Notes under the pieces: generated by a model | Databases searched by the model: none | Told to the model about the DNA's origin: nothing | What the model saw: the letters and a program-made list of their open reading frames with translations, nothing else | Shown: positions 1-64,000 of the stretch, piece after piece | Numbering within the stretch: position 1 is the first letter of the stretch | How the letters are laid out: each line of letters opens with the position of its first letter | IMG/VR virus record: IMGVR_UViG_3300035494_000066 | From: a virus | Lineage: Duplodnaviria; Heunggongvirae; Uroviricota; Caudoviricetes | DNA length: 64,000 nt | Reading direction: 5' to 3' (one strand) | Program-made: the position numbers and the translations under genes

Positions 1-17
1 TTGTCATAAGGTTGAAT

Positions 18-93
18 TGGGGTGATGCATGGGACTCGAACCCATATCTGCCGGAGTCACATTCCGGAGCTCTACCATTAAGCTAGCACCACC
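18..93 (-). tRNA. tRNA-His (anticodon GTG), with encoded G-1 and C73
   Basis: Hand-folded cloverleaf on the minus strand. T-arm GGGTTCGAGTCCC, anticodon loop aTGTGAc, 8-bp acceptor with G-1, CCA encoded. Confidence 0.7.
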
Positions 94-229
94 ATAAACT
101 CTCCGTCGACGCCAACAGTATTGCACTGTTGCACGTTTCGTCTCTGAAAAGACTCATCAGGACGGCTGTCTTATTAATGTTTCTATATTATACAGCTGGT
201 ATACTATTATGTCAACTGCATTTTACATT

Positions 230-307
230 TGGCACCCTTTGTAGGATTTGAACCTACGACCTCCGAGTTCGAAGCACGGCGCTCTGGTCCAACTGAGCTA
301 AAAGGGC
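230..307 (-). tRNA. tRNA-Arg (anticodon TCG)
   Basis: Hand fold. Acceptor gcccttt/aaagggt, D-arm agctcagttggaccagagc, anticodon loop cTTCGAa, T-arm gtaggttcaaatcctac, CCA. Confidence 0.65.
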
Positions 308-319
308 ATATTTGTTATG

Positions 320-838
320 TTAATACGATTCGTACTGTAGTGTTTCGAGGTTTAACTTCTTACGCACATCTGTGAAGTACTGACAGTAATGTGTTGGCTT
401 TTTATAAACGCTAAACGCTTTAATAAAAGACATTGCATCGGCTTTGCGATGAAAGAATACAGTCATTGACTGAGTCTCATTTGCTCGGTATTCGGTGTTA
501 CCGATGCACCAGCCTTTTACGTTATCTTCGTCGTTCCGGTCTTTTACATTGCGATCGAGCCACTCTAATACGTGCGGCTTTAGATTTGGCACACAACGAG
601 TGCAGCACTTTGCAACTTCTTCATCAGACACATCAGGGTTAACTGATTGCATTGCAGATTTAAATCGATCAAACCCTTCAGTATCTAGGTATGGCTCTGC
701 GTTTGGATCAACAAGAGCATCCCAATCAGCGATATCAGAATCTACATATCCTTTCCAACTAACAAGATGGCGACAGTGATATACTTTATCATCCCAGTGA
801 CTATGATGACACCAGATGTGATTTTGTAGATAGTTCAT
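320..838 (-). CDS. hypothetical protein (172 aa), His/Cys-rich
   Basis: Long minus-strand ORF on the strand that carries the neighbouring genes. No recognisable domain. Confidence 0.45.
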   Translation of the reverse strand: MNYLQNHIWCHHSHWDDKVYHCRHLVSWKGYVDSDIADWDALVDPNAEPYLDTEGFDRFKSAMQSVNPDVSDEEVAKCCTRCVPNLKPHVLEWLDRNVKDRNDEDNVKGWCIGNTEYRANETQSMTVFFHRKADAMSFIKAFSVYKKPTHYCQYFTDVRKKLNLETLQYESY

Positions 839-2119
839 ACATCCCTCGAGGAAAGTTGTAAATTGACTAGAAATACTGCTGCGCGTGGTTGATTCTAAGA
901 TTTAGCAAGCGTGTACAGTAACATATCGTCGGTGCTGATTTTAACTGTTGTGCTTGCATACACTCTTGATGTTTTTTTGTTTTTCGAATCAACACGATAA
1001 ATTTTAATCGTCTTTTCGTGCGGCAGTGCGGCCACTACATAACATATTGAAATGCTGGCGTAATACGAAGCCCCTACATAGTCACCAGCGGTAATTTCCT
1101 TTCCTAACAGGTCAGTGTGAACATTCATGCTATATTAAGACAATTTGTTAGATTCAAATGCACGTTGTGACATACCGAAGAACATGTAGTGAAACCAACG
1201 TACATCACCGCTCTGGACTTTAATACGAAAACCGTTTTTGACTTTTTCGACAACCTCGTATGATTGTCCGTCAACAAGACCGCTCCATTTAAAATCGTCG
1301 CCGAGCATACGTGACCGTGCAATAATGTTCATATATGTTCTCCTTGACGTTCTAAGTTATGTGTTTATTATAAGACATGTGTTAGTGAAGGTCAATACTT
1401 TTTCTTACTTTAAGTAAGATCGGACGTAAAATCTGGCCTAGTATTCCAATGCTGTATGCATTCGCGCTTGCTATAACCGAGAATGGTAGCAGTGCACCCG
1501 CCGTAATGCTCTTGGCACACTATCTGCCAAAGCTGATTGCCTTCTGCGTCCTTCCTAGAAGCAGGATAAATTGTATCAATTGGGTCTTGATTATTTAGGT
1601 CATTTCCGCAGAACGGGCAAGGTAGCAAGTCGGCCATAGTTACTCATCTTCTAGTAAATCAAATTCAGCATTAAGTACAGTGAATGCATACTTCATTAAT
1701 TTGTGGAACGCAACCGGGTCTTCGTCTACTAAACGATTACCAACAGTCTCCATGTAGTATCCTTCGGAATCTTTCTTAAAGAACGCAATAGTAAAGCAGT
1801 ATTCTTTCATGTCAGGCATTCTCCAGCCTACAATTTCTGCTTCGCGATTCTCTATCCTCCGGAATTCTAAATCACCTACTCTCATATCAATCTGCCTTAA
1901 GTGTTGTTACTTTTGGTAATCGTCTTTTGGCCCAGCTGGGCGCACTGACCGAGATTGGTAATGTTGCTTAGCGTCTTCTCTCGATTTTTGTATGGTTCGC
2001 AACATTTACCGCACTGTATGTCTTTTTGGAGCAATCGCTGCTCTAGTGCTTCAGGAGAACTAAAGTCTTTACTGCTAATGTTTCTACAAATGCAAACTTT
2101 CATTATTATATCTTAAAGT

Positions 2120-2192
2120 TGGTAGCTCTGGGTGGAATCGAACCACCATTGCACGATTATCAGTCGTGTTTTCTACCGTTGAAATACAGAGC
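2120..2192 (-). tRNA. tRNA-Ile (anticodon GAT)
   Basis: Hand fold. Acceptor agctctg/cagagct, anticodon stem cacga/tcgtg, loop cTGATAa, T-arm ggtggttcgattccacc, CCA. Confidence 0.65.
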
Positions 2193-2199
2193 TAGTGAA

Positions 2200-2279
2200 T
2201 GGTGCCCACAGCAGGGGTCGAACCTGCATGTATCCAATTAACCTTTCTACGATTTCGTAGACCGAGGGTATATGTGGGC
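2200..2279 (-). tRNA. tRNA-like element with canonical acceptor and T-arm but irregular D/anticodon region (possible pseudo-tRNA or insert-bearing tRNA)
   Basis: Acceptor gcccaca/tgtgggc, T-arm gcaggttcgacccctgc and CCA are canonical. The 43-nt core contains a perfect ctacg-aaat-cgtag hairpin and no canonical 5-bp/7-nt anticodon arm. Confidence 0.35.
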
Positions 2280-2286
2280 ATTTAAT

Positions 2287-2362
2287 TGGCGACTGTGACG
2301 GGAGTCGAACCCGCACCAGACTGCTAGACAGGCAGTTATCCTTCCCAGAGGATCTCACAGCC
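2287..2362 (-). tRNA. tRNA-Asp (anticodon GTC), copy 1 (unusual T37)
   Basis: Hand fold. Acceptor ggctgtg/cacagtc, D atcc/ggat, anticodon arm actgc-cTGTCta-gcagt, T-arm gcgggttcgactcccgt, CCA. Confidence 0.55.
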
Positions 2363-2420
2363 AGAAACTTGGCCTTAAGCAGGAGCTACGCTCAACTGTA
2401 CTTAAGGTTACAAACTAATA

Positions 2421-2503
2421 TGGTTGGGGCAGTGGGATTCGAACCCGACATGCTCTCGCGACGGTGTTACAGACCGCTTCCTTTCCCAGAAGGAGTTACC
2501 CCA
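2421..2503 (-). tRNA. tRNA-Tyr (anticodon GTA), long variable arm, copy 1
   Basis: 83 nt. Anticodon arm gcggt-cTGTAac-accgt, long variable region. T-stem is weak (3 bp). CCA encoded. Confidence 0.5.
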
Positions 2504-2510
2504 ATTAAGC

Positions 2511-2586
2511 TGGTGCAGCCTCTCGGAATCGAACCGAGTTCTCTAATTCTTCAGACTAGCGTGAGGACCACCTTCACCAAAGCTGC
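2511..2586 (-). tRNA. tRNA-Phe (anticodon GAA), copy 1
   Basis: Hand fold. Acceptor gcagctt/aggctgc, D gtga/tcac, anticodon loop cTGAAga, T-arm ctcggttcgattccgag, CCA. Confidence 0.7.
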
Positions 2587-2591
2587 ATAAT

Positions 2592-2669
2592 TGGTCTCCC
2601 GGGTAGGATTCGAACCTACGACCACTCAGTTCCAAACCGAGTGCGCTAACCAGACTGCGCTACCGAGAG
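2592..2669 (-). tRNA. tRNA-Pro (anticodon TGG), copy 1
   Basis: Hand fold. Acceptor ctctcgg/ccgggag, D gcgc/gcgc, anticodon arm ctcgg-tTTGGaa-ctgag, T-arm gtaggttcgaatcctac, CCA. Confidence 0.65.
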
Positions 2670-2705
2670 TTTGTTCTATACTGATTCTATCAGTACTATT
2701 GTAAT

Positions 2706-2783
2706 TGGTCCGGATTGCAGGATTCGAACCTGCGACCCCTTGCTCCCAAAGCAAGTGCTCTGCACAAACTGAGCTAAACCCGG
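2706..2783 (-). tRNA. tRNA-Pro (anticodon TGG), copy 2
   Basis: Hand fold. Acceptor ccgggtt/aatccgg, D gctc/gagc, anticodon arm cttgc-tTTGGga-gcaag, T-arm gcaggttcgaatcctgc, CCA. Confidence 0.6.
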
Positions 2784-2790
2784 AATAAAA

Positions 2791-2865
2791 TGGTAGCTCC
2801 AACAAGAATCGAACTTGTATTTCACCGTTATCAGCGGTACGTTCTAGCCGTTGAACTATGGAGCT
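2791..2865 (-). tRNA. tRNA-Ile (anticodon GAT), copy 2
   Basis: Hand fold. Acceptor agctcca/tggagct, D gttc/gaac, anticodon arm taccg-cTGATaa-cggtg, T-arm acaagttcgattcttgt, CCA. Confidence 0.65.
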
Positions 2866-2871
2866 ATTATT

Positions 2872-2945
2872 TGGTGGACCGACGGGGAATCGAACCCCGA
2901 TCACTACAGTGCAAGTGTAGTATAATACCGTTATACTATCAGCCC
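2872..2945 (-). tRNA. tRNA-Ala (anticodon TGC) with G3:U70, copy 1
   Basis: Hand fold. Acceptor gggctga/tcggtcc carries a G3:U70 wobble (Ala identity). Anticodon arm ctaca-cTTGCac-tgtag, T-arm cggggttcgattccccg, CCA. Confidence 0.65.
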
Positions 2946-2980
2946 AAAACGTTTAAGTAAACTAATGCTTACTCTTAAAA

Positions 2981-3056
2981 TGGTATCCCGTAGGGGAATC
3001 GAACCCCTGTTAGCAGGTTGAAAACCTGCTGTCCTGACCGACTAGACGAACGGGAC
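2981..3056 (-). tRNA. tRNA-Glu (anticodon TTC), copy 1
   Basis: Strong resemblance to bacterial tRNA-Glu. gtcccgttcgtctag..., 3-bp D stem, anticodon arm gcagg-tTTTCaa-cctgc, T-arm aggggttcgattcccct, CCA. Confidence 0.75.
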
Positions 3057-3148
3057 ATTTAATAGTAACAGGGCAAGTCTACCTCTTGCTGTTAAGCGAA
3101 CTGTTGCACACACGTCAACTCCCCCGAAGGTTTTACAACGCTGTGCTC

Positions 3149-3224
3149 AGCTTATACCTGTTATAAATTGGCGGACCTGACGAGTTTCGATCTCGCTACC
3201 TCGACAGTGACAGTGTCGCGCTCT
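3149..3224 (-). tRNA. tRNA-Asp (anticodon GTC), copy 2 (T-loop has A54)
   Basis: Hand fold. Acceptor ggacctg/caggtcc, D gctc/gagc, anticodon arm cgaca-cTGTCac-tgtcg, T-arm gcgag-atcgaaa-ctcgt, CCA. Confidence 0.6.
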
Positions 3225-3332
3225 CCCGATTGAGCTACAGGTCCTTAAATTCTGACACCTATTCCGGCTTTTACGGCAACGTTTTTATTGCTGCTAGTGC
3301 CCAACAGCATGTTGCTTGATACTTCATGAATT

Positions 3333-3409
3333 TGGTGCAGCGAGTAGGAATTGAACCTACGACACCCTGGGCTTCAACCAAGTGCTCTACCGGACTGAGC
3401 TATCGCTGC
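3333..3409 (-). tRNA. tRNA-Phe (anticodon GAA), copy 2
   Basis: Hand fold. Acceptor gcagcga/tcgctgc, D gctc/gagc, anticodon arm cttgg-tTGAAgc-ccagg, T-arm gtaggttcaattcctac, CCA. Confidence 0.55.
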
Positions 3410-3410
3410 G

Positions 3411-3486
3411 TGGCGTTCCTGCAGGGACTCGAACCCTGTGCTGCGGAGTGAAAACCCGCTGATTTAACCACATAATCGACAGGAAC
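3411..3486 (-). tRNA. tRNA-Glu (anticodon TTC), copy 2
   Basis: Hand fold. Acceptor gttcctg/caggaac, D gatt/aatc, anticodon arm gcggg-tTTTCac-tccgc, T-arm cagggttcgagtccctg, CCA. Confidence 0.6.
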
Positions 3487-3492
3487 AAAAAT

Positions 3493-3568
3493 TGGTAGGA
3501 CCGGGCGGACTTGAACCGCCAACCACCCGCTTAAAAGGCGGATGCTCTAACCATTGAGCTACGATCCT
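3493..3568 (-). tRNA. tRNA-Lys (anticodon TTT)
   Basis: Hand fold. Acceptor aggatcg/cggtcct, D gctc/gagc, anticodon arm tccgc-cTTTTaa-gcggg, T-arm ggcggttcaagtccgcc, CCA. Confidence 0.7.
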
Positions 3569-3570
3569 AA

Positions 3571-3656
3571 TGGCTCCTCGGGTAGGCTTCGAACCTACAA
3601 TGCCTATCGGCGCCTGATTAACAGTCAGGTGACTTTACCAGTTTGTCTACCGAGGA
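3571..3656 (-). tRNA. type-II (long variable arm) tRNA with anticodon GTT; discriminator G73
   Basis: 86 nt. 3-bp D stem with 11-nt D loop, perfect anticodon arm cctga-cTGTTaa-tcagg, 14-nt variable arm, T-arm gtaggttcgaagcctac, CCA. This architecture is normally Ser/Leu/Tyr, not Asn. Confidence 0.5.
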
Positions 3657-3667
3657 ATTTTAAAAAT

Positions 3668-3752
3668 TGGTAGCGAGAGCAGGATTCGAACCTACGAAGC
3701 CATTGGCAATGGGTTATGAGCCCATTCACTTTGTCCGCTTGTATATCTCGCA
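3668..3752 (-). tRNA. type-II (long variable arm) tRNA with anticodon CAT; 1:72 mismatch; discriminator A73
   Basis: 85 nt. 3-bp D stem with 11-nt D loop, perfect anticodon arm atggg-cTCATaa-cccat, 13-nt variable arm, T-arm gtaggttcgaatcctgc, CCA. Confidence 0.5.
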
Positions 3753-3757
3753 ATAAT

Positions 3758-3841
3758 TGGTGGGCCAGGCTGGACTTGAACCAGCAGTGCTTTCGCGTCG
3801 GGTTTACAGCCCGATAGGGTTACCAATTTTCCTACTGACCC
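3758..3841 (-). tRNA. tRNA-Tyr (anticodon GTA), type II, copy 2
   Basis: 84 nt. Acceptor gggtcag/ctggccc, anticodon arm tcggg-cTGTAaa-cccga (canonical Tyr loop), 12-nt variable arm, T-arm gctggttcaagtccagc, CCA. Confidence 0.7.
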
Positions 3842-3891
3842 GTAACTGAAGTAGCTAGATTTGAATCTATAACATACTCCAATGAAAAATT

Positions 3892-3965
3892 TGGTGGAGA
3901 CATGGAGAATCGAACTCCAATCACTACAGTGCAAGTGTAGTATAATACCGTTATACTATATCCCC
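3892..3965 (-). tRNA. tRNA-Ala (anticodon TGC) with G3:U70, copy 2
   Basis: Body is nearly identical to the copy at 2872-2945 (shared ~50-nt core). Acceptor and T-stem differ (ggggata/tgtctcc, tggagttcgattctcca). CCA encoded. Confidence 0.65.
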
Positions 3966-3967
3966 AT

Positions 3968-4043
3968 TGGCTCCCTGGACTGGATTCGAACCAGTAGCGA
4001 CTTGGTTAAAGCCAAGTGCCCCTACCTATAGGGCCCCCAGGGA
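3968..4043 (-). tRNA. tRNA-Lys-like with 6-nt anticodon loop (cTTTaa)
   Basis: All four arms are otherwise canonical: acceptor tccctgg/ccaggga, D gccc/gggc, T-arm actggttcgaatccagt, CCA. The perfect anticodon stem cttgg/ccaag encloses only 6 nt, ctttaa. Confidence 0.45.
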
Positions 4044-4044
4044 A

Positions 4045-4120
4045 TGGTGCTCGGTGATGGAATCAAACCATCCTGAAACTTGCTTGTAAGGCAAGCGCCT
4101 CCTCAATCGGCCAACCGAGC
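4045..4120 (-). tRNA. tRNA-Val (anticodon TAC)
   Basis: Hand fold. Acceptor gctcggt/accgagc, anticodon arm cttgc-cTTACaa-gcaag, T-arm gatggtttgattccatc, CCA. Confidence 0.65.
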
Positions 4121-4124
4121 AGTT

Positions 4125-4200
4125 TGGTTGTAGTGGTGGGATTTGAACCCACAAACCTTCACATTATGAATGTGCTGCTCTACCATTGAGCTACACTACA
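4125..4200 (-). tRNA. tRNA-Met (anticodon CAT), elongator-type (1:72 paired)
   Basis: Hand fold. Acceptor tgtagtg/cactaca, D gctc/gagc, anticodon loop tTCATaa, T-arm gtgggttcaaatcccac, CCA. Confidence 0.65.
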
Positions 4201-4566
4201 ATTACAACTTTCCTAAAATGTTAAAGAGCGTTTGTCTAATTACAGACATTAAAAAAGGGTGCCTTTGCACCCTTTTTATTAAATTCTTTTCTACTTTACG
4301 AGCAAGGGTGCAGTTTCGTAAAGTAATCCTTATAATCGCGAGCGAAGAAAATCTCAGCCACAATCGCAGGGCGAACATTAGCCATCGGCTTAACATTATT
4401 CTCTGCAATGTTGTTATGATTGATTACGTTGTTCATTTCTTGCTCTCTTTAAGTTATGTTGTACAGTATACTACGTTTTTTTCTACTGTCAAGTCTTTTT
4501 GTAAAACTTTTTAAATTTCTTTTTGTTTAACTTTGTAAATTGTATAGTTTTATTTATATCTGTTAA

Positions 4567-4596
4567 CTAAAAAACCAGAACTTTTTTGGTTTTTAA
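4567..4596. terminator. A-run/hairpin/T-run bidirectional terminator-like element (repeat copy 1)
   Basis: Sequence aaaaaacc(a)gaacttttttggttttt. A near-identical copy lies at 6705-6728. Confidence 0.45.
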
Positions 4597-4733
4597 CTAC
4601 TCGGATAACAAAAAGAACACTAATTATGTTGCGTTTGTAACATAGTTAACTAAACTGTTGTTGTGTATACGCTTAGTCTTAAATTGTAATCTATGCATTA
4701 ATTATACAGATTAGTTACACACTGTCAACATAA

Positions 4734-6197
4734 TTATTTCAAATTTTTAATCGGTATTAGTTCGGGATGTGCGCTGTAAAAATCGGTGTTGCGCTTCTGG
4801 TCAAACGACTCAGTGCTAGTTACAAATTTGTGGCTTAGATCATTTCGATTATTAAACTTGCGTAAGAAGTTAGTAACCCAATTTAGCTCAGTGTAGTTAC
4901 TACTCTGATACTTTTCGATTGCTAAATCCCTGAGCCATTGAGGAGCATTAGCTACACTAAACTCTGCAGGATCTGTAACAAAACCCCAAACTAAATTAGC
5001 GTTAAGTGTTTTCGATAGAGACACAACATTGTCTAGATACAATAAATTTTGTGTATTAACAGTAACAGAAAAACTCAACTTAGCATGTGCATTCTGCATG
5101 CAGAACTTAGAAAAATCGTTAAGATTTTCTGCAACTTCGTTCCATTTACCACCGCGTTGGATTTCAAATCGACGACCGACGTCATCGATGCTTGCTATGA
5201 TTTCTATAGATTTGAACCTCTGCAATAGTTGCATAATGTCTGGTTTATACACACTACCGTTTGTGTTGATGCTAATGCTCATGTTGTGTGCTTGCTTTAA
5301 ATCGATTAGCCTTGTTAACAACTTCTCTAAGTTAGGATTAATCAACGGTTCACCGCCTAGTAAGTGAACACTTTCGCAACTGTTGAAATCAATTTTAGAC
5401 AGAAAATCTTCCTCTAGAGGAATTTTCCCAAAGACTTCAAATGCTCTGAGATTGTTTTGTTCTTTAGCAACTCGTGTGCTTGCGTCAGGATTGCATATTC
5501 GACATTTAAAGTTACAAAATGAAGTAGCCGACACAGTTATGTCCCGGAGCTCAATGTTATCAAACCACCGAGTGTTGCAAGCGTGTAAAAACTTTTCAAT
5601 AAACTGTTGCCGTCTGCTAATTGCTCCTTGCTCTTCTTTTCTCCAGCATTCATTGCAGCCTGGGTGCTTAGTATTGCTGCTTATAGCAGCCCTAATCGAA
5701 GCGTACTGACTGTTATCCTCAATTGAGAAATTTCTATCTGTGATAGTAACGCTGTTAGAGTACTCACAGCACGGTTTTGCACTTTTATTGCTGCGAATGT
5801 TAATCATTCCGTACGGTGCAGGACAAAATGTTTCGGATAGTGCTGGGAAAGAGTCTAGCTGTATTGGTGCAGTTATAGTTCCTTCATAATTAACTACTTC
5901 AAAATCGATGTCTGAATAATCAACTATGTTGTTTCTGACGTATTCTATTTCAGCAGTTAAGTCTTGGGGGGTTTCGAGACGAACAAAACACAGTGAAATG
6001 TCGGCACGTAAAGCAGCAAATGCTAAATGGGCAATGTGCTGCCATGTCATCGGGTGCGATGTATATAGGACAATACGCTCGTCTGGTCTAAAATACGGTT
6101 TTGTGATAGCTTGAAAATAACGATACGCAGTTGAGTGTACATCACCTAATACTTCGCTCAAGTCTGCCTTACTAACTATATTAATTTCTGCGGTCAT
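4734..6197 (-). CDS. radical SAM enzyme, SPASM/twitch-type, with N-terminal Cys-rich domain (487 aa)
   Basis: CxxxCxxC motif (CNFKCRIC), GGEPL-like motif, NTNGS motif. N-terminal CxxCW...RRQQ motif is shared with the rSAM at 18300-19610. Confidence 0.75.
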   Translation of the reverse strand: MTAEINIVSKADLSEVLGDVHSTAYRYFQAITKPYFRPDERIVLYTSHPMTWQHIAHLAFAALRADISLCFVRLETPQDLTAEIEYVRNNIVDYSDIDFEVVNYEGTITAPIQLDSFPALSETFCPAPYGMINIRSNKSAKPCCEYSNSVTITDRNFSIEDNSQYASIRAAISSNTKHPGCNECWRKEEQGAISRRQQFIEKFLHACNTRWFDNIELRDITVSATSFCNFKCRICNPDASTRVAKEQNNLRAFEVFGKIPLEEDFLSKIDFNSCESVHLLGGEPLINPNLEKLLTRLIDLKQAHNMSISINTNGSVYKPDIMQLLQRFKSIEIIASIDDVGRRFEIQRGGKWNEVAENLNDFSKFCMQNAHAKLSFSVTVNTQNLLYLDNVVSLSKTLNANLVWGFVTDPAEFSVANAPQWLRDLAIEKYQSSNYTELNWVTNFLRKFNNRNDLSHKFVTSTESFDQKRNTDFYSAHPELIPIKNLK

Positions 6198-6328
6198 AGT
6201 ACCCTAGTGTCGTGAAAGTGCAGTTCGGCGTCAAATCCAAGCAGTCCGATTGTAACTCGAAAACCAGCATGGTCGCACAGTGCGGAAACGTTAACGTCGA
6301 CGCTGACGATTGTTGGTGTTTTGTACAT
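6194..6328 (-). CDS. small ORF (43 aa) translationally coupled to the radical SAM gene (stop overlaps rSAM ATG as ATGA)
   Basis: Hand translation MYKTPTIVSVDVNVSALCDHAGFRVTIGLLGFDAELHFHDTRVL. Weak RBS. Not in the ORF track because it is shorter than 60 aa. Confidence 0.3.
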   Translation of the reverse strand: MYKTPTIVSVDVNVSALCDHAGFRVTIGLLGFDAELHFHDTRVL

Positions 6329-6692
6329 ATTGGCTTCTAGCACTTTGTTAACTTTTGGAAAGCTAAATGCTTTGTGTACAACAGTAGACCAACGGTTAAC
6401 GCCGGGTCTGACAAGTTGGTATTAAACGAAATCATTTGCTCGAATCCTTATACTTTTCGACTGCAGACGCAATGCGTTGCTTAAGGTCTAAATATGATGT
6501 TGAGTAATACTCATCGTCGGCTAAGTACGGAACTGCTACCCGTTCTACAGTCTTCTTAAAAGTCCAGCACATCGACGTAACCAATTCACTCTCACGACTT
6601 AAGCCTCCCATCACGCGAACGTGTAAACATGCTTCTAAAAACTAGCTAGTGTTTCTTTCTTTTTATTTATTATAGTGTCTTTTTGCGTAGTG

Positions 6693-6998
6693 TCAACTAA
6701 AAAACCGAAACTTTTTTGGTTTTTTAACTTCGTTGACTCGAGTCAACAAGCTGTGCAGCACACGTTGATATTTATTATCGCCGTCTAACTCAAAACGTTC
6801 GAGGCGATAGTAAAAATCTCCATCTCGGCGTGTACGAAGCACTTTATCTGCGCACAAGTAGTCTGTGCGATCGGACACATTGCGAAGCACGAAGTCGTAC
6901 ATAGCAGGATCGGATGATCTTTCTACCCGATACACAGATCCTTTAAAGTAGATGTTATTGCCTAGTTGCAAATCGTTAACTACTTTTACATGCATCAT
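6693..6998 (-). CDS. hypothetical protein (101 aa)
   Basis: Minus-strand ORF downstream of a TTGACA-17-TATACT promoter at about 7020-7060. Confidence 0.45.
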   Translation of the reverse strand: MMHVKVVNDLQLGNNIYFKGSVYRVERSSDPAMYDFVLRNVSDRTDYLCADKVLRTRRDGDFYYRLERFELDGDNKYQRVLHSLLTRVNEVKKPKKFRFFS

Positions 6999-7058
6999 GT
7001 CTGTGTCCTTCTTAACGTTTATGTATTAAGTATACAGCCTGTATTGTTGTTGTCAACC

Positions 7059-7700
7059 CTATTTACACGTGATCTTACTAATTTTTTCCACTATGCTTGA
7101 GTATGTAGAAGACGTGTACTCGGAGTCTACTAGATACGGTGTCTCGTATACTTGTACAATCTGTGTAGCTTGTGAAATAAATTGGTCAAACTCGTTAACG
7201 TCGCGGTTCAACATAGTGAATTCTTTGATTAGTTGTCTCAAGGTGTTGTTGTGCTTTACTAATACCTGTTCTAGTTCTTCGAGCTCAGGAAATTGATCCC
7301 AGCTTAGCTCGCTTAGTAATTCGGTAACATAGTGACAACTGTTTGCAACATATCCGTTTAAGAATCTTGACGTGTTCTTGAGTGCAACATTGCAATCTGA
7401 CAGTAAAGTTTCGACGTGTGTGTATTTTTGATCAACAACACGTTGCTTAGAAACAAAGTCTAACGCTACGTATCGGCTTAACATCTTCTTTGTTGTGCAG
7501 AACTTCTTTGTAATAGCTTGTTTAATTAGATCAGTTTTGCCGTCAATTGCATCCACTATTAGCGCAATCTGGTCCTGCTGTTTGACAATAATTGCAGTAG
7601 ATTGTTCAATTACCCGGTCACGTTTTGCAGTAGCAACGTTAATGGCTTCTTTTAGAGAATCAATTTCTGCAGCCGGGACTTTGCGCAAATCAACTTTCAT
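7059..7700 (-). CDS. hypothetical coiled-coil protein (213 aa)
   Basis: Long minus-strand ORF. No domain recognised. Confidence 0.5.
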   Translation of the reverse strand: MKVDLRKVPAAEIDSLKEAINVATAKRDRVIEQSTAIIVKQQDQIALIVDAIDGKTDLIKQAITKKFCTTKKMLSRYVALDFVSKQRVVDQKYTHVETLLSDCNVALKNTSRFLNGYVANSCHYVTELLSELSWDQFPELEELEQVLVKHNNTLRQLIKEFTMLNRDVNEFDQFISQATQIVQVYETPYLVDSEYTSSTYSSIVEKISKITCK

Positions 7701-8520
7701 GAAGTTTCCTTTTTGTGTTTAGTGACATCTGTACTATGGTGAAGTTGACTAGATGCTGAGTTAATCTTTTTGTTAGCAGTAACTTTAATCACTGACGTGT
7801 TAACAAGGACTACAGCAACAGCTATCATCGACGCAGCGTTAATAACAAATATCTCTAGTCCGTATAAAAATAGTTCCACAGCAGCTACTATCTGCTAATC
7901 AGTTGCGTAGTTAATTGTACACATTCGCTGCTAGTGTGTCAATTGAGACCCGGTGAGAGTGGCTCCGAATATAAAGTAGTCAGCGACGAACGTAAGTTCA
8001 GCACCGACGAAACTGATGCGTAGTACCTCCCTGAATAGTTCCACATCTGCTTAATTACAAACTACGCAACTATTACCCGGGCAGTGTAGGCAATGTTACT
8101 GAAGATTAGTGTCGACAGTAACGGTATTTCACTTGCACTAACGACAGCGGCATTATATAATGCCGCTGTCGTACACATAACTTACTTGTGCAGCTATTAA
8201 CACTGCGATATAGTAGTTGGTATACCGATGAATGAAGCGTACAATATGCGCAGTTATAAGCAGTCTGTACGCAACATACACAATGTTTGCAATCACTAAC
8301 TCCATGTTAGTCAGCAACGATACTTTCTTTGTATACAACTGGCTTACCGGTGTGTTGCATAAAGTCTACTAGGTTCCGGTAAGTTACTGGTGTAATTTGT
8401 TTTCGAAGTGCAGTTACTGCAGCTGTCATGTCGTCGCCGATAATCCATTCATACTCGCCGGTTTACCGACTTCTGATTTTCGAGACCAGCGCATTCAACC
8501 ACTCTGCCAACTTGCTAAAT

Positions 8521-8595
8521 TTGGCCTGCCTACCAGGACTCGAACCCGGATTAAAGGAGTAGAAATCCTCTGTGTTATCCGTTACACTATAGGCA
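8521..8595 (-). tRNA. tRNA-Arg (anticodon TCT)
   Basis: Hand fold. Acceptor ctgccta/taggcag, D gtgt/acac, anticodon arm gagga-tTTCTac-tcctt, T-arm ccgggttcgagtcctgg, CCA. Confidence 0.65.
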
Positions 8596-8825
8596 GGTGA
8601 AGTTTTACTTTGTGTGCTGTTTCCAGCGATTTAAATCTCGGAGCAGTTTATCTGCTCGATCAAATACATTTTGTAACATTAACCGTTCGTAGTCAGTTGG
8701 GTCATAACTAGGCGTGCCAACTGTTTCTTCTACTACCGCAGATCGAAGTTCTGCAATTTGAAGCAGCTTGTTGTCAATCCAACTTGTAGTATGGATGCTC
8801 ATTATTACTACTCCTTTTTAATGTA

Positions 8826-8911
8826 TGGTACCGATGAACGGACTCGAACTGTTACGCTATCTCTAGCAGAAGATTTTGAATCTCCTGTGTCTACCATTCC
8901 ACCACATCGGC
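8826..8911 (-). tRNA. tRNA-Leu (anticodon CAA), type II
   Basis: 86 nt. Acceptor gccgatg/catcggt, 3-bp D stem, anticodon arm ggaga-tTCAAaa-tcttc, 15-nt variable arm, T-arm aacagttcgagtccgtt, CCA. Confidence 0.6.
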
Positions 8912-9005
8912 ATAGTATGCGTTTTTACTTATCAGCGTAAGGCCGCACCCCCTGCTAATGAACTTTTTTAACGTAGTGTTCGTCTACGTTCACGGGCGTG
9001 TTGTT

Positions 9006-9186
9006 TGGTGCAAACGACGGGACTCGAACCCGCAATTACAGTTAACAAGGGCATTACTCCTTGCTAGTACAAGATTGGAAAAGCAGTCATCCCGCCTTGA
9101 AACCATGCTCCTGTGCTACTCGCTGTTAGGATTTTACTCCTCACTGTCCTTTTTCAGTGTGCGTATGCCATTTCCGCCACGTTTGC
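9006..9186 (-). ncRNA. tRNA-like RNA: canonical T-arm and 3' acceptor half with CCA, plus a matching 5' acceptor strand 181 nt away (insert of ~105 nt)
   Basis: 3' part gcgggttcgagtcccgt-cgtttgc-a-cca at 9006-9035. The complementary gcaaacg lies at 9180-9186. The interior contains a hairpin cactg-aaaaagga-cagtg. Confidence 0.3.
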
Positions 9187-9196
9187 ATGTTAAAAT

Positions 9197-9270
9197 TGGT
9201 GGGTCTGCCTGGAATCGAACCAGGACCGAGCGGTTATGAGCCGCCTGCTCGACCGTCAAGCTACAGACCC
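9197..9270 (-). tRNA. tRNA with CAT anticodon (Met elongator or Ile2-type; 1:72 paired)
   Basis: Hand fold. Acceptor gggtctg/cagaccc, D gctt/gagc, anticodon arm ggcgg-cTCATaa-ccgct, T-arm cctggttcgattccagg, CCA. Confidence 0.65.
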
Positions 9271-9963
9271 TTAAACTTTATTACTTGCGTAGTATACGCA
9301 TTTTTATTTATTATGTCAAGTATTTTTACATCACACTATACAAGCAGGCGTCTTAGCTGCTCTAGTATTAAAGTAACACCGCATTCTAGACCAACTCGGT
9401 ATAGTTACTTCCTAGACTTCTCTAGTTGACACAATACATGGTCATATAACTGATCGTGTTATATCGCGTCATGTCACTTGCTGTGTGCCGCAGCTATACA
9501 ATGTGATGTAAAAATACGCCTCGCGAAGCGTCACTAGTACCAATTTATCCAGTGATCTCATCTACACCAATGGAGGTCACTGTGATCCGGTGGTAATCGC
9601 CATATGCCTGATCCTGTATTAGGGCACCTGGTTTTACTGGGTTGTAGTTGCCGGTGCTGATCTCCGGCTTGCTGGTTGTGACATCTTAGGTTCCGTTTCA
9701 AACCATACAGCGCTGTATGTACGCGGTTCCCAGCGGCAGTCGGGCCAGCGACCATCTCAAGTCTTGAGATTCTTCGTGCGAGGATAAGTCGCACTTCATC
9801 TCGCGCATCAGCCTGCGCATTTACTACAACTAGAAGCATACTGCTGTTAGTGCTTGTATCGTCCGCACTCTTATACTCAGACAGTCTGCCGCTGCTCTCA
9901 CACCAACTCGCGTATTCTGGCGCAACAGCAATATGCTTGTAGTTTTAGTAAAATACAGTAATC

Positions 9964-10040
9964 TGGTGCCAGTAGTGGGATTCGAACCCACACTTTACAG
10001 AATCTCGACCTGCTACCTCTGCCAATTGGGCTATACTGGC
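9964..10040 (-). tRNA. tRNA-like (type undetermined; possibly degenerate or Leu-GAG-like)
   Basis: Perfect acceptor gccagta/tactggc, T-arm gtgggttcgaatcccac and CCA. D and anticodon arms fold poorly by hand. Confidence 0.35.
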
Positions 10041-10056
10041 TATCTCTTATATTGTT

Positions 10057-10085
10057 ATTGTATTTTCTATGTGCTTTTGTGTCAA
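10057..10085 (-). promoter_or_regulatory. sigma70-like promoter TTGACA-17-TACAAT directed into the tRNA-like element at 10040
   Basis: Minus-strand reading gTTGACAcaaaagcacatagaaaaTACAATaac. Consensus -35 box with 17-bp spacer. Confidence 0.5.
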
Positions 10086-10633
10086 CTACTTTTTGAGAGT
10101 TTTTACTGTTTCTTTTAGCTCGCATTCTTTAATTTTACGGATTGTAATGTAAGCTCCATAAATCATTACTGCTGACATAAACACAATCCCAGCGACACTA
10201 GGAATTACAGTCGACAACGTGTATGGATCGATATTTGGCATAGTTAGTCCTGTTGCAGGTTAGTATAATTTCAGAATGGAAGAATTAGCGCAACAATTGT
10301 GGAATTATACTTGCCTTTGTGCTTAGAGTAGCCTTTTTTAATAGCCTTTTTCTTATCAGTATGTGTAACGGCTTTGTTGTACTTTAATGCATTCTTTGCA
10401 ACGTAGTTTCTGTTATTCATCGTCTATCTCGTTTTTATTTTCTTTTTTGCTATGTTGCTGCTTGAGCTCGTGTGCTTGTTTGATCACTGATGCCTCGCAC
10501 GAAACGTTGATATCTCGCAGTCGAAAACCGCATGCTTGAATGTAGTTAATAGCAGTCCTGTAGTCCATTTGCAGCTCCGTTTAGTTTCTTATTTACCTGA
10601 ATATTATAGCAGAAACAGACTACAGGTCAACCT

Positions 10634-11080
10634 TTAATGTGATTTTTTCTCTTCGTCGTAGACACGTTTCCGCAGTGATGACGAACTAAACGAATGTTCG
10701 CGATCATTGAACACACACTTGTCCATGTGACCTGAGATGTCTTTGCCTGTAAAGTGCTTGGTTTTGTATTCATCGCCAAGAATACGAACATCATAGTCTA
10801 AGCACAGCAACAAGTCGTGCAAATCCTTCTCTGTGTGGTACACAATTGTGTGGTCTACATAACGTGAGGATGCTACTTGTATTTGGCGCTCAACGATCGA
10901 CTGTACTGGCTTATTCTTTGACGGACGATCTGCACTCGGGTCAATTTGGATTGCTACAATCAAATAGTCACAATGTTTCTTTGCGTCCCGGAACATCAAG
11001 TGATGCCCTGCATGACACAGGTCAAACGCACCAGCAGTAATGCCTACAGTCAAATTCTGTCTATTAGGAATGTCGATCAT
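10634..11080 (-). CDS. cytidylyltransferase-family nucleotidyltransferase (TagD / RfaE domain II-like, HxGH)
   Basis: GAFDLCHAGHHLMF (HxGH), DYLIVAIQID, ILGDEY and a C-terminal SSSSLR motif resemble glycerol-3-phosphate cytidylyltransferase. 148 aa. Confidence 0.6.
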   Translation of the reverse strand: MIDIPNRQNLTVGITAGAFDLCHAGHHLMFRDAKKHCDYLIVAIQIDPSADRPSKNKPVQSIVERQIQVASSRYVDHTIVYHTEKDLHDLLLCLDYDVRILGDEYKTKHFTGKDISGHMDKCVFNDREHSFSSSSLRKRVYDEEKKSH

Positions 11081-11409
11081 AAGTCTCTCTCATATTTTTC
11101 AAAAATAGCGATGAACACCAAGTCATCAGAGCTGCTATCGTTGTATACACGGTGGAAAGCGCCATCAGGTATCATAAAAAGAGAACCGCTCTCAACTTGG
11201 TAGAAATCGTTGTCGATTTGTATGCGGCCTGTCCCGGAATGAAAGATGTAAACCTCTTCAAGCCCTGGATGAGAGTGGCCGCGTGTCTGCATCTCAGGAT
11301 GCAATGTTGTTTTTGATACTGTTAGATGATTTAGGAACGTGTTATCTTCGAGTAAGTAAGTCTCGTTGTCTTTGATAACGGTTCCGTTTAAGTTTTGGAT
11401 TGATGTCAT
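11077..11409 (-). CDS. cupin-domain protein (110 aa)
   Basis: GHSHPGLEEVYIFHSGTGRI cupin motif. Start overlaps the upstream gene stop by 4 nt (coupled). Confidence 0.55.
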   Translation of the reverse strand: MTSIQNLNGTVIKDNETYLLEDNTFLNHLTVSKTTLHPEMQTRGHSHPGLEEVYIFHSGTGRIQIDNDFYQVESGSLFMIPDGAFHRVYNDSSSDDLVFIAIFEKYERDL

Positions 11410-11439
11410 ATTAATTGTGTATTATCTTTTTACCCGATA

Positions 11440-12075
11440 CTAAAGTATACTGCTTAGGAAAAGCTGGATATCCAGCTTTTCCTTAGAGCTTGCAGCAACT
11501 ATCTCAATAACCCGGGCGCGACCAACTACTCGCCCGCCGATTTTAAAGCATACACCGCGGTCAGTTTTTTCGATTGCAATTGGAGTTTTACGAGGGTTGC
11601 TGCCGCGGCTGTAAATGGTCATAGCAGCCGAACCGCCTTTTTGTACAGCTTCTTTCACAGCATTAACTGCAGCAGCAGCCTGCTTTGCACCAACTTCTAC
11701 ATCTGCATCAATTGCAGCTTGTTCAGCGTCACGCGCTGCAGCGTATTCGGCTTCTTTTTTAGCCCGGAACTCTGCATGCATTTTGCCTAGCTTGTCTAAG
11801 TCAATTGCTGCTGCAACTTCGGTGATTTCTTTAACTGCGTCAGCAAAATAAGAATATGCTTCAACATCGGACTCTACTTCTTTAGTGTCGCGTCCACCGG
11901 AAGAAACTGAAATTTCACAAGACCATTTCTCATCGCCGAACCCTACTGGACGAATATACAACCGGATCACGTCCGACCAAAAGCCTTTTACTTTTACTGA
12001 AACAGTTGGACGGGATTCAACAAGTTCTTCGTAGCTCGGAACAGAGTAAGAGTAGTTGTTGCTCATTTCTATCAC
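11440..12075 (-). CDS. hypothetical protein with Ala/Glu-rich central region (211 aa)
   Basis: Minus-strand ORF preceded by the TATAAT-leader promoter motif at 12083-12105. Confidence 0.5.
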   Translation of the reverse strand: MIEMSNNYSYSVPSYEELVESRPTVSVKVKGFWSDVIRLYIRPVGFGDEKWSCEISVSSGGRDTKEVESDVEAYSYFADAVKEITEVAAAIDLDKLGKMHAEFRAKKEAEYAAARDAEQAAIDADVEVGAKQAAAAVNAVKEAVQKGGSAAMTIYSRGSNPRKTPIAIEKTDRGVCFKIGGRVVGRARVIEIVAASSKEKLDIQLFLSSIL

Positions 12076-12144
12076 CTCAGTCGCTTAACTTATGCTTGTA
12101 TTATAGCACCGAGTGATACGAATGCAAGTGGTTTTTGCAATTAT

Positions 12145-12414
12145 CTAATTCTTTTCAACTAACTCAAGCAGTACGGATAGTCCGTGTGGGTTAGTTCCGT
12201 GCACAGTCCAGCGCTGACTTATGTCGTTAACGTTAATGCGGGCGTCTAACTCGTACGACACACTGTCAGACATTGTTACAACAAGCTTACAATATGCATT
12301 GTCGACTTTTTGAAACCCAGAAACATTAACGCTGTTGATTGTTAGCTCAGGACTGGTTGGCTTTCTTCTTTTGTACCAACTTTGCGGCATTACTTTAAAT
12401 GTGTATTCGGACAT
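12145..12414 (-). CDS. hypothetical protein (89 aa)
   Basis: Minus-strand ORF in the gene array. Confidence 0.4.
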   Translation of the reverse strand: MSEYTFKVMPQSWYKRRKPTSPELTINSVNVSGFQKVDNAYCKLVVTMSDSVSYELDARINVNDISQRWTVHGTNPHGLSVLLELVEKN

Positions 12415-12432
12415 TTAGTACCTTGTACAGCA

Positions 12433-12780
12433 CTACAACACCTTTAGTAATTTGAGTGCGTTTTTAGTTAATTGAACGTATGTGTAGTTTGTCGAGTACG
12501 GCTTGAACCCGTTGTACCGCTTCGTGGGAGAACTGAGTGATTCTCGTATACGGACTAAGTATCCTGTTTTGATTAGTTTTTGGAAATCTGCATCTCGGTT
12601 AATGACAAAGCAGTATCTGCGATTAACGGGTATTCGGAGATCACGACCGTAATCGTTAATGAACTTGAGTATAGCGTAGCGTCGAGGTTGACCCGACGAC
12701 ATTTGGCATATTTTGCGAAACGCTTCTGCTTTTGTTTCAACATGTATCGATTGGTTGAATGTCTTTTGCAAGTGCTTCAT
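12433..12780 (-). CDS. hypothetical basic protein (115 aa)
   Basis: Minus-strand ORF. Lys/Arg-rich. Confidence 0.4.
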   Translation of the reverse strand: MKHLQKTFNQSIHVETKAEAFRKICQMSSGQPRRYAILKFINDYGRDLRIPVNRRYCFVINRDADFQKLIKTGYLVRIRESLSSPTKRYNGFKPYSTNYTYVQLTKNALKLLKVL

Positions 12781-12794
12781 ACTATACTCGAAAT

Positions 12795-12870
12795 TGGCAG
12801 GTCGGGCGAGATTCGAACTCGCAACCTTGGTGTTTGGAGCACCCTGTTCTGCCGTTGGAACTACCGACCT
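12795..12870 (-). tRNA. tRNA-Trp (anticodon CCA)
   Basis: Hand fold. Acceptor aggtcgg/ccgacct, D gttc/gaac, anticodon loop cTCCAaa, T-arm gcgagttcgaatctcgc, CCA. Confidence 0.65.
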
Positions 12871-13057
12871 ATTTTTCTGTTATATCGAACTGACGCGTAG
12901 TATTTACACGTCTTAGCATACGAACTGTCGCTGTGACAGCTGTAATCTGCTTTAATGCACAACCCGTTTCGTGTAGTGCCCCAGTCCTTTATGCGAATAA
13001 AGTTAGTGCAGTTCCCACATGTTCTTCCAGTTGGCATATACATTTACTCTAAAATTG

Positions 13058-13131
13058 GCAGGGGTACCAAGAATTGAACTTGGACCACTGGAGTCAAAGG
13101 CCAGTGCTCTACCATTAAGCTATACCCCTAA
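13058..13131 (-). tRNA. tRNA-Gln (anticodon TTG)
   Basis: Hand fold. Acceptor aggggta/tacccct, D gctt/gagc, anticodon loop cTTTGac, T-arm ccaagttcaattcttgg, CCA. Confidence 0.65.
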
Positions 13132-13136
13132 ATTTG

Positions 13137-13211
13137 GAGGCGTGTGTGGGAATCTAACCCACAAAAACATGATTTGCAGTCATGCCCGTTAACATTCCGG
13201 CAACACGCCAA
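13137..13211 (-). tRNA. tRNA-Cys (anticodon GCA), U73
   Basis: Hand fold. Acceptor ggcgtgt/acacgcc, anticodon arm catga-cTGCAaa-tcatg, T-arm gtgggttagattcccac, discriminator T, CCA. Confidence 0.6.
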
Positions 13212-13356
13212 TAAAAAAGTCCTCGAGTATTTCTACCGGAGGACTTGTTACTATAACAAGTGTTACAGAATCAAATCCTCTAGAGACATACAGCACCATT
13301 GTTGTCGTTGTGTATTGCTATTGTGTTGCATGTCTTGTACTCCTCAGTATGTATAT

Positions 13357-13385
13357 AGTATATTTATCTCTTACGTTCTTGTCAA
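13357..13385 (-). promoter_or_regulatory. sigma70-like promoter TTGACA-17-TATACT upstream of the Cys/Gln/Trp tRNA island
   Basis: Minus strand cagTTGACAagaacgtaagagataaaTATACTata. Confidence 0.5.
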
Positions 13386-13909
13386 CTGGTTATTTTTGGT
13401 TTGTCGACAATAAAATTTGCATATCGAGTTAAAAATCCTCTTAAACAGTCAAGCCTAGCCTGCGTTTTAGTCTGACTATCTGCTACTAGCACGTCGACAG
13501 GAACAGAAACTTGTCCTACTTGGAACAGCTCGTCTGCTAATTCTTTAGATTCTTTAAGACCTTTTCCAGACACTGACCGAATTGATTTAATTAATGTTAC
13601 TTTATCTAAGCCAGCAGCCCGGCGAGCATCGCAGCGCTTATTGTATTCGTCCCCGCGGGTACCCCCGTCGCAGAACGCTTCTGGGACCTTTAAGCGGATC
13701 GTATCGTCTGATCCTATACCTAGTCTGTATGTAGATGATAGTGCAGCCATTAGATACGTGTCGATAACTGTAATGTCGTACCGGTTTACTACTTCTTCGA
13801 TTTCTTGCAAGATTCTTAGAGTAGTATCCGCTGACTCGGTAAGTGCATCGAGCTCCGACTTAAGCCAGTGTATTAAGACGGTATTCTCAAATGATTTCAT
13901 ATAAGGCAC
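13382..13909 (-). CDS. protein with C-terminal ribosomal L7/L12 C-terminal-domain-like region (175 aa), paralogue 1
   Basis: DKVTLIKSIRSVSGKGLKESKELADELFQVGQVSVPV aligns with the bL12 CTD core (vIKavRgaTGLGLKEAKdLVE). Paralogous to 13927-14427. Confidence 0.55.
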   Translation of the reverse strand: MPYMKSFENTVLIHWLKSELDALTESADTTLRILQEIEEVVNRYDITVIDTYLMAALSSTYRLGIGSDDTIRLKVPEAFCDGGTRGDEYNKRCDARRAAGLDKVTLIKSIRSVSGKGLKESKELADELFQVGQVSVPVDVLVADSQTKTQARLDCLRGFLTRYANFIVDKPKITS

Positions 13910-13926
13910 TCTCCTTAATAATTATC

Positions 13927-14427
13927 TTAATGTACACTGACAATAAACTGTTTAAACTGTTGATTAAACTCTCGGATAGCAGCAAGGTATTCAGTTACAT
14001 CTTCTAGTGACATTGTGAGCTGTGTTGCAGGTATTGATATCGAAGTTGATTTGCGAATCATCAATTCGTCTACTGAATTTTTTGCATCTTTAAGCAAAAC
14101 TCTAGAAACTTGTCTGATAGCTTTTATCATGCGTACACGATCTATGCCTAGATCAGATAACTTGCTGTATAGACCCTGACGCACTGCTAGTTGCTGCAGC
14201 AGAACTTCGATGTCTGCTGGCAATGCTAAATCGATTTGCACAGCAGATCCTTTGCCGGTTGAAAATTGATCAGTTAATACTGCTGCTACATAGCCACTGA
14301 TAAAAGTAATGTCGTACTTGTTTAAGGTGCATTCGATGTCGTTAAGAAGATCATGTACGTTTACAGTTCCGCCAGAGATTCCGTTAACAAGCCAGTTGAT
14401 GGCAATTGTATTATTGAGCGGTTTCAT
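13927..14427 (-). CDS. protein with L7/L12 CTD-like region (166 aa), paralogue 2
   Basis: Shares NKYDITFISGYVAAVL and RVRMIKAIRQVSRVLLKDAKNSVDEL blocks with the upstream paralogue. Confidence 0.5.
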   Translation of the reverse strand: MKPLNNTIAINWLVNGISGGTVNVHDLLNDIECTLNKYDITFISGYVAAVLTDQFSTGKGSAVQIDLALPADIEVLLQQLAVRQGLYSKLSDLGIDRVRMIKAIRQVSRVLLKDAKNSVDELMIRKSTSISIPATQLTMSLEDVTEYLAAIREFNQQFKQFIVSVH

Positions 14428-14453
14428 ACCTAACCCCAGATAGTTAAGTTAGA

Positions 14454-14708
14454 TTACTGTTGACTCTGACTCAGTAATGCTAACATAGCATATTCCTCCG
14501 GAGCCTTGCATAAATTAGTTCGATATACGTTAGCTTGCTCAGACCAGGTATTAGTGACTCGCTCTACGCGAACCGTTTTCGGATTAAACTTAACAATCCT
14601 GCCGATGTCTAAGCATCTAGAATATGGAGGCGTGTACACAACCAAGTCGCCGACACTAATGTCTTGTCCTAGCATGTCAGTCATTGGATATTCTACATTA
14701 GTAGCCAT
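14454..14708 (-). CDS. hypothetical protein (84 aa)
   Basis: Minus-strand ORF downstream of a TTGACA-17-TATAAT promoter at 14734-14762. Confidence 0.45.
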   Translation of the reverse strand: MATNVEYPMTDMLGQDISVGDLVVYTPPYSRCLDIGRIVKFNPKTVRVERVTNTWSEQANVYRTNLCKAPEEYAMLALLSQSQQ

Positions 14709-14733
14709 TGGGGTTCTCCTTGTGTAATACGTA

Positions 14734-14762
14734 TATTATACACGACTAGCAGAGTGTGTCAA
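14734..14762 (-). promoter_or_regulatory. sigma70-like promoter TTGACA-17-TATAAT
   Basis: Minus strand gagTTGACAcactctgctagtcgtgTATAATata. Confidence 0.5.
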
Positions 14763-15373
14763 CTCCGACAGCGAATTAAATCTTTATTTTTGAAATAGTC
14801 AACAACCACAGACCATGGCGCACTGTAAAGACTGCTGTTTTTGGACACACGGAGTGAAATGGTCCAACGGTCGGATCGGCTAGGGTAAACTGTGTGTAAC
14901 TCGCGGATATTAACAAGCACAGGGCTAGTACCAATAATACACTCGTCGACTAGATCATCTTTGCAAACATCGGCGATGTCCACTTCGCCGAAGTAATAGC
15001 TGTCTAGATTTGATGTGTTTAGTTTGTACTGTTCGCCGCTGAACCATGCCATCACTGAGGTGCACTCCTTGCTTGTCCAGTTGATTGCAAATGTTATATC
15101 GTCTGCGGGACTAGCATCAGTGTGTATAGTGTGATCAAACTGTCCGGCTTCTCTGTAAAAGATTACACACGAGTCAACATCTAGGCCTAAGTTTGACATG
15201 TAAGAAAGCCACTCTGGCTTTAGTAAGCTGTCAAGGAGACGGCCGTGGTATTTCCATACATAAAGGCCGTCTGTGTGCTCTGCTGCAGATTCGAGCAGTT
15301 TAGGTAAAGAAAAGTCGTCGACGAATGCATTCGACACGTCAGTTTTTACATCGTACCACATGTGATCGGGCAT
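14759..15373 (-). CDS. putative 2OG-Fe(II) oxygenase superfamily protein (AlkB/TET-like HxD...H...RxxxSxR), 204 aa
   Basis: HTIHTD (HxD), then ELHTVY (distal His), then DRWTISLR resembling the AlkB RxNxTxR 2OG-binding motif. Confidence 0.4.
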   Translation of the reverse strand: MPDHMWYDVKTDVSNAFVDDFSLPKLLESAAEHTDGLYVWKYHGRLLDSLLKPEWLSYMSNLGLDVDSCVIFYREAGQFDHTIHTDASPADDITFAINWTSKECTSVMAWFSGEQYKLNTSNLDSYYFGEVDIADVCKDDLVDECIIGTSPVLVNIRELHTVYPSRSDRWTISLRVSKNSSLYSAPWSVVVDYFKNKDLIRCRS

Positions 15374-15376
15374 TAT

Positions 15377-16381
15377 TTATAGCTCTCGGTTGTTTATGTA
15401 TTTAGTAAAATCTCCATAAACAGTAATCACGTATCGCGGCTCGTTGCTATAGTTACACGCTGCATGTGCAAATTGATGAGTGTTCACTAGCATGGGATGC
15501 GTGAGGTTCGAAACACCACCGTGCATGAACTTCAATGGCGCTCCTGGGCTCGGAACCTTAACTGGAATATACATTTTTGGACTAACCGGAGCTTCACATC
15601 CGTCTATATGAATTTCAACAAATCCACCTGGCTCAAGTTTGTTGATATAAAGGCCGTACAGCTCAGTTATACCTAAGCTCAAAAGCCAATTGGTAACATA
15701 CGGTAGCTCGTCACGGTGTTCGTTGACACTATAAACATTAGACCAGTCGGTGTTACCTGGGCCTTTGTTGTGGTCGCGGAGAACTGACCATCCTTTGTGT
15801 CGGCTGTAATGTGTAGCACTGCTAGACTGCGAAAGTAACTCGAGCACTTCGGTTGCAGCAATATCTTGATTAAATTCTTCGTTAACAACATAGTACGGCG
15901 CAGTATCTGACCCTTTTTTATAGTAAAACGGACCGTACGGATGCTCGAAAAAACTGCGCACAGAAGTTGACTCAACTACCTCCGGAACAGAAGTTCCGCT
16001 GTCGCACATTACGTAGTACTCGTCAAACAAGTCAGTGCCGTACTTACCGTCTGGGAGTACAGTTTTGTAATGGGCTCGCATAACACCTAGATTGCTATGG
16101 ACCATTAACTTAAAATGTCCTGTTTTTTGATCAACATACGTTGCAGGACAGGTTATTACGCCGGTTTGAGATTCCTCAAACCACCCGGTGTAAAGGATCT
16201 CACTAATCGATTGCCCGTTAATTAGGATATCGTCGATTTTAATAAGATCACCTTCGGGTTTAACCAAAAGCATTTGCCAGCCATTGTGCATAAGAGCTTC
16301 GTGACGGCCAGTGATTACATTGCCTGATTGTAATAAAGAAAAAGCACTAGGTGTGCCTAGTACTTTTATTGTTGAACTCAT
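15377..16381 (-). CDS. hypothetical protein (334 aa); C-terminal HxD...H pattern (EIHID ... THQFAH) could indicate a second cupin/oxygenase fold
   Basis: Long ORF tightly packed between the oxygenase-like gene and folE. Only weak motif evidence. Confidence 0.45.
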   Translation of the reverse strand: MSSTIKVLGTPSAFSLLQSGNVITGRHEALMHNGWQMLLVKPEGDLIKIDDILINGQSISEILYTGWFEESQTGVITCPATYVDQKTGHFKLMVHSNLGVMRAHYKTVLPDGKYGTDLFDEYYVMCDSGTSVPEVVESTSVRSFFEHPYGPFYYKKGSDTAPYYVVNEEFNQDIAATEVLELLSQSSSATHYSRHKGWSVLRDHNKGPGNTDWSNVYSVNEHRDELPYVTNWLLSLGITELYGLYINKLEPGGFVEIHIDGCEAPVSPKMYIPVKVPSPGAPLKFMHGGVSNLTHPMLVNTHQFAHAACNYSNEPRYVITVYGDFTKYINNREL

Positions 16382-16382
16382 G

Positions 16383-17054
16383 TTAACCTCGCGCTAGTGA
16401 CATAAACTCTGCCCTGGTAGTAGGATCTTCTTTAAAAGCACCGCCTAGCTTGCTTGTTACAGTGCTAGACCCAGTATCTTCTACACCACGCGCTGCTACA
16501 CAATAGTGTTTTGCGTCAATGACTACTGCTACATCTTCTGTTTCGAGAATGTAGCACAAGGCGTGAAAGACTTGCTCAGTAAGCCGTTCCTGGATCTGCG
16601 GCCGTTTCGAGAAGTACTCGACTACCCTGTTAATTTTTGACAATCCTAGGACTTTTTCGTTAGGGATATAGCCAACAGTTGCAAAACCGTCAATGACAAC
16701 AAAGTGGTGTTCGCAGTTGCTCTTGACATTCACATTACGTTCTACAACCATTTCGTTGTAACCCATTTTGTTTTCGACTGTTGTACACTTAGGAAACGCA
16801 TCTGGATCTAAGCCCCAAAACACTTCGCCTACGTACATTTTTGCGACCCGCTTCGGCGTTTCGGCTAAGCTATCGTCACTTAGGTCTAGACCTAAGGTTT
16901 CCATGATGTCTTTAAACTTTGTTTCAATAATATCGATTTTTGCAGTGCGGGAAAGATCTGTTTCAATTGTAGGAGTCGATACGCCTACGCTTGCAAGATG
17001 TTCGTGAACCATACGACCTAATTCAGGGTCGCATTTTGTTTTGTTAAAACTCAA
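16383..17054 (-). CDS. folE: GTP cyclohydrolase I (FolE), TTG start
   Basis: Conserved FolE core NCEHHFVVIDG and overall FolE-like sequence, 223 aa. A TTGACA-17-TATAAT promoter lies at about 17130-17180. Confidence 0.8.
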   Translation of the reverse strand: MSFNKTKCDPELGRMVHEHLASVGVSTPTIETDLSRTAKIDIIETKFKDIMETLGLDLSDDSLAETPKRVAKMYVGEVFWGLDPDAFPKCTTVENKMGYNEMVVERNVNVKSNCEHHFVVIDGFATVGYIPNEKVLGLSKINRVVEYFSKRPQIQERLTEQVFHALCYILETEDVAVVIDAKHYCVAARGVEDTGSSTVTSKLGGAFKEDPTTRAEFMSLARG

Positions 17055-17173
17055 TTGTATTTCTCCTTTAGATAGCGTCTAACGTTAACGCTCAACGGAC
17101 TAGTGTATAGTCGAATGTCACCGTTGTGTGACAGAGTATTTATTTTAAATTATACAGTTAAGACGTATTCTTG

Positions 17174-17590
17174 TCAACTATATCTTCCTTTTCCAGGGAT
17201 AACATTCCTTACACCTCCGGTTGGATCTTCAGTGTCATTGTTACGTCTGAATATCAAATGTACATGCGGGTACATAACAGTTTGTCCGGCGCTTTTGCCG
17301 ACATTGATCCCGATGTTGTATCCGGTGATATCAGTTGCCTCGCTTGACACATTTTGGTTTCCTAGCTCGAGTGCTGCCCGGGTACAGCTAGCAATGCATT
17401 CTGCAGAGTTTGTTTTTGGAACAAATAACATATGTCCCGGAGTAACCGGGTACTTGTCATTAAATGCAACATAATCTTTAGTTACGAACGCCACATCGTC
17501 CCATGGTGCCGTACCAGCTTGCTGTGCCCGCTGTAAGTCGTTAGTCAAGGTAGTACACTCCGTTATTCCAGTTGCTAGGCAATCCGGCAT
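17174..17590 (-). CDS. HIT-family (histidine triad) nucleotide hydrolase/transferase
   Basis: HVHLI histidine-triad motif near the C-terminus. 138 aa. Confidence 0.6.
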   Translation of the reverse strand: MPDCLATGITECTTLTNDLQRAQQAGTAPWDDVAFVTKDYVAFNDKYPVTPGHMLFVPKTNSAECIASCTRAALELGNQNVSSEATDITGYNIGINVGKSAGQTVMYPHVHLIFRRNNDTEDPTGGVRNVIPGKGRYS

Positions 17591-17966
17591 CTAAATACTC
17601 GTTAATGCGATCTGCTAAGACAGTATAAAACGAATCTAGCTCGCCTCCTAGCGATCCTACTAACATTGAAATCTTGTTTAGTGCAGCGTCTAGCTGTCCG
17701 GCTCTGTATTCGTCGATCATGGACTCGTGTAGTAGTTTAATGGCTCTCAGACTAGGCAAATCATCTAGCGACAGCTTTCCTGCGTCGATAAGAGCATACG
17801 ACTGTGTAGTAGACTGCGCCTGGTCAGAGCTGCTGCCAAAAACATCAAGTCGGAACAGCGTATGTCGATCTTTGATATCGTTCGTTAAGTTGTTTTCTAA
17901 AATTATATCCATAACTCGCCTTATTGTGTTATATACCAACCGTACTCTTTTATATCGTGTCTCCAT
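17541..17966 (-). CDS. hypothetical protein (141 aa)
   Basis: Minus-strand ORF overlapping its neighbours within the operon. Confidence 0.4.
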   Translation of the reverse strand: METRYKRVRLVYNTIRRVMDIILENNLTNDIKDRHTLFRLDVFGSSSDQAQSTTQSYALIDAGKLSLDDLPSLRAIKLLHESMIDEYRAGQLDAALNKISMLVGSLGGELDSFYTVLADRINEYLDAGLPSNWNNGVYYLD

Positions 17967-18370
17967 CGATAAAACGGTTTCGGAATATGTAACGTTAGTG
18001 TGCCGTTAAATCCTAAGTATGGCATCGGAGGTAGTTCACCGAATTCAGTATGGTACTTTCCGAATCGAAAAATATTCTCTGCCACATTAACATCGTCTAT
18101 GTATAACTCGTCGATTATAACAGCAGTTTCTTTCTCTACATAGTGCTTATTCTGCATGGATACTGTGATTGTAACGTCGTCTAACAACGGTATAGACGTG
18201 TTAACGTGTACATCATTGTACAAGTCGCAATCTAATAGAGTAATGCCGTTTACTGTCACAGTAACGCCAGGGAAGCCGGCGTCGACTATAGGACGTAACT
18301 TAGCTCTTACTTGAAGACGTAGGTCGCTGGTATCCGTGCCGGATAAAAAGTTCTGTATACACTGGGACAT
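17921..18370 (-). CDS. hypothetical protein (149 aa; true start may be internal)
   Basis: Overlaps the rSAM gene by about 70 nt. Confidence 0.4.
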   Translation of the reverse strand: MSQCIQNFLSGTDTSDLRLQVRAKLRPIVDAGFPGVTVTVNGITLLDCDLYNDVHVNTSIPLLDDVTITVSMQNKHYVEKETAVIIDELYIDDVNVAENIFRFGKYHTEFGELPPMPYLGFNGTLTLHIPKPFYRWRHDIKEYGWYITQ

Positions 18371-19610
18371 AATCTAATATTGAATTTTTCCTTACTGCTT
18401 CTATCTTAGTTATAAACGATATCAAGTCAGCAAACCTATAAGTGTCACTAGGCGCCGAGTTAAGATAGTTGATATAACTTGTCACATCATGATACAAACT
18501 TGATTCTACTACAGACGGCGCTCGGGCATTAGGATTAGAAGCACTCCTTGACACCTGTTCGGAGAATGTAGAGTCTCGCCAATTGGTAAGATCCTCGACA
18601 ATCGTTGCTCGAACACTGTCGGGCAAGACAGTTGGCCGCATGTACTCTGGAAATTCCAAGAAATTACAACTCTCTACGCTCATACTGTTTGCAAGTGCGT
18701 ACTCGTATATAGGGATTAGCTTGTGTACAGTAAAGATGGTAGGTGTTGTTCGGAGTTGGATTAACCATTTAACTCCGTCGTTAAGACTTGCCCAGCGATC
18801 TAGCTCAGCTTTTGCATCAGCAATGTTAGATCCGTATCGCACATAGTCATTGACTTCGTCTAGTGACTCAATACTTAGTCCGACATGCACTTGCCTAAAC
18901 TCGTGTAACAAGTGAACGATACTATCGTCCCAGCTGGATAAGTTTGTAGTAAACCCGATTATAACTTTGTTTGCTACACCAGCTGCTACAATTTCATTAA
19001 TTAAACGCTTAAATGCTGGGATAATTAACGTTTCACCGCCGATGAAATGCAAGTATGCCGGCTGATTCAGCTTAACTAGATCATTAACAAATTTGTCAAC
19101 TAGGTCTGGATCATCAGTCCAGTTTTTGTGAGAGTGCGAATCGATTATTTTTGCTTTTATCAAATCGTGCGCTAGTCGGCTACTCGATTCTGGTTTGCAA
19201 AATATACATGCATTATTGCAGTAATTTCCTAGATCTATTTGCCAGTCGACCGGAAATATCTGAGCAGTAGAATCCGTTAGCCTGTCTTTCCATTCTGAGC
19301 TTAGTAGAGATTTTTCAAACGCAGTTATGTCGATACCGGTCTTAATTAGCTGCTGTGCTCTACCACTGGTTTTTCCATACTTGTCCATGTTGTAACACGG
19401 AGTACAATTATGCACAACTTCGCCGTTGACATGTTGTTGCCTAACAGCTTGCATCACATTATTAAAGTATTCCAAAGGAGACATATCGGATATGTGGGGC
19501 ATTGTAGATGGGCGATACGCCCATCTACAATAGTTGTAGTGCCCCGACGCAGTTATCCGGAAATGAAACCAAGGGCTCGAGCAAAATGTTGTTTTGAGGT
19601 CAGACATCAA
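18300..19610 (-). CDS. radical SAM enzyme, SPASM/twitch-type, with N-terminal Cys-rich domain (436 aa)
   Basis: CNNACIFC (CxxxCxxC), [14 protein letters not shown] and ESLDEV blocks parallel the 4734-6197 protein. N-terminal CTPCY...GRAQQ motif. Confidence 0.75.
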
Positions 19611-20227
19611 TTTCTTTTAGTAACTACTTCGTCGGCAAAACCGTTTGCAACTGCTTCACTGGCCGACAAAAACGTATCGAATTTCATTGTTTCGAACAGT
19701 TCGTCGTATGTCTTGCCAGCAGTGTTGTGATGCTCGTACAGTTGTGTTAGCCGTTCGTTTAGGCGCTTCGATTCTTGCAAGTGTCGTGCTGCATCTTCGA
19801 ATTCAAGTTCCTGGACGTGCACAGATCCGGTAGTACCTCGCGTTCCTGAGCTTACTCGGTGGATCATTGTGCGAGACTCTGGTAGTACAAACCGCTTGCC
19901 AGGAGCGCCAGCTTGAGCTAGGAAACTACCCATTGAAGCTGCTTGGCCTAGGACAATAGTCGATACATCAGGGCGAATAAATTGCATAGTGTCGTAAATT
20001 GCCAAGCCTGCAGTTACTGAGCCACCAGGAGAATTGATGTACATAATAATGTCTTCAGTTGGCGATTCTGCTTCTAGGAATAACAGCTGTGACACAACTA
20101 AGTTAGCCATACTGTCAGTGACCGGGCCGTTGAGCATCACAATGCGGTCTTTCATGAGTCGACTGTAAAGGTCGTAACTACGCTCGCCCTGTGATGTTTG
20201 TTCGACTACGATGGGTACTAGGTTCAT
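19607..20227 (-). CDS. clpP: ATP-dependent Clp protease proteolytic subunit ClpP homologue
   Basis: ClpP family. [10 protein letters not shown] active-site Ser, conserved His/Asp context. 206 aa. Stop overlaps the rSAM start. Confidence 0.8.
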
Positions 20228-20840
20228 TGATTTTTCCTTAATTAACGTTAACGTGAAACTTCTTATCGATAAAGTGGCTGTATGCTGATTTTACTGTATC
20301 TTCGCTTACCCCGGGTACGTTTCTTATTACAAATCTCAATGCATGTTCCTTATCCATGTACATTACACTTGCTTCTTGCAGTGCGTATTCGATGTTTGAG
20401 CTATTACTAAGATCTGTCATTTGTTGTACTCCTACTGCTATGTCTAGTTAGTATAGCAAGAGTAGCAATTTTTGCAACCAGTTATTTTCTATAAAGTTTT
20501 ACAGCTTCTTCAACAAGAGACATTGATGTGTGCTTCGCATCGTTTAGCGCAGCATACACTTCGCGAAGTGTAGTAGCGCCTGCTAGATTAGCTGCAGTTG
20601 CAGTGTATGCGCACATACAGAAGAACGAGTACTGCAGACATGCATTAACTATAGAAGCGCTTACAGAAGCATTTAGACGTCTTGCTGCGGATCGATGTGT
20701 AGTTGGTACTGTTAGTTTAATACTCATGTTCTAGGATAATATCAAAAGTAGACAACAAGTGTTCGGGTGTAGAAATGCGTAGGTACTCGATAGCACGCCA
20801 CGTGACTACAATCACATGCTGTCTAACTCGGATTAGTGCT

Positions 20841-22166
20841 CTAAATTTTTTCACCCGGAGCAAAGCCCCTGAACGTTTTAAATCTCGGGAATCTTAGCGA
20901 GTACGTACCGTCTTGGTTTTGCGTTATCGCATCTGCACGTATCTCTACTAGATTGTTAACACACAACTCTCTAAAATCCCAGTATTGCTGCCGTTCTCGG
21001 TCACTAAAGCCGCTGCCGCAGTTAACTTCGATATAACAACCATCGTCTGTTCCTTTGCACACAAATGCACCTAGACGACCTTCGTTGCGACCGGTCCCTT
21101 CTTCAACAGCAACTACAGTTAGCGTAACTTCGATGAACGGTTTAATCTTAAGCCAACTAGCAGTACGTTTACATTCATACGGCGCAAGAGGGTCTTTAAG
21201 CATAATACCTTCGTATCCGCCGTCGATTGCACGTTTATTGATTTCGTTGAGCTCAGTCTTGCCAGCCGGGGTATCTAGGTTAATATCGGCATACTCAAGC
21301 AACTCTACATTTTCTAATTTTGTAAACACGTTCTCTGTGTTATAAAATTTGTGTAACTGCTTGAGTCGATCGAGCTGAGAAGTAGAGCACTGACCGTTCA
21401 TAAAGTCTGCAAGTGGAATCATGTCAAACAAGAATAGCACAGCATCCTCTGCAGCTACGTCTTTTTTGCGCCGTACTTGTTTCATTAGGTCTTGAAAACT
21501 GCTAGACATAATCTCGCCATCGAACACGTACGGCTCGGACAGCATAGCTGCAATATTACTAAACTGTTCTTCGATGTGGGTAAAGTTAGAAAATTGTTTT
21601 CCGTTGCGACTAAACATAGTTACGCCGCCGGATGGATAAACGATCGTTATAGTGCGAACTCCGTCTAGTTTAGTTTCGACTAGTTTCCGGCCTGCGATCT
21701 TTTTTTCATGCTTTGCACCGTCGTGTGCTAGTTGGCAACTAAACACCGGAACTTGGTACTTAGGCAGTTTCTTTGCCTTTGCAACTTTGTTAACAGTTTT
21801 TTCAGAGACACCGCACCGCAAGTCTTTAATTAAAATCCGACGATACCAGTTGTTCCACTGGTCTGCTGTAGCAACATCCATTGCAAGGTTAATTGCATCT
21901 CTTGCTGCATGCCCAGTTAGTTCCCTGCGTTGCAACTTCTCAGCTAAATCGAGAAAAACGTCCCATGGTAATCCTTGACTAGGCGTGTCTTCTTTTGACG
22001 GAACTTGCTTGACGCCGAATGTGCATAATGTGTCAAGGCACATTCTAACACCTAGGAAAAACTCATCTAAGACTTCGTCCATCGCATCGGCTAAAATTTG
22101 TTCTTTTGCTAACCTCGAATTATCTGCTTCGAGTTTTTTGATAATATCTTGTGGTTGTGTTCTCAT
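20841..22166 (-). CDS. ATP-dependent DNA ligase
   Basis: Motif I KLDGVR (KxDG), EGIMLK motif, 441 aa with an OB-fold region. Confidence 0.8.
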   Translation of the reverse strand: MRTQPQDIIKKLEADNSRLAKEQILADAMDEVLDEFFLGVRMCLDTLCTFGVKQVPSKEDTPSQGLPWDVFLDLAEKLQRRELTGHAARDAINLAMDVATADQWNNWYRRILIKDLRCGVSEKTVNKVAKAKKLPKYQVPVFSCQLAHDGAKHEKKIAGRKLVETKLDGVRTITIVYPSGGVTMFSRNGKQFSNFTHIEEQFSNIAAMLSEPYVFDGEIMSSSFQDLMKQVRRKKDVAAEDAVLFLFDMIPLADFMNGQCSTSQLDRLKQLHKFYNTENVFTKLENVELLEYADINLDTPAGKTELNEINKRAIDGGYEGIMLKDPLAPYECKRTASWLKIKPFIEVTLTVVAVEEGTGRNEGRLGAFVCKGTDDGCYIEVNCGSGFSDRERQQYWDFRELCVNNLVEIRADAITQNQDGTYSLRFPRFKTFRGFAPGEKI

Positions 22167-22168
22167 CG

Positions 22169-22438
22169 TTAGCTCAGGTTAAGGTGAAATTGCATCGACC
22201 ACATGCAATTTCCTGCGTGGATTCGTTGATTAAGAGCATCTGGAACATAATGGCCCCATTGGGCGAAGAACTCATCCTTGCCCCATGTTCTTGCTCCGAT
22301 CGAAAAGTACTCTCCGAACTTAGCACGAAATTTATCGAGTGCTTCTTGGTCGGATTGTGCAGTTGTGATTAATAAAGACAGGGTACGGCCTTCGCCGGTT
22401 GCAAAGTGGTCGGCGCCGACGTAATAGATCTGAGACAT
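22169..22438 (-). CDS. hypothetical protein (89 aa)
   Basis: Minus-strand ORF abutting the ligase gene. Confidence 0.4.
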   Translation of the reverse strand: MSQIYYVGADHFATGEGRTLSLLITTAQSDQEALDKFRAKFGEYFSIGARTWGKDEFFAQWGHYVPDALNQRIHAGNCMWSMQFHLNLS

Positions 22439-22439
22439 T

Positions 22440-22658
22440 TTAATACACCGCGGTCAAGTTAGGTGTCTGAATTATTTTTTGTAGGCACTTGTGGTATACT
22501 GTGGTTAAGCCTTCTGAGATTGAATACTCTTTAATACCACTTAGCGACTCGATTCGTTTAGCTTCGTAGCCAACACGAACTTGCGAGTCAGTGTCAATCG
22601 AGTAAGAGTTAGTGAACCCAGACACCCATGTTAATTTGATTGTATATGTTTTATTCAT
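22440..22658 (-). CDS. hypothetical protein (72 aa)
   Basis: Minus-strand ORF. Confidence 0.35.
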   Translation of the reverse strand: MNKTYTIKLTWVSGFTNSYSIDTDSQVRVGYEAKRIESLSGIKEYSISEGLTTVYHKCLQKIIQTPNLTAVY

Positions 22659-22870
22659 TAATTGTTGATTTATCTTTTATCAGCTGATCAAGTACTTTAG
22701 TAATATGATCAATCTCGTTGCTAGTTACAGCAGACGCTGGTAGCTTGCCTTCGAGGACTAGCATAAGGATTTTGATTCGCTCTTGCGACATAGATATTTA
22801 ATCTCTATTAATTAAGTTGATCGGTAATTTTCTTAAGATTTTGGCCAGGCTTGTTTAGCGCACCTGATCC

Positions 22871-23125
22871 CTAACAACAGTTGCACACATCGCATCTAGG
22901 ATCTGCAGGCGCTGGGTCGATAGTAACTTCTTGCCAAGTTGCTGCTGTCGGGTATAGTTTAGTACCAGACCCGCGACATGATGTGCAAATAGTATCGTTG
23001 TCAGGATCTAATCCTCTCCACTCTAAGAATCGCATAAACTCTTTGCTTATGTATTCCTCGAGGTTCTTCGTGTGTTGTTGGAGACGTTCTAATTCAGTCT
23101 CGTCGGATGGGTATATGTTATTCAT
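22871..23125 (-). CDS. small zinc-finger protein (CxxCxGxG DnaJ-type motif)
   Basis: CTSCRGSG plus a C-terminal CDVCNCC. Confidence 0.4.
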   Translation of the reverse strand: MNNIYPSDETELERLQQHTKNLEEYISKEFMRFLEWRGLDPDNDTICTSCRGSGTKLYPTAATWQEVTIDPAPADPRCDVCNCC

Positions 23126-23409
23126 TGTTAGTACCTTGCCTTGTACATAAAGATAACCTAAGGCTACTACATCTAAGTGTCAAGGACTATCGTTTTAGCG
23201 GCGCACCGAATATGTTAGAGTCAACATCGAGCGCGTTCTTTACAGTACCGTCTGGGTTCTTAAGCTGAGGAGCTTCAGGAACACCTAGGTCTGTTTTCTT
23301 TTTTAGCTTTCGTTTTGCTGCACTAGGATTGTTAAGAGTTGCAATGTTTGCAGCACTTGTACTCCCGGGCGTAGCATCTTCTAATATAATCTCGTCTATA
23401 CGCATACAA

Positions 23410-23955
23410 CTATTTATATACAGATGCTTCAATTGGCATCCCTGGTGTAGCAAAGTCTTTAATAAATGCTACTGTTTCATATGAGTATATGCTAATAATG
23501 TAGTCATCTAGCCCAATGTTCCTGTCGCCTAGTGCGTTAATTTTATCGTTTAGTGCAGCACTAATGTGGTTGTATGAATTAACACACTCCTCGTGGTCAG
23601 TAATGATGCCAATATCTACACCCAAACAGTCACATGCGGCCCGCTGACCGTGTTTCTGGGTTAGCTCGCAAAACTTGCTAAATTTAGTTGTTGTGGCAGG
23701 AAAGATGCCAAACTTTTTCGTTTTAATGTTAGTGTATTTGAGTGCGCAGATTAGATCTAATTTCTGCCTACATGTTTCGGCTCGATACAGGTCGTAGTTT
23801 TTTAGTGCACTGTTAATTGCTGATACTAGAATATTCATACGCCAACCTCTTAAAAAAGCCCTACAGTCTGTAGGGCAGTATAGGAGCAATAAACTATGTC
23901 TATTGTTGTTTTGACTGACTATGTGCGCTTGATGAAAAGGTTTGAAACTGTTCAA
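23410..23955 (-). CDS. hypothetical protein (181 aa)
   Basis: Minus-strand ORF upstream of the kinase gene. Confidence 0.45.
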   Translation of the reverse strand: MNSFKPFHQAHIVSQNNNRHSLLLLYCPTDCRAFLRGWRMNILVSAINSALKNYDLYRAETCRQKLDLICALKYTNIKTKKFGIFPATTTKFSKFCELTQKHGQRAACDCLGVDIGIITDHEECVNSYNHISAALNDKINALGDRNIGLDDYIISIYSYETVAFIKDFATPGMPIEASVYK

Positions 23956-24105
23956 AAAACTCGGTCATAGTCTTCGGCCATGCAGACATCGACTCGGCTG
24001 TTAGGGCATCGACGTACTGCTTGGCTGCTTCTTTAAAGAATTGTTCTACAGTAGATGTACCAACAAGTTCTTTAAATTCTTCGGGCGTTAGTTCGAATGT
24101 AAATT

Positions 24106-24501
24106 TCAAAGTTCAATCTCCTGCCATCGGGCTTTCACTTGGGCTACTTTTTCTTCCGGTACTCCGTGTACATTTTGAAACTGCCCTTTGCACTCGATCA
24201 GTTGAATGTAAGCATTATATTCGTTTGCAAGAGCTACGTACGGTTTAACTTCTTTTCGAGTAGTAAATGTATTGCTCACAATCACATCGCGGCCTGCTTT
24301 GAGTTCGAGCTCAACTTGCTGCTGGCACCATGAGTGCGCTGACCGGAGTTTACTAGGATCAAATTCGTACGCAGCTGTTTCGGGGTTTACAAAGTACATA
24401 TCAGCTTCGTAGTACCGAATAGCGCTTGCATTTGCAAGAGCCTTAGCAATAGTGCTTTTGCCTGAACCCGGTACGCCGCGTACGATAGTAAGTGTTGCCA
24501 T
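24106..24501 (-). CDS. P-loop polynucleotide kinase domain protein (T4 Pnk kinase-domain-like, no phosphatase domain)
   Basis: GVPGSGKST Walker A. VIVSNTFTTRKEV...ANEYNAYIQLIE aligns with the T4 Pnk N-terminal domain. Confidence 0.6.
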   Translation of the reverse strand: MATLTIVRGVPGSGKSTIAKALANASAIRYYEADMYFVNPETAAYEFDPSKLRSAHSWCQQQVELELKAGRDVIVSNTFTTRKEVKPYVALANEYNAYIQLIECKGQFQNVHGVPEEKVAQVKARWQEIEL

Positions 24502-24531
24502 GTATTACATTCCTTTGGTATAGTTGTGTCT

Positions 24532-25092
24532 TTATTGTGTAATTATACTATCTGCGCGAATATAGTCAACTAGTTTGTCATTGATCTTGTAATAGTCGAC
24601 TTCTGCCTGTTTGCATTCGTCGTTGGCTTTGATTGTATTATGTATTGTGCGCTCAAACATTCTAAGTTTTGCAATGGTACGCACACTAGGCCGCCCGGAA
24701 GGTTTAACATACACAGACAGCCCAGGCGCGCTGGTGCGCATAGATGTAATGCTATGCGGGAGCTTCGTTAACGGATTGTCCTGTGCACAGTTGTTGACAA
24801 AAAACAGTAGGCCTTTGCGCGACACACATGTGGTCCCGTATGCATACGGATAGTTAGATATCCACGTTGTTGCGATCACGTCTTCGCCGGAGATAAAATC
24901 TATTTCGTGCCGGCTAACCGAAATGTTGTCAATTGCTTGCTTGCCTGGCATTGTTTTCATGCTGTGTGTTACCATATAGTCGACTACTGCGTCTACATAC
25001 GGGCAATACTTGTTTTGCATAAAACCTGTCAGGTAAGTTTGTGCAATGTTCAGGTACATTAACAGATATCTAATTTTTTCTCGCACAGACAT
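24532..25092 (-). CDS. hypothetical protein (186 aa)
   Basis: Minus-strand ORF. Confidence 0.45.
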   Translation of the reverse strand: MSVREKIRYLLMYLNIAQTYLTGFMQNKYCPYVDAVVDYMVTHSMKTMPGKQAIDNISVSRHEIDFISGEDVIATTWISNYPYAYGTTCVSRKGLLFFVNNCAQDNPLTKLPHSITSMRTSAPGLSVYVKPSGRPSVRTIAKLRMFERTIHNTIKANDECKQAEVDYYKINDKLVDYIRADSIITQ

Positions 25093-25264
25093 ATAACTTA
25101 CCTTGTAATTTGTGTAGAGTTAAGGACTATCTGCCGGCAGCAACCTAGCCTAGGTGCACACCTGTTGCAAACAGTGCAATAAAAAATATTAGAGCCGGAA
25201 GAAACCGTTTCATTGATGTTACCTTTAGACAGTTAGTATAGTATAATAAGTGGCTTTTTGTAAA

Positions 25265-25591
25265 TCAAAACCGGCGCTTTTTTAAATCGTGCGACCTTTC
25301 TAATGTAACGTCGTTGTCTTCGGAATAATTGTCGCTTAGTTCTCTAAAAGTTAATTCTTTATCTGACAACCAAATTTCTTTACGGGACCCAAATGTGTAT
25401 TCTAGATAGATAAAGCCAGGTCCTGCTCTATGCTGTTGCTTAGCGCTAGAGACATCCTTGAAGCCGCCGTGTTTAATTTCGATGTACTTTTTCTTGCCTA
25501 AGAACAAGTTTCTGTTAACAGCTAGTGCTTCGGCTCGTTCTGCAATACGATCAGTTATAGACTTTTCGCCTTTGTTTCGATGCTGTTTCAT
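25265..25591 (-). CDS. hypothetical protein (108 aa)
   Basis: Minus-strand ORF. Confidence 0.4.
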   Translation of the reverse strand: MKQHRNKGEKSITDRIAERAEALAVNRNLFLGKKKYIEIKHGGFKDVSSAKQQHRAGPGFIYLEYTFGSRKEIWLSDKELTFRELSDNYSEDNDVTLERSHDLKKRRF

Positions 25592-25603
25592 TATTAGTAT
25601 TAC

Positions 25604-26068
25604 TCAATTGTTTTTACTAAGTGTATGTATGACATCGAGCTGCTGCTTTAACTCTAACAATTCAGCTGCGGTTCTGGGAGATATACCGTCTGAGCGTAAT
25701 AGTATTTCGTATGCTGCTGTACTCTTGCTTTTATTCCGTACTTGCTGCACAACTTGCCGGACTATCGAGTGGATGTTCCATATTGCACTAGATGTGTTTT
25801 TTGCGGCATCTGCAGACTCATACAACTCCTCTGATGTTATCGAGAGTATGTTATACAACGCATCAGACATTATAGATATAACACTACAATCGCCTAGCTG
25901 AAGATTGTTTCTTCCTTCAGCAAATGTAGTACTAGTTAACTGATCTGTAGTTGTCATTGATTGTGCGGCTTCGTTTGCTGCGATGCACGCCTTTAAGCTT
26001 TTATTTTCTTCCCTAAGCAATGCGATCTCGGCTAATAGCTTCTTTAGGTCCGAATTATCAGTTAACAT
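25604..26068 (-). CDS. hypothetical coiled-coil protein (154 aa)
   Basis: Minus-strand ORF. Confidence 0.4.
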   Translation of the reverse strand: MLTDNSDLKKLLAEIALLREENKSLKACIAANEAAQSMTTTDQLTSTTFAEGRNNLQLGDCSVISIMSDALYNILSITSEELYESADAAKNTSSAIWNIHSIVRQVVQQVRNKSKSTAAYEILLRSDGISPRTAAELLELKQQLDVIHTLSKNN

Positions 26069-26070
26069 TG

Positions 26071-26355
26071 CTACTCCAGAGAATCTATAATCTTCTTCTC
26101 GATGTCTGCATATCCGTCTGGGTCGATTTCTTTAAGTGCAGCCCGGTGATTAACGATATATTGACTTAGAAGTTTGTTTAGTCCTATTGCACGCCGGAGG
26201 TTCATTGAAGTTTCAACATACGATCTTGTTGTGTCGTCGAACTGCCGCCGGAGCTCGTCGTGGTCGTCTTTAATTCGATACACTTCGGATCGTAAATTGT
26301 CGAGATTGAACACAAGAGCAATGTTGTCTTTAACCCGTTTAAAGAATTTTATCAT
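26071..26355 (-). CDS. hypothetical protein (94 aa)
   Basis: Minus-strand ORF. Confidence 0.4.
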   Translation of the reverse strand: MIKFFKRVKDNIALVFNLDNLRSEVYRIKDDHDELRRQFDDTTRSYVETSMNLRRAIGLNKLLSQYIVNHRAALKEIDPDGYADIEKKIIDSLE

Positions 26356-26381
26356 ATCAAACGTTCCTAATAAGCTGCTAG

Positions 26382-27497
26382 TTAAACTAGCAGCTGTTCA
26401 AGGTTGATGTTGTTAGACTCGGAGAACATTTCTGCTTTTACTAGCAGGTTTTCATCTTCATCATAGAATACGACAGTGTTGCCTTCTCGTACAACAATGT
26501 CTCCGAGATCAACGACCGCGTAATCAGTGTACGAGTCTGAGGTGCCCGGATTGACAACAAATCGAACTTTAGACGATTTAGTACCGACTGGCATGTCAAT
26601 GACGTCGAACCCTGTACGGACTTCTACCGGTGTGTCGGACCCTTTTTTCAGCAGCTGATTGATGCGCAGTTTGTTAGAAGTGCCGCCTAGCGGATTATAC
26701 GGAGTATCTACGTTTAGATCACTAATCAGCTCAGTCACCGACCCGCCGTATCGCTTGTACTCTTCGATGATAGCTTGCAGCACATCAAACGAGAACTCGA
26801 ACATCCGGAATGCAAGTTCTGCAATTTCTTCTGCAACACTGTCCGGAACGCCTTGGTCTTTGCAATAATCTAGGATTGCAGATTCTTCAAGCTTTCCGTA
26901 ACGGAAGTGATAGTGCACACGCCCCGGGCGGTTACGCATAAACTCGTTAACTTTGAACTCGTTGTTTTCTGTTAGGATAATAAGCCGCTTCTGACTTCCT
27001 GTACCGTCAAACAGCGTTAGCAGATTGTTCTGCGGGTCGTCGTCTTCTGTTGCGTTGAACGTTTTTGCAAACTCGTCGAAAAACATAGCACACTCGCCGA
27101 TGTTATTAACAAATTCGTTAAACCCAGAGCCGCTGAACGGTTCGTTGACAGTAATAACTGGTAGACCTTGGTCGATGACAGTATTGGCGATGATGGAGCT
27201 AGTTAGAGTTTTCCCTGCGCCTTTGTCGCCAGTTAGCATAACACCAGTTGAAGATGTTCTGCTGTTATAAGTAGTAACTACTTTGTTAGCACGGGCCAGA
27301 GCTGAGCCATATACTTTTTCAGGGACAGTAAACCGTTCCTTTTCGTACGTTAGGTAAAAACCGCGGTTCGGGTGAAATCTAGCAGAATACACAGCTGGGC
27401 GAAGTGTATCAGTGAAGTCAGATACTTGCAGACTTAGAACCTGTACAGTGTTACCGTCCTTAAGGAACTTAGTAGTTTTCATTGAATGTTCTCTCAT
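26382..27497 (-). CDS. AAA-family ATPase (371 aa)
   Basis: GDKGAGKT Walker A and DEF Walker B-like motifs. Preceded by a TTGACA-17-TACACT promoter at 27521-27549. Confidence 0.6.
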   Translation of the reverse strand: MREHSMKTTKFLKDGNTVQVLSLQVSDFTDTLRPAVYSARFHPNRGFYLTYEKERFTVPEKVYGSALARANKVVTTYNSRTSSTGVMLTGDKGAGKTLTSSIIANTVIDQGLPVITVNEPFSGSGFNEFVNNIGECAMFFDEFAKTFNATEDDDPQNNLLTLFDGTGSQKRLIILTENNEFKVNEFMRNRPGRVHYHFRYGKLEESAILDYCKDQGVPDSVAEEIAELAFRMFEFSFDVLQAIIEEYKRYGGSVTELISDLNVDTPYNPLGGTSNKLRINQLLKKGSDTPVEVRTGFDVIDMPVGTKSSKVRFVVNPGTSDSYTDYAVVDLGDIVVREGNTVVFYDEDENLLVKAEMFSESNNINLEQLLV

Positions 27498-27520
27498 TTA
27501 ATGTGTTGTTGAATGTAACT

Positions 27521-27549
27521 AGTGTAAAGCAGTTCTGGTAAATTGTCAA
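27521..27549 (-). promoter_or_regulatory. sigma70-like promoter TTGACA-17-TACACT upstream of the AAA ATPase gene
   Basis: Minus strand ccgTTGACAatttaccagaactgcttTACACTagt. Confidence 0.5.
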
Positions 27550-27744
27550 CGGGTTTTTGAAAGTTGCCATGTATCATTGTGTAATACATGAGGTAAAACT
27601 TCAGTAAGTGCTTCGTCTAAATCCATTCCGTCAATGGCCGCATGGTAACCATGCATAAAGACGTCAGGCACACTGTCTTGCATTGCAGCTATTTGACGCT
27701 TTAGCTCGCGGATTTCAAACTCTAGTTGCTCTTTATGTGGCATA

Positions 27745-28032
27745 TCAGTATCCCTGTGAATCCTTGATTAGTTCTAGTCGTTCTACTGCTTCGGTGTACA
27801 TGGTTGTCCCTTCTTTGTAAGTCGACAGAATTTCGGCAATGTGTTTGTATTCACGCGCTAATCGCGAAGCGGTATTGCACCAGTCGGCGAGTTCGTCGTA
27901 TGTAGGACAGACCATATACTTATTGCAGCTAGCAGTCTCAACGCCATTTGTTACATGAGCGTATCGAGCCTCTTGTCCGCAATTGCATTTCATCATGAAA
28001 ATTTCCTCTCGTGTTCCATTCGTCGCAAGCAC
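27745..28032 (-). CDS. small Cys-rich zinc-ribbon protein (95 aa)
   Basis: CNCG...CNKYMVCP...WCN cysteine pattern. Confidence 0.4.
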   Translation of the reverse strand: MLATNGTREEIFMMKCNCGQEARYAHVTNGVETASCNKYMVCPTYDELADWCNTASRLAREYKHIAEILSTYKEGTTMYTEAVERLELIKDSQGY

Positions 28033-28751
28033 TGCTCAATCGTCTCGTTAGGCAACATCTCATATGATGTGCCAGTTACTCCGCCCTTCCAAGATCCGGA
28101 ACGCTCGCCGACTTCATTACTGAAACTAATATCAATGCATTTATGTTTCAACTTTAGGAATGGCAGCCATTTGCGATGCCACACTCTTTGCTCAACAGTG
28201 CAAGTTGCATCAACCTCTTGCACTTTTCCACTCTTAAGAGTGTAAGTGTATTTGTGTGTCTCAGTCAATGCCCCGTCTTGACGAAAATCCCACGAGTCTG
28301 GACATCCTTTGGCACCTACTTTGACCCATCCGCCGTCTTTTGACAGTATTTCGTGAGTTTCGAACACCATACTAACAAACGGCAGGTCCCAGCACTTAAC
28401 ACGCGGTTTTGACATCTGGCCAATCGACTCATCAAATTCTCCGCCCCAGTAGAACATTGCAGTATTATTAGAGACACAAAACCCGTATTGAGGTAAATTG
28501 CAACCCTCTGCTAACTTTGTTTTAAATGGCAGCTTGACATGGAACACGCCCCAGATAAAACAAAAGCCGATTGCATAACGTTGATCAAAATAGCCTCCCC
28601 TCATGAGGCGAAGCTCTAGCCCGAACCTAGGAGCAAAATACCCCCATGAGAAATCAATAGAGTCTCTATTGATTCTCCACATGCCTAAGAGATGGTGTAA
28701 AATTTTTTGCCACCAATTGAACTCATACTTTAGGACTTCTCTCATACTCAA
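27993..28751 (-). CDS. hypothetical protein (252 aa)
   Basis: Minus-strand ORF. Confidence 0.45.
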   Translation of the reverse strand: MSMREVLKYEFNWWQKILHHLLGMWRINRDSIDFSWGYFAPRFGLELRLMRGGYFDQRYAIGFCFIWGVFHVKLPFKTKLAEGCNLPQYGFCVSNNTAMFYWGGEFDESIGQMSKPRVKCWDLPFVSMVFETHEILSKDGGWVKVGAKGCPDSWDFRQDGALTETHKYTYTLKSGKVQEVDATCTVEQRVWHRKWLPFLKLKHKCIDISFSNEVGERSGSWKGGVTGTSYEMLPNETIEQCLRRMEHERKFS

Positions 28752-29149
28752 TAAACTCTCTTGAAATCAGAAATTATATGGCGCTGGCCAGCAGCACATC
28801 GATGATGTTGAAAGCCCAAAGCAACAAATGCTGTATCGATTTCTTGTCTGATTTCGAGTTCGTCTATTACTTCATCGACAGTGTATGTTTTCTTTTTGTT
28901 TGGTTGGTTTTCCAGCGTGTCACGGGCATCTAGTATATCTTGAAGAGAGTAATACTTACCAGTGTGTTCCTTAGAATTTACAGGCACGAAAGCATCTTTA
29001 GCTGCATCTACATCGTCCGGGTAGAAATCATGTATTGCTGTACCCGTAAAACGAACCTCACCGTCAGCATCCAAACGAACACTTGTGGCAGCATTAGGCC
29101 AATTCGTTTCATCCAAAATACTTGCAAGAAACCTCAGATCCTTGTTCAT
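28748..29149 (-). CDS. hypothetical protein (133 aa)
   Basis: Minus-strand ORF coupled to the upstream gene. Confidence 0.45.
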   Translation of the reverse strand: MNKDLRFLASILDETNWPNAATSVRLDADGEVRFTGTAIHDFYPDDVDAAKDAFVPVNSKEHTGKYYSLQDILDARDTLENQPNKKKTYTVDEVIDELEIRQEIDTAFVALGFQHHRCAAGQRHIISDFKRVY

Positions 29150-29382
29150 TTTGACTCTCCATTAACGACATCATTGATGATCCCTACTGATTCATTTGCT
29201 TTCTTCACAGTAGCTCTCAGTGCTACAAAAGTCTGCTCAATCTCACTTACAAGATAGTCAGGAACCATGTAAGTGCCTCCAACTTTGGGGCACCGTGTTA
29301 GTTGGTCAATCAATTCTTTCATGCCAACTCCTCTCTTTAAGCTATGTGTATTATAAACAACTAAACGAGCTACGCAAACCAT
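29146..29382 (-). CDS. hypothetical protein (78 aa)
   Basis: Minus-strand ORF. Confidence 0.35.
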   Translation of the reverse strand: MVCVARLVVYNTHSLKRGVGMKELIDQLTRCPKVGGTYMVPDYLVSEIEQTFVALRATVKKANESVGIINDVVNGESK

Positions 29383-29423
29383 TAAATGCGCTATTTTAAG
29401 ACAAAGAAACTACCGCATAGCGA

Positions 29424-29711
29424 CTACTTCTCTTTGATCCCTCTCCTGATATACACTCGATAAATTGCTAGCAGCAGTCTGTATACTAGGTAGATCACTA
29501 CTAGTGCTATTCCGCTAAACACAACCATAAACAACCACATTACAGTAGAAATAACGTACTCGTTGGTTACGCAGTCCTCTGGACATTCGACTAGAAAATA
29601 ATCCAATAGAATAGGTGGTACAAAAATAAAAGCCAAAAGACTGAAACAGATAACGAACACCTGAATAACGGCCTTGTCAGTGTTTAATGTTTCTTGCTGG
29701 TAATATTTCAT
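29424..29711 (-). CDS. small membrane protein (2 TM helices, 95 aa)
   Basis: Two long hydrophobic stretches. Confidence 0.4.
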   Translation of the reverse strand: MKYYQQETLNTDKAVIQVFVICFSLLAFIFVPPILLDYFLVECPEDCVTNEYVISTVMWLFMVVFSGIALVVIYLVYRLLLAIYRVYIRRGIKEK

Positions 29712-29773
29712 CTTAGTACCTTTATTGTTAGCATGTTTGCAATTTTAACAAAATAAGCTGCTATTGTATTGTG

Positions 29774-30580
29774 TTATCGGGCAGCTAGCTGGTTGAGTTC
29801 TGCTGCAACTTCTTCTTTGTACTCACAAGCCTTAACTTCTTCAACCTTGTTGACTAACTCGTTCCAGAGGTCAACTGCTTTGTCATGCTCAGCATTGTAA
29901 GCCTTGGAATTCTTTCGGGCGTTACTGTAGTGCTTCGAAGCTATTTCGAGGACGATATCAATGCCGCGGCCAGCGGGCAAGTTACCAACTTTCAAGCCTG
30001 CTAGAACGTCCTTAGCAAAGTAGCCCTCGGTAGCAGCCAGCGGCCTGGCAAAATAAGCTACTGCATCCTCTAGATCGCGCTTGCGGAAAGTCTTAATCAG
30101 CTTGCGCTTTGCTTCTTCTAGCTCTGCGTCAGTTAGTCCGCCGTTTGCAGCACGTTCTGCTTCTTCACGGGCATTACGCTCTTCGATAACTTTGAGACGC
30201 TTAGCCTCCCGTTCAGCTTCGCGCTTCTTGCGATTTAACTCGCGCTTGCGCTTCAGCTCAGCAGCCTTTACAGCAGATATTAACGCAGTGTCACCTAGTC
30301 TCTCGACACAGCTAGAACCGATAGCAAAGAACTTGCCTTCTGCGTCTTTGATGATAAAGTGGTGCAGGATAGGAGTGCCGCAATGGGCACATGTGAAGTT
30401 GCAACACGTAGGGCGCAATGCCATTGCGTTGTTGTAGGCATTCGGATTGGCTTCTAGCAGACCTTTGCTCGGAGCTGACCAAACACCGGTTAAGCGGTAA
30501 GGGGCTACGCCCATTTCAAAGACATTGTGGTGGACAACTTTGTTCTCGGGCATTGCAACAAAAGTAGTTTCAACTGTCAT
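29774..30580 (-). CDS. hypothetical protein with N-terminal Cys/His cluster and Lys/Glu-rich coiled coil (268 aa)
   Basis: CCNFTCAHCGTP followed by a KRKRELNRKKREAEREAKRLK-type segment. Confidence 0.45.
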   Translation of the reverse strand: MTVETTFVAMPENKVVHHNVFEMGVAPYRLTGVWSAPSKGLLEANPNAYNNAMALRPTCCNFTCAHCGTPILHHFIIKDAEGKFFAIGSSCVERLGDTALISAVKAAELKRKRELNRKKREAEREAKRLKVIEERNAREEAERAANGGLTDAELEEAKRKLIKTFRKRDLEDAVAYFARPLAATEGYFAKDVLAGLKVGNLPAGRGIDIVLEIASKHYSNARKNSKAYNAEHDKAVDLWNELVNKVEEVKACEYKEEVAAELNQLAAR

Positions 30581-30623
30581 AGCGTAGTCCTCTCTTTAAG
30601 CTATGTATGTATTATAAACAACG

Positions 30624-30660
30624 AAAGGGGCTATGTAAACCCCTTTCTCTCAATTATTTT
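30624..30660 (-). terminator. hairpin terminator AAAGGGG-ctatgtaaa-CCCCTTT fused to a TATAAT promoter (repeat copy 1)
   Basis: Identical 37-nt element at 31097-31133. Followed on the minus strand by gtttataat and a leader. Confidence 0.5.
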
Positions 30661-31072
30661 AATCTATCATCTGACCAGCGCGATAGGCGAATTCTGCAAT
30701 CTCTATGAGATCTTCGAACTTATCTTCAATGTCGTAGTAGCAGGAACTACCAGAAACAAACCCCCAAATTTTACTGTTGATTGTATCAACGCCAAACCCA
30801 TATTCTTCGAACAAAGCTTCCTTGAATTGTTCCTCTATCTCATTCAGCTGCTTATCGTATTCTCGCGCTTTACTTATATATGTTGTAGCAACCAAATCAG
30901 TCAGACGTTTTTCCTCGTCACTGATCTCTTCCTTTGTGCCAACGAATTTATCGAATCCAACAAATACTTCTTTTTCGATTTCTAAACGACTCGGGCATTC
31001 GACGTCATTCTCAAAATCTTCCACCATCTTTTCGTATTTCTCATAGATCATGGCACGTCTCCTTCGTTTCAA
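30659..31072 (-). CDS. hypothetical acidic protein (137 aa)
   Basis: Minus-strand ORF between the two terminator-promoter repeat copies. Confidence 0.45.
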   Translation of the reverse strand: MKRRRRAMIYEKYEKMVEDFENDVECPSRLEIEKEVFVGFDKFVGTKEEISDEEKRLTDLVATTYISKAREYDKQLNEIEEQFKEALFEEYGFGVDTINSKIWGFVSGSSCYYDIEDKFEDLIEIAEFAYRAGQMID

Positions 31073-31096
31073 TTTATGAATCCATTATAAACAAAA

Positions 31097-31133
31097 AGAG
31101 GGGCTATGTAAACCCCTTTCTCTCAATTATTTT
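31097..31133 (-). terminator. hairpin terminator/promoter cassette (repeat copy 2)
   Basis: Exact repeat of 30624-30660. Confidence 0.5.
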
Positions 31134-31483
31134 GAATAATCCACCAACTTCTCAAAATCTTCACGGTTGTTAGCTTCGATCGGTTTAGACATGTCACGAA
31201 TAACAGTAGGACGATCTGCATCTGCTTTGTTATACATTTCAACTTGTTTCTGTTCTTGTAGCTTGTCAAACGGCTCATGTTTATAAGTGATGGATGAATC
31301 AACCATAACCAAAGCGAGGGAGATAAACCAAGCTATCGCCGCGCCTTCAATGAACCAATTGGGCGCTTTCTCGTGTTGTTTCTTTAGGAACTTCCTGAAA
31401 AAGAGACTTGCAATAACAACCGCAAGCACTGCAACAGTAGGAGCTGCCATTCCTAGTGCTACGTTAATCATGTACTCAATCAT
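31127..31483 (-). CDS. small membrane protein (2 TM helices + soluble C-terminus), possible NfeD-like partner of the SPFH protein
   Basis: Hydrophobic segments at the N-terminus and mid-protein. Sits immediately downstream of the SPFH gene. Confidence 0.35.
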   Translation of the reverse strand: MIEYMINVALGMAAPTVAVLAVVIASLFFRKFLKKQHEKAPNWFIEGAAIAWFISLALVMVDSSITYKHEPFDKLQEQKQVEMYNKADADRPTVIRDMSKPIEANNREDFEKLVDYSK

Positions 31484-31535
31484 TTTCTGACCCTCTGTTC
31501 AATAAAAAGATGGGGCCTTTTGACCCCAATTAAAA

Positions 31536-32429
31536 TCACTTACCGAGTTGCATCTGACCAGCTACAGTCTGCATCATATCAACCGGCATGAACACCTTGT
31601 TATCGCTTGCTGCCATCTGTTCCATGATCTGGAAGGAACGATATACTTTGTAATTAGGGGTCATACTATCACCCATGATCTTATTGACTTCAGCTTCAGC
31701 ACGGGCTTTCTCAACTTCAATCTTACGGCGCATTTCCTGTTCTTGTAGCTCACGTTCTAGCTGAACCTTGCTAATTTCCAGTTGAGCATTCTCTTGTTCA
31801 ATCTGCTCACGTCGCTCAGCAGCTTTTTCCTGTGCCTGGGTAATGATCGGAGGATATCCTACATCAGCAAGACCGAGGTAACGAACCTTGAAGGGAGTGC
31901 GTTTCTCGATGCTCTCAGCAAGACGACTTGACAGTTCCTTATTGATTGCGTCACGGCTACTAGCAATCTCTGCAATGGTGAACTGACTCAGATACTCTCG
32001 CGCTTCAGATCGAATAATGTCTTTAGCGTAAGTGTTATAAACAGTAGCTAGCGGAATTTGATAAACACGATCATCATCTGTAGGTCTGGGAGTTACCTTT
32101 GCAAACACCTGTTCATAATCATTAGGATTGACAGACAAGGTTGCGCGTAGATCGAAGGTCATCATCAGCTTATCACGAGGCATGAACAGCTCCATCTTCT
32201 CAGTCACGCTCTGGTCTGCAGCATTCAAAGTGACTAGCTTATCACAATACGCCCAACACCAATCCAGGCGGAACTTGGAGGTTGGAATTACGCCTTCCTT
32301 ATATCCGTTTTTGGTCATGACCTTGCCAACTTCAGCTGGAGCAACTTCTGCGACCTGGCCACAACCCACCATGCCAACAGCAAGGCCTGCGATTGCAGCT
32401 ACTTTAAGAATCTTAGACTTAATAGACAT
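31536..32429 (-). CDS. SPFH/band-7 (stomatin/prohibitin/HflKC-like) lipoprotein
   Basis: Lipobox LAVGMVGCG. SPFH-like core followed by a long EQ/RK-rich coiled coil (REQIEQENAQLEISKVQLERELQEQEMRRKIEVEKARAEAE). Confidence 0.55.
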   Translation of the reverse strand: MSIKSKILKVAAIAGLAVGMVGCGQVAEVAPAEVGKVMTKNGYKEGVIPTSKFRLDWCWAYCDKLVTLNAADQSVTEKMELFMPRDKLMMTFDLRATLSVNPNDYEQVFAKVTPRPTDDDRVYQIPLATVYNTYAKDIIRSEAREYLSQFTIAEIASSRDAINKELSSRLAESIEKRTPFKVRYLGLADVGYPPIITQAQEKAAERREQIEQENAQLEISKVQLERELQEQEMRRKIEVEKARAEAEVNKIMGDSMTPNYKVYRSFQIMEQMAASDNKVFMPVDMMQTVAGQMQLGK

Positions 32430-32771
32430 TTTTATTTCCTTTTTTGAGTTTATATTATTACGTTAATAGTTAAGGCTAGTCGAAGTTAATCGGTTCGGCA
32501 CCGTCGAAGTCTTGCGGGATGCTCGGAAGCTGCTTCCACGGTTTTGTGTTACTTAAGCCATGTTGCACGTCAATGGCCCACACTGTACCATCGTCGCATA
32601 GTGCAACAGCGGTTGCCTGTCCGTTGTTGTACGGCGTAGTTGAGATTGATATCGGTTTACGTCTAGTTGGTTGTTTCATCTGTTCCTTCTGTATTTCTGT
32701 TTGTGTTACTAAGTATAACGCTGGTAGATAGGATTGTACAAGATCTTTTTTTAAATTCTGTACTATCTGTG

Positions 32772-33086
32772 TTAATTTAGATCAAAGCTGTGTATGTCTT
32801 GGTTATCCCGGGGGCGGCTGTTAGAAAATTCAGTGTTAACAGTTTCTGGGCAGCGCACGCCTGTTCCTTCTTCGTTGATCAACTGTACTACATCATTCGG
32901 AGTAGACCCGTACCAGCTTAATACGACAAATTGGTATCCTGCTTTGCATATAGTCTCAGGTTTCGGCGGCTCAGGTCTTGCTTGATGCCCTATTATAGGT
33001 GGCAGTAGAATAGCCGCAGCTAGTCCAAGGATTGCTATTATAAGCATTAGTTCGATTAGTGTGAACCCGCGACTGTTGTGAGTCAT
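32772..33086 (-). CDS. prepilin-type N-terminal cleavage/methylation-domain protein (type IV pilin/pseudopilin-like)
   Basis: N-terminus MTHNSRGFTLIELMLIIAILGLAAAILLPP, a class III signal motif G/FTLIE plus a hydrophobic helix. Confidence 0.55.
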   Translation of the reverse strand: MTHNSRGFTLIELMLIIAILGLAAAILLPPIIGHQARPEPPKPETICKAGYQFVVLSWYGSTPNDVVQLINEEGTGVRCPETVNTEFSNSRPRDNQDIHSFDLN

Positions 33087-33355
33087 TAATCTATCTCTAC
33101 TGGTTTGTCAGTTGTTCGACTGTGTAGCTGTCCGTTTTTAATATAAAACGCTTTGTCTATTTTTCGAATTGTATTTTTTAAGTGTCTGATTGTTTCTGGG
33201 TCATTTAAGTCAACCCGGAAACCGTTGTCAAATACTTCTAGTCGTACCCCCGACTTTGTGCGGACATACGACGATCCAGGCTGAGGGAGCCACGCATTTT
33301 GTAAGGCATTAACGACCTTACAAACAAAGTTTTTACTTGCTTTTAATAAGCGCAA
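33086..33355 (-). CDS. hypothetical protein (89 aa)
   Basis: Minus-strand ORF. Confidence 0.35.
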   Translation of the reverse strand: MRLLKASKNFVCKVVNALQNAWLPQPGSSYVRTKSGVRLEVFDNGFRVDLNDPETIRHLKNTIRKIDKAFYIKNGQLHSRTTDKPVEID

Positions 33356-33707
33356 AATTACGCTCCCGCTGATCTACCTTACGGTTGCTAACTTTAAGGA
33401 AGCTCACCGGAATCCGGTAAACATACGCAACCCAATGACCTGGGCGAACAACTTCAGTTATTACACCGCGTTTTGACTTCCGGCGTGTTGTTTTCCGGCG
33501 AAGTTTTTGTAAGTTGTAAGCAATGATATATTCGCCTTGGCGATCAATCAGTGCGCCCGAAGAAACACTACTAAACGTAGATGTGAGCCCTTTGTAATTG
33601 TTCTTGATTTTGCTAACAATTTCATTTTTCGTCGAAGCAACAACTTTGCTGTTACTGTACGAGGTTATTACGAGTTTAGTTGGCTTGATATCGATCGAAA
33701 GACGCAT
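33333..33707 (-). CDS. hypothetical basic protein (124 aa)
   Basis: Minus-strand ORF. Confidence 0.4.
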   Translation of the reverse strand: MRLSIDIKPTKLVITSYSNSKVVASTKNEIVSKIKNNYKGLTSTFSSVSSGALIDRQGEYIIAYNLQKLRRKTTRRKSKRGVITEVVRPGHWVAYVYRIPVSFLKVSNRKVDQRERNFALIKSK

Positions 33708-33728
33708 CTTAGCTACCTTGTTATCTGG

Positions 33729-34004
33729 TTAATCCAACATGTTACGGTGAGCTGCTACACTAGCACAGTACTCGCTAATGCGCTCTGCAGAACCCCATGC
33801 TCCTCGGGGAACTTGATTGTAGATGAACTTAGCAATCTCTGGGATAGCAACAGCGTTCATAGAGTCTGCCCGGGCAACAGCACCCATTAAGTCATTTGAC
33901 AATACTGCGCACAAAAAGCCGCCCGGTTCAAAACCGTGTTCGATGTAGTTAGAAAGGGCATGTTGAGTGTGTTCCGGGATATTATAACCAGCAAAGTTCA
34001 TCAT
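33729..34004 (-). CDS. hypothetical protein (91 aa)
   Basis: Minus-strand ORF. Confidence 0.35.
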   Translation of the reverse strand: MMNFAGYNIPEHTQHALSNYIEHGFEPGGFLCAVLSNDLMGAVARADSMNAVAIPEIAKFIYNQVPRGAWGSAERISEYCASVAAHRNMLD

Positions 34005-34271
34005 GATGTGATCCTCTATTCCTAACTCTTTATGTGTGTATTATAGTGCCAAATTAGCATTAGTGTCAAGCTTAAATTTTACAAAATTATCAATTATTAG
34101 AAGGATTAACAAGGCACTCGGCTTTAACTTCTTCCTTGATACTATCGACTACCATTGAATGGTACGACAAGTTGTAGTTAATCCAGCGCGATGCTACAAA
34201 CGAAAAATATCCGCCAATGGCTAACACTGCTATTACAACAACACCAATTGCGATCATGATAAAATTATCTT

Positions 34272-34550
34272 TCATTGTGCCTCTTCCTCACGGAATATAA
34301 AATTTGGAGCAGCTGATGCAGTAACAACTAGCTGCCCTTCGTATGCCAACTGGCGAACCTGATGTGCACTAAGCTGTTCGTTAAGTGCGCCGAAAACCGG
34401 ATGATCTACTTTATAACGAAACAACCCATCAGACAACTTAATAACAACAGAGCTAACTCCCCAGTGGTCAACTACACCCATGATTGCAACAGATCTCGAC
34501 TCTGCATAATCAACTGCAATAAGCGTGTTCTTGTATGCATTGTAACTCAT
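34272..34550 (-). CDS. hypothetical protein (92 aa)
   Basis: Minus-strand ORF. Confidence 0.35.
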   Translation of the reverse strand: MSYNAYKNTLIAVDYAESRSVAIMGVVDHWGVSSVVIKLSDGLFRYKVDHPVFGALNEQLSAHQVRQLAYEGQLVVTASAAPNFIFREEEAQ

Positions 34551-34856
34551 GATGCACCTTTAGTTGCTGCTCTTGACACAGTTATTATACTAAAGGCGCA
34601 ACCACAATACAACCTGTTTATCTGTAAATTGTAGTTAATGGTCGGAGTTTTACGTAGTCGGCCCAGATGAGCGCAAGCCACATTGCATTTAGTAAATACC
34701 AAATCGAATCCGGGGCTTCTACAGTGTACCCGGCGCTCGACATAATTCCGTTAACGCACATTTCAGTGGCTATAATTGCTAGCATAATGTGGTTAATGTT
34801 AACAGACAAAGTTCCTAAGATGCTGCCTTTTTTCATTGCGGTAGTCCTGTGTCCTA

Positions 34857-36476
34857 TTACTTGTACGCTGCTAGTCGTTGCCGGATATCACTTAGTGTAC
34901 TAGTGTTGTACATCACACCATTGCAATATCTCAGTTTAAGTTCGCCGGTTGCAGCTTGCTCTTCGGTTTGCTGATCATACAGTACAAAAGAACCGTTTTC
35001 TTTTTCAACTCGCAGCAGACCTTTTGCCGACTTCTTAACGCCAGAGTCTGTAGCAGGGTCTTTAAAGATCTCCCGGCCAACGCCGTCGACCTCGCCGTAT
35101 GTTGCTTTCATTGCGTAGCCCAGGCTATCGCGTGTGTTGTACTGGTATGTATACGACCCGATGCCAAACACAACGTTGGTGCTAGCAAAACCTTTGTCTT
35201 TGAGTCGTTGCATAATTGCATCTGCCCGATCGAGTGTAATCGAATCACCGTAAATCAACCCGATGTGCTCGTCGAGGAGTTTATAACCCATTCCGGTCAC
35301 GGTACCTCCGAACGTGTCCCAAAGACACTCAACTGCTCCCTTAACTTCTGCTTCGCTAAGTTCGACAGAAGAGTTGTAATCATCACTTGGATCAGAGACT
35401 GTTCTAATAACACCGCGATACTTGTACGCTTCGTACTTCTCTTGTACGAGCTCTGGGTAACTTAGCTCATGATTAGCGTCCATGTCGTACATTTTATAGC
35501 CTGTTAGGATTTTAACAGGATCGCCTGAATCAGGGCGCAGTACTACTTTGGACAACCCGATTGCATTCCGGTCCCGTTTCATGATGCCATCTTTCAGTTT
35601 TGGCATGTACTCAGTCACCACTTTCCAGAAATCCCACGTGTCAGACACAACTGACACAACACCAGCTGGGTACAAGTCGAAGATAATACGCCGGAACGTT
35701 TCGATTTCTTCGTCTTTTTGGCCTAGGCACATAACCGAGTGTTCTGTTGCTGGAACACTAATGCCAACAATCTCATTGTCAGAATTAGCACCGTAGTACT
35801 CTTCTAGGTAATCAATTGCAGGAACTGTGTCAGTGCCGATAAACGATAGCAAGTGTCCGGAGCACGAACTTGCAGCATCGTGCAGGCCGCTCATACCGCG
35901 GAAGCTGAAGTCGTGTCCCTGGATTGCACTGAAATCAGTATTGCCTACAGTCTCTAGTGCATAACGATCGATGATACGTCGGTAATCTTTTGCAATAGTA
36001 GCAACAGTCGAAGGCTTCCACAGTTCGGCTGACATTACGCTTTCGATGTAGTTCACTAGCCAGTAAAACTGCGAGTAGCCAGGACTAACATCTACTGTTA
36101 CTGTTGGGATTTTTGCGCCGACCATTTCGCCTTCATCGATGCCTTTGATTGTTAGCGGCAAGAACCCTAGGTCGTGTAGTTCACCGATGTGCTCTACAGG
36201 AACGGCATTCATTCCGAGCGCGTTGTCCAGTCGACGTTTGTATTTTCTTACCACTTTCGCTTTCGGCTTACTAAAAAATGTATCACGCCAGTGATCGATG
36301 AGATACCATTTAATAAAGCCCTGCAGACCGAACACAACAGCAGTGTCACTCGTGCCTTTGTACAGTCGCATAGAACGAGGAGTAAAGTTAGAATACACTC
36401 GGGTAGTACCCGGAGTATATTGCCGGCGATGATCTGCTTTATAAAAATCAATCGCAGTTGGTGCAAATAGGTTCAT
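34857..36476 (-). CDS. nadV: nicotinamide phosphoribosyltransferase (Nampt/NadV)
   Basis: 539 aa. Nampt-like sequence throughout (type II phosphoribosyltransferase). Resembles KVP40-type phage NadV. Confidence 0.75.
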   Translation of the reverse strand: MNLFAPTAIDFYKADHRRQYTPGTTRVYSNFTPRSMRLYKGTSDTAVVFGLQGFIKWYLIDHWRDTFFSKPKAKVVRKYKRRLDNALGMNAVPVEHIGELHDLGFLPLTIKGIDEGEMVGAKIPTVTVDVSPGYSQFYWLVNYIESVMSAELWKPSTVATIAKDYRRIIDRYALETVGNTDFSAIQGHDFSFRGMSGLHDAASSCSGHLLSFIGTDTVPAIDYLEEYYGANSDNEIVGISVPATEHSVMCLGQKDEEIETFRRIIFDLYPAGVVSVVSDTWDFWKVVTEYMPKLKDGIMKRDRNAIGLSKVVLRPDSGDPVKILTGYKMYDMDANHELSYPELVQEKYEAYKYRGVIRTVSDPSDDYNSSVELSEAEVKGAVECLWDTFGGTVTGMGYKLLDEHIGLIYGDSITLDRADAIMQRLKDKGFASTNVVFGIGSYTYQYNTRDSLGYAMKATYGEVDGVGREIFKDPATDSGVKKSAKGLLRVEKENGSFVLYDQQTEEQAATGELKLRYCNGVMYNTSTLSDIRQRLAAYK

Positions 36477-36529
36477 GGATGATCCTTTGGTTTAATTTAA
36501 AAGTAGAGTTGTAAGTAACACAATTAACG

Positions 36530-36841
36530 TTAAGTGCCGCGCGTACCCCAGGTGGGCATTTCGAAGCATCCTTCGAGGTTTTCGATGCGAGTGGCTTCTA
36601 GGTACAAATCTGTAAATTCTTTACCGTATACTTCGTACCATTTTTTGACTTTACCTTCCGGAGCATACATGTAGCTAAAGCAGCAAGCATCAGACCAAAA
36701 TTTTCGGGCTTCGTCAGTGTAGCCGGCGTCGAGGATACATTGTTTGCATCGATTAATAACACCGTCCTCAAACCCGGCCCGGAAGTCTTTTGCAATAAGA
36801 GATGTTAGTAACGGGGTGCAAAGTTTAGCAACTATAGACAT
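36530..36841 (-). CDS. hypothetical Cys-rich protein (103 aa)
   Basis: Minus-strand ORF. Confidence 0.4.
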   Translation of the reverse strand: MSIVAKLCTPLLTSLIAKDFRAGFEDGVINRCKQCILDAGYTDEARKFWSDACCFSYMYAPEGKVKKWYEVYGKEFTDLYLEATRIENLEGCFEMPTWGTRGT

Positions 36842-36860
36842 TGTCGATACCTCTCAGAGT

Positions 36861-37061
36861 TTAGGCTCCGAGTGCGTAGAGTTCGTAGTTGAGTTCTTCT
36901 TGGTAATCGTTATAGCGTACATGGTCGTCTTCTGCAAGCATTGCAACTTGCTTATCAGTTAGCAGCAGGAAGTGATCGAACATGTTAACTAGTGTACCGT
37001 CTTCGTTACGGTCTAGTGCACGGAACTCTTTCATAGTGTACTTCTTAGTACGAGCGTTCAT
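36861..37061 (-). CDS. hypothetical protein (66 aa)
   Basis: Minus-strand ORF. Confidence 0.3.
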   Translation of the reverse strand: MNARTKKYTMKEFRALDRNEDGTLVNMFDHFLLLTDKQVAMLAEDDHVRYNDYQEELNYELYALGA

Positions 37062-37164
37062 ATCGCTGACCTCGTTTCCTTAGTTGATATGCATAGTATA
37101 CAACCAAAGAAAAGAGAAGTCGACTCTTTTTTGGCAAATTAATTAGTTTAATAGAACAGTAGTG

Positions 37165-38076
37165 TTACACTGACGCAACGATCAACTCGATGTTTGCATC
37201 TGCAGCAGAGTCGAAACTGTCTTGGTTAACAAACGTGTTTGTTGTAATAACAGTATCAATCAGGTTACTAAAAGGTTCGAAGCCTTTTGAAAAAATACCA
37301 TGCGGTGCTGCTAGTGTTACACTAGCCGGATTTAGTTCTTGCAAACGTTCTGCAATTTTAATGAACGTCATCCCACCGTCAACTATGTCGTCGTAAATAA
37401 TCACATGTGCAGACTCGACGTCTTCTCTTGCAGCGCGAACCGTAGTACGTACAATCTGACCGTTAGAAACATTCCTAACTTTGTCTGCACAAACAACACT
37501 AACAGTTGGCGCTTCTGCGTTCGTAGTAGCGTTATACGTGTTCCATTTAGTAACAAAGTCGAGTGTACGCTTAGTTGCACCAGCGTCTGGGCTGAGCACT
37601 ACTACGTTTTTCTTGGTTTCGGAATACAAAGAGTTGCCGTATGCAATCAGTTTATTATTCCACTTGGTTGTCATCGTCTCGGTTTCGACATTGTCGATAA
37701 GAGCACCAGTTACGTCCGAGTGAGGCATTAGTGTATACACAACATCAAATCCTAAGGAATTAATGATATTAGCCATCACCTTGATACCAAACGCCTCGCC
37801 TTCGGTGCACACTCGATCCTGTCGGCCGTACGGTACATAAGGCACTTTTAGGACTAGGTGCTTCGGTTTGTATGTTCGCTTAACAGCATCAGTTAGTAGC
37901 ACTAGCGCAACAATATCGCTGGCAGATTTGAGTTCAGCTGTAATAGTTGTTACGTTACTACGACCTAGTAGATTCGGAGTGCACTTCGGATGTAGTTCGC
38001 CGCCTGCAAACTCAATCCATCTAACATCAGCAATAGACCCGTCATTAGTGACTGTAAAGTTAGTTTTAGTTGTCAT
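37165..38076 (-). CDS. prs: ribose-phosphate pyrophosphokinase (PRPP synthetase)
   Basis: 303 aa. PRPP-binding region IIYDDIVDGGMT and Prs-like N-domain. Confidence 0.7.
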   Translation of the reverse strand: MTTKTNFTVTNDGSIADVRWIEFAGGELHPKCTPNLLGRSNVTTITAELKSASDIVALVLLTDAVKRTYKPKHLVLKVPYVPYGRQDRVCTEGEAFGIKVMANIINSLGFDVVYTLMPHSDVTGALIDNVETETMTTKWNNKLIAYGNSLYSETKKNVVVLSPDAGATKRTLDFVTKWNTYNATTNAEAPTVSVVCADKVRNVSNGQIVRTTVRAAREDVESAHVIIYDDIVDGGMTFIKIAERLQELNPASVTLAAPHGIFSKGFEPFSNLIDTVITTNTFVNQDSFDSAADANIELIVASV

Positions 38077-38313
38077 TCTTTTCTCCTACTGTTACACATC
38101 GAACAACTAGCTCGCCGCGGTCGTGACTTTTTAGTCCGTATGTTGTATTGATTTGCTGAATCACTTCTGCACGGAGCGTTTCGCATATGTGCAACGTTGG
38201 AACTGGTGTTACAGAAACACCGCCGTACCCTTTGTGACCAAATGGCGATACCCCTAACGTTACTACTAAAAATATTACCATTGTATTCATGAAGCACCTA
38301 ACACTATTTTAAA

Positions 38314-38928
38314 TTATTTGATAACAGCGTAAAACGTGCCGATTTCGTTTATCAGTGTGTTTGCTAAGTGTTGATAAACAGTGTCTGGGCTGTTGTCAGG
38401 GGTATACTCCTTGCCATCGGCATACGCACTAAAAAAGGTTGTGAACACTGATTTATACATGCCGGCTTCGATTGCAGTGTACAAATCTTTTTGTTCAATT
38501 AGTCCTTCACACACCTTGCGCATAGAGTAAACGTTTTCGTAATAACAAGATGTCATTAGCGGAAAGTTATGTGACTCAAACCCACTAGCGTCGATGGTAA
38601 ATTCGAAACAATCTGCGTTACCTTTCCAGCGAACATTAGTGATACGAGCTAACGATCCTTCTTCGGTCCAATCGTCTTCAAAAAAAGCGTTTTTAGTGAA
38701 GTGGACAATAATATTACGGTTAGTGCGAAGTGCTTCTGCTAGTTCGTCACAGGTCAATGGTGTCTGCGCTAACGTTGCTTCGATAGCGGCCTGAGCCTCG
38801 ACGTCTAGCATTGCACGCAAGGAGTTAATATCATCGCGAATTGCAATAGCACTATTGCTAGCGTCGAGCTTGGCTTCGATCGCATCTAGTGTAGGGATGA
38901 CGTGTTTGATAACATCGATAGTATTCAT
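38314..38928 (-). CDS. hypothetical protein (204 aa)
   Basis: Minus-strand ORF. Confidence 0.45.
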   Translation of the reverse strand: MNTIDVIKHVIPTLDAIEAKLDASNSAIAIRDDINSLRAMLDVEAQAAIEATLAQTPLTCDELAEALRTNRNIIVHFTKNAFFEDDWTEEGSLARITNVRWKGNADCFEFTIDASGFESHNFPLMTSCYYENVYSMRKVCEGLIEQKDLYTAIEAGMYKSVFTTFFSAYADGKEYTPDNSPDTVYQHLANTLINEIGTFYAVIK

Positions 38929-39000
38929 GTAGCTACTCCTGCAAGTGCTATTAATTTATGTATACATTATAGCACCTGCAGGCTAAGAGTAAAGGCCCGA

Positions 39001-39564
39001 TTACTTATTTTTATTGTCTAAGTGAAAAACTCGCCGCACCCAACCGTAGAAGAATTCTTCTTGAGTCTCTCGAGATTCTGTGATGTCTAGTAGGTACGAA
39101 GTTCGAATTGCGTTGAATGCGTATAACAAAACATCCATGCCTTCTTGGCCTCGGGTCTGCTTAAACTCGCCTAAGGTGTATATAGTGATAGGACCTATTG
39201 CGCCATCAGCATTAATGTCTTCGTAATCACGACCTTGTCTGTTCAGCGCGTTTAGTAAGCGCTGCAGAGTCTTAACACTAACTTTAGTGCCTGAGTTGAC
39301 GCCGAAATCAAACATAGCTTCTGCTAACTCCTGGTGTAAGTCTGCAACCTTACTGAACCCGGGGGCATTCCAATAACGTGATGTGTATATCTTTACTGCT
39401 GTTGAGCGAGGCATGTCTCGCATAGGTCCATTATAACCATATGCTCGTGCTACTTTAGCTGTAACACCCCAATTTGTTTCGCCGCCCCGGTCGTTGGGGT
39501 TGTTTACATAACCACCTTCCCTGTCAATTAAATCGTTGATGTATGTTAATAAGTGTGAATTCAT
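39001..39564 (-). CDS. GH108-family protein with PG_binding_3 peptidoglycan-binding domain (putative lysozyme/endolysin-like)
   Basis: N-terminus EGGYVNNPNDRGGETNWGVT is the GH108 signature. C-terminal peptidoglycan-binding-like region. Confidence 0.6.
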   Translation of the reverse strand: MNSHLLTYINDLIDREGGYVNNPNDRGGETNWGVTAKVARAYGYNGPMRDMPRSTAVKIYTSRYWNAPGFSKVADLHQELAEAMFDFGVNSGTKVSVKTLQRLLNALNRQGRDYEDINADGAIGPITIYTLGEFKQTRGQEGMDVLLYAFNAIRTSYLLDITESRETQEEFFYGWVRRVFHLDNKNK

Positions 39565-39568
39565 TGCA

Positions 39569-39916
39569 TTACCTGTTTAGTTCGGGCTCTGATATAAGTG
39601 CGAGCCATGCACTAGAGCCGTAACTTCTGCAGAAGAACTGCTCATTGAAGACATTGCACACATCTTCAAATGTACTTACCGGTTTTCTAAACCCGTATCG
39701 CCCGGTGATCACTAACTCCCCATCTTCATCAGTCAAATACATGCCGCAGTATGTCTCTGCATGCAAGTCGAGAACAACCGCATTGGAGTTAGTCTGTACC
39801 ACTGTTACTGGAATATTACGCTGGATAATATCATTGACCAGGGACGACATCCTTGTGCTCATAGCGATCAGGTTGTTCGAGTTGTCTGTGTAGATAAGCT
39901 GTTCTTGATTGCGCAT
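39569..39916 (-). CDS. hypothetical protein (115 aa)
   Basis: Minus-strand ORF. Confidence 0.4.
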   Translation of the reverse strand: MRNQEQLIYTDNSNNLIAMSTRMSSLVNDIIQRNIPVTVVQTNSNAVVLDLHAETYCGMYLTDEDGELVITGRYGFRKPVSTFEDVCNVFNEQFFCRSYGSSAWLALISEPELNR

Positions 39917-39927
39917 TAGTTACTGCC

Positions 39928-40476
39928 TCATATACCAAAGAAATTATCAAATTTGGAAATATTTTTCTTCCAGCTATCTAAGTCGGATACTATAGCTTTT
40001 TCTGTGACACTAAGATCAGTGTTGCTAGTGTTGGGGAGTTTTGCATGTTTAATAACATTTGAAAAGAATCGTGCATGATCTAGTAGATCTGGACAGCTGC
40101 AGTTCTGCAAGAACTCGTACGGTTTGTGCTCCTCGTCCCATGCGCTATATACCACTAGCTTGTCAGGAATTGCGTTATAACGAGATTTCCAATTCAGTGC
40201 ATGCTCAACTTTAGCTACGTCAACTTGATTAGGGTCGATGTCGAGCGATTCTAATAGATTCCTGTACTTTTTAATCAGATGTGTGCGCGGATCCTTAACC
40301 GCTCTAGGATGGATAATATCGTCAGTTCGTAAGCAGCCGAGTCTATCCAAGTAAACGCCATTGCCTGGCACTGTAAATAGATGAACTAGTACGTCAACTC
40401 GAGTGTCGAAGATTGAGCTATGATTAAACATGCTAGCCTCGACGTACTCTGTTACTGTGTAAAACACTGTTGTCAT
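39928..40476 (-). CDS. hypothetical protein (182 aa)
   Basis: Minus-strand ORF. Confidence 0.45.
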   Translation of the reverse strand: MTTVFYTVTEYVEASMFNHSSIFDTRVDVLVHLFTVPGNGVYLDRLGCLRTDDIIHPRAVKDPRTHLIKKYRNLLESLDIDPNQVDVAKVEHALNWKSRYNAIPDKLVVYSAWDEEHKPYEFLQNCSCPDLLDHARFFSNVIKHAKLPNTSNTDLSVTEKAIVSDLDSWKKNISKFDNFFGI

Positions 40477-40559
40477 ATCGGTACCGATTGCGTTAGTAAA
40501 CGAATGCGTCTATTAGCGCGCCAGCTGCAATTGCTGCAGCTCCAGTAAAAAACGCTACC

Positions 40560-40931
40560 TCAAGTAACTTTATTTTTAACTTTCTCGACAATTGCACAAT
40601 CAGCCACTGTATTAGGAATGGATTGCTGTTTTGGTTTCTTTCTCAGACTGTTTTCGCGCCAAGCTAGACTGTACACTGGCTGATGGTCAGTTAAGTAGTA
40701 CCATCCCGGAATTCCGGACTCGAGCAGTTCTTCGTCTGCATAGAACAAATGAATTACAGTAGCAGAGTCGGTGTCATGGTCGGATCGTGTCTCACCCCGG
40801 ACCATTACTTCTTCCCCGACACTAAACATAGGAGCAGATCCTGCAGGCGGCTCAGACCCTTGTTCGTTGCGTAGGTCGCTCAGTTGCTCTAGTAAACGTC
40901 GAATAATGTCTTCGGAATCATGTAAGTTCAT
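40560..40931 (-). CDS. hypothetical protein (123 aa)
   Basis: Minus-strand ORF. Confidence 0.4.
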   Translation of the reverse strand: MNLHDSEDIIRRLLEQLSDLRNEQGSEPPAGSAPMFSVGEEVMVRGETRSDHDTDSATVIHLFYADEELLESGIPGWYYLTDHQPVYSLAWRENSLRKKPKQQSIPNTVADCAIVEKVKNKVT

Positions 40932-41245
40932 GTTTTTAAACCTTTATTTTTTATATCAATCAATGACTTATTTAAAAGATAGGCAAGCTGCTTGAATTGT
41001 GTAGCAGTGTGCACATTTTGCAAAAGCTGCGGTCTTTTGCCTAGTAGAATCAATAAGTTAGCACTGTTAACAACAGTGTTTTACGGGTTTAGCTTAGTTT
41101 TGTCGTACGGCACTAAGATGATTGAATCTCGCGTCATCCTAGTAGGGTTGCGCAAAAGTTCCTCTCTTGCGCGATCTACACTCTTGCGAGACTGACTCAA
41201 CCGGCTCTTGCACATTAGAATTTTCTTAGCGATTCGGTAGTTCAT

Positions 41246-42259
41246 TTAGCCACCAGTCTTCAGAAGATACTTGTTGCTAATAGCCTTCCAGTGGTGGCCG
41301 CCATTTACTTCCTTGAACACTAGACCTTCTTGCTGCTTCTTGGGATTCACTGTACTAAAGTTCTCAGCGCGAGCTAGTACTTGCTCAATTGTTGCGTCTG
41401 TGTCAAACATGTACTCGGCGTCGACAACCGGAACGTGCTTTAACCCTAGTGTTTTGCACAGTGCAACACGTTCTGCGGCAGGCAGATACTTTCCTACACT
41501 GTAGTCGTATACAGTGTACACATAAAAATCTTGTCCTTTGATTCCGTAGTAGTTGCCCTGAATTCCTTCCCCAACAATCTCACCTTGGAGTGCTAGCGTA
41601 GTCAAGTTGTTGTCTCGCAACCGCTGTTCGATGTTATATGCGCGGGCAACTTTCCAAAGAGAGTTCTTCTCGCTCTCTTTGAGATTTAAGTTTCTGCCGC
41701 AAACGATAAAATCACCATCGGCGTCGATTGCAACTGTCATTGAGCTACCTTCGAGTTTTTCGGTAACTTCGTATGTTAGCTGTTTTAGGTCGCCCCACTG
41801 ACTAGCTAGATTCTGGATTCGTTCTTCATCGGTTTTCGGAATGTAGCCAGGGAACACACCTTTAACTTCGCCCGATAGGCACGCTGGGATAGGCGGCTCG
41901 TATTTGAGGATCCCGAGCATCTGAGTAACGTCATCGCCAACTGCAATGTCCATTTTACTGCGCACCAGTGACATAGGAAGGAGCAGGCCTTGACTCAATT
42001 GGCCGCGGAGTCGCATAGTTCGAAGGCGATAACCTTGCACGCCGGAAAATTCAGTCGGGCCAGTGCCGCGGTCAAGGAATGGCGCAATTTCATGCGGGAT
42101 AAAACTGTCAACTTCACAATAAATTGCACGATCGCCAGCAGTGTACTCGCCTTTGCGAACAACAACAGTCCAACCGTCGATAACAGCACACTCAATCTGG
42201 TCGGCTCCGGGGATGCTGCGAACAGAGTCAATTGTACGAATAGATGCTAGCTTTCTCAT
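41246..42259 (-). CDS. ATP-dependent RNA ligase-like nucleotidyltransferase (337 aa)
   Basis: Motif I-like EKLEGSS (KxxG). Ligase-size protein next to a tRNA-rich region and a Pnk-like kinase elsewhere in the window. Confidence 0.5.
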   Translation of the reverse strand: MRKLASIRTIDSVRSIPGADQIECAVIDGWTVVVRKGEYTAGDRAIYCEVDSFIPHEIAPFLDRGTGPTEFSGVQGYRLRTMRLRGQLSQGLLLPMSLVRSKMDIAVGDDVTQMLGILKYEPPIPACLSGEVKGVFPGYIPKTDEERIQNLASQWGDLKQLTYEVTEKLEGSSMTVAIDADGDFIVCGRNLNLKESEKNSLWKVARAYNIEQRLRDNNLTTLALQGEIVGEGIQGNYYGIKGQDFYVYTVYDYSVGKYLPAAERVALCKTLGLKHVPVVDAEYMFDTDATIEQVLARAENFSTVNPKKQQEGLVFKEVNGGHHWKAISNKYLLKTGG

Positions 42260-42352
42260 TAAGCCTCCTTAATCATTCTAAAAATTGCGTAGGAAATAAT
42301 AGGTCCAAAAAACACAGCCATGATTACCATATCAATGATCATGTCTAACTCC

Positions 42353-42604
42353 TTACACCAAAAATCCCAGTGAACGTGCTTCTTTGATTACTGCTTCGTT
42401 AACATCTTTGTTTGGAAATGTGATGTCTAGCAAGTAATCAACACAGTCTTCTTTCGGTAGCGATTCTTTTAAACTCACCATCTGGATGTCACTGTGGCCG
42501 TTTTTCTCGAGCACTTTGGCTCGCGACTTGCTGTTTGCATAACGCACTTTGTATTCGCCGTTGAAGAAAGAAACACCTACAAAAGAAAAAGTTTTGTCGT
42601 TCAT
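42353..42604 (-). CDS. hypothetical protein (83 aa), paralogue of the interrupted gene at 44615-45001
   Basis: Shares KVRYANSKSRAKVLEKNG-type blocks and an about 100-bp upstream promoter/leader region with the 45001 gene. Confidence 0.5.
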   Translation of the reverse strand: MNDKTFSFVGVSFFNGEYKVRYANSKSRAKVLEKNGHSDIQMVSLKESLPKEDCVDYLLDITFPNKDVNEAVIKEARSLGFLV

Positions 42605-42620
42605 TTTGCTTTCCTCTATC

Positions 42621-42690
42621 GCTTAACTTTATGTTTACATTATAGCTACACAACAAGCCCAGGTCAACACATTTTTTGGTATATTTTTAA
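42621..42690 (-). promoter_or_regulatory. sigma70-like promoter TTGACC-17-TATAAT with conserved leader (cctctatcgcttaactttatg...)
   Basis: Minus strand tgTTGACCtgggcttgttgtgtagcTATAATgtaaacataaagttaagcgatagagg then ATG. Duplicated at 45018-45075. Confidence 0.5.
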
Positions 42691-43013
42691 ATATTTCTAG
42701 CATGTGACACGATACCGAACGCGTCGACGATTTCTTCTACGGTGTACTCTGCTAGCAACACTGTTGCTTTATTCAAGTAACGTCTGCGGGTGCTTCCGGG
42801 TCTCTCCCAGTTTTCGTAGCCCCAGCCGCACTGGTCGATGTGATTTGCAGTACACAAACTCGAATGTAGCAACTCTGCAATTCGTTGCTCCGGAGGAACA
42901 GCTGCCTCGAGTAAAGCTTTACGCTGTTTTTCGAGCTCGACGATATTCTGTTGTGCAAGCTCTATTAGAGCGGTGATCTAGTCGAGCTCTGCTTTAGTGC
43001 GGTCGTTGGTCAT

Positions 43014-43376
43014 TTACGCAGCCTCCAGTTCGGTGCAAACATACGGCTTATTCCAACGGCCGACATTAATGTCGATGTAGTAAGCAGTGTCAAAATAGTC
43101 AGTCATCGCGTCACTGCGATCATACCACCCGGTGCCTTTCATTGCTTTAACAAGCTCGTTAAAGAAGTCTTTTACTTCGCCAGTGTAGTGTTCGTTGATC
43201 CAGTAAGTGTTAACGCCGAAATGGTCTTTGTTAAACTTAAACTTACCTTCTTTAAGAGTAACAACAAGAGTTGAGTGGTTATTAACGGAAATAGTACCTT
43301 TCATGTTGTACTTCTTAAGAACTGCTTTGATTGCAGGAGCAAGTTCTTTTTTACGTTCTTGATTAATGTAAGCCAT
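43014..43376 (-). CDS. hypothetical protein (120 aa)
   Basis: Minus-strand ORF. Confidence 0.45.
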   Translation of the reverse strand: MAYINQERKKELAPAIKAVLKKYNMKGTISVNNHSTLVVTLKEGKFKFNKDHFGVNTYWINEHYTGEVKDFFNELVKAMKGTGWYDRSDAMTDYFDTAYYIDINVGRWNKPYVCTELEAA

Positions 43377-43471
43377 GTCATTTACCTCTTGCTGTTTCTC
43401 TTAGTCACAATTGTATTATAGCTGCTCGAGTGGTCAAGGTCAAGCGGCTACAACACTTTTTTTAGAAAAAT

Positions 43472-44074
43472 TTACGCATTTACGATAAACAATATTCCAG
43501 GTAGGTTAAGGACGAGCAAGCTCCCGAGGTACACAAAGTATGTAGTACCAGTGCTTTCATCGTGTGTGAATTCCCTAGTTGAGAGCAGTGTTAGGCGATG
43601 AGTATATCGAGACTTGAACTTTTTAGTAACAGACCCGTCTTTGTTAGTTGTTTCAGACACCAAAACATCTTCGCGAGTCCGGAACACTCGATTAACAGTG
43701 CGTGTTGCAACTATGCAAAGCACAATCCCGATCACATAAAATGCAACCGTATGGCCGAAAAAATACAACGAGCCTACAATTATTACTAGAATTCCAGCTT
43801 CCGACGTAGCAAACTCAGTTGCAGCTACTCCGATTTGCGAAGCAAATGCTACAATAGCTTTCCCGGCCTCTTCGCCAACTGCTTTCCAATTTGCGATATT
43901 AGTAGCATCTAGGCTAGCAGCACTGTTAGTTGTTTGAGATGCCGCTAGTTCCTCAACTTTTTGAGATATCTGTTCTTTAGTCAGCCTGGTTGTGTCGATG
44001 GTGATAGTTGCAGCATGTGCAGTACTAACCGTCGCTAGGATTGATAGCACGAATGCAATAATATACGTTTTCAT
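43472..44074 (-). CDS. secreted/membrane protein with signal peptide and C-terminal TM helices (200 aa)
   Basis: N-terminus MKTYIIAFVLSILATVSTAHA. Hydrophobic C-terminal half. Confidence 0.45.
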   Translation of the reverse strand: MKTYIIAFVLSILATVSTAHAATITIDTTRLTKEQISQKVEELAASQTTNSAASLDATNIANWKAVGEEAGKAIVAFASQIGVAATEFATSEAGILVIIVGSLYFFGHTVAFYVIGIVLCIVATRTVNRVFRTREDVLVSETTNKDGSVTKKFKSRYTHRLTLLSTREFTHDESTGTTYFVYLGSLLVLNLPGILFIVNA

Positions 44075-44107
44075 AGTTTTTCCTTTTTCCGCTCGTTGAT
44101 GTTTAAT

Positions 44108-44593
44108 TTATAGTGTCCAGTGACCATTGTCGTCGATTAGTCTTAGGATAACATGGTGGCCGACTTTACCTAGTTGAATACCCTTTTTCATCCAATCTTG
44201 AACTCTAGCAATCTTGTCGGGGTTATAGTAGTGATCAGCGCCGTTTGTAATGTCAGCTAGCTTGCCTTGTACCGCAAGATATGCTATTCGGGCAGTCTCT
44301 TTAAAAGATGCTCGATCAGCAGGTTTAGACAAGTTAACGCGAAGTCCTTTGTTGTAAGTAAACTGACCTCCATAATGAATAGTAGTGCACCACGAGTCCC
44401 ACTTTTCAACGCGATCCATTCTATTCTGAATTACGTTAGCAACAACTTGTTTACCTCTGTACCCTTCACCGTTTGCTTCGTAATGAATTGCTTCAACTAA
44501 ACAGAAGTAATCGTTGATCGGCACTTCGAGCGGCTCGCTGTTTGCTAGCAACGCAGCGATTACATAAGTGCCAACAGTTGAGGTATTGATCAT
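44108..44593 (-). CDS. SleB-family cell-wall hydrolase (Hydrolase_2)
   Basis: AIHYEANGEGYRGKQVVANVIQNRM matches the SleB/CwlJ core (EARGE...V..NR). 161 aa. Confidence 0.55.
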   Translation of the reverse strand: MINTSTVGTYVIAALLANSEPLEVPINDYFCLVEAIHYEANGEGYRGKQVVANVIQNRMDRVEKWDSWCTTIHYGGQFTYNKGLRVNLSKPADRASFKETARIAYLAVQGKLADITNGADHYYNPDKIARVQDWMKKGIQLGKVGHHVILRLIDDNGHWTL

Positions 44594-44614
44594 CTTGCAG
44601 TCCTTTGAGTTAAG

Positions 44615-45001
44615 TTACAGCTCAACAAGCTTCAAGTTATTGTTCCAATCTGGCTCAATTGAAAATTTACGTCCAATGTACTTGACTTTCATTCCGTGCG
44701 ATACTGCAATAGCTTTAAACGCCGGCTCGTTGTTGTTTGAAATCACTGAACTCTTTGAGTTGATCCACACAAGCTGGCGACCATTTTCTTTAGCTCGAGC
44801 AGCATCTTCTTCTGGATTGCGGTTTGATTTAAGTGCGCGGGATCACACGTTGCCAGTGTAATACAGCTTAGTGTATGCAGAGCGCTCGGATTTAAGAGCT
44901 AGCACGTCAGCGTCGGAAATCTCCACAAATCCTTCAGTGTCAGCTTCGCGTGAAAAAACACTGAACGCCGGAAAACTAACAAGCAGCATTTCGTTTGACA
45001 T
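44615..45001 (-). pseudogene. paralogue of 42353-42604 interrupted by an in-frame TGA (at 44843-44845); pseudogene or read-through candidate
   Basis: Hand translation 52 aa, then TGA, then 75 aa. The stop aligns with a sense position in the intact paralogue. Same promoter/leader upstream. Confidence 0.4.
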
Positions 45002-45082
45002 GTCTCTTTCCTCTATCGCTTAACTTTATGTACTAAGTATAGTGGACAGAAGGCCAGGGGTCAACACATTTTTTCAAATTTC

Positions 45083-45337
45083 TTAGATAATTAGCAAATA
45101 AGTTGCTGCACAGCCTGCTACAAAACCAACAGCTAATGCAACAGATGAATAGTGTTTAGCTAGCCTAGATCGGTTCCAGCCGGATCTAGATCGAGCTCGG
45201 TCTATTCTGTTTGCTACTGTTAGTAAAACTACAGACACAACAAACATAGTAAACATACCAACTAGTACCGGAAACAACACTCCTGAGTTGTACAGTGCTG
45301 CTTCAAGTGGAGATCTGTATACGATTACTTCGGTCAT
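45083..45337 (-). CDS. small membrane protein (2 TM, 84 aa)
   Basis: Two hydrophobic helices. Downstream of the rSAM gene. Confidence 0.4.
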   Translation of the reverse strand: MTEVIVYRSPLEAALYNSGVLFPVLVGMFTMFVVSVVLLTVANRIDRARSRSGWNRSRLAKHYSSVALAVGFVAGCAATYLLII

Positions 45338-45358
45338 TTGTTTTCATCTCTGTAATAG

Positions 45359-46225
45359 TTAGCGAAAGTTTACTTCGTACTGGAGTTCTATTTCAGGTTT
45401 TGTCTTATTACATAATTTGTTTACACTACACACAATAGAACATGTTTTTTCTGGCGAATCCGATGTCCATGACGGTGCAACATCATCGATTGTTTTATGT
45501 ACTCCGAATATTCCGAAAAAGCAGCACGGGAATAAATCTCCTTTTGCATCGATGTATGCTTTCTTGCCGCGCAAACTAAGGCAATCGATGTGTCCCGGTT
45601 CAGAAGCAGGAGGTACCCAGCCAGTTGGATATTCTAATCCCGGAACCAATGCACGGGTACTTACTTTTGCACGGAATTGAGCAAACCCCAGTGATCTCGC
45701 TAACTCGATGCAGTCTTCTACTTGGTGTTCGTTGTGCTTATATATTAGCATATCCCAGCGGGCATTCCCCCCGGCGTTGATGAACGTCTGTACATTATCA
45801 ATAAGCTTATTCCAGTTGACATTCCGACGGTATATATGATTAGTGTCTGCTAATCCGTCGATGCTAAATGTAACATAATCTGTTTCGTACGAAAGAATGT
45901 CAGCAAGCTCTGCCCACCAACTCGGGCTTCGAATAGCACCGTTGGTGTTTATCGAAAGAGAGCACAGCGGGTTAATCTGTTTAGTTTGTTTTAATATATC
46001 CAGTGTGTGGCGGCCAGCAGCAGGATCGCCGAAGTTCCCGCAGAGTAGCAATCGCTTAAGTTGCTTAATCTGCTCGATGCTAAAATGCGTTAGCACTTGT
46101 TCGAATGACAAATGATTGTTTGACCTTTTATCAAACAATCCAGCGTCTTCTCTAGGACATTGCGGGCAAGCTGCCTGACATACATCAGTACTTTCTAAGT
46201 GTAATACGTTAATTTCTCTGATCAT
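45359..46225 (-). CDS. radical SAM enzyme, SPASM/twitch-type (288 aa)
   Basis: CQAACPQC (CxxxCxxC) at the N-terminus. LCGNFGDP and SINTNGA blocks. C-terminal Cys cluster CLSLRG...PCCFFG. Confidence 0.7.
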   Translation of the reverse strand: MIREINVLHLESTDVCQAACPQCPREDAGLFDKRSNNHLSFEQVLTHFSIEQIKQLKRLLLCGNFGDPAAGRHTLDILKQTKQINPLCSLSINTNGAIRSPSWWAELADILSYETDYVTFSIDGLADTNHIYRRNVNWNKLIDNVQTFINAGGNARWDMLIYKHNEHQVEDCIELARSLGFAQFRAKVSTRALVPGLEYPTGWVPPASEPGHIDCLSLRGKKAYIDAKGDLFPCCFFGIFGVHKTIDDVAPSWTSDSPEKTCSIVCSVNKLCNKTKPEIELQYEVNFR

Positions 46226-46232
46226 ACTTTAT

Positions 46233-46805
46233 TTACCAGCCGCTAACTACTAGGTCATCGTTCGCCCAATCAAAGGTATGATAGGTATAGATCAAGTTAA
46301 AAAACGAATACTCTAAGTTGTGCGCAGTAATCGGTTCGTTGGCATTCGTCAGCGAGTACAAATGATTAGCCGGGCCGGACTTGTAATTAAACTTCTCCCA
46401 CGAAAATAATCTGCTTCGCGTGTCGTTTTCTAATTCGTCGATAACAAACTTATCAGCTAGCGAAAGGGACTTTCCTGCTCTAACTGATTCTAAAACTTTC
46501 GCTAGCATAGTGTACCGTTCTTCGAAGCTACTATACAAGAGTTCAGCAACGTAGTCGATATAGTCTGCAAACTCTTTCTTTGTAACACAATTAAACATAT
46601 CCTCGTCTAAATCGACGTTGCGGTAGTACGGAACGCCTAGGCTTCCCGGAACAACAGGTAATTGATACAGCTCTTCGGCAAAAAACGGCCGGTATAGATA
46701 TGTTGAATACTCTGAACACACTGCTTCTAGTTCATCACGCGGCATAGATCGAAATTGTGCCGATGCACGTTTTGGAACTTTATTGATACGAACACGGTAC
46801 GACAT
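46233..46805 (-). CDS. hypothetical protein (190 aa)
   Basis: Minus-strand ORF directly upstream of the rSAM gene. Confidence 0.45.
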   Translation of the reverse strand: MSYRVRINKVPKRASAQFRSMPRDELEAVCSEYSTYLYRPFFAEELYQLPVVPGSLGVPYYRNVDLDEDMFNCVTKKEFADYIDYVAELLYSSFEERYTMLAKVLESVRAGKSLSLADKFVIDELENDTRSRLFSWEKFNYKSGPANHLYSLTNANEPITAHNLEYSFFNLIYTYHTFDWANDDLVVSGW

Positions 46806-46982
46806 TAACTTTCCTCAGAGTCGATTAGATCGATGAAGTCACCTTTAGTAAGGTAAGCCTTAAAACTGCTAGTAACTTGAACTGTCACAGTTGATGCCAG
46901 TCGAAGTACTAGCGTCGGACGCTTCACACACCAAGCGTCCGTCTTTAGCATATAGTTTATAAAAATGACCCACAATACAGTG

Positions 46983-47252
46983 TTACTCCTGCGGCAGTTT
47001 CAGCCGAGTTGACTCTATTTTGATATGCGGACCGTTGCGACCAAATCCGAGCACTACAGTTTCTGGCAGTTCAGCAAACGTTTTGTTAACTTCCTAGTGA
47101 ATGTCGCGCTCCCACTTGGTCTTAGTGTAGCATCCCAGGCGCTGGTTAAACCCTTTGTCTCGGGAAAATACAGCACCGTCTTCGCGGATTGCATACTCTG
47201 CTCCGGTGTTAACTGGCTGAGTGTAGTAGCAAACAGACTTGAGCTTAGACAT
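46983..47252 (-). pseudogene. NUMOD4-containing homing-endonuclease remnant interrupted by in-frame TAG (at 47094-47096)
   Basis: Hand translation MSKLKSVCYYTQPVNTGAEYAIREDGAVFSRDKGF... carries a Y-x-VS/IR-x-x-G-x-V-x-S NUMOD4-like motif. 52 aa, then TAG, then 36 aa. Too short for an intact HNH enzyme. Confidence 0.35.
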
Positions 47253-47342
47253 ACTGCCTCCTAGTGGCATCGTTTAACTTAAGTATATTGTAGTGCCGCG
47301 CAGTCTCAAGGTCAACACCTTTGAGCAGATAATGTTACTTTT

Positions 47343-48689
47343 TTAGAACGTAAGATTAGAAATGTCATCTAGTAGCAGCTGTTCAAACGATAGCTTCTTG
47401 TATGCTGCGATTTCTTTCTTAAGCTGGGTGGCTTTTGCTGTTAGCTTTGCAATTTCTTCTTTGGTTAAGCTGCGCATAGGCAAGCCCAGGAACTTAGACA
47501 CATAAGGTTCCAACGTCGAGTCATATGCAATGGTTTGAGTTACTACGTCTTTCTCTGCCGTGTTGCGCAGCTCAATCTTGCCCTGTACAACGCCTTTGAT
47601 GAAACTTGCTCTAGCGATAGCTAGGTCTGCTTCCTCTTGCATACGCTGCAGTTTGAGCTGTTTACGCAAGTCGTTGAACTCGATCCGTTTAACATACCAA
47701 GCGTTTAGCATACTAGTCAGTGAGTCAAACACTGTCACTTTGTTATTCTCGTCGGTGCACGTAAAGTTCTCGCTCACTTTCTTGACAAGCTTGAGCTTAT
47801 TAAGAATCCACTCATCGTCGTGGCTTGTGAACTTAGTGTCAACGACAACATCAAACTCAAACACGTCATTGTCTGACAGGTCGTCATAATCCTTGATTAC
47901 TTTGTCTTCGACAAGTTTTTCAAGAACAGCCTGATACTGCTTTAGGGTATATCCGATCGGAAGACTAGTGATGTTAATCCGAGCTCGACTTTTACGATTA
48001 AACGTCCCTTTAATAATCCACTGGACCGGAGTCTCACCTTGTTCAACTGTACAAGTCATCCCTTTCCACCACGGTGTTAGGTCTGCAGTGATATTCTTTT
48101 CACCAGTGGCTTTTTGTTCGACCCATTTTTTAATCTCTGCTGGGTTACGAGGTAGAATTTTTTGTGCGAAGCCAATCGAAACACCGTCGCTACCATTGAT
48201 TGCAATCATCGGCAACGTTGGCACGTAAAACCTAGGTTCTATGCTCGATCCTTCAAAGCTCTGTGCTACTAGGTTATTGTAGTCGTCTTTATTAAACAGC
48301 TGACGCAGTACTGGATTCATGCGAGCAAAAATATATCGAGTTGCTGCTGCTTCCGGAATGAAGGCGGACCCGAAGTTACCGTCACCTTCGAGGAGCGGCA
48401 GGTTGTTGCCCGAGCCAACGTAGTTTGCGGTCATGTTAACGATTGTACCTTCTAGACTGCCGTGCAAATACTGTGCATAGTCTTGTACTTTTGGTCCTAG
48501 GTTAGAAACCTTAACGAACTTATCAATGTTTTGCTGTAGCACAGTATGAAGGATTTTTCGAGAGGCATTCTTCTGCCCGTCGATGTAACTTGCAATTTTT
48601 CGAACGTTGTCGTACACACTGAAGTCGATGTACTCGTTCTTGAAAAAATCTTCTAGTTTTAGCAAGTTACTTACTACTGCATCAGTCAT
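47343..48689 (-). CDS. DNA topoisomerase II medium subunit (GyrA-like breakage-reunion domain, T4 gp52-like)
   Basis: KILHTVLQ and YLHGSLEGTIVNM...GDGNFGS...AAATRYIFARM blocks match the GyrA/ParC N-terminal domain. 448 aa. Confidence 0.75.
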   Translation of the reverse strand: MTDAVVSNLLKLEDFFKNEYIDFSVYDNVRKIASYIDGQKNASRKILHTVLQQNIDKFVKVSNLGPKVQDYAQYLHGSLEGTIVNMTANYVGSGNNLPLLEGDGNFGSAFIPEAAATRYIFARMNPVLRQLFNKDDYNNLVAQSFEGSSIEPRFYVPTLPMIAINGSDGVSIGFAQKILPRNPAEIKKWVEQKATGEKNITADLTPWWKGMTCTVEQGETPVQWIIKGTFNRKSRARINITSLPIGYTLKQYQAVLEKLVEDKVIKDYDDLSDNDVFEFDVVVDTKFTSHDDEWILNKLKLVKKVSENFTCTDENNKVTVFDSLTSMLNAWYVKRIEFNDLRKQLKLQRMQEEADLAIARASFIKGVVQGKIELRNTAEKDVVTQTIAYDSTLEPYVSKFLGLPMRSLTKEEIAKLTAKATQLKKEIAAYKKLSFEQLLLDDISNLTF

Positions 48690-49354
48690 TCACTGTCTCC
48701 ATGCTTGTTATCAATGTGTTGTTTCATATTGTTTTTACCATAAATCATTTGTCCACAGTGAGGACAAGGCTTAGTATTCCTTGCTCTACGCTCTGCAACT
48801 CGTTGCGGATCTTTCTGCGTTTGCATTTTCTTTTCGAATGCATCTTTCCAAACTGTTTCTTTCCATTCTTTAGACTGCTTCGTCTCTGAGATATGCTTAC
48901 CTCTATCTTTCATCTTAACAGACTTGGCGTGTCCTTCTTTTATTCTCTTGCTATGTGCTAGTTTAAACTCTGGTGTATTCATTGTCAAGCGAACTTTCTC
49001 ACTAAAGTATTTTCGCCATGCTGGATCCGCGCTAATGTCTTTCATTATTTCACTCATTTTTTGTTTATGTAAATCAGTATGTTTGAGTCCAGAACTCCCT
49101 TCACCGCCATCTGTTTTATTATACAGTATTCCGGATCCTAAATCTTTGCGACCGTACTTAGCAATAAGTTCAATTTCTAAATCCCAGGCTTCTTGTTCTG
49201 TAAGATTTTGTTTAATGATGTTAACTCTGTCATCACCTGGATAGTACTTGCGCCTTTTATCGAACGCTCGTTTCTTTTTACCTTTTCCGATATAGTAAGG
49301 AGTCCCATCTGTGCGGACCCACTCGTAGACATAATAAATATTATTAGCTGACAT
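48686..49354 (-). CDS. GIY-YIG homing endonuclease with C-terminal zinc finger (Seg-like), inserted between the topoisomerase II subunit genes
   Basis: NIYYVYEW...GTPYYIGKGKKKR GIY-YIG motif, LYNKTDGGEG motif, C-terminal CPHCG...H...H zinc finger. Confidence 0.7.
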   Translation of the reverse strand: MSANNIYYVYEWVRTDGTPYYIGKGKKKRAFDKRRKYYPGDDRVNIIKQNLTEQEAWDLEIELIAKYGRKDLGSGILYNKTDGGEGSSGLKHTDLHKQKMSEIMKDISADPAWRKYFSEKVRLTMNTPEFKLAHSKRIKEGHAKSVKMKDRGKHISETKQSKEWKETVWKDAFEKKMQTQKDPQRVAERRARNTKPCPHCGQMIYGKNNMKQHIDNKHGDSE

Positions 49355-49443
49355 ATTACCTTCCTTATGTTAGTGCAGTTGGATGTTGGCGCATCGCGAA
49401 CTGCTTCTAATAATATTTATCTTTTTATCATAATATCAAAAGG

Positions 49444-51231
49444 TCATATTCTCATTATGTCAAACGGCGGACTTTGCAGGATTTGTTCTTTTCGATAATC
49501 GATCGTGTCTCCAGAGAACCAGTACGTAAACAGGTCAGTATCTGTGATGTGCACAGTAGGCAACATGTTGCTCATACCGTCTGCAGCGATGATATCTTTG
49601 AGATCCTTTTCGCTCCAAGACCCTAGTCCCTTTACGTAAGAAACGTCGAGGCTTTTGCTAATCTTGTTAACGTCGGCAAATGTGTAAGCCCACTCTTTAA
49701 CAATGTTATTCTTCTTCCCGATTGCAATCGGAGTCCGGAGAATCTTCATCTTTCCGTTTGTTAGGTGGTCTGGGAAGAACTTATTCATAAACAAAGCAAC
49801 TAGACCCCGGATACGCGAACCGTCTGCGTCTGCGTCTGTTGCAATACAAATCTCAGCATCTGGGTAGGTAGTGATAATTGCATACAGTTCAGACAGCTCT
49901 TTGTTAGCCATGAACTTTTGATGGCTTACTTCTAGCACGTTAAGCGGAACACCCTTGAGTGCGTAAAATGCATTGCCTTTGCGACCTAAGCATTTAATAA
50001 GACCGCCTGAAGCACTGTCCCCTTCTACAACGTAAATTCTCTTAGTATGACCTATTGCCGCAAAGTACTTGTCGCTTGTTACCTTGCGTTTCTTTTCAAG
50101 CTTCTTAAGGTCTTTCTTTGTAGCAAGTTCATCTTGGAGACGACTATACGCGGTAATCTCCTCAATGAGGTCTACATTCTTCATTAGCTTAGCAACAATC
50201 TTTTTAGAGTCGAACTCTCCAATAGCATCGCGGCACTCAGCAGGTGCGTTTGTAACGCGCTCTTTTGTCTGACTGTCGAACTTTAATGCATGGAACCCAT
50301 TGACAACTGCGTGAACTCGAAGGTGCTGTCGGAGTCGGGCTGGTGTGATGTCAACTTTCTTTCGGCGCTTGATTGCATCACGCAAATCATTAATGATTGT
50401 GTTTACAAAATAGTCGATGTGCGTTCCTGACTTAACAGACAACCCGTTTACTAGCGAGTGTGTTTGAAAGCTTCCGTCGGACTTAGTAATGCCAAACACC
50501 GCCTTTTCTGTTTGGAACACATCACACTCGCCAAAGTAGTCCGCAAACTTTACTTTAACTAGCTTGTTGTTAAATCGGAATTTAATGTCGTCAAATGCTA
50601 GTGCTAGCGAAGTAACACGTTCAGCAATCATACCTACGTGGGCACTGTCAATACCGTCGAGGCCGAAGAAGCCGTAGTCTGGTTTAAATTTGATGATCGT
50701 GCCTTTTCGTACGGTCTTTTTAGTCGAAATGTTGATAACCTGGCCGTGACGACCTTCGAGGTGTACTTCTGAAGTTCCGTCGGCACTCTTAGCATCAAAC
50801 ATCTCAGATGTAACAAACGTGATCATCGATCCAACACCATTCATGCCGATCGATTCGCGAGAGCTGTCATCAAAGTTCGAGCCAGCGCGAGCACGGGTAA
50901 ACGCGGCAACCATCTGGTACTCTTTACCGTCCGGTGTGTCAATTAGCTTAGCAGGGATACCCCGTCCGTTGTCCGAAACAGTAATAGTACCGTCTGCATC
51001 AACGGAGACATCAATCTTGTTTGCGTATTCGCCTTTAGTGCGAACATATTCGTCGATTGAGTTGTCAATGATTTCGTTGATAACTTTTAGCAAGCCGCCT
51101 ACTAAGCTAACTTTTGAAAACTCGCGGTTGAGGAATACTGATTCCTCTTGAACAACCTGACTGCCACCGTACATCGAAAACCGTTGCTTAATGTGGTGTG
51201 CGTCAGATAGAATTTTAAAATTGTCGGTCAT
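49444..51231 (-). CDS. DNA topoisomerase II large subunit (GyrB-like GHKL ATPase + TOPRIM, T4 gp39-like)
   Basis: NEIIDNSIDE, DNGRGIP (GHKL), EGDSASG (TOPRIM). 595 aa. Confidence 0.8.
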   Translation of the reverse strand: MTDNFKILSDAHHIKQRFSMYGGSQVVQEESVFLNREFSKVSLVGGLLKVINEIIDNSIDEYVRTKGEYANKIDVSVDADGTITVSDNGRGIPAKLIDTPDGKEYQMVAAFTRARAGSNFDDSSRESIGMNGVGSMITFVTSEMFDAKSADGTSEVHLEGRHGQVINISTKKTVRKGTIIKFKPDYGFFGLDGIDSAHVGMIAERVTSLALAFDDIKFRFNNKLVKVKFADYFGECDVFQTEKAVFGITKSDGSFQTHSLVNGLSVKSGTHIDYFVNTIINDLRDAIKRRKKVDITPARLRQHLRVHAVVNGFHALKFDSQTKERVTNAPAECRDAIGEFDSKKIVAKLMKNVDLIEEITAYSRLQDELATKKDLKKLEKKRKVTSDKYFAAIGHTKRIYVVEGDSASGGLIKCLGRKGNAFYALKGVPLNVLEVSHQKFMANKELSELYAIITTYPDAEICIATDADADGSRIRGLVALFMNKFFPDHLTNGKMKILRTPIAIGKKNNIVKEWAYTFADVNKISKSLDVSYVKGLGSWSEKDLKDIIAADGMSNMLPTVHITDTDLFTYWFSGDTIDYRKEQILQSPPFDIMRI

Positions 51232-51295
51232 TTTTTTCCTTAACGTGTAATACTTCTCAAATGCTATTCAGTGCAGCAACTATTTAGTTTAGGCG

Positions 51296-51532
51296 TTATT
51301 TTGAACGCCACGCTGCTTGCAATGTATACAGAACAGCAGCAATCGGTAACACCACTGGACCTAGAAGCATCATTCTTGCTGCTTTTTTGATTTTTGAAAA
51401 AACACCAACTGTATAATTATGCATCTCACTTAACAATGCATCACTAACAGTGTCGATATTAGCATGAGTAGGAACATGCTCATAGAACTGTGCAGTTCGG
51501 TACGCTACTACAATATACATTACTGCTCCCAA
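51296..51532 (-). CDS. small membrane protein (78 aa)
   Basis: Hydrophobic ORF. Confidence 0.35.
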   Translation of the reverse strand: MGAVMYIVVAYRTAQFYEHVPTHANIDTVSDALLSEMHNYTVGVFSKIKKAARMMLLGPVVLPIAAVLYTLQAAWRSK

Positions 51533-51948
51533 TGTTTACCCGACAGAATAGATGTAATACCCGGCTGATAGATATTAACTTTTGCTCGGGCCTCTTCAAC
51601 TGTAATTACGATGCTCAACTTCTCAATATCTTCAGCACATGCATCAGTAAGCGCCCAATTCTTAGTCATAGCAGTCGGAGCAAAATGTCCTTGGACAAAT
51701 GCGTACTCGGGCCCAAACTCTTTGTTACAGGCATACTGTGCAAGTCTCTGTTGCATGCTCACAGCGTTAACCGCGACCAATCCAGCGCGTTGGAGTCCGC
51801 GGCCTTCTGTCAGGTCCGGAGAATATCGAACAACATAGTACGCAACACAATCAATTAGTGCTTGGTGCTGCTCTGCATCTGCGCGTTTATCAAAAACTTT
51901 ACCGTCGGTGCATTTGAAATGCTCAACTAGAATAGACCTGACACTCAT
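51520..51948 (-). CDS. hypothetical protein (142 aa)
   Basis: Minus-strand ORF. Confidence 0.45.
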   Translation of the reverse strand: MSVRSILVEHFKCTDGKVFDKRADAEQHQALIDCVAYYVVRYSPDLTEGRGLQRAGLVAVNAVSMQQRLAQYACNKEFGPEYAFVQGHFAPTAMTKNWALTDACAEDIEKLSIVITVEEARAKVNIYQPGITSILSGKHWEQ

Positions 51949-51963
51949 TTTGTGATCCTTCTG

Positions 51964-52173
51964 TTAGACGTGATATGATTTAACCACTCGAATGCATTCG
52001 CTGTCGACATACTTTTCGTTAACAAATCCTAACTCCGGATCTAACGGCTTAGCTAGTCGGCGAGCAACGGTTTCGCGGAACAGGTATCCGGAATCTGCAG
52101 ACACAACTTGTGATGCAAATACTTTGCGAGTGTCATTATGCAAGACTTCAATTACGTAATATGGTGCGCTCAT
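51964..52173 (-). CDS. hypothetical protein (69 aa)
   Basis: Minus-strand ORF. Confidence 0.3.
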   Translation of the reverse strand: MSAPYYVIEVLHNDTRKVFASQVVSADSGYLFRETVARRLAKPLDPELGFVNEKYVDSECIRVVKSYHV

Positions 52174-52219
52174 TAGTGGCTCCGTGCTGCCTATCTACCA
52201 TGAATACAGTATAGCAACT

Positions 52220-52459
52220 TCACACTGTGAGATCAACTCCTAGACGGCCTAATTCGTGTCGAGCAACGTCTAAATCTGCACACATACCGTTAGTAATGTA
52301 ACGCACCAGATCGTCGTGTGGTAGCGCAGCGAGCATTCTAGTCAATTTATCCTTAGGTGCAAGTCCGCCGATCTGAACTAGCAAGGATTCAGCGCGTTCG
52401 ACGGTTGCAAAGTGCTCGCGGGCTTTTACAAATTCAGAGCGATCCATATTAAACCTCAC
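52220..52459 (-). CDS. hypothetical protein (79 aa)
   Basis: Minus-strand ORF. Confidence 0.35.
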   Translation of the reverse strand: MRFNMDRSEFVKAREHFATVERAESLLVQIGGLAPKDKLTRMLAALPHDDLVRYITNGMCADLDVARHELGRLGVDLTV

Positions 52460-52674
52460 AGACCAAAGACGTGGTCGTATACGTTTTGCAAAACAATAGC
52501 ATCTACTACTTCGGGGTAACCAGTAACTGCAAGACGTTTAAAGTTAACGTAGATAAACTCATCAATTTCAGACATTGTTGCGCCACGTTCGTTGAGCAAG
52601 AGTCGCGCAGCATCGGCAATTCGAAAAACCAGTTGGTCGCCTTCTTCGGAGTACATGTCAAACATATCAATCAC
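52456..52674 (-). CDS. hypothetical protein (72 aa)
   Basis: Minus-strand ORF coupled to its neighbour. Confidence 0.35.
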   Translation of the reverse strand: MIDMFDMYSEEGDQLVFRIADAARLLLNERGATMSEIDEFIYVNFKRLAVTGYPEVVDAIVLQNVYDHVFGL

Positions 52675-52675
52675 C

Positions 52676-52945
52676 TTAAAAGTATTGACGACGGCTGTCG
52701 TCGGTTGCTAAGTCGCGGCGTACATTGCCGTTTTCGTCAATGTGGATACCCGGCAAGCCGTTAACATCCGGGCCAAGCATTTCAGCGGTTAGGTACCCGA
52801 ATCCTTTGTAATTACCAGTCTCCATTAGCGCAAGCTCGATAACATTGCACATACCGTATCGCATTTCTGCACTGCAGGTGCTATTTGCAAGCATGTCGTT
52901 AACACGAGTCTTCAGTTCGTCAACATTAACAGTTTTACGGGCCAT
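52676..52945 (-). CDS. hypothetical protein (89 aa)
   Basis: Preceded by the conserved TATAAT-leader promoter at 52962-52984. Confidence 0.4.
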   Translation of the reverse strand: MARKTVNVDELKTRVNDMLANSTCSAEMRYGMCNVIELALMETGNYKGFGYLTAEMLGPDVNGLPGIHIDENGNVRRDLATDDSRRQYF

Positions 52946-52961
52946 GTCGTCTACCTCGTTT

Positions 52962-52984
52962 GCTTAACTTATGCTTGTATTATA
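52962..52984 (-). promoter_or_regulatory. conserved promoter/leader element TATAATACAAGCATAAGTTAAGC (minus strand), copy
   Basis: Near-identical 23-mer at 12083-12105 and 57716-57738. -35-like TTGTAT 17 bp upstream. Confidence 0.5.
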
Positions 52985-53063
52985 AAGCCACCACGAGACT
53001 GATACAAGACTTTTCTTTAAAAATTTTGCCCAGCTTGGTCTGTTAGAGAACAGCACTGCTTAG

Positions 53064-53336
53064 TCAAATGAACTTACGCTTGTACTTAAACAGTGCCCTC
53101 TTTGAGAGAATATATGCCGTTAGCAAGCCTAACGGGCCCGCTAACGCCCACAGCATAGCAAACGTCATGTCGAACCAGTAATCCTGTGCTGCGATAATTT
53201 CGTATTTCCCTTGCCAGTAGCCGAAAACGTAACCGTAACAAACAACTGAACAAATAAGATAAAACACTACGAGTATTGCAAGAAACACCAGGCTGTTATC
53301 CTTTTTTTTTGTTTTAAGAGTTTCTGATGAAGACAT
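53064..53336 (-). CDS. small membrane protein (2 TM, 90 aa)
   Basis: Hydrophobic ORF. Confidence 0.35.
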   Translation of the reverse strand: MSSSETLKTKKKDNSLVFLAILVVFYLICSVVCYGYVFGYWQGKYEIIAAQDYWFDMTFAMLWALAGPLGLLTAYILSKRALFKYKRKFI

Positions 53337-53358
53337 GTGGCGATTGTTCCTTACATCT

Positions 53359-53829
53359 TCATGCTTCGTATTCTACACAAGTAAACTCAACATCATACAG
53401 TTGTTCGACATCAAGAAGAATTTGTTCAATGATGTTCCAGTCACCGCCTCCTAGCCCACATCCGATATACTTCGGGATGATCAACTCATAGTCAACTTCG
53501 TCGGAGTCGCTATTTACTAGTTGTGTTATTGCGTTTACGAATGCGGCGTAATTAGTATGTCGCTCGCCAGTTCCATAATTAAACTGTGAGAATAGACCGA
53601 CTACACTATGATATGAATCGATCATAGTAAAAAAGTACTCACCAAACATTTCACTAGAACCAAAATGATCTACACACTCTTTGTAGTCATCAAAATGATT
53701 TGGATATGTGTCTCGAATCTGCTTTGCAATACCAGAACCCATTACACCTTGGCAATTTACTTGATGTATGAGGACTGCAGATTTCGAGTTTTTGAAAACT
53801 TCAATTGCGTCGCCGCTAATGTATTTCAT
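53359..53829 (-). CDS. macro-domain (ADP-ribose-binding/processing) protein
   Basis: LIHQVNCQGVMGSGIAKQI and IGCGLGGGDW match the macro-domain nucleotide-binding loops. 156 aa. Confidence 0.6.
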   Translation of the reverse strand: MKYISGDAIEVFKNSKSAVLIHQVNCQGVMGSGIAKQIRDTYPNHFDDYKECVDHFGSSEMFGEYFFTMIDSYHSVVGLFSQFNYGTGERHTNYAAFVNAITQLVNSDSDEVDYELIIPKYIGCGLGGGDWNIIEQILLDVEQLYDVEFTCVEYEA

Positions 53830-54256
53830 AGTTGCCCTATATTCGAGTTCATTTAAACATAGTATAGCATGCTAGTATCCGAGCTGCAAGTTAAGTAGCA
53901 TCGTCTTGTCGCCAGTAGAAGCCCAAGCCTAGTTTCTTATAAGAAACCATACCTAAGTAAAATCCAGACTCTAGGCACTTAACATTGGACCAAAGCAGTT
54001 TGCCTAACTTTAAAAATACCATACGTTACCTTTATATTCTTCTTGCAACTTAGCTAAGAAGTCCTTTTTAATATCTGCTTAGCTTCGTCGACTAACGAAA
54101 CTACTGCATTTACATCATATCTACTAGGACCGTATACATCAATACCGCTGCGAGTTGTATATTGATAACTTCCTTGCTCTAGAGATAGCTTTGCTAGCTT
54201 CTTGATCAACTTTGTCTTTCTGCCCATTACACAGTGCTCCTATCATTGCTCTAGTA

Positions 54257-54562
54257 CTATCGATCAGCAGCATCATGCAGTGCAGCTTTCAACGCTTTAT
54301 TCTCATTGATAATCTCGAGTAGCTGCCGAGGCTGGATCACAACTGGACAGACAAGCGTCTCGAGATTATCATGATTATCGCCGCCGTATACCCAACAGTC
54401 TTCATTACCGAATTGAACGAAACGCTCAACGCGCAGTTGTCGGTTGTGCTGAGCTTCTCGGTCAGCTTCCTCAACAATCAACGCGTTCCTCCGTTTTAGC
54501 TTTTCTACTTCAGCTATTAACCGCTTATTTTCCTTTTGCAATTCTAACATGTCTGTTTTCAC
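54257..54562 (-). CDS. hypothetical coiled-coil protein (101 aa)
   Basis: Minus-strand ORF. Confidence 0.35.
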   Translation of the reverse strand: MKTDMLELQKENKRLIAEVEKLKRRNALIVEEADREAQHNRQLRVERFVQFGNEDCWVYGGDNHDNLETLVCPVVIQPRQLLEIINENKALKAALHDAADR

Positions 54563-54594
54563 TTAGTGATCTCGTTATGTAGCTCAACAACGTG

Positions 54595-55011
54595 TTACTT
54601 TGCAGATATGTGCTTGCTGCTCTGGACTGCTGCTGCAATATCTACAAATTTTGTAAGCCAATTGATTCCTAGTGAATTATCAACTGGTGTGTCGTTATCA
54701 AGGTGGTATTTTGTCCAAAGCTCTAGACCGAGATGTGCATAGCCGTTCCACGGCTTTCCGTACGGATCGAGCTCACTTGTAAGACCCGCATTTCCGATTG
54801 GGCGGATTCTAGCACAGTTTACAAGCGCATCCCAGCGCCCGGCTGATTCTTTAAGCCGGGCTACTTCGTCAAGAAGAGATAAGTAAGTCACCGGATTCAT
54901 TGATGAAGTTTTTTCCAAACATTTATCACACAACGTTAACCCGGTTACTAGTGTTGATGTGTTAACAGTTTCAGAACAATAAATGCAGTGTCGTTCGAAC
55001 ACAGCGTTCAT
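54595..55011 (-). CDS. hypothetical protein with N-terminal CxxC...CxxC zinc ribbon (138 aa)
   Basis: CIYCSE...CDKCLE. Confidence 0.4.
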   Translation of the reverse strand: MNAVFERHCIYCSETVNTSTLVTGLTLCDKCLEKTSSMNPVTYLSLLDEVARLKESAGRWDALVNCARIRPIGNAGLTSELDPYGKPWNGYAHLGLELWTKYHLDNDTPVDNSLGINWLTKFVDIAAAVQSSKHISAK

Positions 55012-55050
55012 AATATAGGCCTGTTGGTTGGTTTTGTTATTAACAGTATC

Positions 55051-55386
55051 TTACTTCGACATCTGTTCAAGTGCAGCTAACACGATCGCTAAGCGAGTTG
55101 CAGACTCAACGTCAGTGCCATGGTCTACTATTGCAGTACTGCTAGCAACAGTGACATTATTTTTCATATCTACGTCGACCTTAAGTCCTGCAGTGCACAT
55201 TAGTTTCATAGCGTCACTATTTTCAGTAATCGGGTTCCAGTGAAACGTCTTAGCGCCTGCAGGTGTGTTGACGGACACATTTAACTTATCGTGCTGCACA
55301 GACAGCACTTTAAACCCAACGCATTCTGCTAACGCATACAGTATAATATACATCTGGTCTTCAGTAAAATCAGATACCTTCATCAA
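55051..55386 (-). CDS. hypothetical protein (111 aa)
   Basis: Minus-strand ORF. Confidence 0.4.
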   Translation of the reverse strand: MMKVSDFTEDQMYIILYALAECVGFKVLSVQHDKLNVSVNTPAGAKTFHWNPITENSDAMKLMCTAGLKVDVDMKNNVTVASSTAIVDHGTDVESATRLAIVLAALEQMSK

Positions 55387-56070
55387 TTGCTCCTGTAGTT
55401 ATAGCAGATATTGTTTGAATCAACTCCTCTAGACGATTAACTTTATCTGTTAAGGCTCTGATCTGGTTGTCTTTATCAGTTAGTTCGCGACTTGCTCTGA
55501 GGTAAAAACTATAACGCTGGCAAACATCGATCTCGTCGCCTTGCCAGCAGTCAGGCGGCATTTGCAGCACCGCATGTAACATTAGATCACTCATGTTGTA
55601 TTCTAATAGATAGTGAAAAAACCAATTACGTCTGGTTGAGTTCTGACCGGTCTTTCATTACTTCGTCATAAATCTTAGCAGACATTACAGCTATTACAGG
55701 TGACTGAGTTTTTTCTTCGACTTTACGCCGGGCATCAGCTGCAGACTGCGCAAACACACGGGTAGTAGTGAACCCAGAATTCGATTTTACGGATGCAATA
55801 AATTCTTTCATGTTAGTCTCCCAAAATTTGATTTTATACAATTCGTTCGAACAACTCAACATACAGATGCAAGCGGCCGACTGTTAGACCTACCGACAAG
55901 AAACAGTGCTTGTTACACCCGATACTGAATCCAACCTCAGGTACATCTTGCATTGCGTAGCCAGCGATCACGACTTCCCGGCTACCAGTGCTTCCTATGC
56001 CGATTTCTTTACCAAACATTAAGTCTAGTGTTCGGGTAGTAACATGCATTTATTGCTCCTCGATTTACTA

Positions 56071-56673
56071 TTACAGAGATCGACTAGACACAGTCTGTGC
56101 AACATACTCAGCAGCTGCTTTGAATGTCACAAATGTTTCACCCGGGAACTGCTTAGCAAGCCGTTCCGCTTCGGCAGCAGCAGCCTCGGCGCTAGAGTGT
56201 ACTTTTGGTGTGCTAGCAAACGCCGGGTTGCCTTTAACGATCTTGGCAATTACATAGCCACCGTTGAATGTCACAGGTGCATTATCAGACGGTGTAGCAA
56301 TCAGTTCAGCTTTGGTTTCAGCTTTGGGTTTCGAGTTTGCAGGAACTGACGGCTCACGGATTGCCAAATAGTGACTTAACTGTTTTACTAGAGAAGAGAC
56401 TTCGCTATCTGTTAGTGATCGACCGTTGTAGTGATACAACTTACATAAAGCAGATTGACTATAAACCCGGCGGTAGCCATTAATGGTTAGTCGATACGAC
56501 GGGCTATTTGACGGCCCTGTATACTGCATAAAATACGGCTTTTGCAGCTCAGCTGATGGTTTCTCAAACGCAATTGCATGAAAAATGCCATTGACGGTTT
56601 TAATGATTGCATAGTTGGTATGTCGACTACCGGTAATAAGCGTGATCGGTGTGTTCTTTTCGATGTAATACAT
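56071..56673 (-). CDS. hypothetical protein (200 aa); N-terminal region may be a NUMOD-like DNA-binding module
   Basis: YRLTINGYRRVYSQSAL-type motif. Weak evidence. Confidence 0.4.
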   Translation of the reverse strand: MYYIEKNTPITLITGSRHTNYAIIKTVNGIFHAIAFEKPSAELQKPYFMQYTGPSNSPSYRLTINGYRRVYSQSALCKLYHYNGRSLTDSEVSSLVKQLSHYLAIREPSVPANSKPKAETKAELIATPSDNAPVTFNGGYVIAKIVKGNPAFASTPKVHSSAEAAAAEAERLAKQFPGETFVTFKAAAEYVAQTVSSRSL

Positions 56674-56683
56674 GTTGATACCT

Positions 56684-56962
56684 TTAATTGAGTTCTTCTA
56701 AGAGTTTATTAAATTGTTGTTCGGGCAGGGAATGAAAGTGCTCGTATTGCCATGTGATGCCGATATCCTGCGCCCGGCGCTTCGTTGCATTGAGTAACTC
56801 GCTAAATCCACGAGTTACGATTTTGTACGGAAGATAGAAGTCGGCTATGTGTTTACGAGATCGATCTTTAAACACTAAAACATGAACAAGGTTATTGCTT
56901 TCGCGTTCCCGGATCGCAATTTGTACTACACCCAAGTCAGTTACTGTCTTTTTCTTACTCAT
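56684..56962 (-). CDS. hypothetical protein (92 aa)
   Basis: Minus-strand ORF. Confidence 0.35.
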   Translation of the reverse strand: MSKKKTVTDLGVVQIAIRERESNNLVHVLVFKDRSRKHIADFYLPYKIVTRGFSELLNATKRRAQDIGITWQYEHFHSLPEQQFNKLLEELN

Positions 56963-57699
56963 ACTGCTACCTTTTCCCAGTTGTTTTTTACATACGTACG
57001 AGCCTGACCACGAGCCATATCTAGCGTAGACATTGCACTAGCAATAACATCGTCGATTGATTGACCTGCTGCCTTTGCTGCTGCAATCAGGTCTCGTACT
57101 GCATCAGCTTTTGAGCCAGTGCGTTTAACAGGCGCTGATTTTACTTTTTTTGCAGGAGTCGATTCTGTAATGTAGTTTCCGTTAATACCAATTACTCGAT
57201 GCTCACACTTGTTAGTCAGCTCGCCACCGTTCTTAACACGAAACGTCTTGCCTGCTACTAGCTTTTTATGATAGTGTTCGCTCAGTGTTACTTTGCGGCC
57301 GCATGTTGCTACGTACTCGTACGTTTTTCCACGTGCATACACAACAGGCAAATCATGAGTGCGAGTGGCGTTTCCGCCTAGTGCTTTACACACACGCTGC
57401 CATCCAGCATCGTGGCCGCGGCCGAGTTTGTTATTAAACTGACAAATAGTATGGGCAACTTCGTGCGGCACAGTATCGTTTAACATCTGTTCAGTCGCCA
57501 ACTCAAGCAGTGTGCTGTTAAATCGCAGAATAAACTGCGGATCAAGTCCGCCAGCGCGGCGGCGGATTGCTTGTCCTGCACAAGTACCTTTAAGGTCGAA
57601 CTTAATTACCGGCACAGGACAGTTGATGTTGTACAATTCGTTAGCAGTTTTGATCAGCTTCTGTACTTTCTCGATTACAGCAGTTTGATTCGGAGTCAT
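56959..57699 (-). CDS. SprT-like zinc metalloprotease domain protein
   Basis: HEVAHTICQF HExxH motif in a SprT-like context. 246 aa. Preceded by a TTGACC-17-TATAAT promoter with the conserved leader. Confidence 0.5.
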   Translation of the reverse strand: MTPNQTAVIEKVQKLIKTANELYNINCPVPVIKFDLKGTCAGQAIRRRAGGLDPQFILRFNSTLLELATEQMLNDTVPHEVAHTICQFNNKLGRGHDAGWQRVCKALGGNATRTHDLPVVYARGKTYEYVATCGRKVTLSEHYHKKLVAGKTFRVKNGGELTNKCEHRVIGINGNYITESTPAKKVKSAPVKRTGSKADAVRDLIAAAKAAGQSIDDVIASAMSTLDMARGQARTYVKNNWEKVAV

Positions 57700-57715
57700 G
57701 TCACTTGCCTTGTTT

Positions 57716-57768
57716 GCTTAACTTATGCTTGTATTATAAGGCCAGCTAGCTAGGTGGTCAACAACTTT
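57716..57768 (-). promoter_or_regulatory. sigma70-like promoter TTGACC-17-TATAAT plus conserved leader ACAAGCATAAGTTAAGC
   Basis: Minus strand gtTGTTGACCacctagctagctggccTTATAATacaagcataagttaagcaaaca. Confidence 0.55.
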
Positions 57769-58051
57769 TTTGCAATAAGAAAAACATTTTATCTTCTGAG
57801 TCGTCGAAAACAACACATCGTCCGTACTGACTATAGGTCCCTTTGCAATTAGCTTCTAACCAGCTGGTTAGAGCAGACTGTTCCATACCAGAATGCACAA
57901 CATCTACACCAGCTGCTTCTAGAATTGAGATCAATACAGTATTGTCAAGCTCGTGTGCTATTTTGTTAGCTAAGATCTCCTTAAGTTCGCGATCGGGTGT
58001 CTTAACCTGTGTTGATGCTTTTAAATGCTTTGTAACGCCACGGTTAATCAT
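57758..58051 (-). CDS. hypothetical protein (97 aa)
   Basis: Minus-strand ORF. Confidence 0.35.
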   Translation of the reverse strand: MINRGVTKHLKASTQVKTPDRELKEILANKIAHELDNTVLISILEAAGVDVVHSGMEQSALTSWLEANCKGTYSQYGRCVVFDDSEDKMFFLLQKSC

Positions 58052-58435
58052 AATATCAGTCGTTTGAGCTATTGCTTCGGGGGCCGAGGGCGTCGATTAG
58101 CTGAGCGATTGCTTCTGCAGAAATACAGCCGTTTTCGTCTAGAGGCAACGAGAACCCATCTGTGCGAAGCACTACAACTGGATTCTCGAGCTCGTAGTCT
58201 ACTTCGAGTTCAAGCTCTTGCTGACTTTCGTTTGTGAGTGTGATGATTTTATTAGTTACAGTTAGCATCGTTAGCCTCGTGTGTTAGTATCAGCGATTTG
58301 ATCCGGACAATCTCAGCAATACACATGTCACGGTATTCTTTGTAGTAAGGGTGTTTATACTTAAAATATTCGAAGCTAGCTAAATCAGCTAGCTTTTGTA
58401 AGTTTATGATTTCGTTTTGATACTGCAACCGCAGA

Positions 58436-59104
58436 TCATGTCCAGAGGTTTCTAAAGTATTTCCCGAACAGTAAGAGGCCATTGTCGATCCTTTTCTGGT
58501 ATTTAGCCATCCCTTCGCGATCGACTTTGTAAGTGTGTTTCGGGCCGTGTACTAGTTCGTACATTTGAATTTTACGATCGTCATCGCACGGCTGCCAGTC
58601 GAAGTCAATTTCACCACTGGTAAACTGATCTTCCCACTCACCGTCTAGGTTCTCGAATGCAAAAATCATTTCGTTAATGACCCAATCCCATCGATCAAAG
58701 AACTTAGGATCGGTTTCACCTTTTTCTTTGTACAAGGCTACTTCATCTGGTGTAGGGCGTAGCTCTTCCGGGACATCTTCTACATCAACAAACGGAGCTC
58801 CTTGCTTTTGCTCTTGTAGTTGCTTGAGCATTGGCAGAATAATCGGCTGCAAGGTGGTGTCCATGCTCCATGTATCCCACGGATCGATCCGTACCTTAAC
58901 AGTTTGCTCCATGCGATCGAGCACTACGTTGATAGTGTGATTATAGAACCACTGGATGGCATCGTCTAAGACCTCGATAAGTCTATCGACTCGATCGGGT
59001 TCGAAGCCTCTATAAAACTGCTTCTCGCTGTACTTATAATCCATCCAGTCGCGATGAATATTTGTGATCTTACGTGATACGTATTTTCCGATTTTTACTT
59101 TCAT
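58436..59104 (-). CDS. hypothetical protein (222 aa)
   Basis: Minus-strand ORF. Confidence 0.45.
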   Translation of the reverse strand: MKVKIGKYVSRKITNIHRDWMDYKYSEKQFYRGFEPDRVDRLIEVLDDAIQWFYNHTINVVLDRMEQTVKVRIDPWDTWSMDTTLQPIILPMLKQLQEQKQGAPFVDVEDVPEELRPTPDEVALYKEKGETDPKFFDRWDWVINEMIFAFENLDGEWEDQFTSGEIDFDWQPCDDDRKIQMYELVHGPKHTYKVDREGMAKYQKRIDNGLLLFGKYFRNLWT

Positions 59105-59115
59105 GTAGTGAGGCC

Positions 59116-59586
59116 TTAAGATCCTTGTTGTTCTAAATTAGTGTAATAACTGCGCAAGGTTGGGATATTTGCTGCTTCAAGAAGTGTATAATAAACCCAG
59201 TGATTATGGCCAGCGTATGACTCGAGATACTCATCGCCGAGCATAAAATATTCATTAACAAACTTTGCAACAGCGCCGGATCGACTAATGCCAGCAAAGC
59301 AATGAACGATCACATCTTTCTTTCGGCGAAACGATTCGTCAACAAAGCTAACAATAGTCTTTGCTTTGTTCTCAGTAAACCCACTCTGATCAGACGAGAT
59401 ATCTGCAAAATTAAGAAAAATTGCAGCTGACTCAGCGGACTTGTTTGCAACCCACATGTCTCGCATTTGATTCTTTTCCGAGTTTGTGTCGCTAATCGAA
59501 ATAAAGTCAACAGCATTCTTCTCAAAATACCCACTGAGAACTAGTTTGATTGCTTCTGCCCGCGACACGAACTTTACAGATTTCAT
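59116..59586 (-). CDS. dual-specificity/tyrosine protein phosphatase (CX5R)
   Basis: VHCFAGISRSG matches the HCxxGxxRS P-loop. Confidence 0.65.
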   Translation of the reverse strand: MKSVKFVSRAEAIKLVLSGYFEKNAVDFISISDTNSEKNQMRDMWVANKSAESAAIFLNFADISSDQSGFTENKAKTIVSFVDESFRRKKDVIVHCFAGISRSGAVAKFVNEYFMLGDEYLESYAGHNHWVYYTLLEAANIPTLRSYYTNLEQQGS

Positions 59587-59633
59587 ATGTGAATCACCGT
59601 TTTGCCTAGTAGTTAATGTACGTAGTATAGTGC

Positions 59634-60173
59634 CTACTGCAGATGTGTGTCGATCAGTTTTTGCACATGTTCATTGAGCCGTTTGTATAAATCGTCGGGC
59701 AACTTAGTTAACACTTCTGCAACTTTCTTTTTTTCCGGAAGATACACTGCAGCAAATTTCCGATCTAGATTTGCAATGCTACTAGTGTTCGAAATGATAT
59801 CAAACGCTTTAACAATTTGACTTTTTTCGGATGCTGCAGCAACATGGTTGCGATCAATTGCTGCCCGGGTTGCTCGGTTGCCGTCGGCTAACGTGCTAAC
59901 GTCAGTTACCCCTGCAACAATATCTGCAATTGCCGGGCCGAACATCTGGCTCACTAGCTCAATCGACACATTAGTATCTTCAACTACGTCATGAAGAAGC
60001 GTTGCTGCTAACACGTCAGAGTCAGTAGTAAACTCTCTTGCATAACAGTATACTTCTACAGGGTGGACAATATACGGTTCGTTTGTATATTTCCGCAACT
60101 GACCTACTGCAGCGTGTGCTGCCGAAGCAAAGATGTACGCATCTTGTTCGATTTGAGTCAGAGGTTCTATCAT
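59634..60173 (-). CDS. HD-domain hydrolase resembling the RelA/SpoT (p)ppGpp-hydrolase domain (small alarmone hydrolase-like)
   Basis: YIVHPVEV...LLHDVVEDT...GVTDVS mirrors the SpoT HD motif set (HP...LLHDvvEDT...GVTKl). 179 aa. Confidence 0.55.
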   Translation of the reverse strand: MIEPLTQIEQDAYIFASAAHAAVGQLRKYTNEPYIVHPVEVYCYAREFTTDSDVLAATLLHDVVEDTNVSIELVSQMFGPAIADIVAGVTDVSTLADGNRATRAAIDRNHVAAASEKSQIVKAFDIISNTSSIANLDRKFAAVYLPEKKKVAEVLTKLPDDLYKRLNEHVQKLIDTHLQ

Positions 60174-60194
60174 TTGTATACCTCACTATGGTAG

Positions 60195-60491
60195 TTATAA
60201 CAAGTCGGGAGTGTTGGGGTATTCTGCGAATGCGATTGCAGTTACAGCGCCTGCAGCTACTTCAGTTAGCCCTAAATCACGCTGGACTACTGTATTCGTA
60301 CATAGTTTAGCATCATTGAACATTTTGTCAAGTTTTGCAGTACGGGCTTCGAGTACAATTATCCGACTAGGAGATGCTTGAATTTGTAAGCTTAAACGTG
60401 ACACTGCATGACCAACTTGGCTTGCAATCTTGCCCGGGGACATATTGAGAGACTTGTTGTAATAGCACTTAAACACAATGTCATTGCTCAT
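60195..60491 (-). CDS. PTH2-family peptidyl-tRNA hydrolase-like protein
   Basis: SPGKIASQVGHA resembles the PTH2 GKGKIAAQCSHA block. C-terminal DLGLTEVAAGAVTAIAF resembles the PTH2 C-terminus. 98 aa. Confidence 0.45.
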   Translation of the reverse strand: MSNDIVFKCYYNKSLNMSPGKIASQVGHAVSRLSLQIQASPSRIIVLEARTAKLDKMFNDAKLCTNTVVQRDLGLTEVAAGAVTAIAFAEYPNTPDLL

Positions 60492-60811
60492 TTTAGTAGG
60501 ACTCCATCAGAAAAGTTGCCTTTTACACTAGTCTTATGCCGGCGCAGCCGCTGGACTGTTGCAGCAAAATCACAGCCTTTTACTGCTAGCAAACTGTCGA
60601 CAACATCCAGTAGATCACCGATTTCTTCAGCAAGTTCTGAGTCTGATTCCGCGGCGTCGATTTCGATAGCTTCTTCGACTATTTTTTTAACCAAATAGTA
60701 CTGGACCATTCGGGGCACTAGCTCAGCTGGATAAGTTTCTCTGATAGTAGTAAACTCACACGGAGTGGTGTAGCCTATAATCTCAGGTATGTGGTTTCTA
60801 ACAAGTTTCAT
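60488..60811 (-). CDS. MazG/HisE-like NTP pyrophosphohydrolase
   Basis: EEIGDLLDVV EExxD/ELGD motif typical of all-alpha NTP-PPases. 107 aa. Confidence 0.5.
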   Translation of the reverse strand: MKLVRNHIPEIIGYTTPCEFTTIRETYPAELVPRMVQYYLVKKIVEEAIEIDAAESDSELAEEIGDLLDVVDSLLAVKGCDFAATVQRLRRHKTSVKGNFSDGVLLK

Positions 60812-61098
60812 TTGAGTTCTCTATTAATGTATTCAATTAAGTCACTAACATAACACACATCGACACCGTTCTTTACAGTCTTAACCTGGTCGATAGCATC
60901 GCGTATTGCCTGAGCCTTAAGGGATAAGATAGACTCGTCGGGGTTTTCTCGCAACATTGTTTGCACATCGCGCCATGCTAATGTGCCTGCTAAAAAATCC
61001 GAGTTTGTTGTTTTTATTCTTGCGATCAATTCGATTGCATCGTGTAGTCGTTCGCATCTCGCGTTTAGTTTTGTTAAGCGGTCATCGTCTGTGGTCAT
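60808..61098 (-). CDS. hypothetical protein (96 aa)
   Basis: Minus-strand ORF coupled to the MazG-like gene. Confidence 0.35.
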   Translation of the reverse strand: MTTDDDRLTKLNARCERLHDAIELIARIKTTNSDFLAGTLAWRDVQTMLRENPDESILSLKAQAIRDAIDQVKTVKNGVDVCYVSDLIEYINRELK

Positions 61099-61163
61099 TG
61101 CTAGCCTTACTGTGCAGAACTTCTGCTACCTAACGCAGAGAGGCTTCTTGATATACTGCAGTA

Positions 61164-61646
61164 TTATTTATGCATATATTGTGCAATTGCACGAGCAATA
61201 ATTTCAGCGTCAGCTAATGCCCTATGCGGCCGGTGTTGCTGCGCTAAGTACGAAACGCAATTGCTAAACTTATCCCACGGCACTACAGTTTCGATACCAA
61301 CAATATCGAAGCTCGGCGTCATGTTCGCAGCATCGTATAACACGCTAAGCCAGTTTGCGTCAAACCCCGGAGCGTCTGATACCATAACACTATCGCACAC
61401 TGCATTAATGCGCTCGCATGCTTCAGTAACCGAAATGCCAAACTCGTTAATTTGCTCGCGAGACAACCCGTGTATGAGCTCGGCATTATAATCCCAGTGG
61501 GTCCACTGCGGCTCGGGCTTGATGTAAAAGCTAATACGTTTAGCAGGATCGGCTAGATCAAATATACCTACTTCAATTGGGTAACTGTCGGGGTGTAACC
61601 CTGATGCTTCTACGTCAACTACCTGAATGTTATTTACTGAGTTCAT
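61164..61646 (-). CDS. DEDD-family 3'-5' exonuclease (DnaQ/RNase T-like)
   Basis: VVDVEASGL Exo I motif. 160 aa. Confidence 0.55.
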   Translation of the reverse strand: MNSVNNIQVVDVEASGLHPDSYPIEVGIFDLADPAKRISFYIKPEPQWTHWDYNAELIHGLSREQINEFGISVTEACERINAVCDSVMVSDAPGFDANWLSVLYDAANMTPSFDIVGIETVVPWDKFSNCVSYLAQQHRPHRALADAEIIARAIAQYMHK

Positions 61647-61981
61647 TTACACTTTCCTAGGTATGTGTTTTTTACATATGCAATAAGTTCCGGCTCTTGG
61701 GTTTCATGTTCGACATTACAATCGAGACATGTGCTAGTGTACTGAACATTATTGCCTTCTACAGTAGAGTAGACTTGCACATGCTGCGAGCCGCAGCAAT
61801 CGCAGGTTCGGAATGATTCGAATTCAACAATGTCATAAATCATCTCTGACCTAACAATGATACTATCTAGATGAGAAGCAGCTTCACGATAGCTACAAAA
61901 TAAAAACGGCTTGTTTTGCAAGCCAACCACCTTATGCGGTTTTGCTGCTGATCCTACTTCTACAACACCGTATATAATCAT
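61643..61981 (-). CDS. hypothetical Cys-rich protein (112 aa)
   Basis: CDCCG...CLDC. Confidence 0.4.
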   Translation of the reverse strand: MIIYGVVEVGSAAKPHKVVGLQNKPFLFCSYREAASHLDSIIVRSEMIYDIVEFESFRTCDCCGSQHVQVYSTVEGNNVQYTSTCLDCNVEHETQEPELIAYVKNTYLGKCK

Positions 61982-62057
61982 TGTAATCCCACTATAGATT
62001 CATTTTTCCTGCTGCGACCCGAGCAGCGACTATGTTGTTATTCTTGTAACCTACGTG

Positions 62058-62357
62058 CTAATATGAGCTAAAGCTCTCGCCTCGGTAAAATGCAGACTCT
62101 ACTTGGACATAGACCCAGCTGGGGAAATCGCCGACTAATTTCCCTACTTCATAACTCGGACGGAATGCGGTACGTGCATAATTAACAACTGGTTGCTCGT
62201 TCCAGTTTTTGACTGGGTCGTATGCCAGGCATTCTTTGTGACAAGTTAGTGATTTCGCAGTGATGGTTTCTCCTGAACCCATCAGACGAACTCGAAGTGT
62301 CTGTCCGTTTCTCTTAATTTTGAATTCTTTTTGTACGTCCGAAGTCATACTATTCAC
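62058..62357 (-). CDS. hypothetical protein (99 aa)
   Basis: Minus-strand ORF. Confidence 0.35.
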   Translation of the reverse strand: MNSMTSDVQKEFKIKRNGQTLRVRLMGSGETITAKSLTCHKECLAYDPVKNWNEQPVVNYARTAFRPSYEVGKLVGDFPSWVYVQVESAFYRGESFSSY

Positions 62358-62623
62358 CAGTTGCAGAGTTCGTTAGATGAGTTCTCCGACTCGAACATCC
62401 AAAACGAGTCAAAATCGCACTGTACATTTAGCGGGAGAGATGGGTTGAAATCAATTGACCCAACGTCACCGTGGCTCCCGGAACAAAAGTATTTAACTCC
62501 GGAATCCGGGTCAGTGACAGTAAACATTAGCACGCCTTTTTCGATATAAAAGTCAGCCGGTACTTGGTGTAAGATACGCAAACCGCTCTTAACAAAACTT
62601 TCCCAACTAGTGTAGTGTGCCAT
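62354..62623 (-). CDS. hypothetical protein (89 aa)
   Basis: Minus-strand ORF. Confidence 0.35.
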   Translation of the reverse strand: MAHYTSWESFVKSGLRILHQVPADFYIEKGVLMFTVTDPDSGVKYFCSGSHGDVGSIDFNPSLPLNVQCDFDSFWMFESENSSNELCNW

Positions 62624-62703
62624 GCTAAAAACACCTCGCTGTATTATTTAAGTACAGTATATGCGGTCTTAATCACAAAGTAAAGAATTATTTAGAATTT
62701 TTT

Positions 62704-63012
62704 CTATCTATCCGGGGATTGACCCGAGTTGAACTGACTCGAGTCGAATGCGAACGGCTCATTGTGCATTAAATCCATTTTTCCTTTTTTCATTCTTGAC
62801 AAGACATGTTTATCTGGTAGCGGGTCGACAACATACAGCAGTAACGTTGTGTGAGGCAATGGCTCGTTGTTTATAGCTGCTTGCACTTGGTCAAGGACCT
62901 TGCTATCAGCGTCTAGCGCACCAAGTACTTGGTACAGCTCGCATAGAAGAGCAGTATGGTTGTCTGAATTTGATCTAAACCAGTCCCGGAGCTGTAGTAA
63001 AAATTGTATCAT
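62704..63012 (-). CDS. hypothetical protein (102 aa)
   Basis: Minus-strand ORF. Confidence 0.35.
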   Translation of the reverse strand: MIQFLLQLRDWFRSNSDNHTALLCELYQVLGALDADSKVLDQVQAAINNEPLPHTTLLLYVVDPLPDKHVLSRMKKGKMDLMHNEPFAFDSSQFNSGQSPDR

Positions 63013-63052
63013 ATCGTAATTTTGCCCAACTTAATTTCTCGATATAGTTCTT

Positions 63053-63295
63053 TCACTTATCTAACTCTTTCAATCGTTCAAGATAAGTTTCAATTCCATA
63101 GTCGTCTTCGAGATAGTAATCGAGATGATGAATCCTCTGTCGTACTTCCTTAAGCTTTGGTAATAGATCGATTATACTATCTTTCACTTCATCTGTGAAC
63201 TTTTCTTTCGGGTCTCCATTGATGAGAAGGTGTTCAATCTCATCTTCAAGTTGGATCAGTCTATACTGAATGTAATCAAAGTATCCTCCAGACAT
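63053..63295 (-). CDS. hypothetical protein (80 aa)
   Basis: Minus-strand ORF. Confidence 0.3.
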   Translation of the reverse strand: MSGGYFDYIQYRLIQLEDEIEHLLINGDPKEKFTDEVKDSIIDLLPKLKEVRQRIHHLDYYLEDDYGIETYLERLKELDK

Positions 63296-63681
63296 TATTC
63301 ATCTCCCGATGGAAGTGTAATCTCTACCCAGCATTCGCCACATGGTCGATCTTCACATTTATACAAAGCGTGAAAACCACGCAATTGAAGTTGGCTTATA
63401 AAGTGCTGAGTTTCAATATCATACCGAGACAATGTTCTGGTTGTCACCTTAATAATGTCGACGCCTTGCATAAAAGATGATTCACACTCTTTAGAAATAA
63501 ACTCATCTATTCTTGGGTCAAATTGATTAACCTTCTCCCGAAGGTCTTTAGCCATAATTGGTTTCATTTTGCTGTTCTCATCAAAGCTACAAAGGAAAGT
63601 ATCGTGCACTAGCAGTTCTTTATAGTTCTGCGCTATTGTGCTCGAGTGTAATCTGCTGCAAGCACGCCTTGTTAAATACAA
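63295..63681 (-). CDS. hypothetical protein (128 aa)
   Basis: Minus-strand ORF. Confidence 0.4.
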   Translation of the reverse strand: MYLTRRACSRLHSSTIAQNYKELLVHDTFLCSFDENSKMKPIMAKDLREKVNQFDPRIDEFISKECESSFMQGVDIIKVTTRTLSRYDIETQHFISQLQLRGFHALYKCEDRPCGECWVEITLPSGDE

Positions 63682-64000
63682 TCTCGTACGGGATGTAATT
63701 CACTGTATATTCATGCTTAAGCGGAGTTACTACCGAAGTATACTCTAGTGAGTTAGTGCAAACCAACAGCTGGATACAATAGTAATCCGGATGCTTTAGA
63801 TACGCACCAAAATCATCATCAGCTAGTAAAAAACCAGTTGGGCCAGATATTAGCGGACGAATTTCAATAACTTGCCCTTTTGCGCCAGGACCAACACTGC
63901 TTCCAACTGGGTCAATATCGACGTACTTTTCTGCAGTTTTGATATTAATACTTATAATCCCGTTGAGCTGTTCTCCAGCCGAAATGCTAGTAATAACATC

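What the first reader, a model, noticed from the sequence alone, without database searches (positions are those of the whole stretch)
34857..38076. Nampt (NadV) plus PRPP synthetase (Prs) pair: NAD+ reconstitution pathway 2-type module
Nicotinamide phosphoribosyltransferase and ribose-phosphate pyrophosphokinase lie 700 bp apart on the same strand. This pairing is the described NARP2 route. It rebuilds NAD+ from nicotinamide and so counters NAD+-depleting defence systems such as Thoeris, DSR and SIR2-based systems. The same pair is also the KVP40-type NadV/NatV logic.

An NMN adenylyltransferase is not obvious. The HxGH cytidylyltransferase-like gene at 10634-11080 is a possible but unproven candidate.
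Basis: established knowledge. Interest (0 to 1): 0.5.

Follow-up and report, generated by a model that had tools for sequence, protein, structure and literature searches.

The report
Phage NARP1 NAD+ rebuilding genes, mislabelled NARP2

Summary
Two intact minus-strand genes sit at exactly 34857-36476 (539 aa, Nampt family) and 37165-38076 (303 aa, Prs family), 688 bp apart. The label is wrong. In the literature a Prs-like plus Nampt-like pair defines NARP1 (Adps + Namat); NARP2 and KVP40 NadV/NatV are Nampt + Nmnat with no Prs. The 539-aa protein best matches the SpbetaL1 Namat crystal structure (510 bits vs 204 for human NAMPT). It carries the published Namat clamp signature (GSYTYQYNTRD) and the clamp-loop Arg, and falls on the Namat side of a 100%-bootstrap split from KVP40/human Nampt. 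The 303-aa protein keeps the mutationally tested Adps residues and the Adps-type loops. It scores like verified Adps and far below every canonical Prs cut-off. No Nmnat is needed, and none is in the window; the HxGH protein is a TagD/RfaE-II-type nucleotidyltransferase. Two features are unusual. The genes are split by a ~670-bp insertion carrying two ORFan genes, absent from the sister phage. A Poa1p-type Macro protein homologous to the NARP1-AP phosphatase Adpp lies 15 kb away at 53359-53829. Verdict: new member of a known kind, modest interest.

The parts
37165..38076 (-). adps: Prs-fold ADP-ribose pyrophosphokinase (ADPR + ATP -> ADPR-PP + AMP), 303 aa. First enzyme of NARP1.
   Evidence: blastp gives ICP1 Adps (biochemically and structurally verified) 126 bits, Bas63 Adps 108 bits, and E. 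coli Prs 59.7 bits, the lowest of 31 references. An HMM of 17 published Namat-associated phage Adps scores the window protein at 241 bits and E. coli Prs at 134. ICP1 residues F18, R87, H121, D161, K185, D212, D213 and D216 map to window F23, R85, H119, D164, K199, D229, D230 and D233. The loops are Adps-type: DDIVDGGMTF (Prs has DDMIDTGGTL) and PHSDV (Prs has LHAEQIQGFF). Against NCBIfam NF002320 (cut-off 297) it scores 95.5 bits, in the 78-101 bit range of ICP1 Adps (80), Bas63 Adps (100.8) and the Acinetobacter copy (78); all other Prs equivalog models also score far below their cut-offs. A Namat gene lies three genes downstream.
34857..36476 (-). namat: Nampt-fold nicotinamide ADP-ribose transferase (ADPR-PP + nicotinamide -> NAD+ + PPi), 539 aa. 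Second enzyme of NARP1.
   Evidence: The best solved structure is 9W5X/9W5W, SpbetaL1 Namat, at E 6e-152 and 510 bits; human NAMPT scores 204 bits. The clamp helix is GSYTYQYNTRD (aa 440-450), which fits the published GSX-Phi-X-Phi-X-Phi-TRD signature. KVP40 NadV has GGGLLQQLDRD and human NAMPT has GGGLLQKLTRD at the same columns. The clamp-loop Arg37 aligns with SpbetaL1 Arg40. The NJ split {KVP40 Nampt, human NAMPT} versus the rest has 100% bootstrap, with the window on the Namat side. Identity is 53% to SpbetaL1, 46% to Bas63, 29% to KVP40 and 33% to human. All 8 catalytic-core residues are conserved. A ~50-aa insertion (aa ~327-375) after the RPDSGDP strand lies in a region that is also expanded in the functional Bas63 Namat.
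36861..37061 (-). ORF66: 66-aa gene of unknown function, inserted between adps and namat.
   Evidence: Same strand. The Shine-Dalgarno AAGGAAACGAGG ends 9 nt before the ATG, and a promoter-like TCGACT-N17-TATACT (9/12, not above chance) lies upstream. It was called as a gene in the public assemblies that cover it. No Pfam or PHROG hit, even at Pfam E<=5. No aRad1 or Adpp similarity. Absent from the sister phage L014.
36530..36841 (-). ORF103: 103-aa ORFan gene inserted between adps and namat.
   Evidence: The Shine-Dalgarno GAGAGG ends 8 nt before the ATG. Its only match among 5.8 billion proteins is itself, on 5 contigs, the longest 302,565 bp. No Pfam or PHROG hit. The AF2 single-sequence model is all-helical but low-confidence, pLDDT 53.5. 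Absent from the sister phage L014.
53359..53829 (-). Candidate adpp: Poa1p-type Macro-domain protein (156 aa), homologous to the ADPR-1''-phosphate phosphatase of the extended NARP1-AP pathway. It lies 15 kb from adps/namat.
   Evidence: An HMM of Gary Adpp (verified) plus PN09 Macro gives E 3.9e-15; phmmer gives Gary 2.7e-09 and PN09 6.6e-14. PDB hits include yeast ADP-ribose 1''-phosphate phosphatase 6LFU/6LFQ at E 5e-07 to 1e-06. It shares the H..NC, MGSGIA and IGCGLGGGDW motifs. It is homologous (E 1.8e-14) to the 176-aa gene that sits between adps and namat in relative L015, which itself matches the Adpp model at E 8.6e-26. Activity and linkage to NARP1 are inferred.

Best explanation
The two genes are the NARP1 pathway of an uncultured jumbo phage of roughly 300 kb. 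When a host NADase defence (Thoeris, DSR1/2, SIR2-HerA, SEFIR and similar) cleaves NAD+ into ADP-ribose and nicotinamide, the 303-aa Prs-fold enzyme (Adps) transfers the beta,gamma-pyrophosphate of ATP onto the 1'' position of ADP-ribose, giving ADPR-PP. The 539-aa Nampt-fold enzyme (Namat) then joins ADPR-PP to nicotinamide and releases NAD+ directly. No NMN intermediate and no NMN adenylyltransferase are involved.

Shown here: the fold families; conservation of all catalytic residues; the Namat-specific adenine clamp; the Adps-type loops; placement of the Namat among verified Namat and away from verified Nampt; and the gene neighbourhood.

Inferred from family: the actual substrates, and escape from defence.

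The pair is split by a lineage-specific ~670-bp insertion carrying two small ORFan genes, probably co-transcribed and of unknown role. A Poa1p-type Macro protein 15 kb away may supply the ADPR-1''-phosphatase step (Adpp). That step lets extended NARP1 (NARP1-AP) also beat aRES-type defences.
For: Definitions: a Prs-like + Nampt-like operon is NARP1; Nampt + Nmnat is NARP2.

Namat:
- The best PDB hit is the SpbetaL1 Namat structure 9W5X/9W5W, at 510 bits against 204 for human NAMPT.
- The exact clamp-helix signature GSYTYQYNTRD and clamp-loop Arg37 are present.
- A 100%-bootstrap split separates verified Nampt (KVP40, human) from a group holding the window protein and verified Namat.
- The nearest phage relatives, SKML-39 and phiA8-29, are labelled 'Adps-associated' in the authors' own table.

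Adps:
- All catalytic or mutationally tested residues are kept, and the loops are Adps-type.
- 126 and 108 bits to verified ICP1 and Bas63 Adps, against 59.7 to E. coli Prs. An Adps HMM gives the window 241 bits and E. coli Prs 134.
- It fails every canonical Prs equivalog cut-off by about three-fold, exactly as verified Adps do.
- Namat lies within 10 genes, which is the authors' operational criterion.

No Nmnat, Nudix, NadR or PnuC domain occurs in any of 107 screened ORFs.

The sister phage L014 has the two genes adjacent, 20 bp apart. Relative L015 has adps-adpp-x-namat.
Against: - No biochemistry was done on these proteins.
- Namat enzymes keep about half of Nampt's PRPP-dependent NMN-forming activity in vitro (PMC12774641), so some NMN production cannot be excluded.
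- The Adps/Prs tree backbone was unresolved and included only one canonical Prs, so formal clade membership of the 303-aa protein was not demonstrated.
- ICP1 Phe92, an adenine contact, is Cys in the window protein. It is also non-aromatic in Bas63 and most other Adps.
- The two genes are not adjacent, as they are in most NARP1 operons. Only 64 kb of a ~300-kb genome was examined, so an Nmnat elsewhere cannot be ruled out.
- PHROG and NCBIfam names do not distinguish the two readings.
Confidence: 0.87

Rival explanations
1. The 303-aa protein is a true PRPP synthetase feeding PRPP to a true Nampt, which makes NMN. NMN is then adenylylated to NAD+ by an Nmnat encoded elsewhere in the phage, by the HxGH protein, or by the host.
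For: Database names say Prs and Nampt. Namat retains PRPP-dependent NMN synthesis in vitro. The closest homologues are chromosomal prs-nadV operons of gamma-proteobacteria, long interpreted as PRPP-to-NMN salvage. About 240 kb of the genome is unseen.
Against: The 539-aa protein has the adenine clamp that verified PRPP-preferring enzymes (KVP40, human) lack, and is separated from them by a 100%-bootstrap split. The 303-aa protein scores 60-95 bits on canonical Prs equivalog models whose cut-offs are about 300-540, and has Adps-type loops. The HxGH protein hits RfaE-II, TagD and ECT, and no NMNAT family. No Nmnat or Nudix is found among 107 window ORFs. The authors found no phage with both NARP1 and NARP2, and 94% of NARP2 Nampt clade members have an Nmnat. 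The third gene of the 'prs-nadV' bacterial operons is NrtR, not an Nmnat.
Confidence: 0.07
2. The module is metabolic rather than counter-defensive. It tops up or recycles NAD+ for phage replication regardless of host immunity, or it is a recently acquired bacterial housekeeping prs2-nadV cassette with no role in infection.
For: The closest Namat homologue outside uncultured phages is Acinetobacter chromosomal nadV (62%), and the Adps relatives include marine gamma-proteobacterial chromosomal paralogues under NrtR control. Osterman et al. allow for housekeeping roles of bacterial NARP1.
Against: NARP1 consumes ADPR, which was reported as scarce in uninfected B. subtilis cells unless an NADase fires. 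The phage copy lacks nrtR. The same window carries other anti-defence genes, an Acb3 CBASS inhibitor and an Adpp-like Macro protein. The genes are intact, and are retained in related phages L014 and L015/L016. The phage DNA ligase is ATP-dependent, so there is no obvious special NAD+ demand.
Confidence: 0.05

Closest known systems
NARP1 (Adps + Namat) of Bacillus phage SPbetaL1, E. coli phage Bas63 and Vibrio phage ICP1 (Osterman et al. 2024; Namat structure 9W5X/9W5W, PMC12774641; ICP1 Adps structures, PMC13586617)
   Same: Same two folds, same gene order (adps upstream of namat, same strand), same catalytic residues, the same Namat adenine-clamp signature, the same Adps-type PP and acceptor loops, and no Nmnat.
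   Different: Sequence is divergent (Adps 26-32%, Namat 46-53% identical to the verified members). The two genes are separated by 688 bp holding two ORFan genes instead of being adjacent. Namat carries a ~50-aa insertion relative to SpbetaL1. The host and phage are uncultured.
NARP1-AP (adps-adpp-namat) of Vibrio phage Gary (bioRxiv 10.64898/2026.01.28.702374)
   Same: The phage encodes homologues of all three enzymes. Relative L015/L016 has the canonical layout, with the Macro gene between adps and namat.
   Different: In the window the Macro gene is 15 kb away (53359-53829). The position between adps and namat is occupied instead by two unrelated small ORFs that are neither Macro nor aRad1.
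NARP2 / KVP40 NadV + NatV (Nampt + bifunctional Nmnat-Nudix)
   Same: The outcome is the same (NAD+ restored, NADase defences countered), and one enzyme has the Nampt fold.
   Different: NARP2 has no Prs-like gene, needs an Nmnat and uses PRPP. Its Nampt lacks the clamp aromatics (GGGLLQQLDRD) and is only 29% identical to the window protein. No Nmnat is present in the window.
NrtR-regulated prs-nadV operons of gamma-proteobacteria (Acinetobacter, Shewanella, Pseudoalteromonas; Rodionov et al. 2008, PMC2330246)
   Same: These are the closest cellular homologues of both window proteins (Namat 52-62%, Adps 33-39%). They have the same gene order and the same clamp signature in the NadV-like protein (GSFTYNYLTRD, GSYSYQYVTRD).
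   Different: They are chromosomal and flanked by the ADPR-responsive repressor NrtR, which the phage lacks. Their function has been described as PRPP-dependent nicotinamide salvage. Whether they are really bacterial NARP1 has been tested only for a Paenibacillus pair (PMC12774641).

Membership tests
NARP1 | An Adps-type Prs homologue and a Namat-type Nampt homologue encoded close together (authors' criterion: Namat within 10 genes of Adps) | tested here: met
   adps at 37165-38076 and namat at 34857-36476 are on the same strand with two small genes between them.
Namat (nicotinamide ADPR-transferase) | Selectivity-clamp helix signature GS-X-Phi1-X-Phi2-X-Phi3-TRD, with aromatic X at positions 3 and 7 | tested here: met
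   The window has G440-S-Y-T-Y-Q-Y-N-T-R-D450. SpbetaL1 has GSFTYQYNTRD and Bas63 has GSYTYQYMTRD. Verified Nampt enzymes lack the signature: KVP40 GGGLLQQLDRD, human GGGLLQKLTRD.
Namat (nicotinamide ADPR-transferase) | Selectivity-clamp loop (beta1-beta2) supplying an Arg, Lys or Tyr that stacks on adenine | tested here: met
   Window Arg37 aligns with SpbetaL1 Arg40. The loop is longer than in KVP40 NadV. The stacking geometry itself was not modelled.
Namat (nicotinamide ADPR-transferase) | Conserved Nampt-like catalytic core (SpbetaL1 Asp13, Tyr15, Phe189, Arg192, Asp215, catalytic His, Arg306, Asp308) | tested here: met
   Window D10, Y12, F190, R193, D216, H246, R314 and D316 are all conserved. 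This feature is shared with Nampt, so it shows an active enzyme but does not discriminate.
Namat (nicotinamide ADPR-transferase) | Phylogenetic placement in the Adps-associated clade, apart from the Nmnat-associated Nampt clade | tested here: met
   In a 13-sequence NJ tree, {KVP40, human} versus the rest has 100% bootstrap, with the window on the Namat side. The nearest phage relatives are labelled Adps-associated in the authors' Table S2. The taxon sample is small.
Namat (nicotinamide ADPR-transferase) | Preference for ADPR-PP over PRPP as donor | not testable with these tools
   Needs an enzyme assay.
Adps (ADPR pyrophosphokinase) | Catalytic beta-hairpin Lys (ICP1 K185 / SpbetaL1 K162) and acceptor-site residues R87, H121, D161, D212, D213, D216 | tested here: met
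   Window K199, R85, H119, D164, D229, D230 and D233. Most of these are shared with Prs, so this shows an active enzyme rather than specificity.
Adps (ADPR pyrophosphokinase) | Remodelled PP-loop / donor site conserved among Adps homologues and different from canonical PRPS | tested here: met
   The window has DDIVDGGMTF. Adps have DDICDG(G/A)x(T/S)F and E. coli Prs has DDMIDTGGTL. The window also has PHSDV against Prs LHAEQIQGFF, and an RF loop one residue shorter than in Prs. The canonical side rests on one Prs sequence only.
Adps (ADPR pyrophosphokinase) | Adenine-contact aromatics Phe18 and Phe92 (ICP1 numbering) | tested here: inconclusive
   Phe18 maps to window F23 and is conserved, but it is also Phe in E. 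coli Prs. Phe92 maps to window C90; it is Cys or Met in Bas63, SKML-39, phiA8-29 and Acinetobacter too, so it is not a family-wide feature.
Adps (ADPR pyrophosphokinase) | Membership of the well-supported Adps clade, separate from prokaryotic Prs | tested here: inconclusive
   The NJ tree backbone is unresolved (deep bootstraps <=30%) and there is only one canonical Prs outgroup. Supporting but indirect: an Adps HMM gives the window 241 bits and E. coli Prs 134. E. coli Prs is the weakest of 31 blastp hits. All Prs equivalog cut-offs are missed, as they are for verified Adps.
Adps (ADPR pyrophosphokinase) | Loss of the C-terminal alpha11-alpha12 filament and regulatory module of PRPS | tested here: inconclusive
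   The window protein is 303 aa against 315 in E. coli Prs, and ends before the terminal Prs helix in alignment A3. The alignment is unreliable there, and no structure was compared.
NARP2 | Nmnat (NMN adenylyltransferase) encoded by the phage together with a PRPP-preferring Nampt | tested here: not met
   There is no NadM-like hit and only one HxGH ORF. That ORF is RfaE-II/TagD/ECT-class, with no NMNAT model hit at E<=1e-3. No Nudix, NadR or other CTP_transf_like domain occurs in 107 ORFs. The Nampt-fold protein carries Namat features, not Nampt features. Caveat: only 64 kb of ~300 kb was seen.
NARP1-AP | Macro-domain (Poa1p-like) ADPR-1''-phosphatase within two genes of the NARP1 genes | tested here: not met
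   A Poa1p-type Macro homologue of Adpp exists (E 3.9e-15; PDB 6LFU 5e-07), but it lies at 53359-53829, 15 kb and more than 20 genes away. The homology part is met and the operon-position part is not. The two ORFs that do lie inside the operon are not Macro domains.
Canonical Prs (ribose-phosphate diphosphokinase) | Score above NCBIfam equivalog/subfamily cut-offs for Prs | tested here: not met
   NF002320 95.5 bits against 297, NF002095 92.5 against 296, NF002844 69 against 438, and so on. Only the broad TIGR01251 is passed, marginally (119.6 against 113).

The most novel reading that the evidence does not exclude
The two ORFan genes (66 aa and 103 aa) inserted exactly where other phages place the Adpp phosphatase are new accessory factors of the NAD+ arms race. 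They might, for example, be small inhibitors of a host NADase, or of a host enzyme that diverts ADPR or ADPR-PP. On this reading the adps-namat junction is a hot spot where phages swap such add-ons: the window has two ORFans, L015 has Adpp plus a Zn-ribbon protein, L016 has an extra gene inside namat, and L014 has nothing.
Probability: 0.12. Interest if true: 0.6.

Novelty: new member of a known kind. Interest (0 to 1): 0.3.

Why it matters
The finding corrects an annotation trap. 'Prs' plus 'Nampt' in a phage reads as PRPP-dependent salvage with a missing Nmnat, but it is the self-sufficient NARP1 route, so the predicted chemistry, substrates and knockout phenotypes all change.

It adds a divergent jumbo-phage member to NARP1. 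It shows that in this lineage the operon can be split, and that the Adpp phosphatase can be encoded at a distance. Operon-based surveys ('Macro within two genes') would therefore undercount NARP1-AP capability.

It also highlights that the nearest cellular relatives are the NrtR-controlled prs-nadV operons. NrtR is released from DNA by ADP-ribose. That fits the idea that these long-puzzling operons, with their dedicated second prs, are bacterial NARP1.

None of this changes the field's picture; it is a solid, ordinary example with a few useful wrinkles.

Tried and rejected
- **PHROG family membership as a discriminator: rejected.** E. coli Prs also hits phrog_619 (193 bits) and KVP40 NadV also hits phrog_448 (549 bits).
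- **NJ phylogeny of Adps/Prs: inconclusive.** 32 sequences, 200 bootstraps. The backbone is unresolved, distances are saturated, and there is a single canonical Prs. An earlier Biopython attempt timed out.
- **Acinetobacter 'NMNAT/ADPR-pyrophosphatase' next to the closest homologue: rejected.** I considered it as support for the NARP2-like reading, but it is NrtR (NUDIX + PF21906) with no HxGH motif.
- **HxGH 148-aa protein as Nmnat: rejected**.
- **ORF66 and ORF103 as Macro/Adpp or aRad1: rejected.** No Pfam hit at E<=5; aRad1 HMM best E 1.5, on unrelated ORFs.
- **Structure prediction of ORF103:** pLDDT 53.5, unusable, so no fold search was run.
- **dN/dS on the small ORFs: impossible.** The public copies are 100% identical apart from one 1-bp gap, in adps in L010.
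- **Terminator between adps and ORF66: not supported.** The hairpin has z = -0.95, and the promoter-like match is not above chance.
- **Searches that found nothing:** megablast against 50,697 phage records, and an IMG/VR scan with the Adps.
- **KVP40 natV was not located.** The primer pattern is absent from the two KVP40 stretches fetched. Nmnat absence was tested instead by motif and Pfam screens.
- **Not pursued:** PDB 9KE8 (third-best hit, GAQTYQRNTRD, groups with SpbetaL1 Namat) was not identified. A repeat finder failed on strand syntax and was not repeated.

Full report
**1. The observation**

The window has two long minus-strand ORFs at exactly the coordinates given: 34857-36476 (539 aa) and 37165-38076 (303 aa). 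They are 688 bp apart.

- The 539-aa protein is an unambiguous Nampt-family member: NCBIfam NF006629 at 536 bits (cut-off 405), PF04095 plus PF18127, and phrog_448 at E 1.7e-186.
- The 303-aa protein is a Prs-fold protein: TIGR01251 at 119.6 bits (cut-off 113), PF00156 plus PF13793, and phrog_619 at E 5.6e-69.

**2. What the literature calls this pair**

Osterman et al. (bioRxiv 10.1101/2024.02.11.579819) started from precisely this annotation pattern, a two-gene phage operon annotated Prs + Nampt.

- They showed that the 'Prs' is Adps (ADPR + ATP -> ADPR-PP) and the 'Nampt' is Namat (ADPR-PP + nicotinamide -> NAD+). This is NARP1.
- NARP2 is the KVP40 pair NadV (Nampt) + NatV (Nmnat). It contains no Prs.
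- 94% of phages with a KVP40-type Nampt also have an Nmnat, and no phage had both pathways.

Whether the window proteins really belong to the Adps and Namat clades still had to be tested.

**3. Namat versus Nampt**

- *Solved structures.* The best match of the 539-aa protein is 9W5X/9W5W (E 6e-152, 510 bits); human NAMPT scores 204 bits. Those entries are the SpbetaL1 Namat crystal structures (PMC12774641).
- *Clamp.* That paper defines a Namat-specific adenine 'selectivity clamp'. It has a conserved helix motif GS-X-Phi-X-Phi-X-Phi-TRD with aromatic X, and a variable loop contributing an Arg, Lys or Tyr. The window protein has GSYTYQYNTRD (aa 440-450), and Arg37 aligns with SpbetaL1 Arg40.
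- *Controls.* Verified or NARP1-linked Namat carry the motif: SpbetaL1 GSFTYQYNTRD, Bas63 GSYTYQYMTRD, ICP1 GSYTYQYVTRD. The verified PRPP-preferring enzymes have GGGLLQQLDRD (KVP40 NadV) and GGGLLQKLTRD (human) at the same columns.
- *Tree.* In a 13-sequence NJ tree with 500 bootstraps, the split {KVP40, human} versus all others has 100% support, and the window protein is on the Namat side.
- *Identity.* 53% to SpbetaL1, 46% to Bas63, 53% to ICP1, 29% to KVP40, 33% to human.
- *Catalytic core.* All eight core residues are conserved.
- *Authors' classification.* Table S2 labels the nearest phage relatives, SKML-39 and phiA8-29, as 'Adps-associated'.
- *Insertion.* A ~50-aa insertion after the RPDSGDP strand falls in a region that is even longer in the functional Bas63 Namat.

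**4. Adps versus Prs**

The ICP1 Adps structures (PMC13586617) identify F18, R87, F92, H121, D161, K185 (essential), D212, D213, D216, and a remodelled PP loop.

- *Residues.* In the window protein these map to F23, R85, C90, H119, D164, K199, D229, D230 and D233. Only F92 differs, and it is non-aromatic in Bas63 and most other Adps as well.
- *Loops.* The loops match Adps rather than E. coli Prs: DDIVDGGMTF (Adps DDICDGGRTF; Prs DDMIDTGGTL) and PHSDV (Prs LHAEQIQGFF). The RF loop is one residue shorter than in Prs.
- *Pairwise scores.* ICP1 Adps 126 bits, Bas63 Adps 108, and E. coli Prs 59.7, the weakest of 31 references. Seen from E. coli Prs, the window protein scores exactly as ICP1 Adps does, 59.7 bits.
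- *Adps HMM.* An HMM built from 17 published Namat-associated phage Adps scores the window at 241 bits and E. coli Prs at 134.
- *Prs models.* Against NCBI's Prs subfamily model NF002320 (cut-off 297) the window scores 95.5 bits, in the 78-101 bit range of ICP1 Adps (80), Bas63 Adps (100.8) and the Acinetobacter copy (78), and all four score equally far below the equivalog cut-offs.

Two attempted discriminators failed. PHROG families lump both enzyme types together. My NJ tree of the Prs/Adps family was unresolved at depth and had only one canonical Prs. Formal clade membership of the Adps is therefore inferred from several concordant lines rather than demonstrated.

**5. The Nmnat question**

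- Only one genuine ORF in the window has an HxGH motif, the 148-aa protein at 10634-11080.
- Its best matches are RfaE domain II (heptose-1-P adenylyltransferase), glycerol-3-P cytidylyltransferase and ethanolamine-P cytidylyltransferase. No NadD, NadR or NadM model hits at E<=1e-3.
- It overlaps a cupin gene at its 5' end, suggesting a sugar or polyol nucleotide role.
- A Pfam screen of 107 non-overlapping ORFs returned complete lists of 15 and 18 families. It found no other nucleotidyltransferase and no Nudix, NadR, PnuC or SIR2.
- Only 64 kb of a ~300-kb genome is visible, so absence from the rest cannot be shown.

**6. A rival that had to be taken seriously**

The closest database 'phage' hit (Namat 62%) is a record named Acinetobacter phage MD-2021a. 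That record is really bacterial chromosome: it carries ABC transporter, AraC and TauE genes. It has prs-nadV followed by a gene annotated 'bifunctional NMNAT/ADPR pyrophosphatase', which would favour a Prs-Nampt-Nmnat reading.

The third gene has no HxGH motif and is NUDIX plus the NrtR winged-helix domain (PF21906, 78 bits). It is the regulator NrtR. Pseudoalteromonas shows the same nrtR<>prs2-nadV layout.

Rodionov et al. 2008 (PMC2330246) showed that NrtR is released from the prs-nadV operator by ADP-ribose. They remarked that the purpose of a dedicated second prs was 'yet to be elucidated'. These NadV-like proteins carry the Namat clamp motif (GSFTYNYLTRD, GSYSYQYVTRD). The simplest reading is that they are bacterial NARP1. 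This fits Osterman's remark on housekeeping NARP1 and the Paenibacillus pair tested in PMC12774641. It weakens the rival rather than supporting it.

**7. Source and relatives**

- Megablast against 50,697 phage records finds nothing.
- The exact Namat protein occurs in at least 10 public assemblies, some on 0.2-1 Mb contigs. ORF103 occurs on a 302,565-bp contig.
- The window has 29 tRNA genes and essentially all large ORFs on one strand. This is an uncultured jumbo phage.
- The cellular relatives of its Adps are marine gamma-proteobacteria.
- The public copies of the region are 100% identical apart from one 1-bp gap, in adps in L010.

**8. The split operon**

- In the sister phage L014 (Adps 68%, Namat 92% identical, same upstream lysin and neighbours), adps and namat are 20 bp apart. 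At the DNA level, ~755 bp in the window correspond to 84 bp in L014. ORF66 and ORF103 therefore lie on a ~670-bp segment that the window has and L014 lacks.
- Both small ORFs have good Shine-Dalgarno sequences.
- No significant terminator separates them from adps (hairpin z = -0.95).
- ORF103 is an ORFan. Neither ORF hits Pfam even at E<=5.
- In the more distant relative L015/L016, the same junction holds a 176-aa and a 116-aa Zn-ribbon ORF. In L016, namat itself is interrupted by an opposite-strand gene.

**9. A third component**

The aRES paper (bioRxiv 10.64898/2026.01.28.702374) describes NARP1-AP. It is adps-adpp-namat, where Adpp is a Poa1p-like Macro-domain ADPR-1''-phosphatase. Adpp lets NARP1 beat RES-domain defences that produce ADPR-1''-P. 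I built small HMMs from the published Adpp and aRad1 sequences.

- The L015 176-aa insert is an Adpp homologue (E 8.6e-26).
- The window's inserted ORFs match neither model.
- The window does encode an Adpp homologue elsewhere, at 53359-53829 (E 3.9e-15). Its PDB hits include yeast ADPR-1''-P phosphatase 6LFU/6LFQ (E ~5e-07), and it shares the H..NC, MGSGIA and IGCGLGGGDW motifs.
- The phage therefore probably has NARP1-AP capability with a dispersed gene layout. An operon-based survey (Macro within two genes) would miss it.

**10. Verdict**

The finding is real and is a counter-defence NAD+ module, but it is NARP1, not NARP2. My confidence in NARP1 is about 0.87. NARP1 is present in ~4% of sequenced phages, so this is a new, divergent member of a known kind. 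The modest points of interest are:

- the two ORFan genes inserted at a junction that seems to be a hot spot for accessory genes;
- the distant Adpp homologue;
- the link to NrtR-controlled bacterial operons.

Substrate specificities and defence escape remain inferred and need the assays listed under next steps.

Noticed in passing
window 53359-53829 (-): 156-aa Poa1p-type Macro-domain protein homologous to Adpp, the verified ADPR-1''-phosphate phosphatase of NARP1-AP (E 3.9e-15; PDB 6LFU 5e-07). It lies 15 kb from adps/namat. Pfam at E<=1e-4 did not flag it as Macro.
   Followed up: yes
window 27993-28751 (-): 252-aa protein with a full-length match to PF25187 'CBASS inhibitor Acb3' (205 bits, cut-off 27). 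This is a second, independent anti-defence gene in the window.
   Followed up: partly
window 59116-59586 (-); L015:10193-10672: Dual-specificity phosphatase (DSPc), E 1.4e-59 to its homologue in relative L015/L016, where it lies two genes downstream of namat. Any link to ADPR or NAD metabolism is untested.
   Followed up: partly
L002 (CAKLQF020000015.1, 'Acinetobacter phage MD-2021a'), 4078-7295: This 'phage' record is bacterial chromosome DNA. Its gene annotated as bifunctional NMNAT/ADPR pyrophosphatase is really the regulator NrtR (NUDIX + PF21906). The prs-nadV pair beside it carries Namat/Adps features, as does Pseudoalteromonas L017. NrtR is derepressed by ADPR, so these operons look like ADPR-inducible bacterial NARP1.
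   Followed up: partly
L016:7771-10114: In one relative, namat is split into two ORFs by a 241-aa gene on the opposite strand, possibly a homing-endonuclease-type insertion. The near-identical L015 has an intact 511-aa namat.
   Followed up: no
window 18-4200, 8522-10040, 12795-13209: 29 tRNA genes, all on the minus strand, including duplicates (Ile, Asp, Tyr, Phe, Pro, Ala, Glu, Met) and one with an odd two-base anticodon call at 3968-4043.
   Followed up: no
window 10634-11409 (-): The HxGH protein (TagD/RfaE-II-class nucleotidyltransferase) overlaps an upstream 110-aa cupin gene by 4 bp. This looks like a small sugar or polyol nucleotide modification pair rather than NAD metabolism.
   Followed up: partly
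window 4734-6197, 16383-17054, 18300-19610, 45359-46225 (-): GTP cyclohydrolase I (FolE) plus three radical-SAM proteins, one a twitch-domain type (NF033640, 236 bits). This may be a 7-deazaguanine or other nucleotide or DNA-modification route.
   Followed up: no
window 32772-33086 and 31536-32429 (-): A type-IV-pilin-like protein with an N-terminal methylation motif (PF07963) and an SPFH/Band-7 protein lie just downstream of the NARP1 region. The same pair flanks NARP1 in relatives L015/L016.
   Followed up: no
PHROG phrog_12872 (547-position profile): Adps-type proteins match its N-terminal ~220 positions and Namat-type proteins match its C-terminal part, so the family appears to represent natural Adps-Namat fusion proteins.
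   Followed up: no
PDB 9KE8/9KEO: The third-best structural match (397 bits) is deposited as 'nicotinamide phosphoribosyltransferase'. It has an intermediate clamp motif (GAQTYQRNTRD) and groups with SpbetaL1 Namat (76% bootstrap). Its origin and specificity were not identified.
   Followed up: no

Follow-up and report, generated by a model that had tools for sequence, protein, structure and literature searches.

The hydrolase genes at positions 59116-61646 of the window, the whole 64-kb stretch of phage DNA that was analysed, are best explained as accessory genes of a divergent T4-like jumbo phage, and we think it somewhat more probable than the reverse that their PTH2/HD/DSP core (59116-60491) keeps tRNA and translation working under host attack. 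The core appears to belong to the established phage toolkit for tRNA and translation rescue rather than to a new anti-CBASS or anti-Thoeris system. All component classes except the Cys phosphatase have already been described in jumbo phages; what is new is that adjacent PTH2, HD and DSP genes are shared with an unrelated phage (contig L005).

Layout of the hydrolase locus

The ORF list agrees with the first-pass annotation on the presence and coordinates of the hydrolase genes. That annotation spoke of five consecutive genes, and five hydrolase-type genes are indeed there, but they are not strictly adjacent: a 96-aa ORF intervenes, giving six genes within 59116-61646, all on the minus strand. 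The features referred to below are as follows.

58436-59104: downstream neighbour, phrog_11543, minus strand, 222 aa
59116-59586: DSP-like Cys phosphatase, minus strand, 156 aa
59634-60173: HD hydrolase, stand-alone RelA/SpoT-type (PaSpo-like SAH), minus strand, 179 aa
60195-60491: PTH2-like, a mini-PTH2 peptidyl-tRNA hydrolase homologue, minus strand, 98 aa
60488-60811: MazG-like, a probable all-alpha MazG/HisE-type NTP pyrophosphohydrolase, minus strand, 107 aa
60808-61098: unannotated ORF between the MazG-like and DEDD genes, minus strand, 96 aa
61164-61646: DEDDh 3'-5' exonuclease, minus strand, 160 aa
41246-42259: RNA ligase, 17 kb from the cluster
24109-24504: AAA_33-like ORF, 35 kb from the cluster

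ATGA overlaps are found at the u112/DEDD, u96/MazG-like and MazG-like/PTH2 junctions, the remaining intergenic gaps are 11-65 nt and no terminator-like site was found inside 59116-61646, which together are consistent with co-transcription of the predicted hydrolase gene run. The downstream neighbour (PHROGs E 9e-46), a very widespread phage protein with at least 5036 homologues that recurs near DSP, PTH2 or HD homologues in other phages, is possibly in the same transcription unit as the DSP gene. Small genes in a single long minus-strand array make up the whole 64-kb window. It is normal for unrelated small early genes to stand in long arrays in T4-like phages, and this counts against reading the run as a rescue set. 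The window also carries 29 tRNA genes in addition to the RNA ligase and the kinase-like AAA_33 ORF. No kinase, RNA ligase or metallophosphoesterase is present at the locus itself, and a metallophosphoesterase was matched nowhere in the window.

Enzyme families and catalytic residues

Its sequence marks the HD protein as a complete small alarmone hydrolase (SAH) of the RelA/SpoT type. It matches Pfam HD_4 with 63.1 bits (cut-off 27.2), TIGR00691 spoT_relA over positions 1-125 (E 4e-23, NCBIfam) and phrog_990 (PHROGs), and its solved relatives, with motifs aligned, are Rel/SpoT hydrolase domains, Mesh1 and a (p)ppApp hydrolase (E 5e-14 to 2e-7 for the Rel/SpoT domains and Mesh1). The motifs VHP at 36, LLHDVVEDT at 59, GVTDVS at 88 and FDIISN at 124 supply a complete catalytic and metal-binding set (H37, H61-D62, E65-D66, D125, N129) that is invariant among seven relatives. 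The protein is a single domain of 179 aa with HD-type matches only and no synthetase domain, and is 42% identical to PaSpo of Salmonella phage SSU5 over 80% of its length. The resemblance to a small alarmone hydrolase noted in the first-pass annotation is thus confirmed by curated profiles and by the identity to PaSpo, and no hydrolase residue is missing from the alignment. PaSpo neutralises every toxSAS tested, as phage SAHs do (PMC7229694), and with SAHs pyrophosphorylated tRNA regains its aminoacylation (bioRxiv 10.1101/2021.04.30.441581).

The PTH2-like gene passed its profile search, matching Pfam PF01981 with 34.1 bits (cut-off 23), and by its predicted protein belongs to a phage "mini-PTH2" family of about 90 aa that keeps the PTH2 signature residues. 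The family comprises 92 representatives, mostly of 80-100 aa, and its profile matched all solved PTH2 structures (E 1.6e-13 to 2e-9). K21, D72 and T84 are invariant in the 34 members aligned, and Q25, H28, G74, T76 and E77 are kept in at least 90% of them; we take the Lys of GK.A.Q..HA and the Asp and Thr of D.G.TE...G..T to have an active-site role in Pth2. With 98 aa, the window protein shows a gap of ~12-14 residues relative to solved PTH2 in the alignments, located after the first helix. The proposal that PTH2 would be an unusual phage acquisition does not hold, as PTH2, HD alarmone phosphodiesterase and MazG-like enzymes have all been catalogued in jumbo phages by Iyer et al. (2021, PMC7824862), who treat PTH2 as an enzyme of RNA repair and ribosome rescue.

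Of the five assignments, three (DSP, MazG-like and DEDD) lie below curated thresholds and rest on E-values and motifs, the DSP call on a predicted fold as well. For the DSP-like protein this DUSP/DSP fold is predicted with confidence. It scores 32.4 bits against Pfam DSPc (E 9e-8; cut-off 33.5), matches Tc-R-P (E 1e-5, Pfam) and phrog_5614 (E 5e-22, PHROGs), and most of its homologues carry a precomputed PF00782 match. The HCX5R(S/T) phosphate-binding loop is present as HCFAGISRSG at 95, with H95, C96, G99, S101, R102 and S103 (HCxxGxSRS) invariant in 25-27 homologues, and the family alignment shows R9, D33 (ISISD) and D62 (FxD) to be invariant too.

The MazG-like protein is a probable all-alpha MazG/HisE-type NTP pyrophosphohydrolase. 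Its matches to PRA-PH (20.3 bits, cut-off 21.3), MazG (15.8, cut-off 22) and TIGR03188 (histidine_hisI; E 1.6e-4, 21.8 bits, cut-off 42.7) are accompanied by the acidic motifs EEAIE (46-50) and EEIGD (62-66), which align with those of the HisE structure 1yxb (E 0.08). No homologue was matched by tblastn in isolate phages. The 96-aa ORF has no significant match in Pfam, PHROGs or NCBIfam and has homologues only in near-identical contigs; its ATGA overlap predicts that it is translationally coupled to the MazG-like gene. It had been left out of the first-pass annotation. For the DEDD protein no more specific name than putative generic DEDDh exonuclease is justified: it scores 23.4 bits against RNase_T (cut-off 24), E 5e-5 against NF004719 DEDDh (NCBIfam) and E 1.5e-9 against phrog_192, and by inspection the Exo I, II and III residues D11, E13, D96, H141 and D146 are present (DVE at 11, GFD ending at D96, HRALAD at 141). 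Its homologues among isolate phages occur only in PA5oct-like jumbo phages, at 32% identity, and its best solved match is the CBASS accessory protein Cap18 (7t2s).

Linkage of the core genes and its possible meaning

In contig L005 the HD, DSP and PTH2-like genes are consecutive, and these three are the only ones among its ~25 genes with homologues in the window. Just two cases of the exact trio came to light, one in the phage of the window itself and one in L005, and it was absent from 74 further metagenome PTH2 loci. A DSP-family gene lies within 5 kb and on the same strand in 38 of 80 IMG/VR loci selected for the HD proteins closest to the window's (41-55% identity), compared with one of 65 PTH2-selected loci. 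When HD lineages are drawn at 60% identity, these 38 loci fall into only ~4 of 13, so that shared descent accounts for much of the count.

Whether such linkage reflects a shared function at all can be questioned. The genes could be independent, moron-like accessory genes that have come to be neighbours in a hyperplastic early region of the T4-like type, their recurrences arising from common descent and general accessory clustering. The small-gene array, the few lineages behind the HD and DSP loci and the highly variable neighbourhoods of DSP and PTH2 homologues would all fit this explanation, as would the 96-aa, MazG-like and DEDD genes, which have no conserved partners and, except for the MazG-like homologue directly upstream of HD in contig L078, are not conserved beside the core. 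We nevertheless consider it unlikely, since L005 and the window share exactly three adjacent genes and nothing else, the HD/DSP cassettes described below keep their linkage while their gene order is shuffled, DSP genes often accompany HD-selected but hardly ever PTH2-selected loci, and in unrelated contigs the genes next to PTH2 are time and again concerned with tRNA or RNA repair.

In other phages the HD-DSP pair recurs, in varying order, with an AAA_33 P-loop kinase, a calcineurin-like phosphoesterase and a T4 Rnl1-type RNA ligase. Kinase, phosphoesterase and RNA ligase stand together at one locus in the L130-L209 cassette clade and in L078, where the order is MazG-like, HD, AAA, DSP, with a metallophosphoesterase and Rnl2 in addition. 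The window DSP aligns with the DSPs of the HD/RNA-ligase cassettes over 131 columns (hhalign probability 98.8%, E 4e-17); these form a sister subfamily, with only 28% identity over 68 residues in pairwise BLAST. One cassette DSP has a sub-threshold PTP-SAK match, while none was found for the window DSP in Pfam, and RlaP is followed by DSP in L076. HD-like and calcineurin-like domains have been named as RNA-end phosphatases (PMC7824862). We raise tentatively, and with some doubt, the idea that SAH-type HD and DSP proteins form an unrecognised RNA 3'-end-healing pair, working in kinase/metallophosphoesterase/Rnl1 cassettes or with mini-PTH2. To our knowledge, an SAH-type HD protein is not a canonical end-healing enzyme.

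The neighbours of mini-PTH2 genes are of a similar kind. SmpB lies directly downstream in L031, L035, L040 and L047, HAD_SAK_2 directly downstream in Shewanella phage 1/4 and Aeromonas phage PAc, and a CCA-adding enzyme adjoins the gene in L075, L253 and L244; a kinase, a metallophosphoesterase and a DUF2828/DUF7788 protein, the last read as Ro/TROVE-like, occur nearby in L069, L265, L276 and L257. Recognisable RNA or translation neighbours are present in only ~8 of 28 mini-PTH2 lineages. As the neighbourhoods point to RNA ends, tRNA and translation rescue, we read the core as a rescue set whose work includes reversal of toxSAS damage.

From the families, their intact motifs and their linkage we infer the substrates and the shared pathway. 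The HD protein would remove 3'-pyrophosphate from (p)ppGpp and (p)ppApp and from tRNA CCA ends pyrophosphorylated by toxSAS enzymes (such as CapRel, FaRel2 and PhRel), while PTH2 would set tRNA free by hydrolysing the ester bond in peptidyl-tRNA or N-blocked aminoacyl-tRNA that stays on stalled ribosomes or has dropped off them. The Cys phosphatase may be an accompanying end-healing or de-phosphorylating enzyme. The MazG-like, 96-aa and DEDDh proteins would provide neighbouring nucleotide and nucleic-acid housekeeping outside the core. If the HD and DSP proteins do form the end-healing pair raised above, PTH2-HD-DSP would be a dedicated toolkit that cleans tRNA acceptor ends and reverses chemically different toxin lesions, namely 3'-pyrophosphorylation by toxSAS/CapRel, N-acetylated or peptidyl-blocked aminoacyl-tRNA, and phosphorylated ends or translation factors, and the true work of many phage "alarmone hydrolases" would be RNA repair.

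The first-pass annotation had proposed an anti-stress and anti-signalling role instead, in which HD and MazG-like enzymes destroy (p)ppGpp and (p)ppApp, with the DEDD exonuclease breaking down CBASS, Thoeris or cyclic-oligonucleotide messengers, the targets being small-molecule signals and not RNA. Parts of it stand, namely the SAH-type HD protein, a bona fide relative of PaSpo, and the PTH2 profile match, and a part in counter-nucleotide defence has been suggested for the HD alarmone phosphodiesterases and MazG of jumbo phages (PMC7824862; PMC12846349). The MazG-like gene lies beside HD in L078 as well, and the link of the DEDD protein to Cap18 is in its favour, if weakly. However, it is linear 3' ends that DEDDh enzymes attack, and the match to Cap18 reaches only E 0.017. 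The suggested CBASS and Thoeris targets found no backing in Pfam, PHROGs or NCBIfam, where no protein matched a known cyclic-nucleotide-degrading or sponge family: Acb1-type 2H, Apyc1-type MBL and Tad sponge families gave no match to the six proteins (E<=0.1 for Pfam and NCBIfam, E<=0.01 for PHROGs), in libraries that may lack some such models. Moreover, DEDD and MazG-like genes are not conserved beside the core in other phages, and the PTH2 and DSP genes that travel with HD are left unexplained. As a full account, anti-signalling is therefore quite improbable.

Very improbable, finally, is a role in NAD(P) or ADP-ribose metabolism, with HD as a MESH1-like NADPH 2'-phosphatase and DSP dephosphorylating ADP-ribose phosphates or related metabolites, both aiding phage NAD+ salvage against NAD-depleting defences: NADPH phosphatase activity is reported for MESH1 (as cited in bioRxiv 10.1101/2021.04.30.441581), the closest DSP homologues adjoin NAMPT, PRPP synthetase or Macro-domain genes in L004, L081 and L076 and the window encodes all three, but these lie 5-24 kb from the cluster, the company of HD homologues consists of genes for kinases, phosphoesterases and RNA ligases and not of NAD genes, and the scheme has no place for PTH2. 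Other close DSP relatives are isolated small genes in tail-gene regions, and both settings of the DSP relatives weigh against the rescue reading.

Comparison with known systems

The window HD protein shares with SSU5 PaSpo and PVP-SE1 PbcSpo a single HD_4 domain of ~180 aa with the H/HD/ED/D/N set, encoded by a phage and lacking a synthetase domain. It differs in adjoining PTH2 and the DSP phosphatase; its nearest relatives lie in kinase/phosphoesterase/RNA-ligase cassettes, a context not described for PaSpo or PbcSpo in the literature consulted.

The MazG-like protein resembles MazG/HisE pyrophosphohydrolases, including phage MazG, in size, in its helical EExxE...EExxD motifs and in weak PRA-PH/HisE profiles, although it falls below the curated thresholds and lacks a close isolate-phage homologue. 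The DEDD protein has the D-x-E, D and H-x4-D motifs and profile matches of DnaQ, RNase T and Cap18, but is very divergent, and its sequence gives no basis for choosing a DNA, tRNA-end or oligonucleotide substrate.

Compared with archaeal and eukaryotic PTH2 and the group 2/3 jumbo-phage PTH2, the window protein likewise matches PF01981 above threshold and carries the signatures GK(L/I)A(A/S)Q..HA and D.G.TE...G..T, and it shares with the jumbo-phage enzymes a setting of tRNA genes and RNA repair. In contrast, mini-PTH2 proteins have about 90-98 aa and not 115-120, owing to the ~12-14-residue deletion, their activity is a predicted one, and the window gene directly adjoins an SAH.

With regard to RNA end-healing systems, namely T4 Pnkp/Rnl1, bacterial Pnkp-type kinase-phosphoesterase-ligase systems and the "Swiss Army Knife" (SAK) phosphatases (HAD_SAK_2 PF18143, PTP-SAK PF22784), the window differs in the distance of its kinase-like ORF (35 kb) and RNA ligase (17 kb), in having no metallophosphoesterase match and in a DSP that does not match PTP-SAK. 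The likeness lies in its relatives: HD/DSP homologues are found with an AAA_33 kinase, a phosphoesterase and Rnl1, and mini-PTH2 is paired with the SAK RNA-repair phosphatase HAD_SAK_2 in two isolate phages.

The hydrolase cluster and its source

Five consecutive hydrolase genes had been described at 59116-61646 in the first-pass annotation; the genes are present, but they number six, with a 96-aa ORF among them. Inspection finds every motif it quoted in the sequences. Profile support is strong for the HD and PTH2-like proteins and weaker for the dual-specificity-type cysteine phosphatase (DSP), MazG-like and DEDD proteins.

Genes of the cluster
59116-59586, minus strand: DSP-like phosphatase; 32.4 bits against a cut-off of 33.5, near threshold
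59634-60173, minus strand: HD protein; HD_4 63.1 bits against a cut-off of 27.2; N-terminal hydrolase part of spoT_relA, E 4e-23
60195-60491, minus strand: PTH2-like protein; profile 34.1 bits against a cut-off of 23
60488-60811, minus strand: MazG-like protein; PRA-PH 20.3 bits against a cut-off of 21.3, near threshold
60808-61098, minus strand: 96-aa ORF; no significant profile match
61164-61646, minus strand: DEDD exonuclease; RNase_T 23.4 bits against a cut-off of 24; phrog_192, E 1.5e-9

Since the junctions comprise three ATGA overlaps and otherwise gaps of 11-65 nt, and no terminator-like site was found inside the cluster, its genes are very probably co-transcribed. The 96-aa ORF is an orphan, coupled translationally to the MazG-like gene via an ATGA overlap, and has homologues in near-identical contigs only. 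The EExxE and EExxD acidic motifs of the MazG-like protein align to HisE, and tblastn found no homologues of it in isolate phages. The DEDD protein carries the DEDDh motif set, and PA5oct-like jumbo phages alone among isolates have homologues of it. The solved protein that it matches best is Cap18, a CBASS accessory exonuclease, at an E value of only 0.017, and the proposal that the cluster targets CBASS or Thoeris finds no support. These three genes show no conserved linkage to the core (PTH2-like, HD and DSP genes), except that a MazG-like gene lies beside HD in L078, a 200-kb contig. The co-occurrence of a 222-aa neighbour with DSP and PTH2 was rejected as specific evidence because that protein belongs to a huge family without a fold match.

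All genes across the 64-kb window are oriented on the minus strand (ORF list), and among its large ORFs are those for T4-type topoisomerase II subunits, DNA ligase, RNA ligase, NAMPT and PRPP synthetase. The topoisomerase II large subunit shares only 36% identity with Aeromonas and Vibrio T4-like phages, megablast of the region against 50,697 phage records gave no match, and metagenome contigs of up to 302 kb encode proteins identical to those of the window. The source is therefore a T4-like jumbo phage, uncultured and very divergent.

Other features of the window
18-13209, minus strand: dense array of 29 tRNA genes, several isoacceptors duplicated
4734-6197, 18300-19610 and 45359-46225, minus strand: three radical-SAM proteins
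24109-24504, minus strand: AAA_33 polynucleotide-kinase-like ORF
31536-32429, minus strand: Band_7 protein
34857-36476 and 37165-38076, minus strand: NAMPT and PRPP synthetase, an NAD+ salvage pair
41246-42259, minus strand: RNA ligase
53359-53829, minus strand: Macro-domain ORF; PF01661 22.1 bits, at cut-off

One ARAGORN call in the tRNA array (3968-4043) has an irregular anticodon loop. The kinase-like ORF, the Band_7 protein and the RNA ligase are RNA-repair-type genes scattered through the window away from the cluster.

The three core proteins

The best solved relatives of the HD protein are Rel/SpoT hydrolase domains, Mesh1 and a (p)ppApp hydrolase, with which its HP, LLHDxxED and D...N motifs align. 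The catalytic residues, whose absence would have counted against the alarmone-hydrolase reading, are all present on alignment, and H37, H61-D62, E65-D66, D125 and N129 are invariant with six phage relatives. By tblastn, 233 genomes of isolate phages have a homologue, among them Salmonella phage SSU5 (42% identity). PaSpo of SSU5 and the small alarmone hydrolase (SAH) of PVP-SE1 counteract all toxSAS toxins tested (PMC7229694), and tRNA whose CCA end has been pyrophosphorylated by FaRel2 regains aminoacylation through SAH enzymes (bioRxiv 10.1101/2021.04.30.441581). The alarmone-hydrolase assignment agrees both with this literature on phage SAHs and with a role in tRNA and translation rescue.

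A word-indexed search with the PTH2-like protein yielded 3 matches; searching 1.8 billion representatives exhaustively gave 92 mini-PTH2 homologues, mostly of 80-100 aa. Across an alignment of 34 of these, K21, D72 and T84 are invariant and Q25, H28, G74, T76 and E77 nearly so, while the family profile matches every solved PTH2 over its whole length (E 1.6e-13 to 2e-9) with a gap of ~12-14 residues. By these conserved signature residues and the whole-length match, the protein is a predicted shortened PTH2 with complete motifs, and the initial assignment passes profile search. The suggestion that PTH2 is an unusual acquisition for a phage does not hold, as jumbo-phage PTH2 has been described and assigned to ribosome rescue following tRNA cleavage (PMC7824862). 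No second Pfam domain was found in the longer PTH2 homologues, so fusions are uninformative on function.

The DSP has 46 metagenomic homologues (38-100% identity), with R9, D33, D62 and HC-x2-G-x-SRS invariant in the family alignment. Its AlphaFold2 model is confident (pLDDT 93.7); the substrate is not revealed by the predicted fold. The family is nearly missing from genomes of bacteria and archaea and so looks phage-specific: among 185,579 of them it appears on 4 MAG contigs only, and neither HD or RNA-repair neighbours nor a toxSAS partner were seen on these four.

Linkage of the core genes across phages

On L005, an 8.4-kb contig, HD, DSP and PTH2-like genes are consecutive in that order, and in a comparison of all its ORFs with all those of the window these three are the sole matches; the trio is thus common to otherwise unrelated regions, with its order permuted. 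The same contig bears a Gad2-family (PF26128) protein and a dCMP deaminase at 625-1518. The exact trio was found only in the window's own phage and in L005, and a metagenome scan of 74 PTH2 loci revealed no further example.

Single-protein scans of IMG/VR gave one locus each, and alignment-based scans were therefore adopted, which recovered at least 481 phage SAH loci. Among the best 80 of these, those with the HD most similar to that of the window, 38 have a gene of the DSP family no more than 5 kb away and in the same orientation, compared with only 1 of 65 loci chosen via PTH2; the 38 collapse to about 4 of 13 HD lineages when clustered at 60% identity. The HD-linked DSPs form a sister subfamily of the window DSP (28% identity by pairwise BLAST; hhalign probability 98.8%, E 4e-17, 131 columns). 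They recur in a cassette of variable order with an AAA_33 P-loop kinase, a calcineurin-like phosphoesterase, the SAH-type HD and a T4 Rnl1-type RNA ligase.

Recurring neighbourhoods at other loci
L130-L209 (e.g. L143 2406-6000, L144 3673-7031): the above cassette in uncultured phages, order shuffled between contigs, with a conserved 67-aa protein
L031, L035, L040 and L047, ~6190-6680: SmpB immediately downstream of mini-PTH2; PF01668, 166 bits

L078 also combines MazG-like, HD, AAA-ATPase and DSP genes with a metallophosphoesterase and Rnl2. On another contig, L076, the gene directly upstream of DSP encodes RlaP, an RNA-repair nucleotidyltransferase. No kinase, metallophosphoesterase or ligase was found at the window's cluster locus.

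Neighbours of mini-PTH2 were surveyed at 65 IMG/VR and 74 metagenome loci, some of which place SmpB or CCA-adding enzyme directly beside it. Where SmpB follows, a Pol-beta-type nucleotidyltransferase lies two genes upstream and an HD protein ~3.5 kb downstream. HAD_SAK_2, according to Pfam family descriptions and PMC7824862 a "Swiss Army Knife" phosphatase of RNA repair, adjoins mini-PTH2 in Shewanella phage 1/4 and Aeromonas phage PAc. A kinase, a metallophosphoesterase and a DUF2828/DUF7788 protein are further direct neighbours; the last we read as Ro/TROVE-like, Pfam supplying the DUF names only. In one phage lineage (L041-L053, e.g. L053 4685-5989) mini-PTH2 is flanked by PARP-catalytic-domain proteins and a PF09414 RNA ligase.

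It is possible that the three genes are unrelated neighbours, which would make the locus ordinary accessory content of a jumbo phage; the recurrence of the trio on L005 and the frequent HD-DSP pairing have to be weighed with the few HD lineages concerned and with RNA or translation neighbours being recognisable in only ~8 of 28 mini-PTH2 lineages. A link of the phosphatases to NAD is likewise possible. The closest DSP homologues also adjoin NAMPT, PRPP-synthetase or Macro genes, or stand alone; the first two lie beside them in L004 and L081, and Macro-domain homologues in L076 (5468-5944, directly downstream of DSP), L004 (1804-2412) and L081 (2221-2865). These Macro-domain neighbours hint at an ADP-ribose or NAD connection of the DSP family.

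A putative RNA-repair and translation-rescue guild

tRNA-targeting defences, among them CapRel-type toxSAS, anticodon nucleases and tRNA-acetylating toxins, are a major abortive-infection class in bacteria. The evidence best supports PTH2, HD and DSP as members of a phage gene guild for RNA repair and translation rescue; it shows family membership, motif integrity and linkage, whereas all substrates are inferred. In this scheme HD would both degrade alarmones and undo 3'-pyrophosphorylation of the toxSAS type, blocked tRNA would be recycled by PTH2, and DSP would be an accessory phosphatase; the three genes upstream encode putative flanking enzymes of nucleotides or nucleic acids. With modest probability, these "alarmone hydrolases" serve to repair RNA ends.

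Should the trio work in the way proposed, it would offer a compact, testable case of a phage undoing several types of acceptor-end damage, and would suggest assaying the widespread phage SAH genes on RNA ends besides free alarmones. The DSP, AAA_33 kinase, metallophosphoesterase, SAH and Rnl1 cassette becomes a candidate RNA-repair module, and two families, the 90-aa "hypothetical" mini-PTH2 and the ISIxD...HCxAGxxRSGA phosphatases, can now carry names.

A full-text literature search for an alarmone hydrolase, an RNA ligase and a polynucleotide kinase together returned nothing, its coverage excluding the RNA-repair survey of Burroughs and Aravind 2016. SAHs, PTH2, MazG and HD-like or calcineurin-like RNA-end phosphatases are already known from jumbo phages (PMC7229694; PMC7824862). 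Apparently new, being absent from the literature examined, are the linkage between SAH-type HD and DSP-family phosphatase genes, the five-gene cassette and the PTH2-HD-DSP trio.
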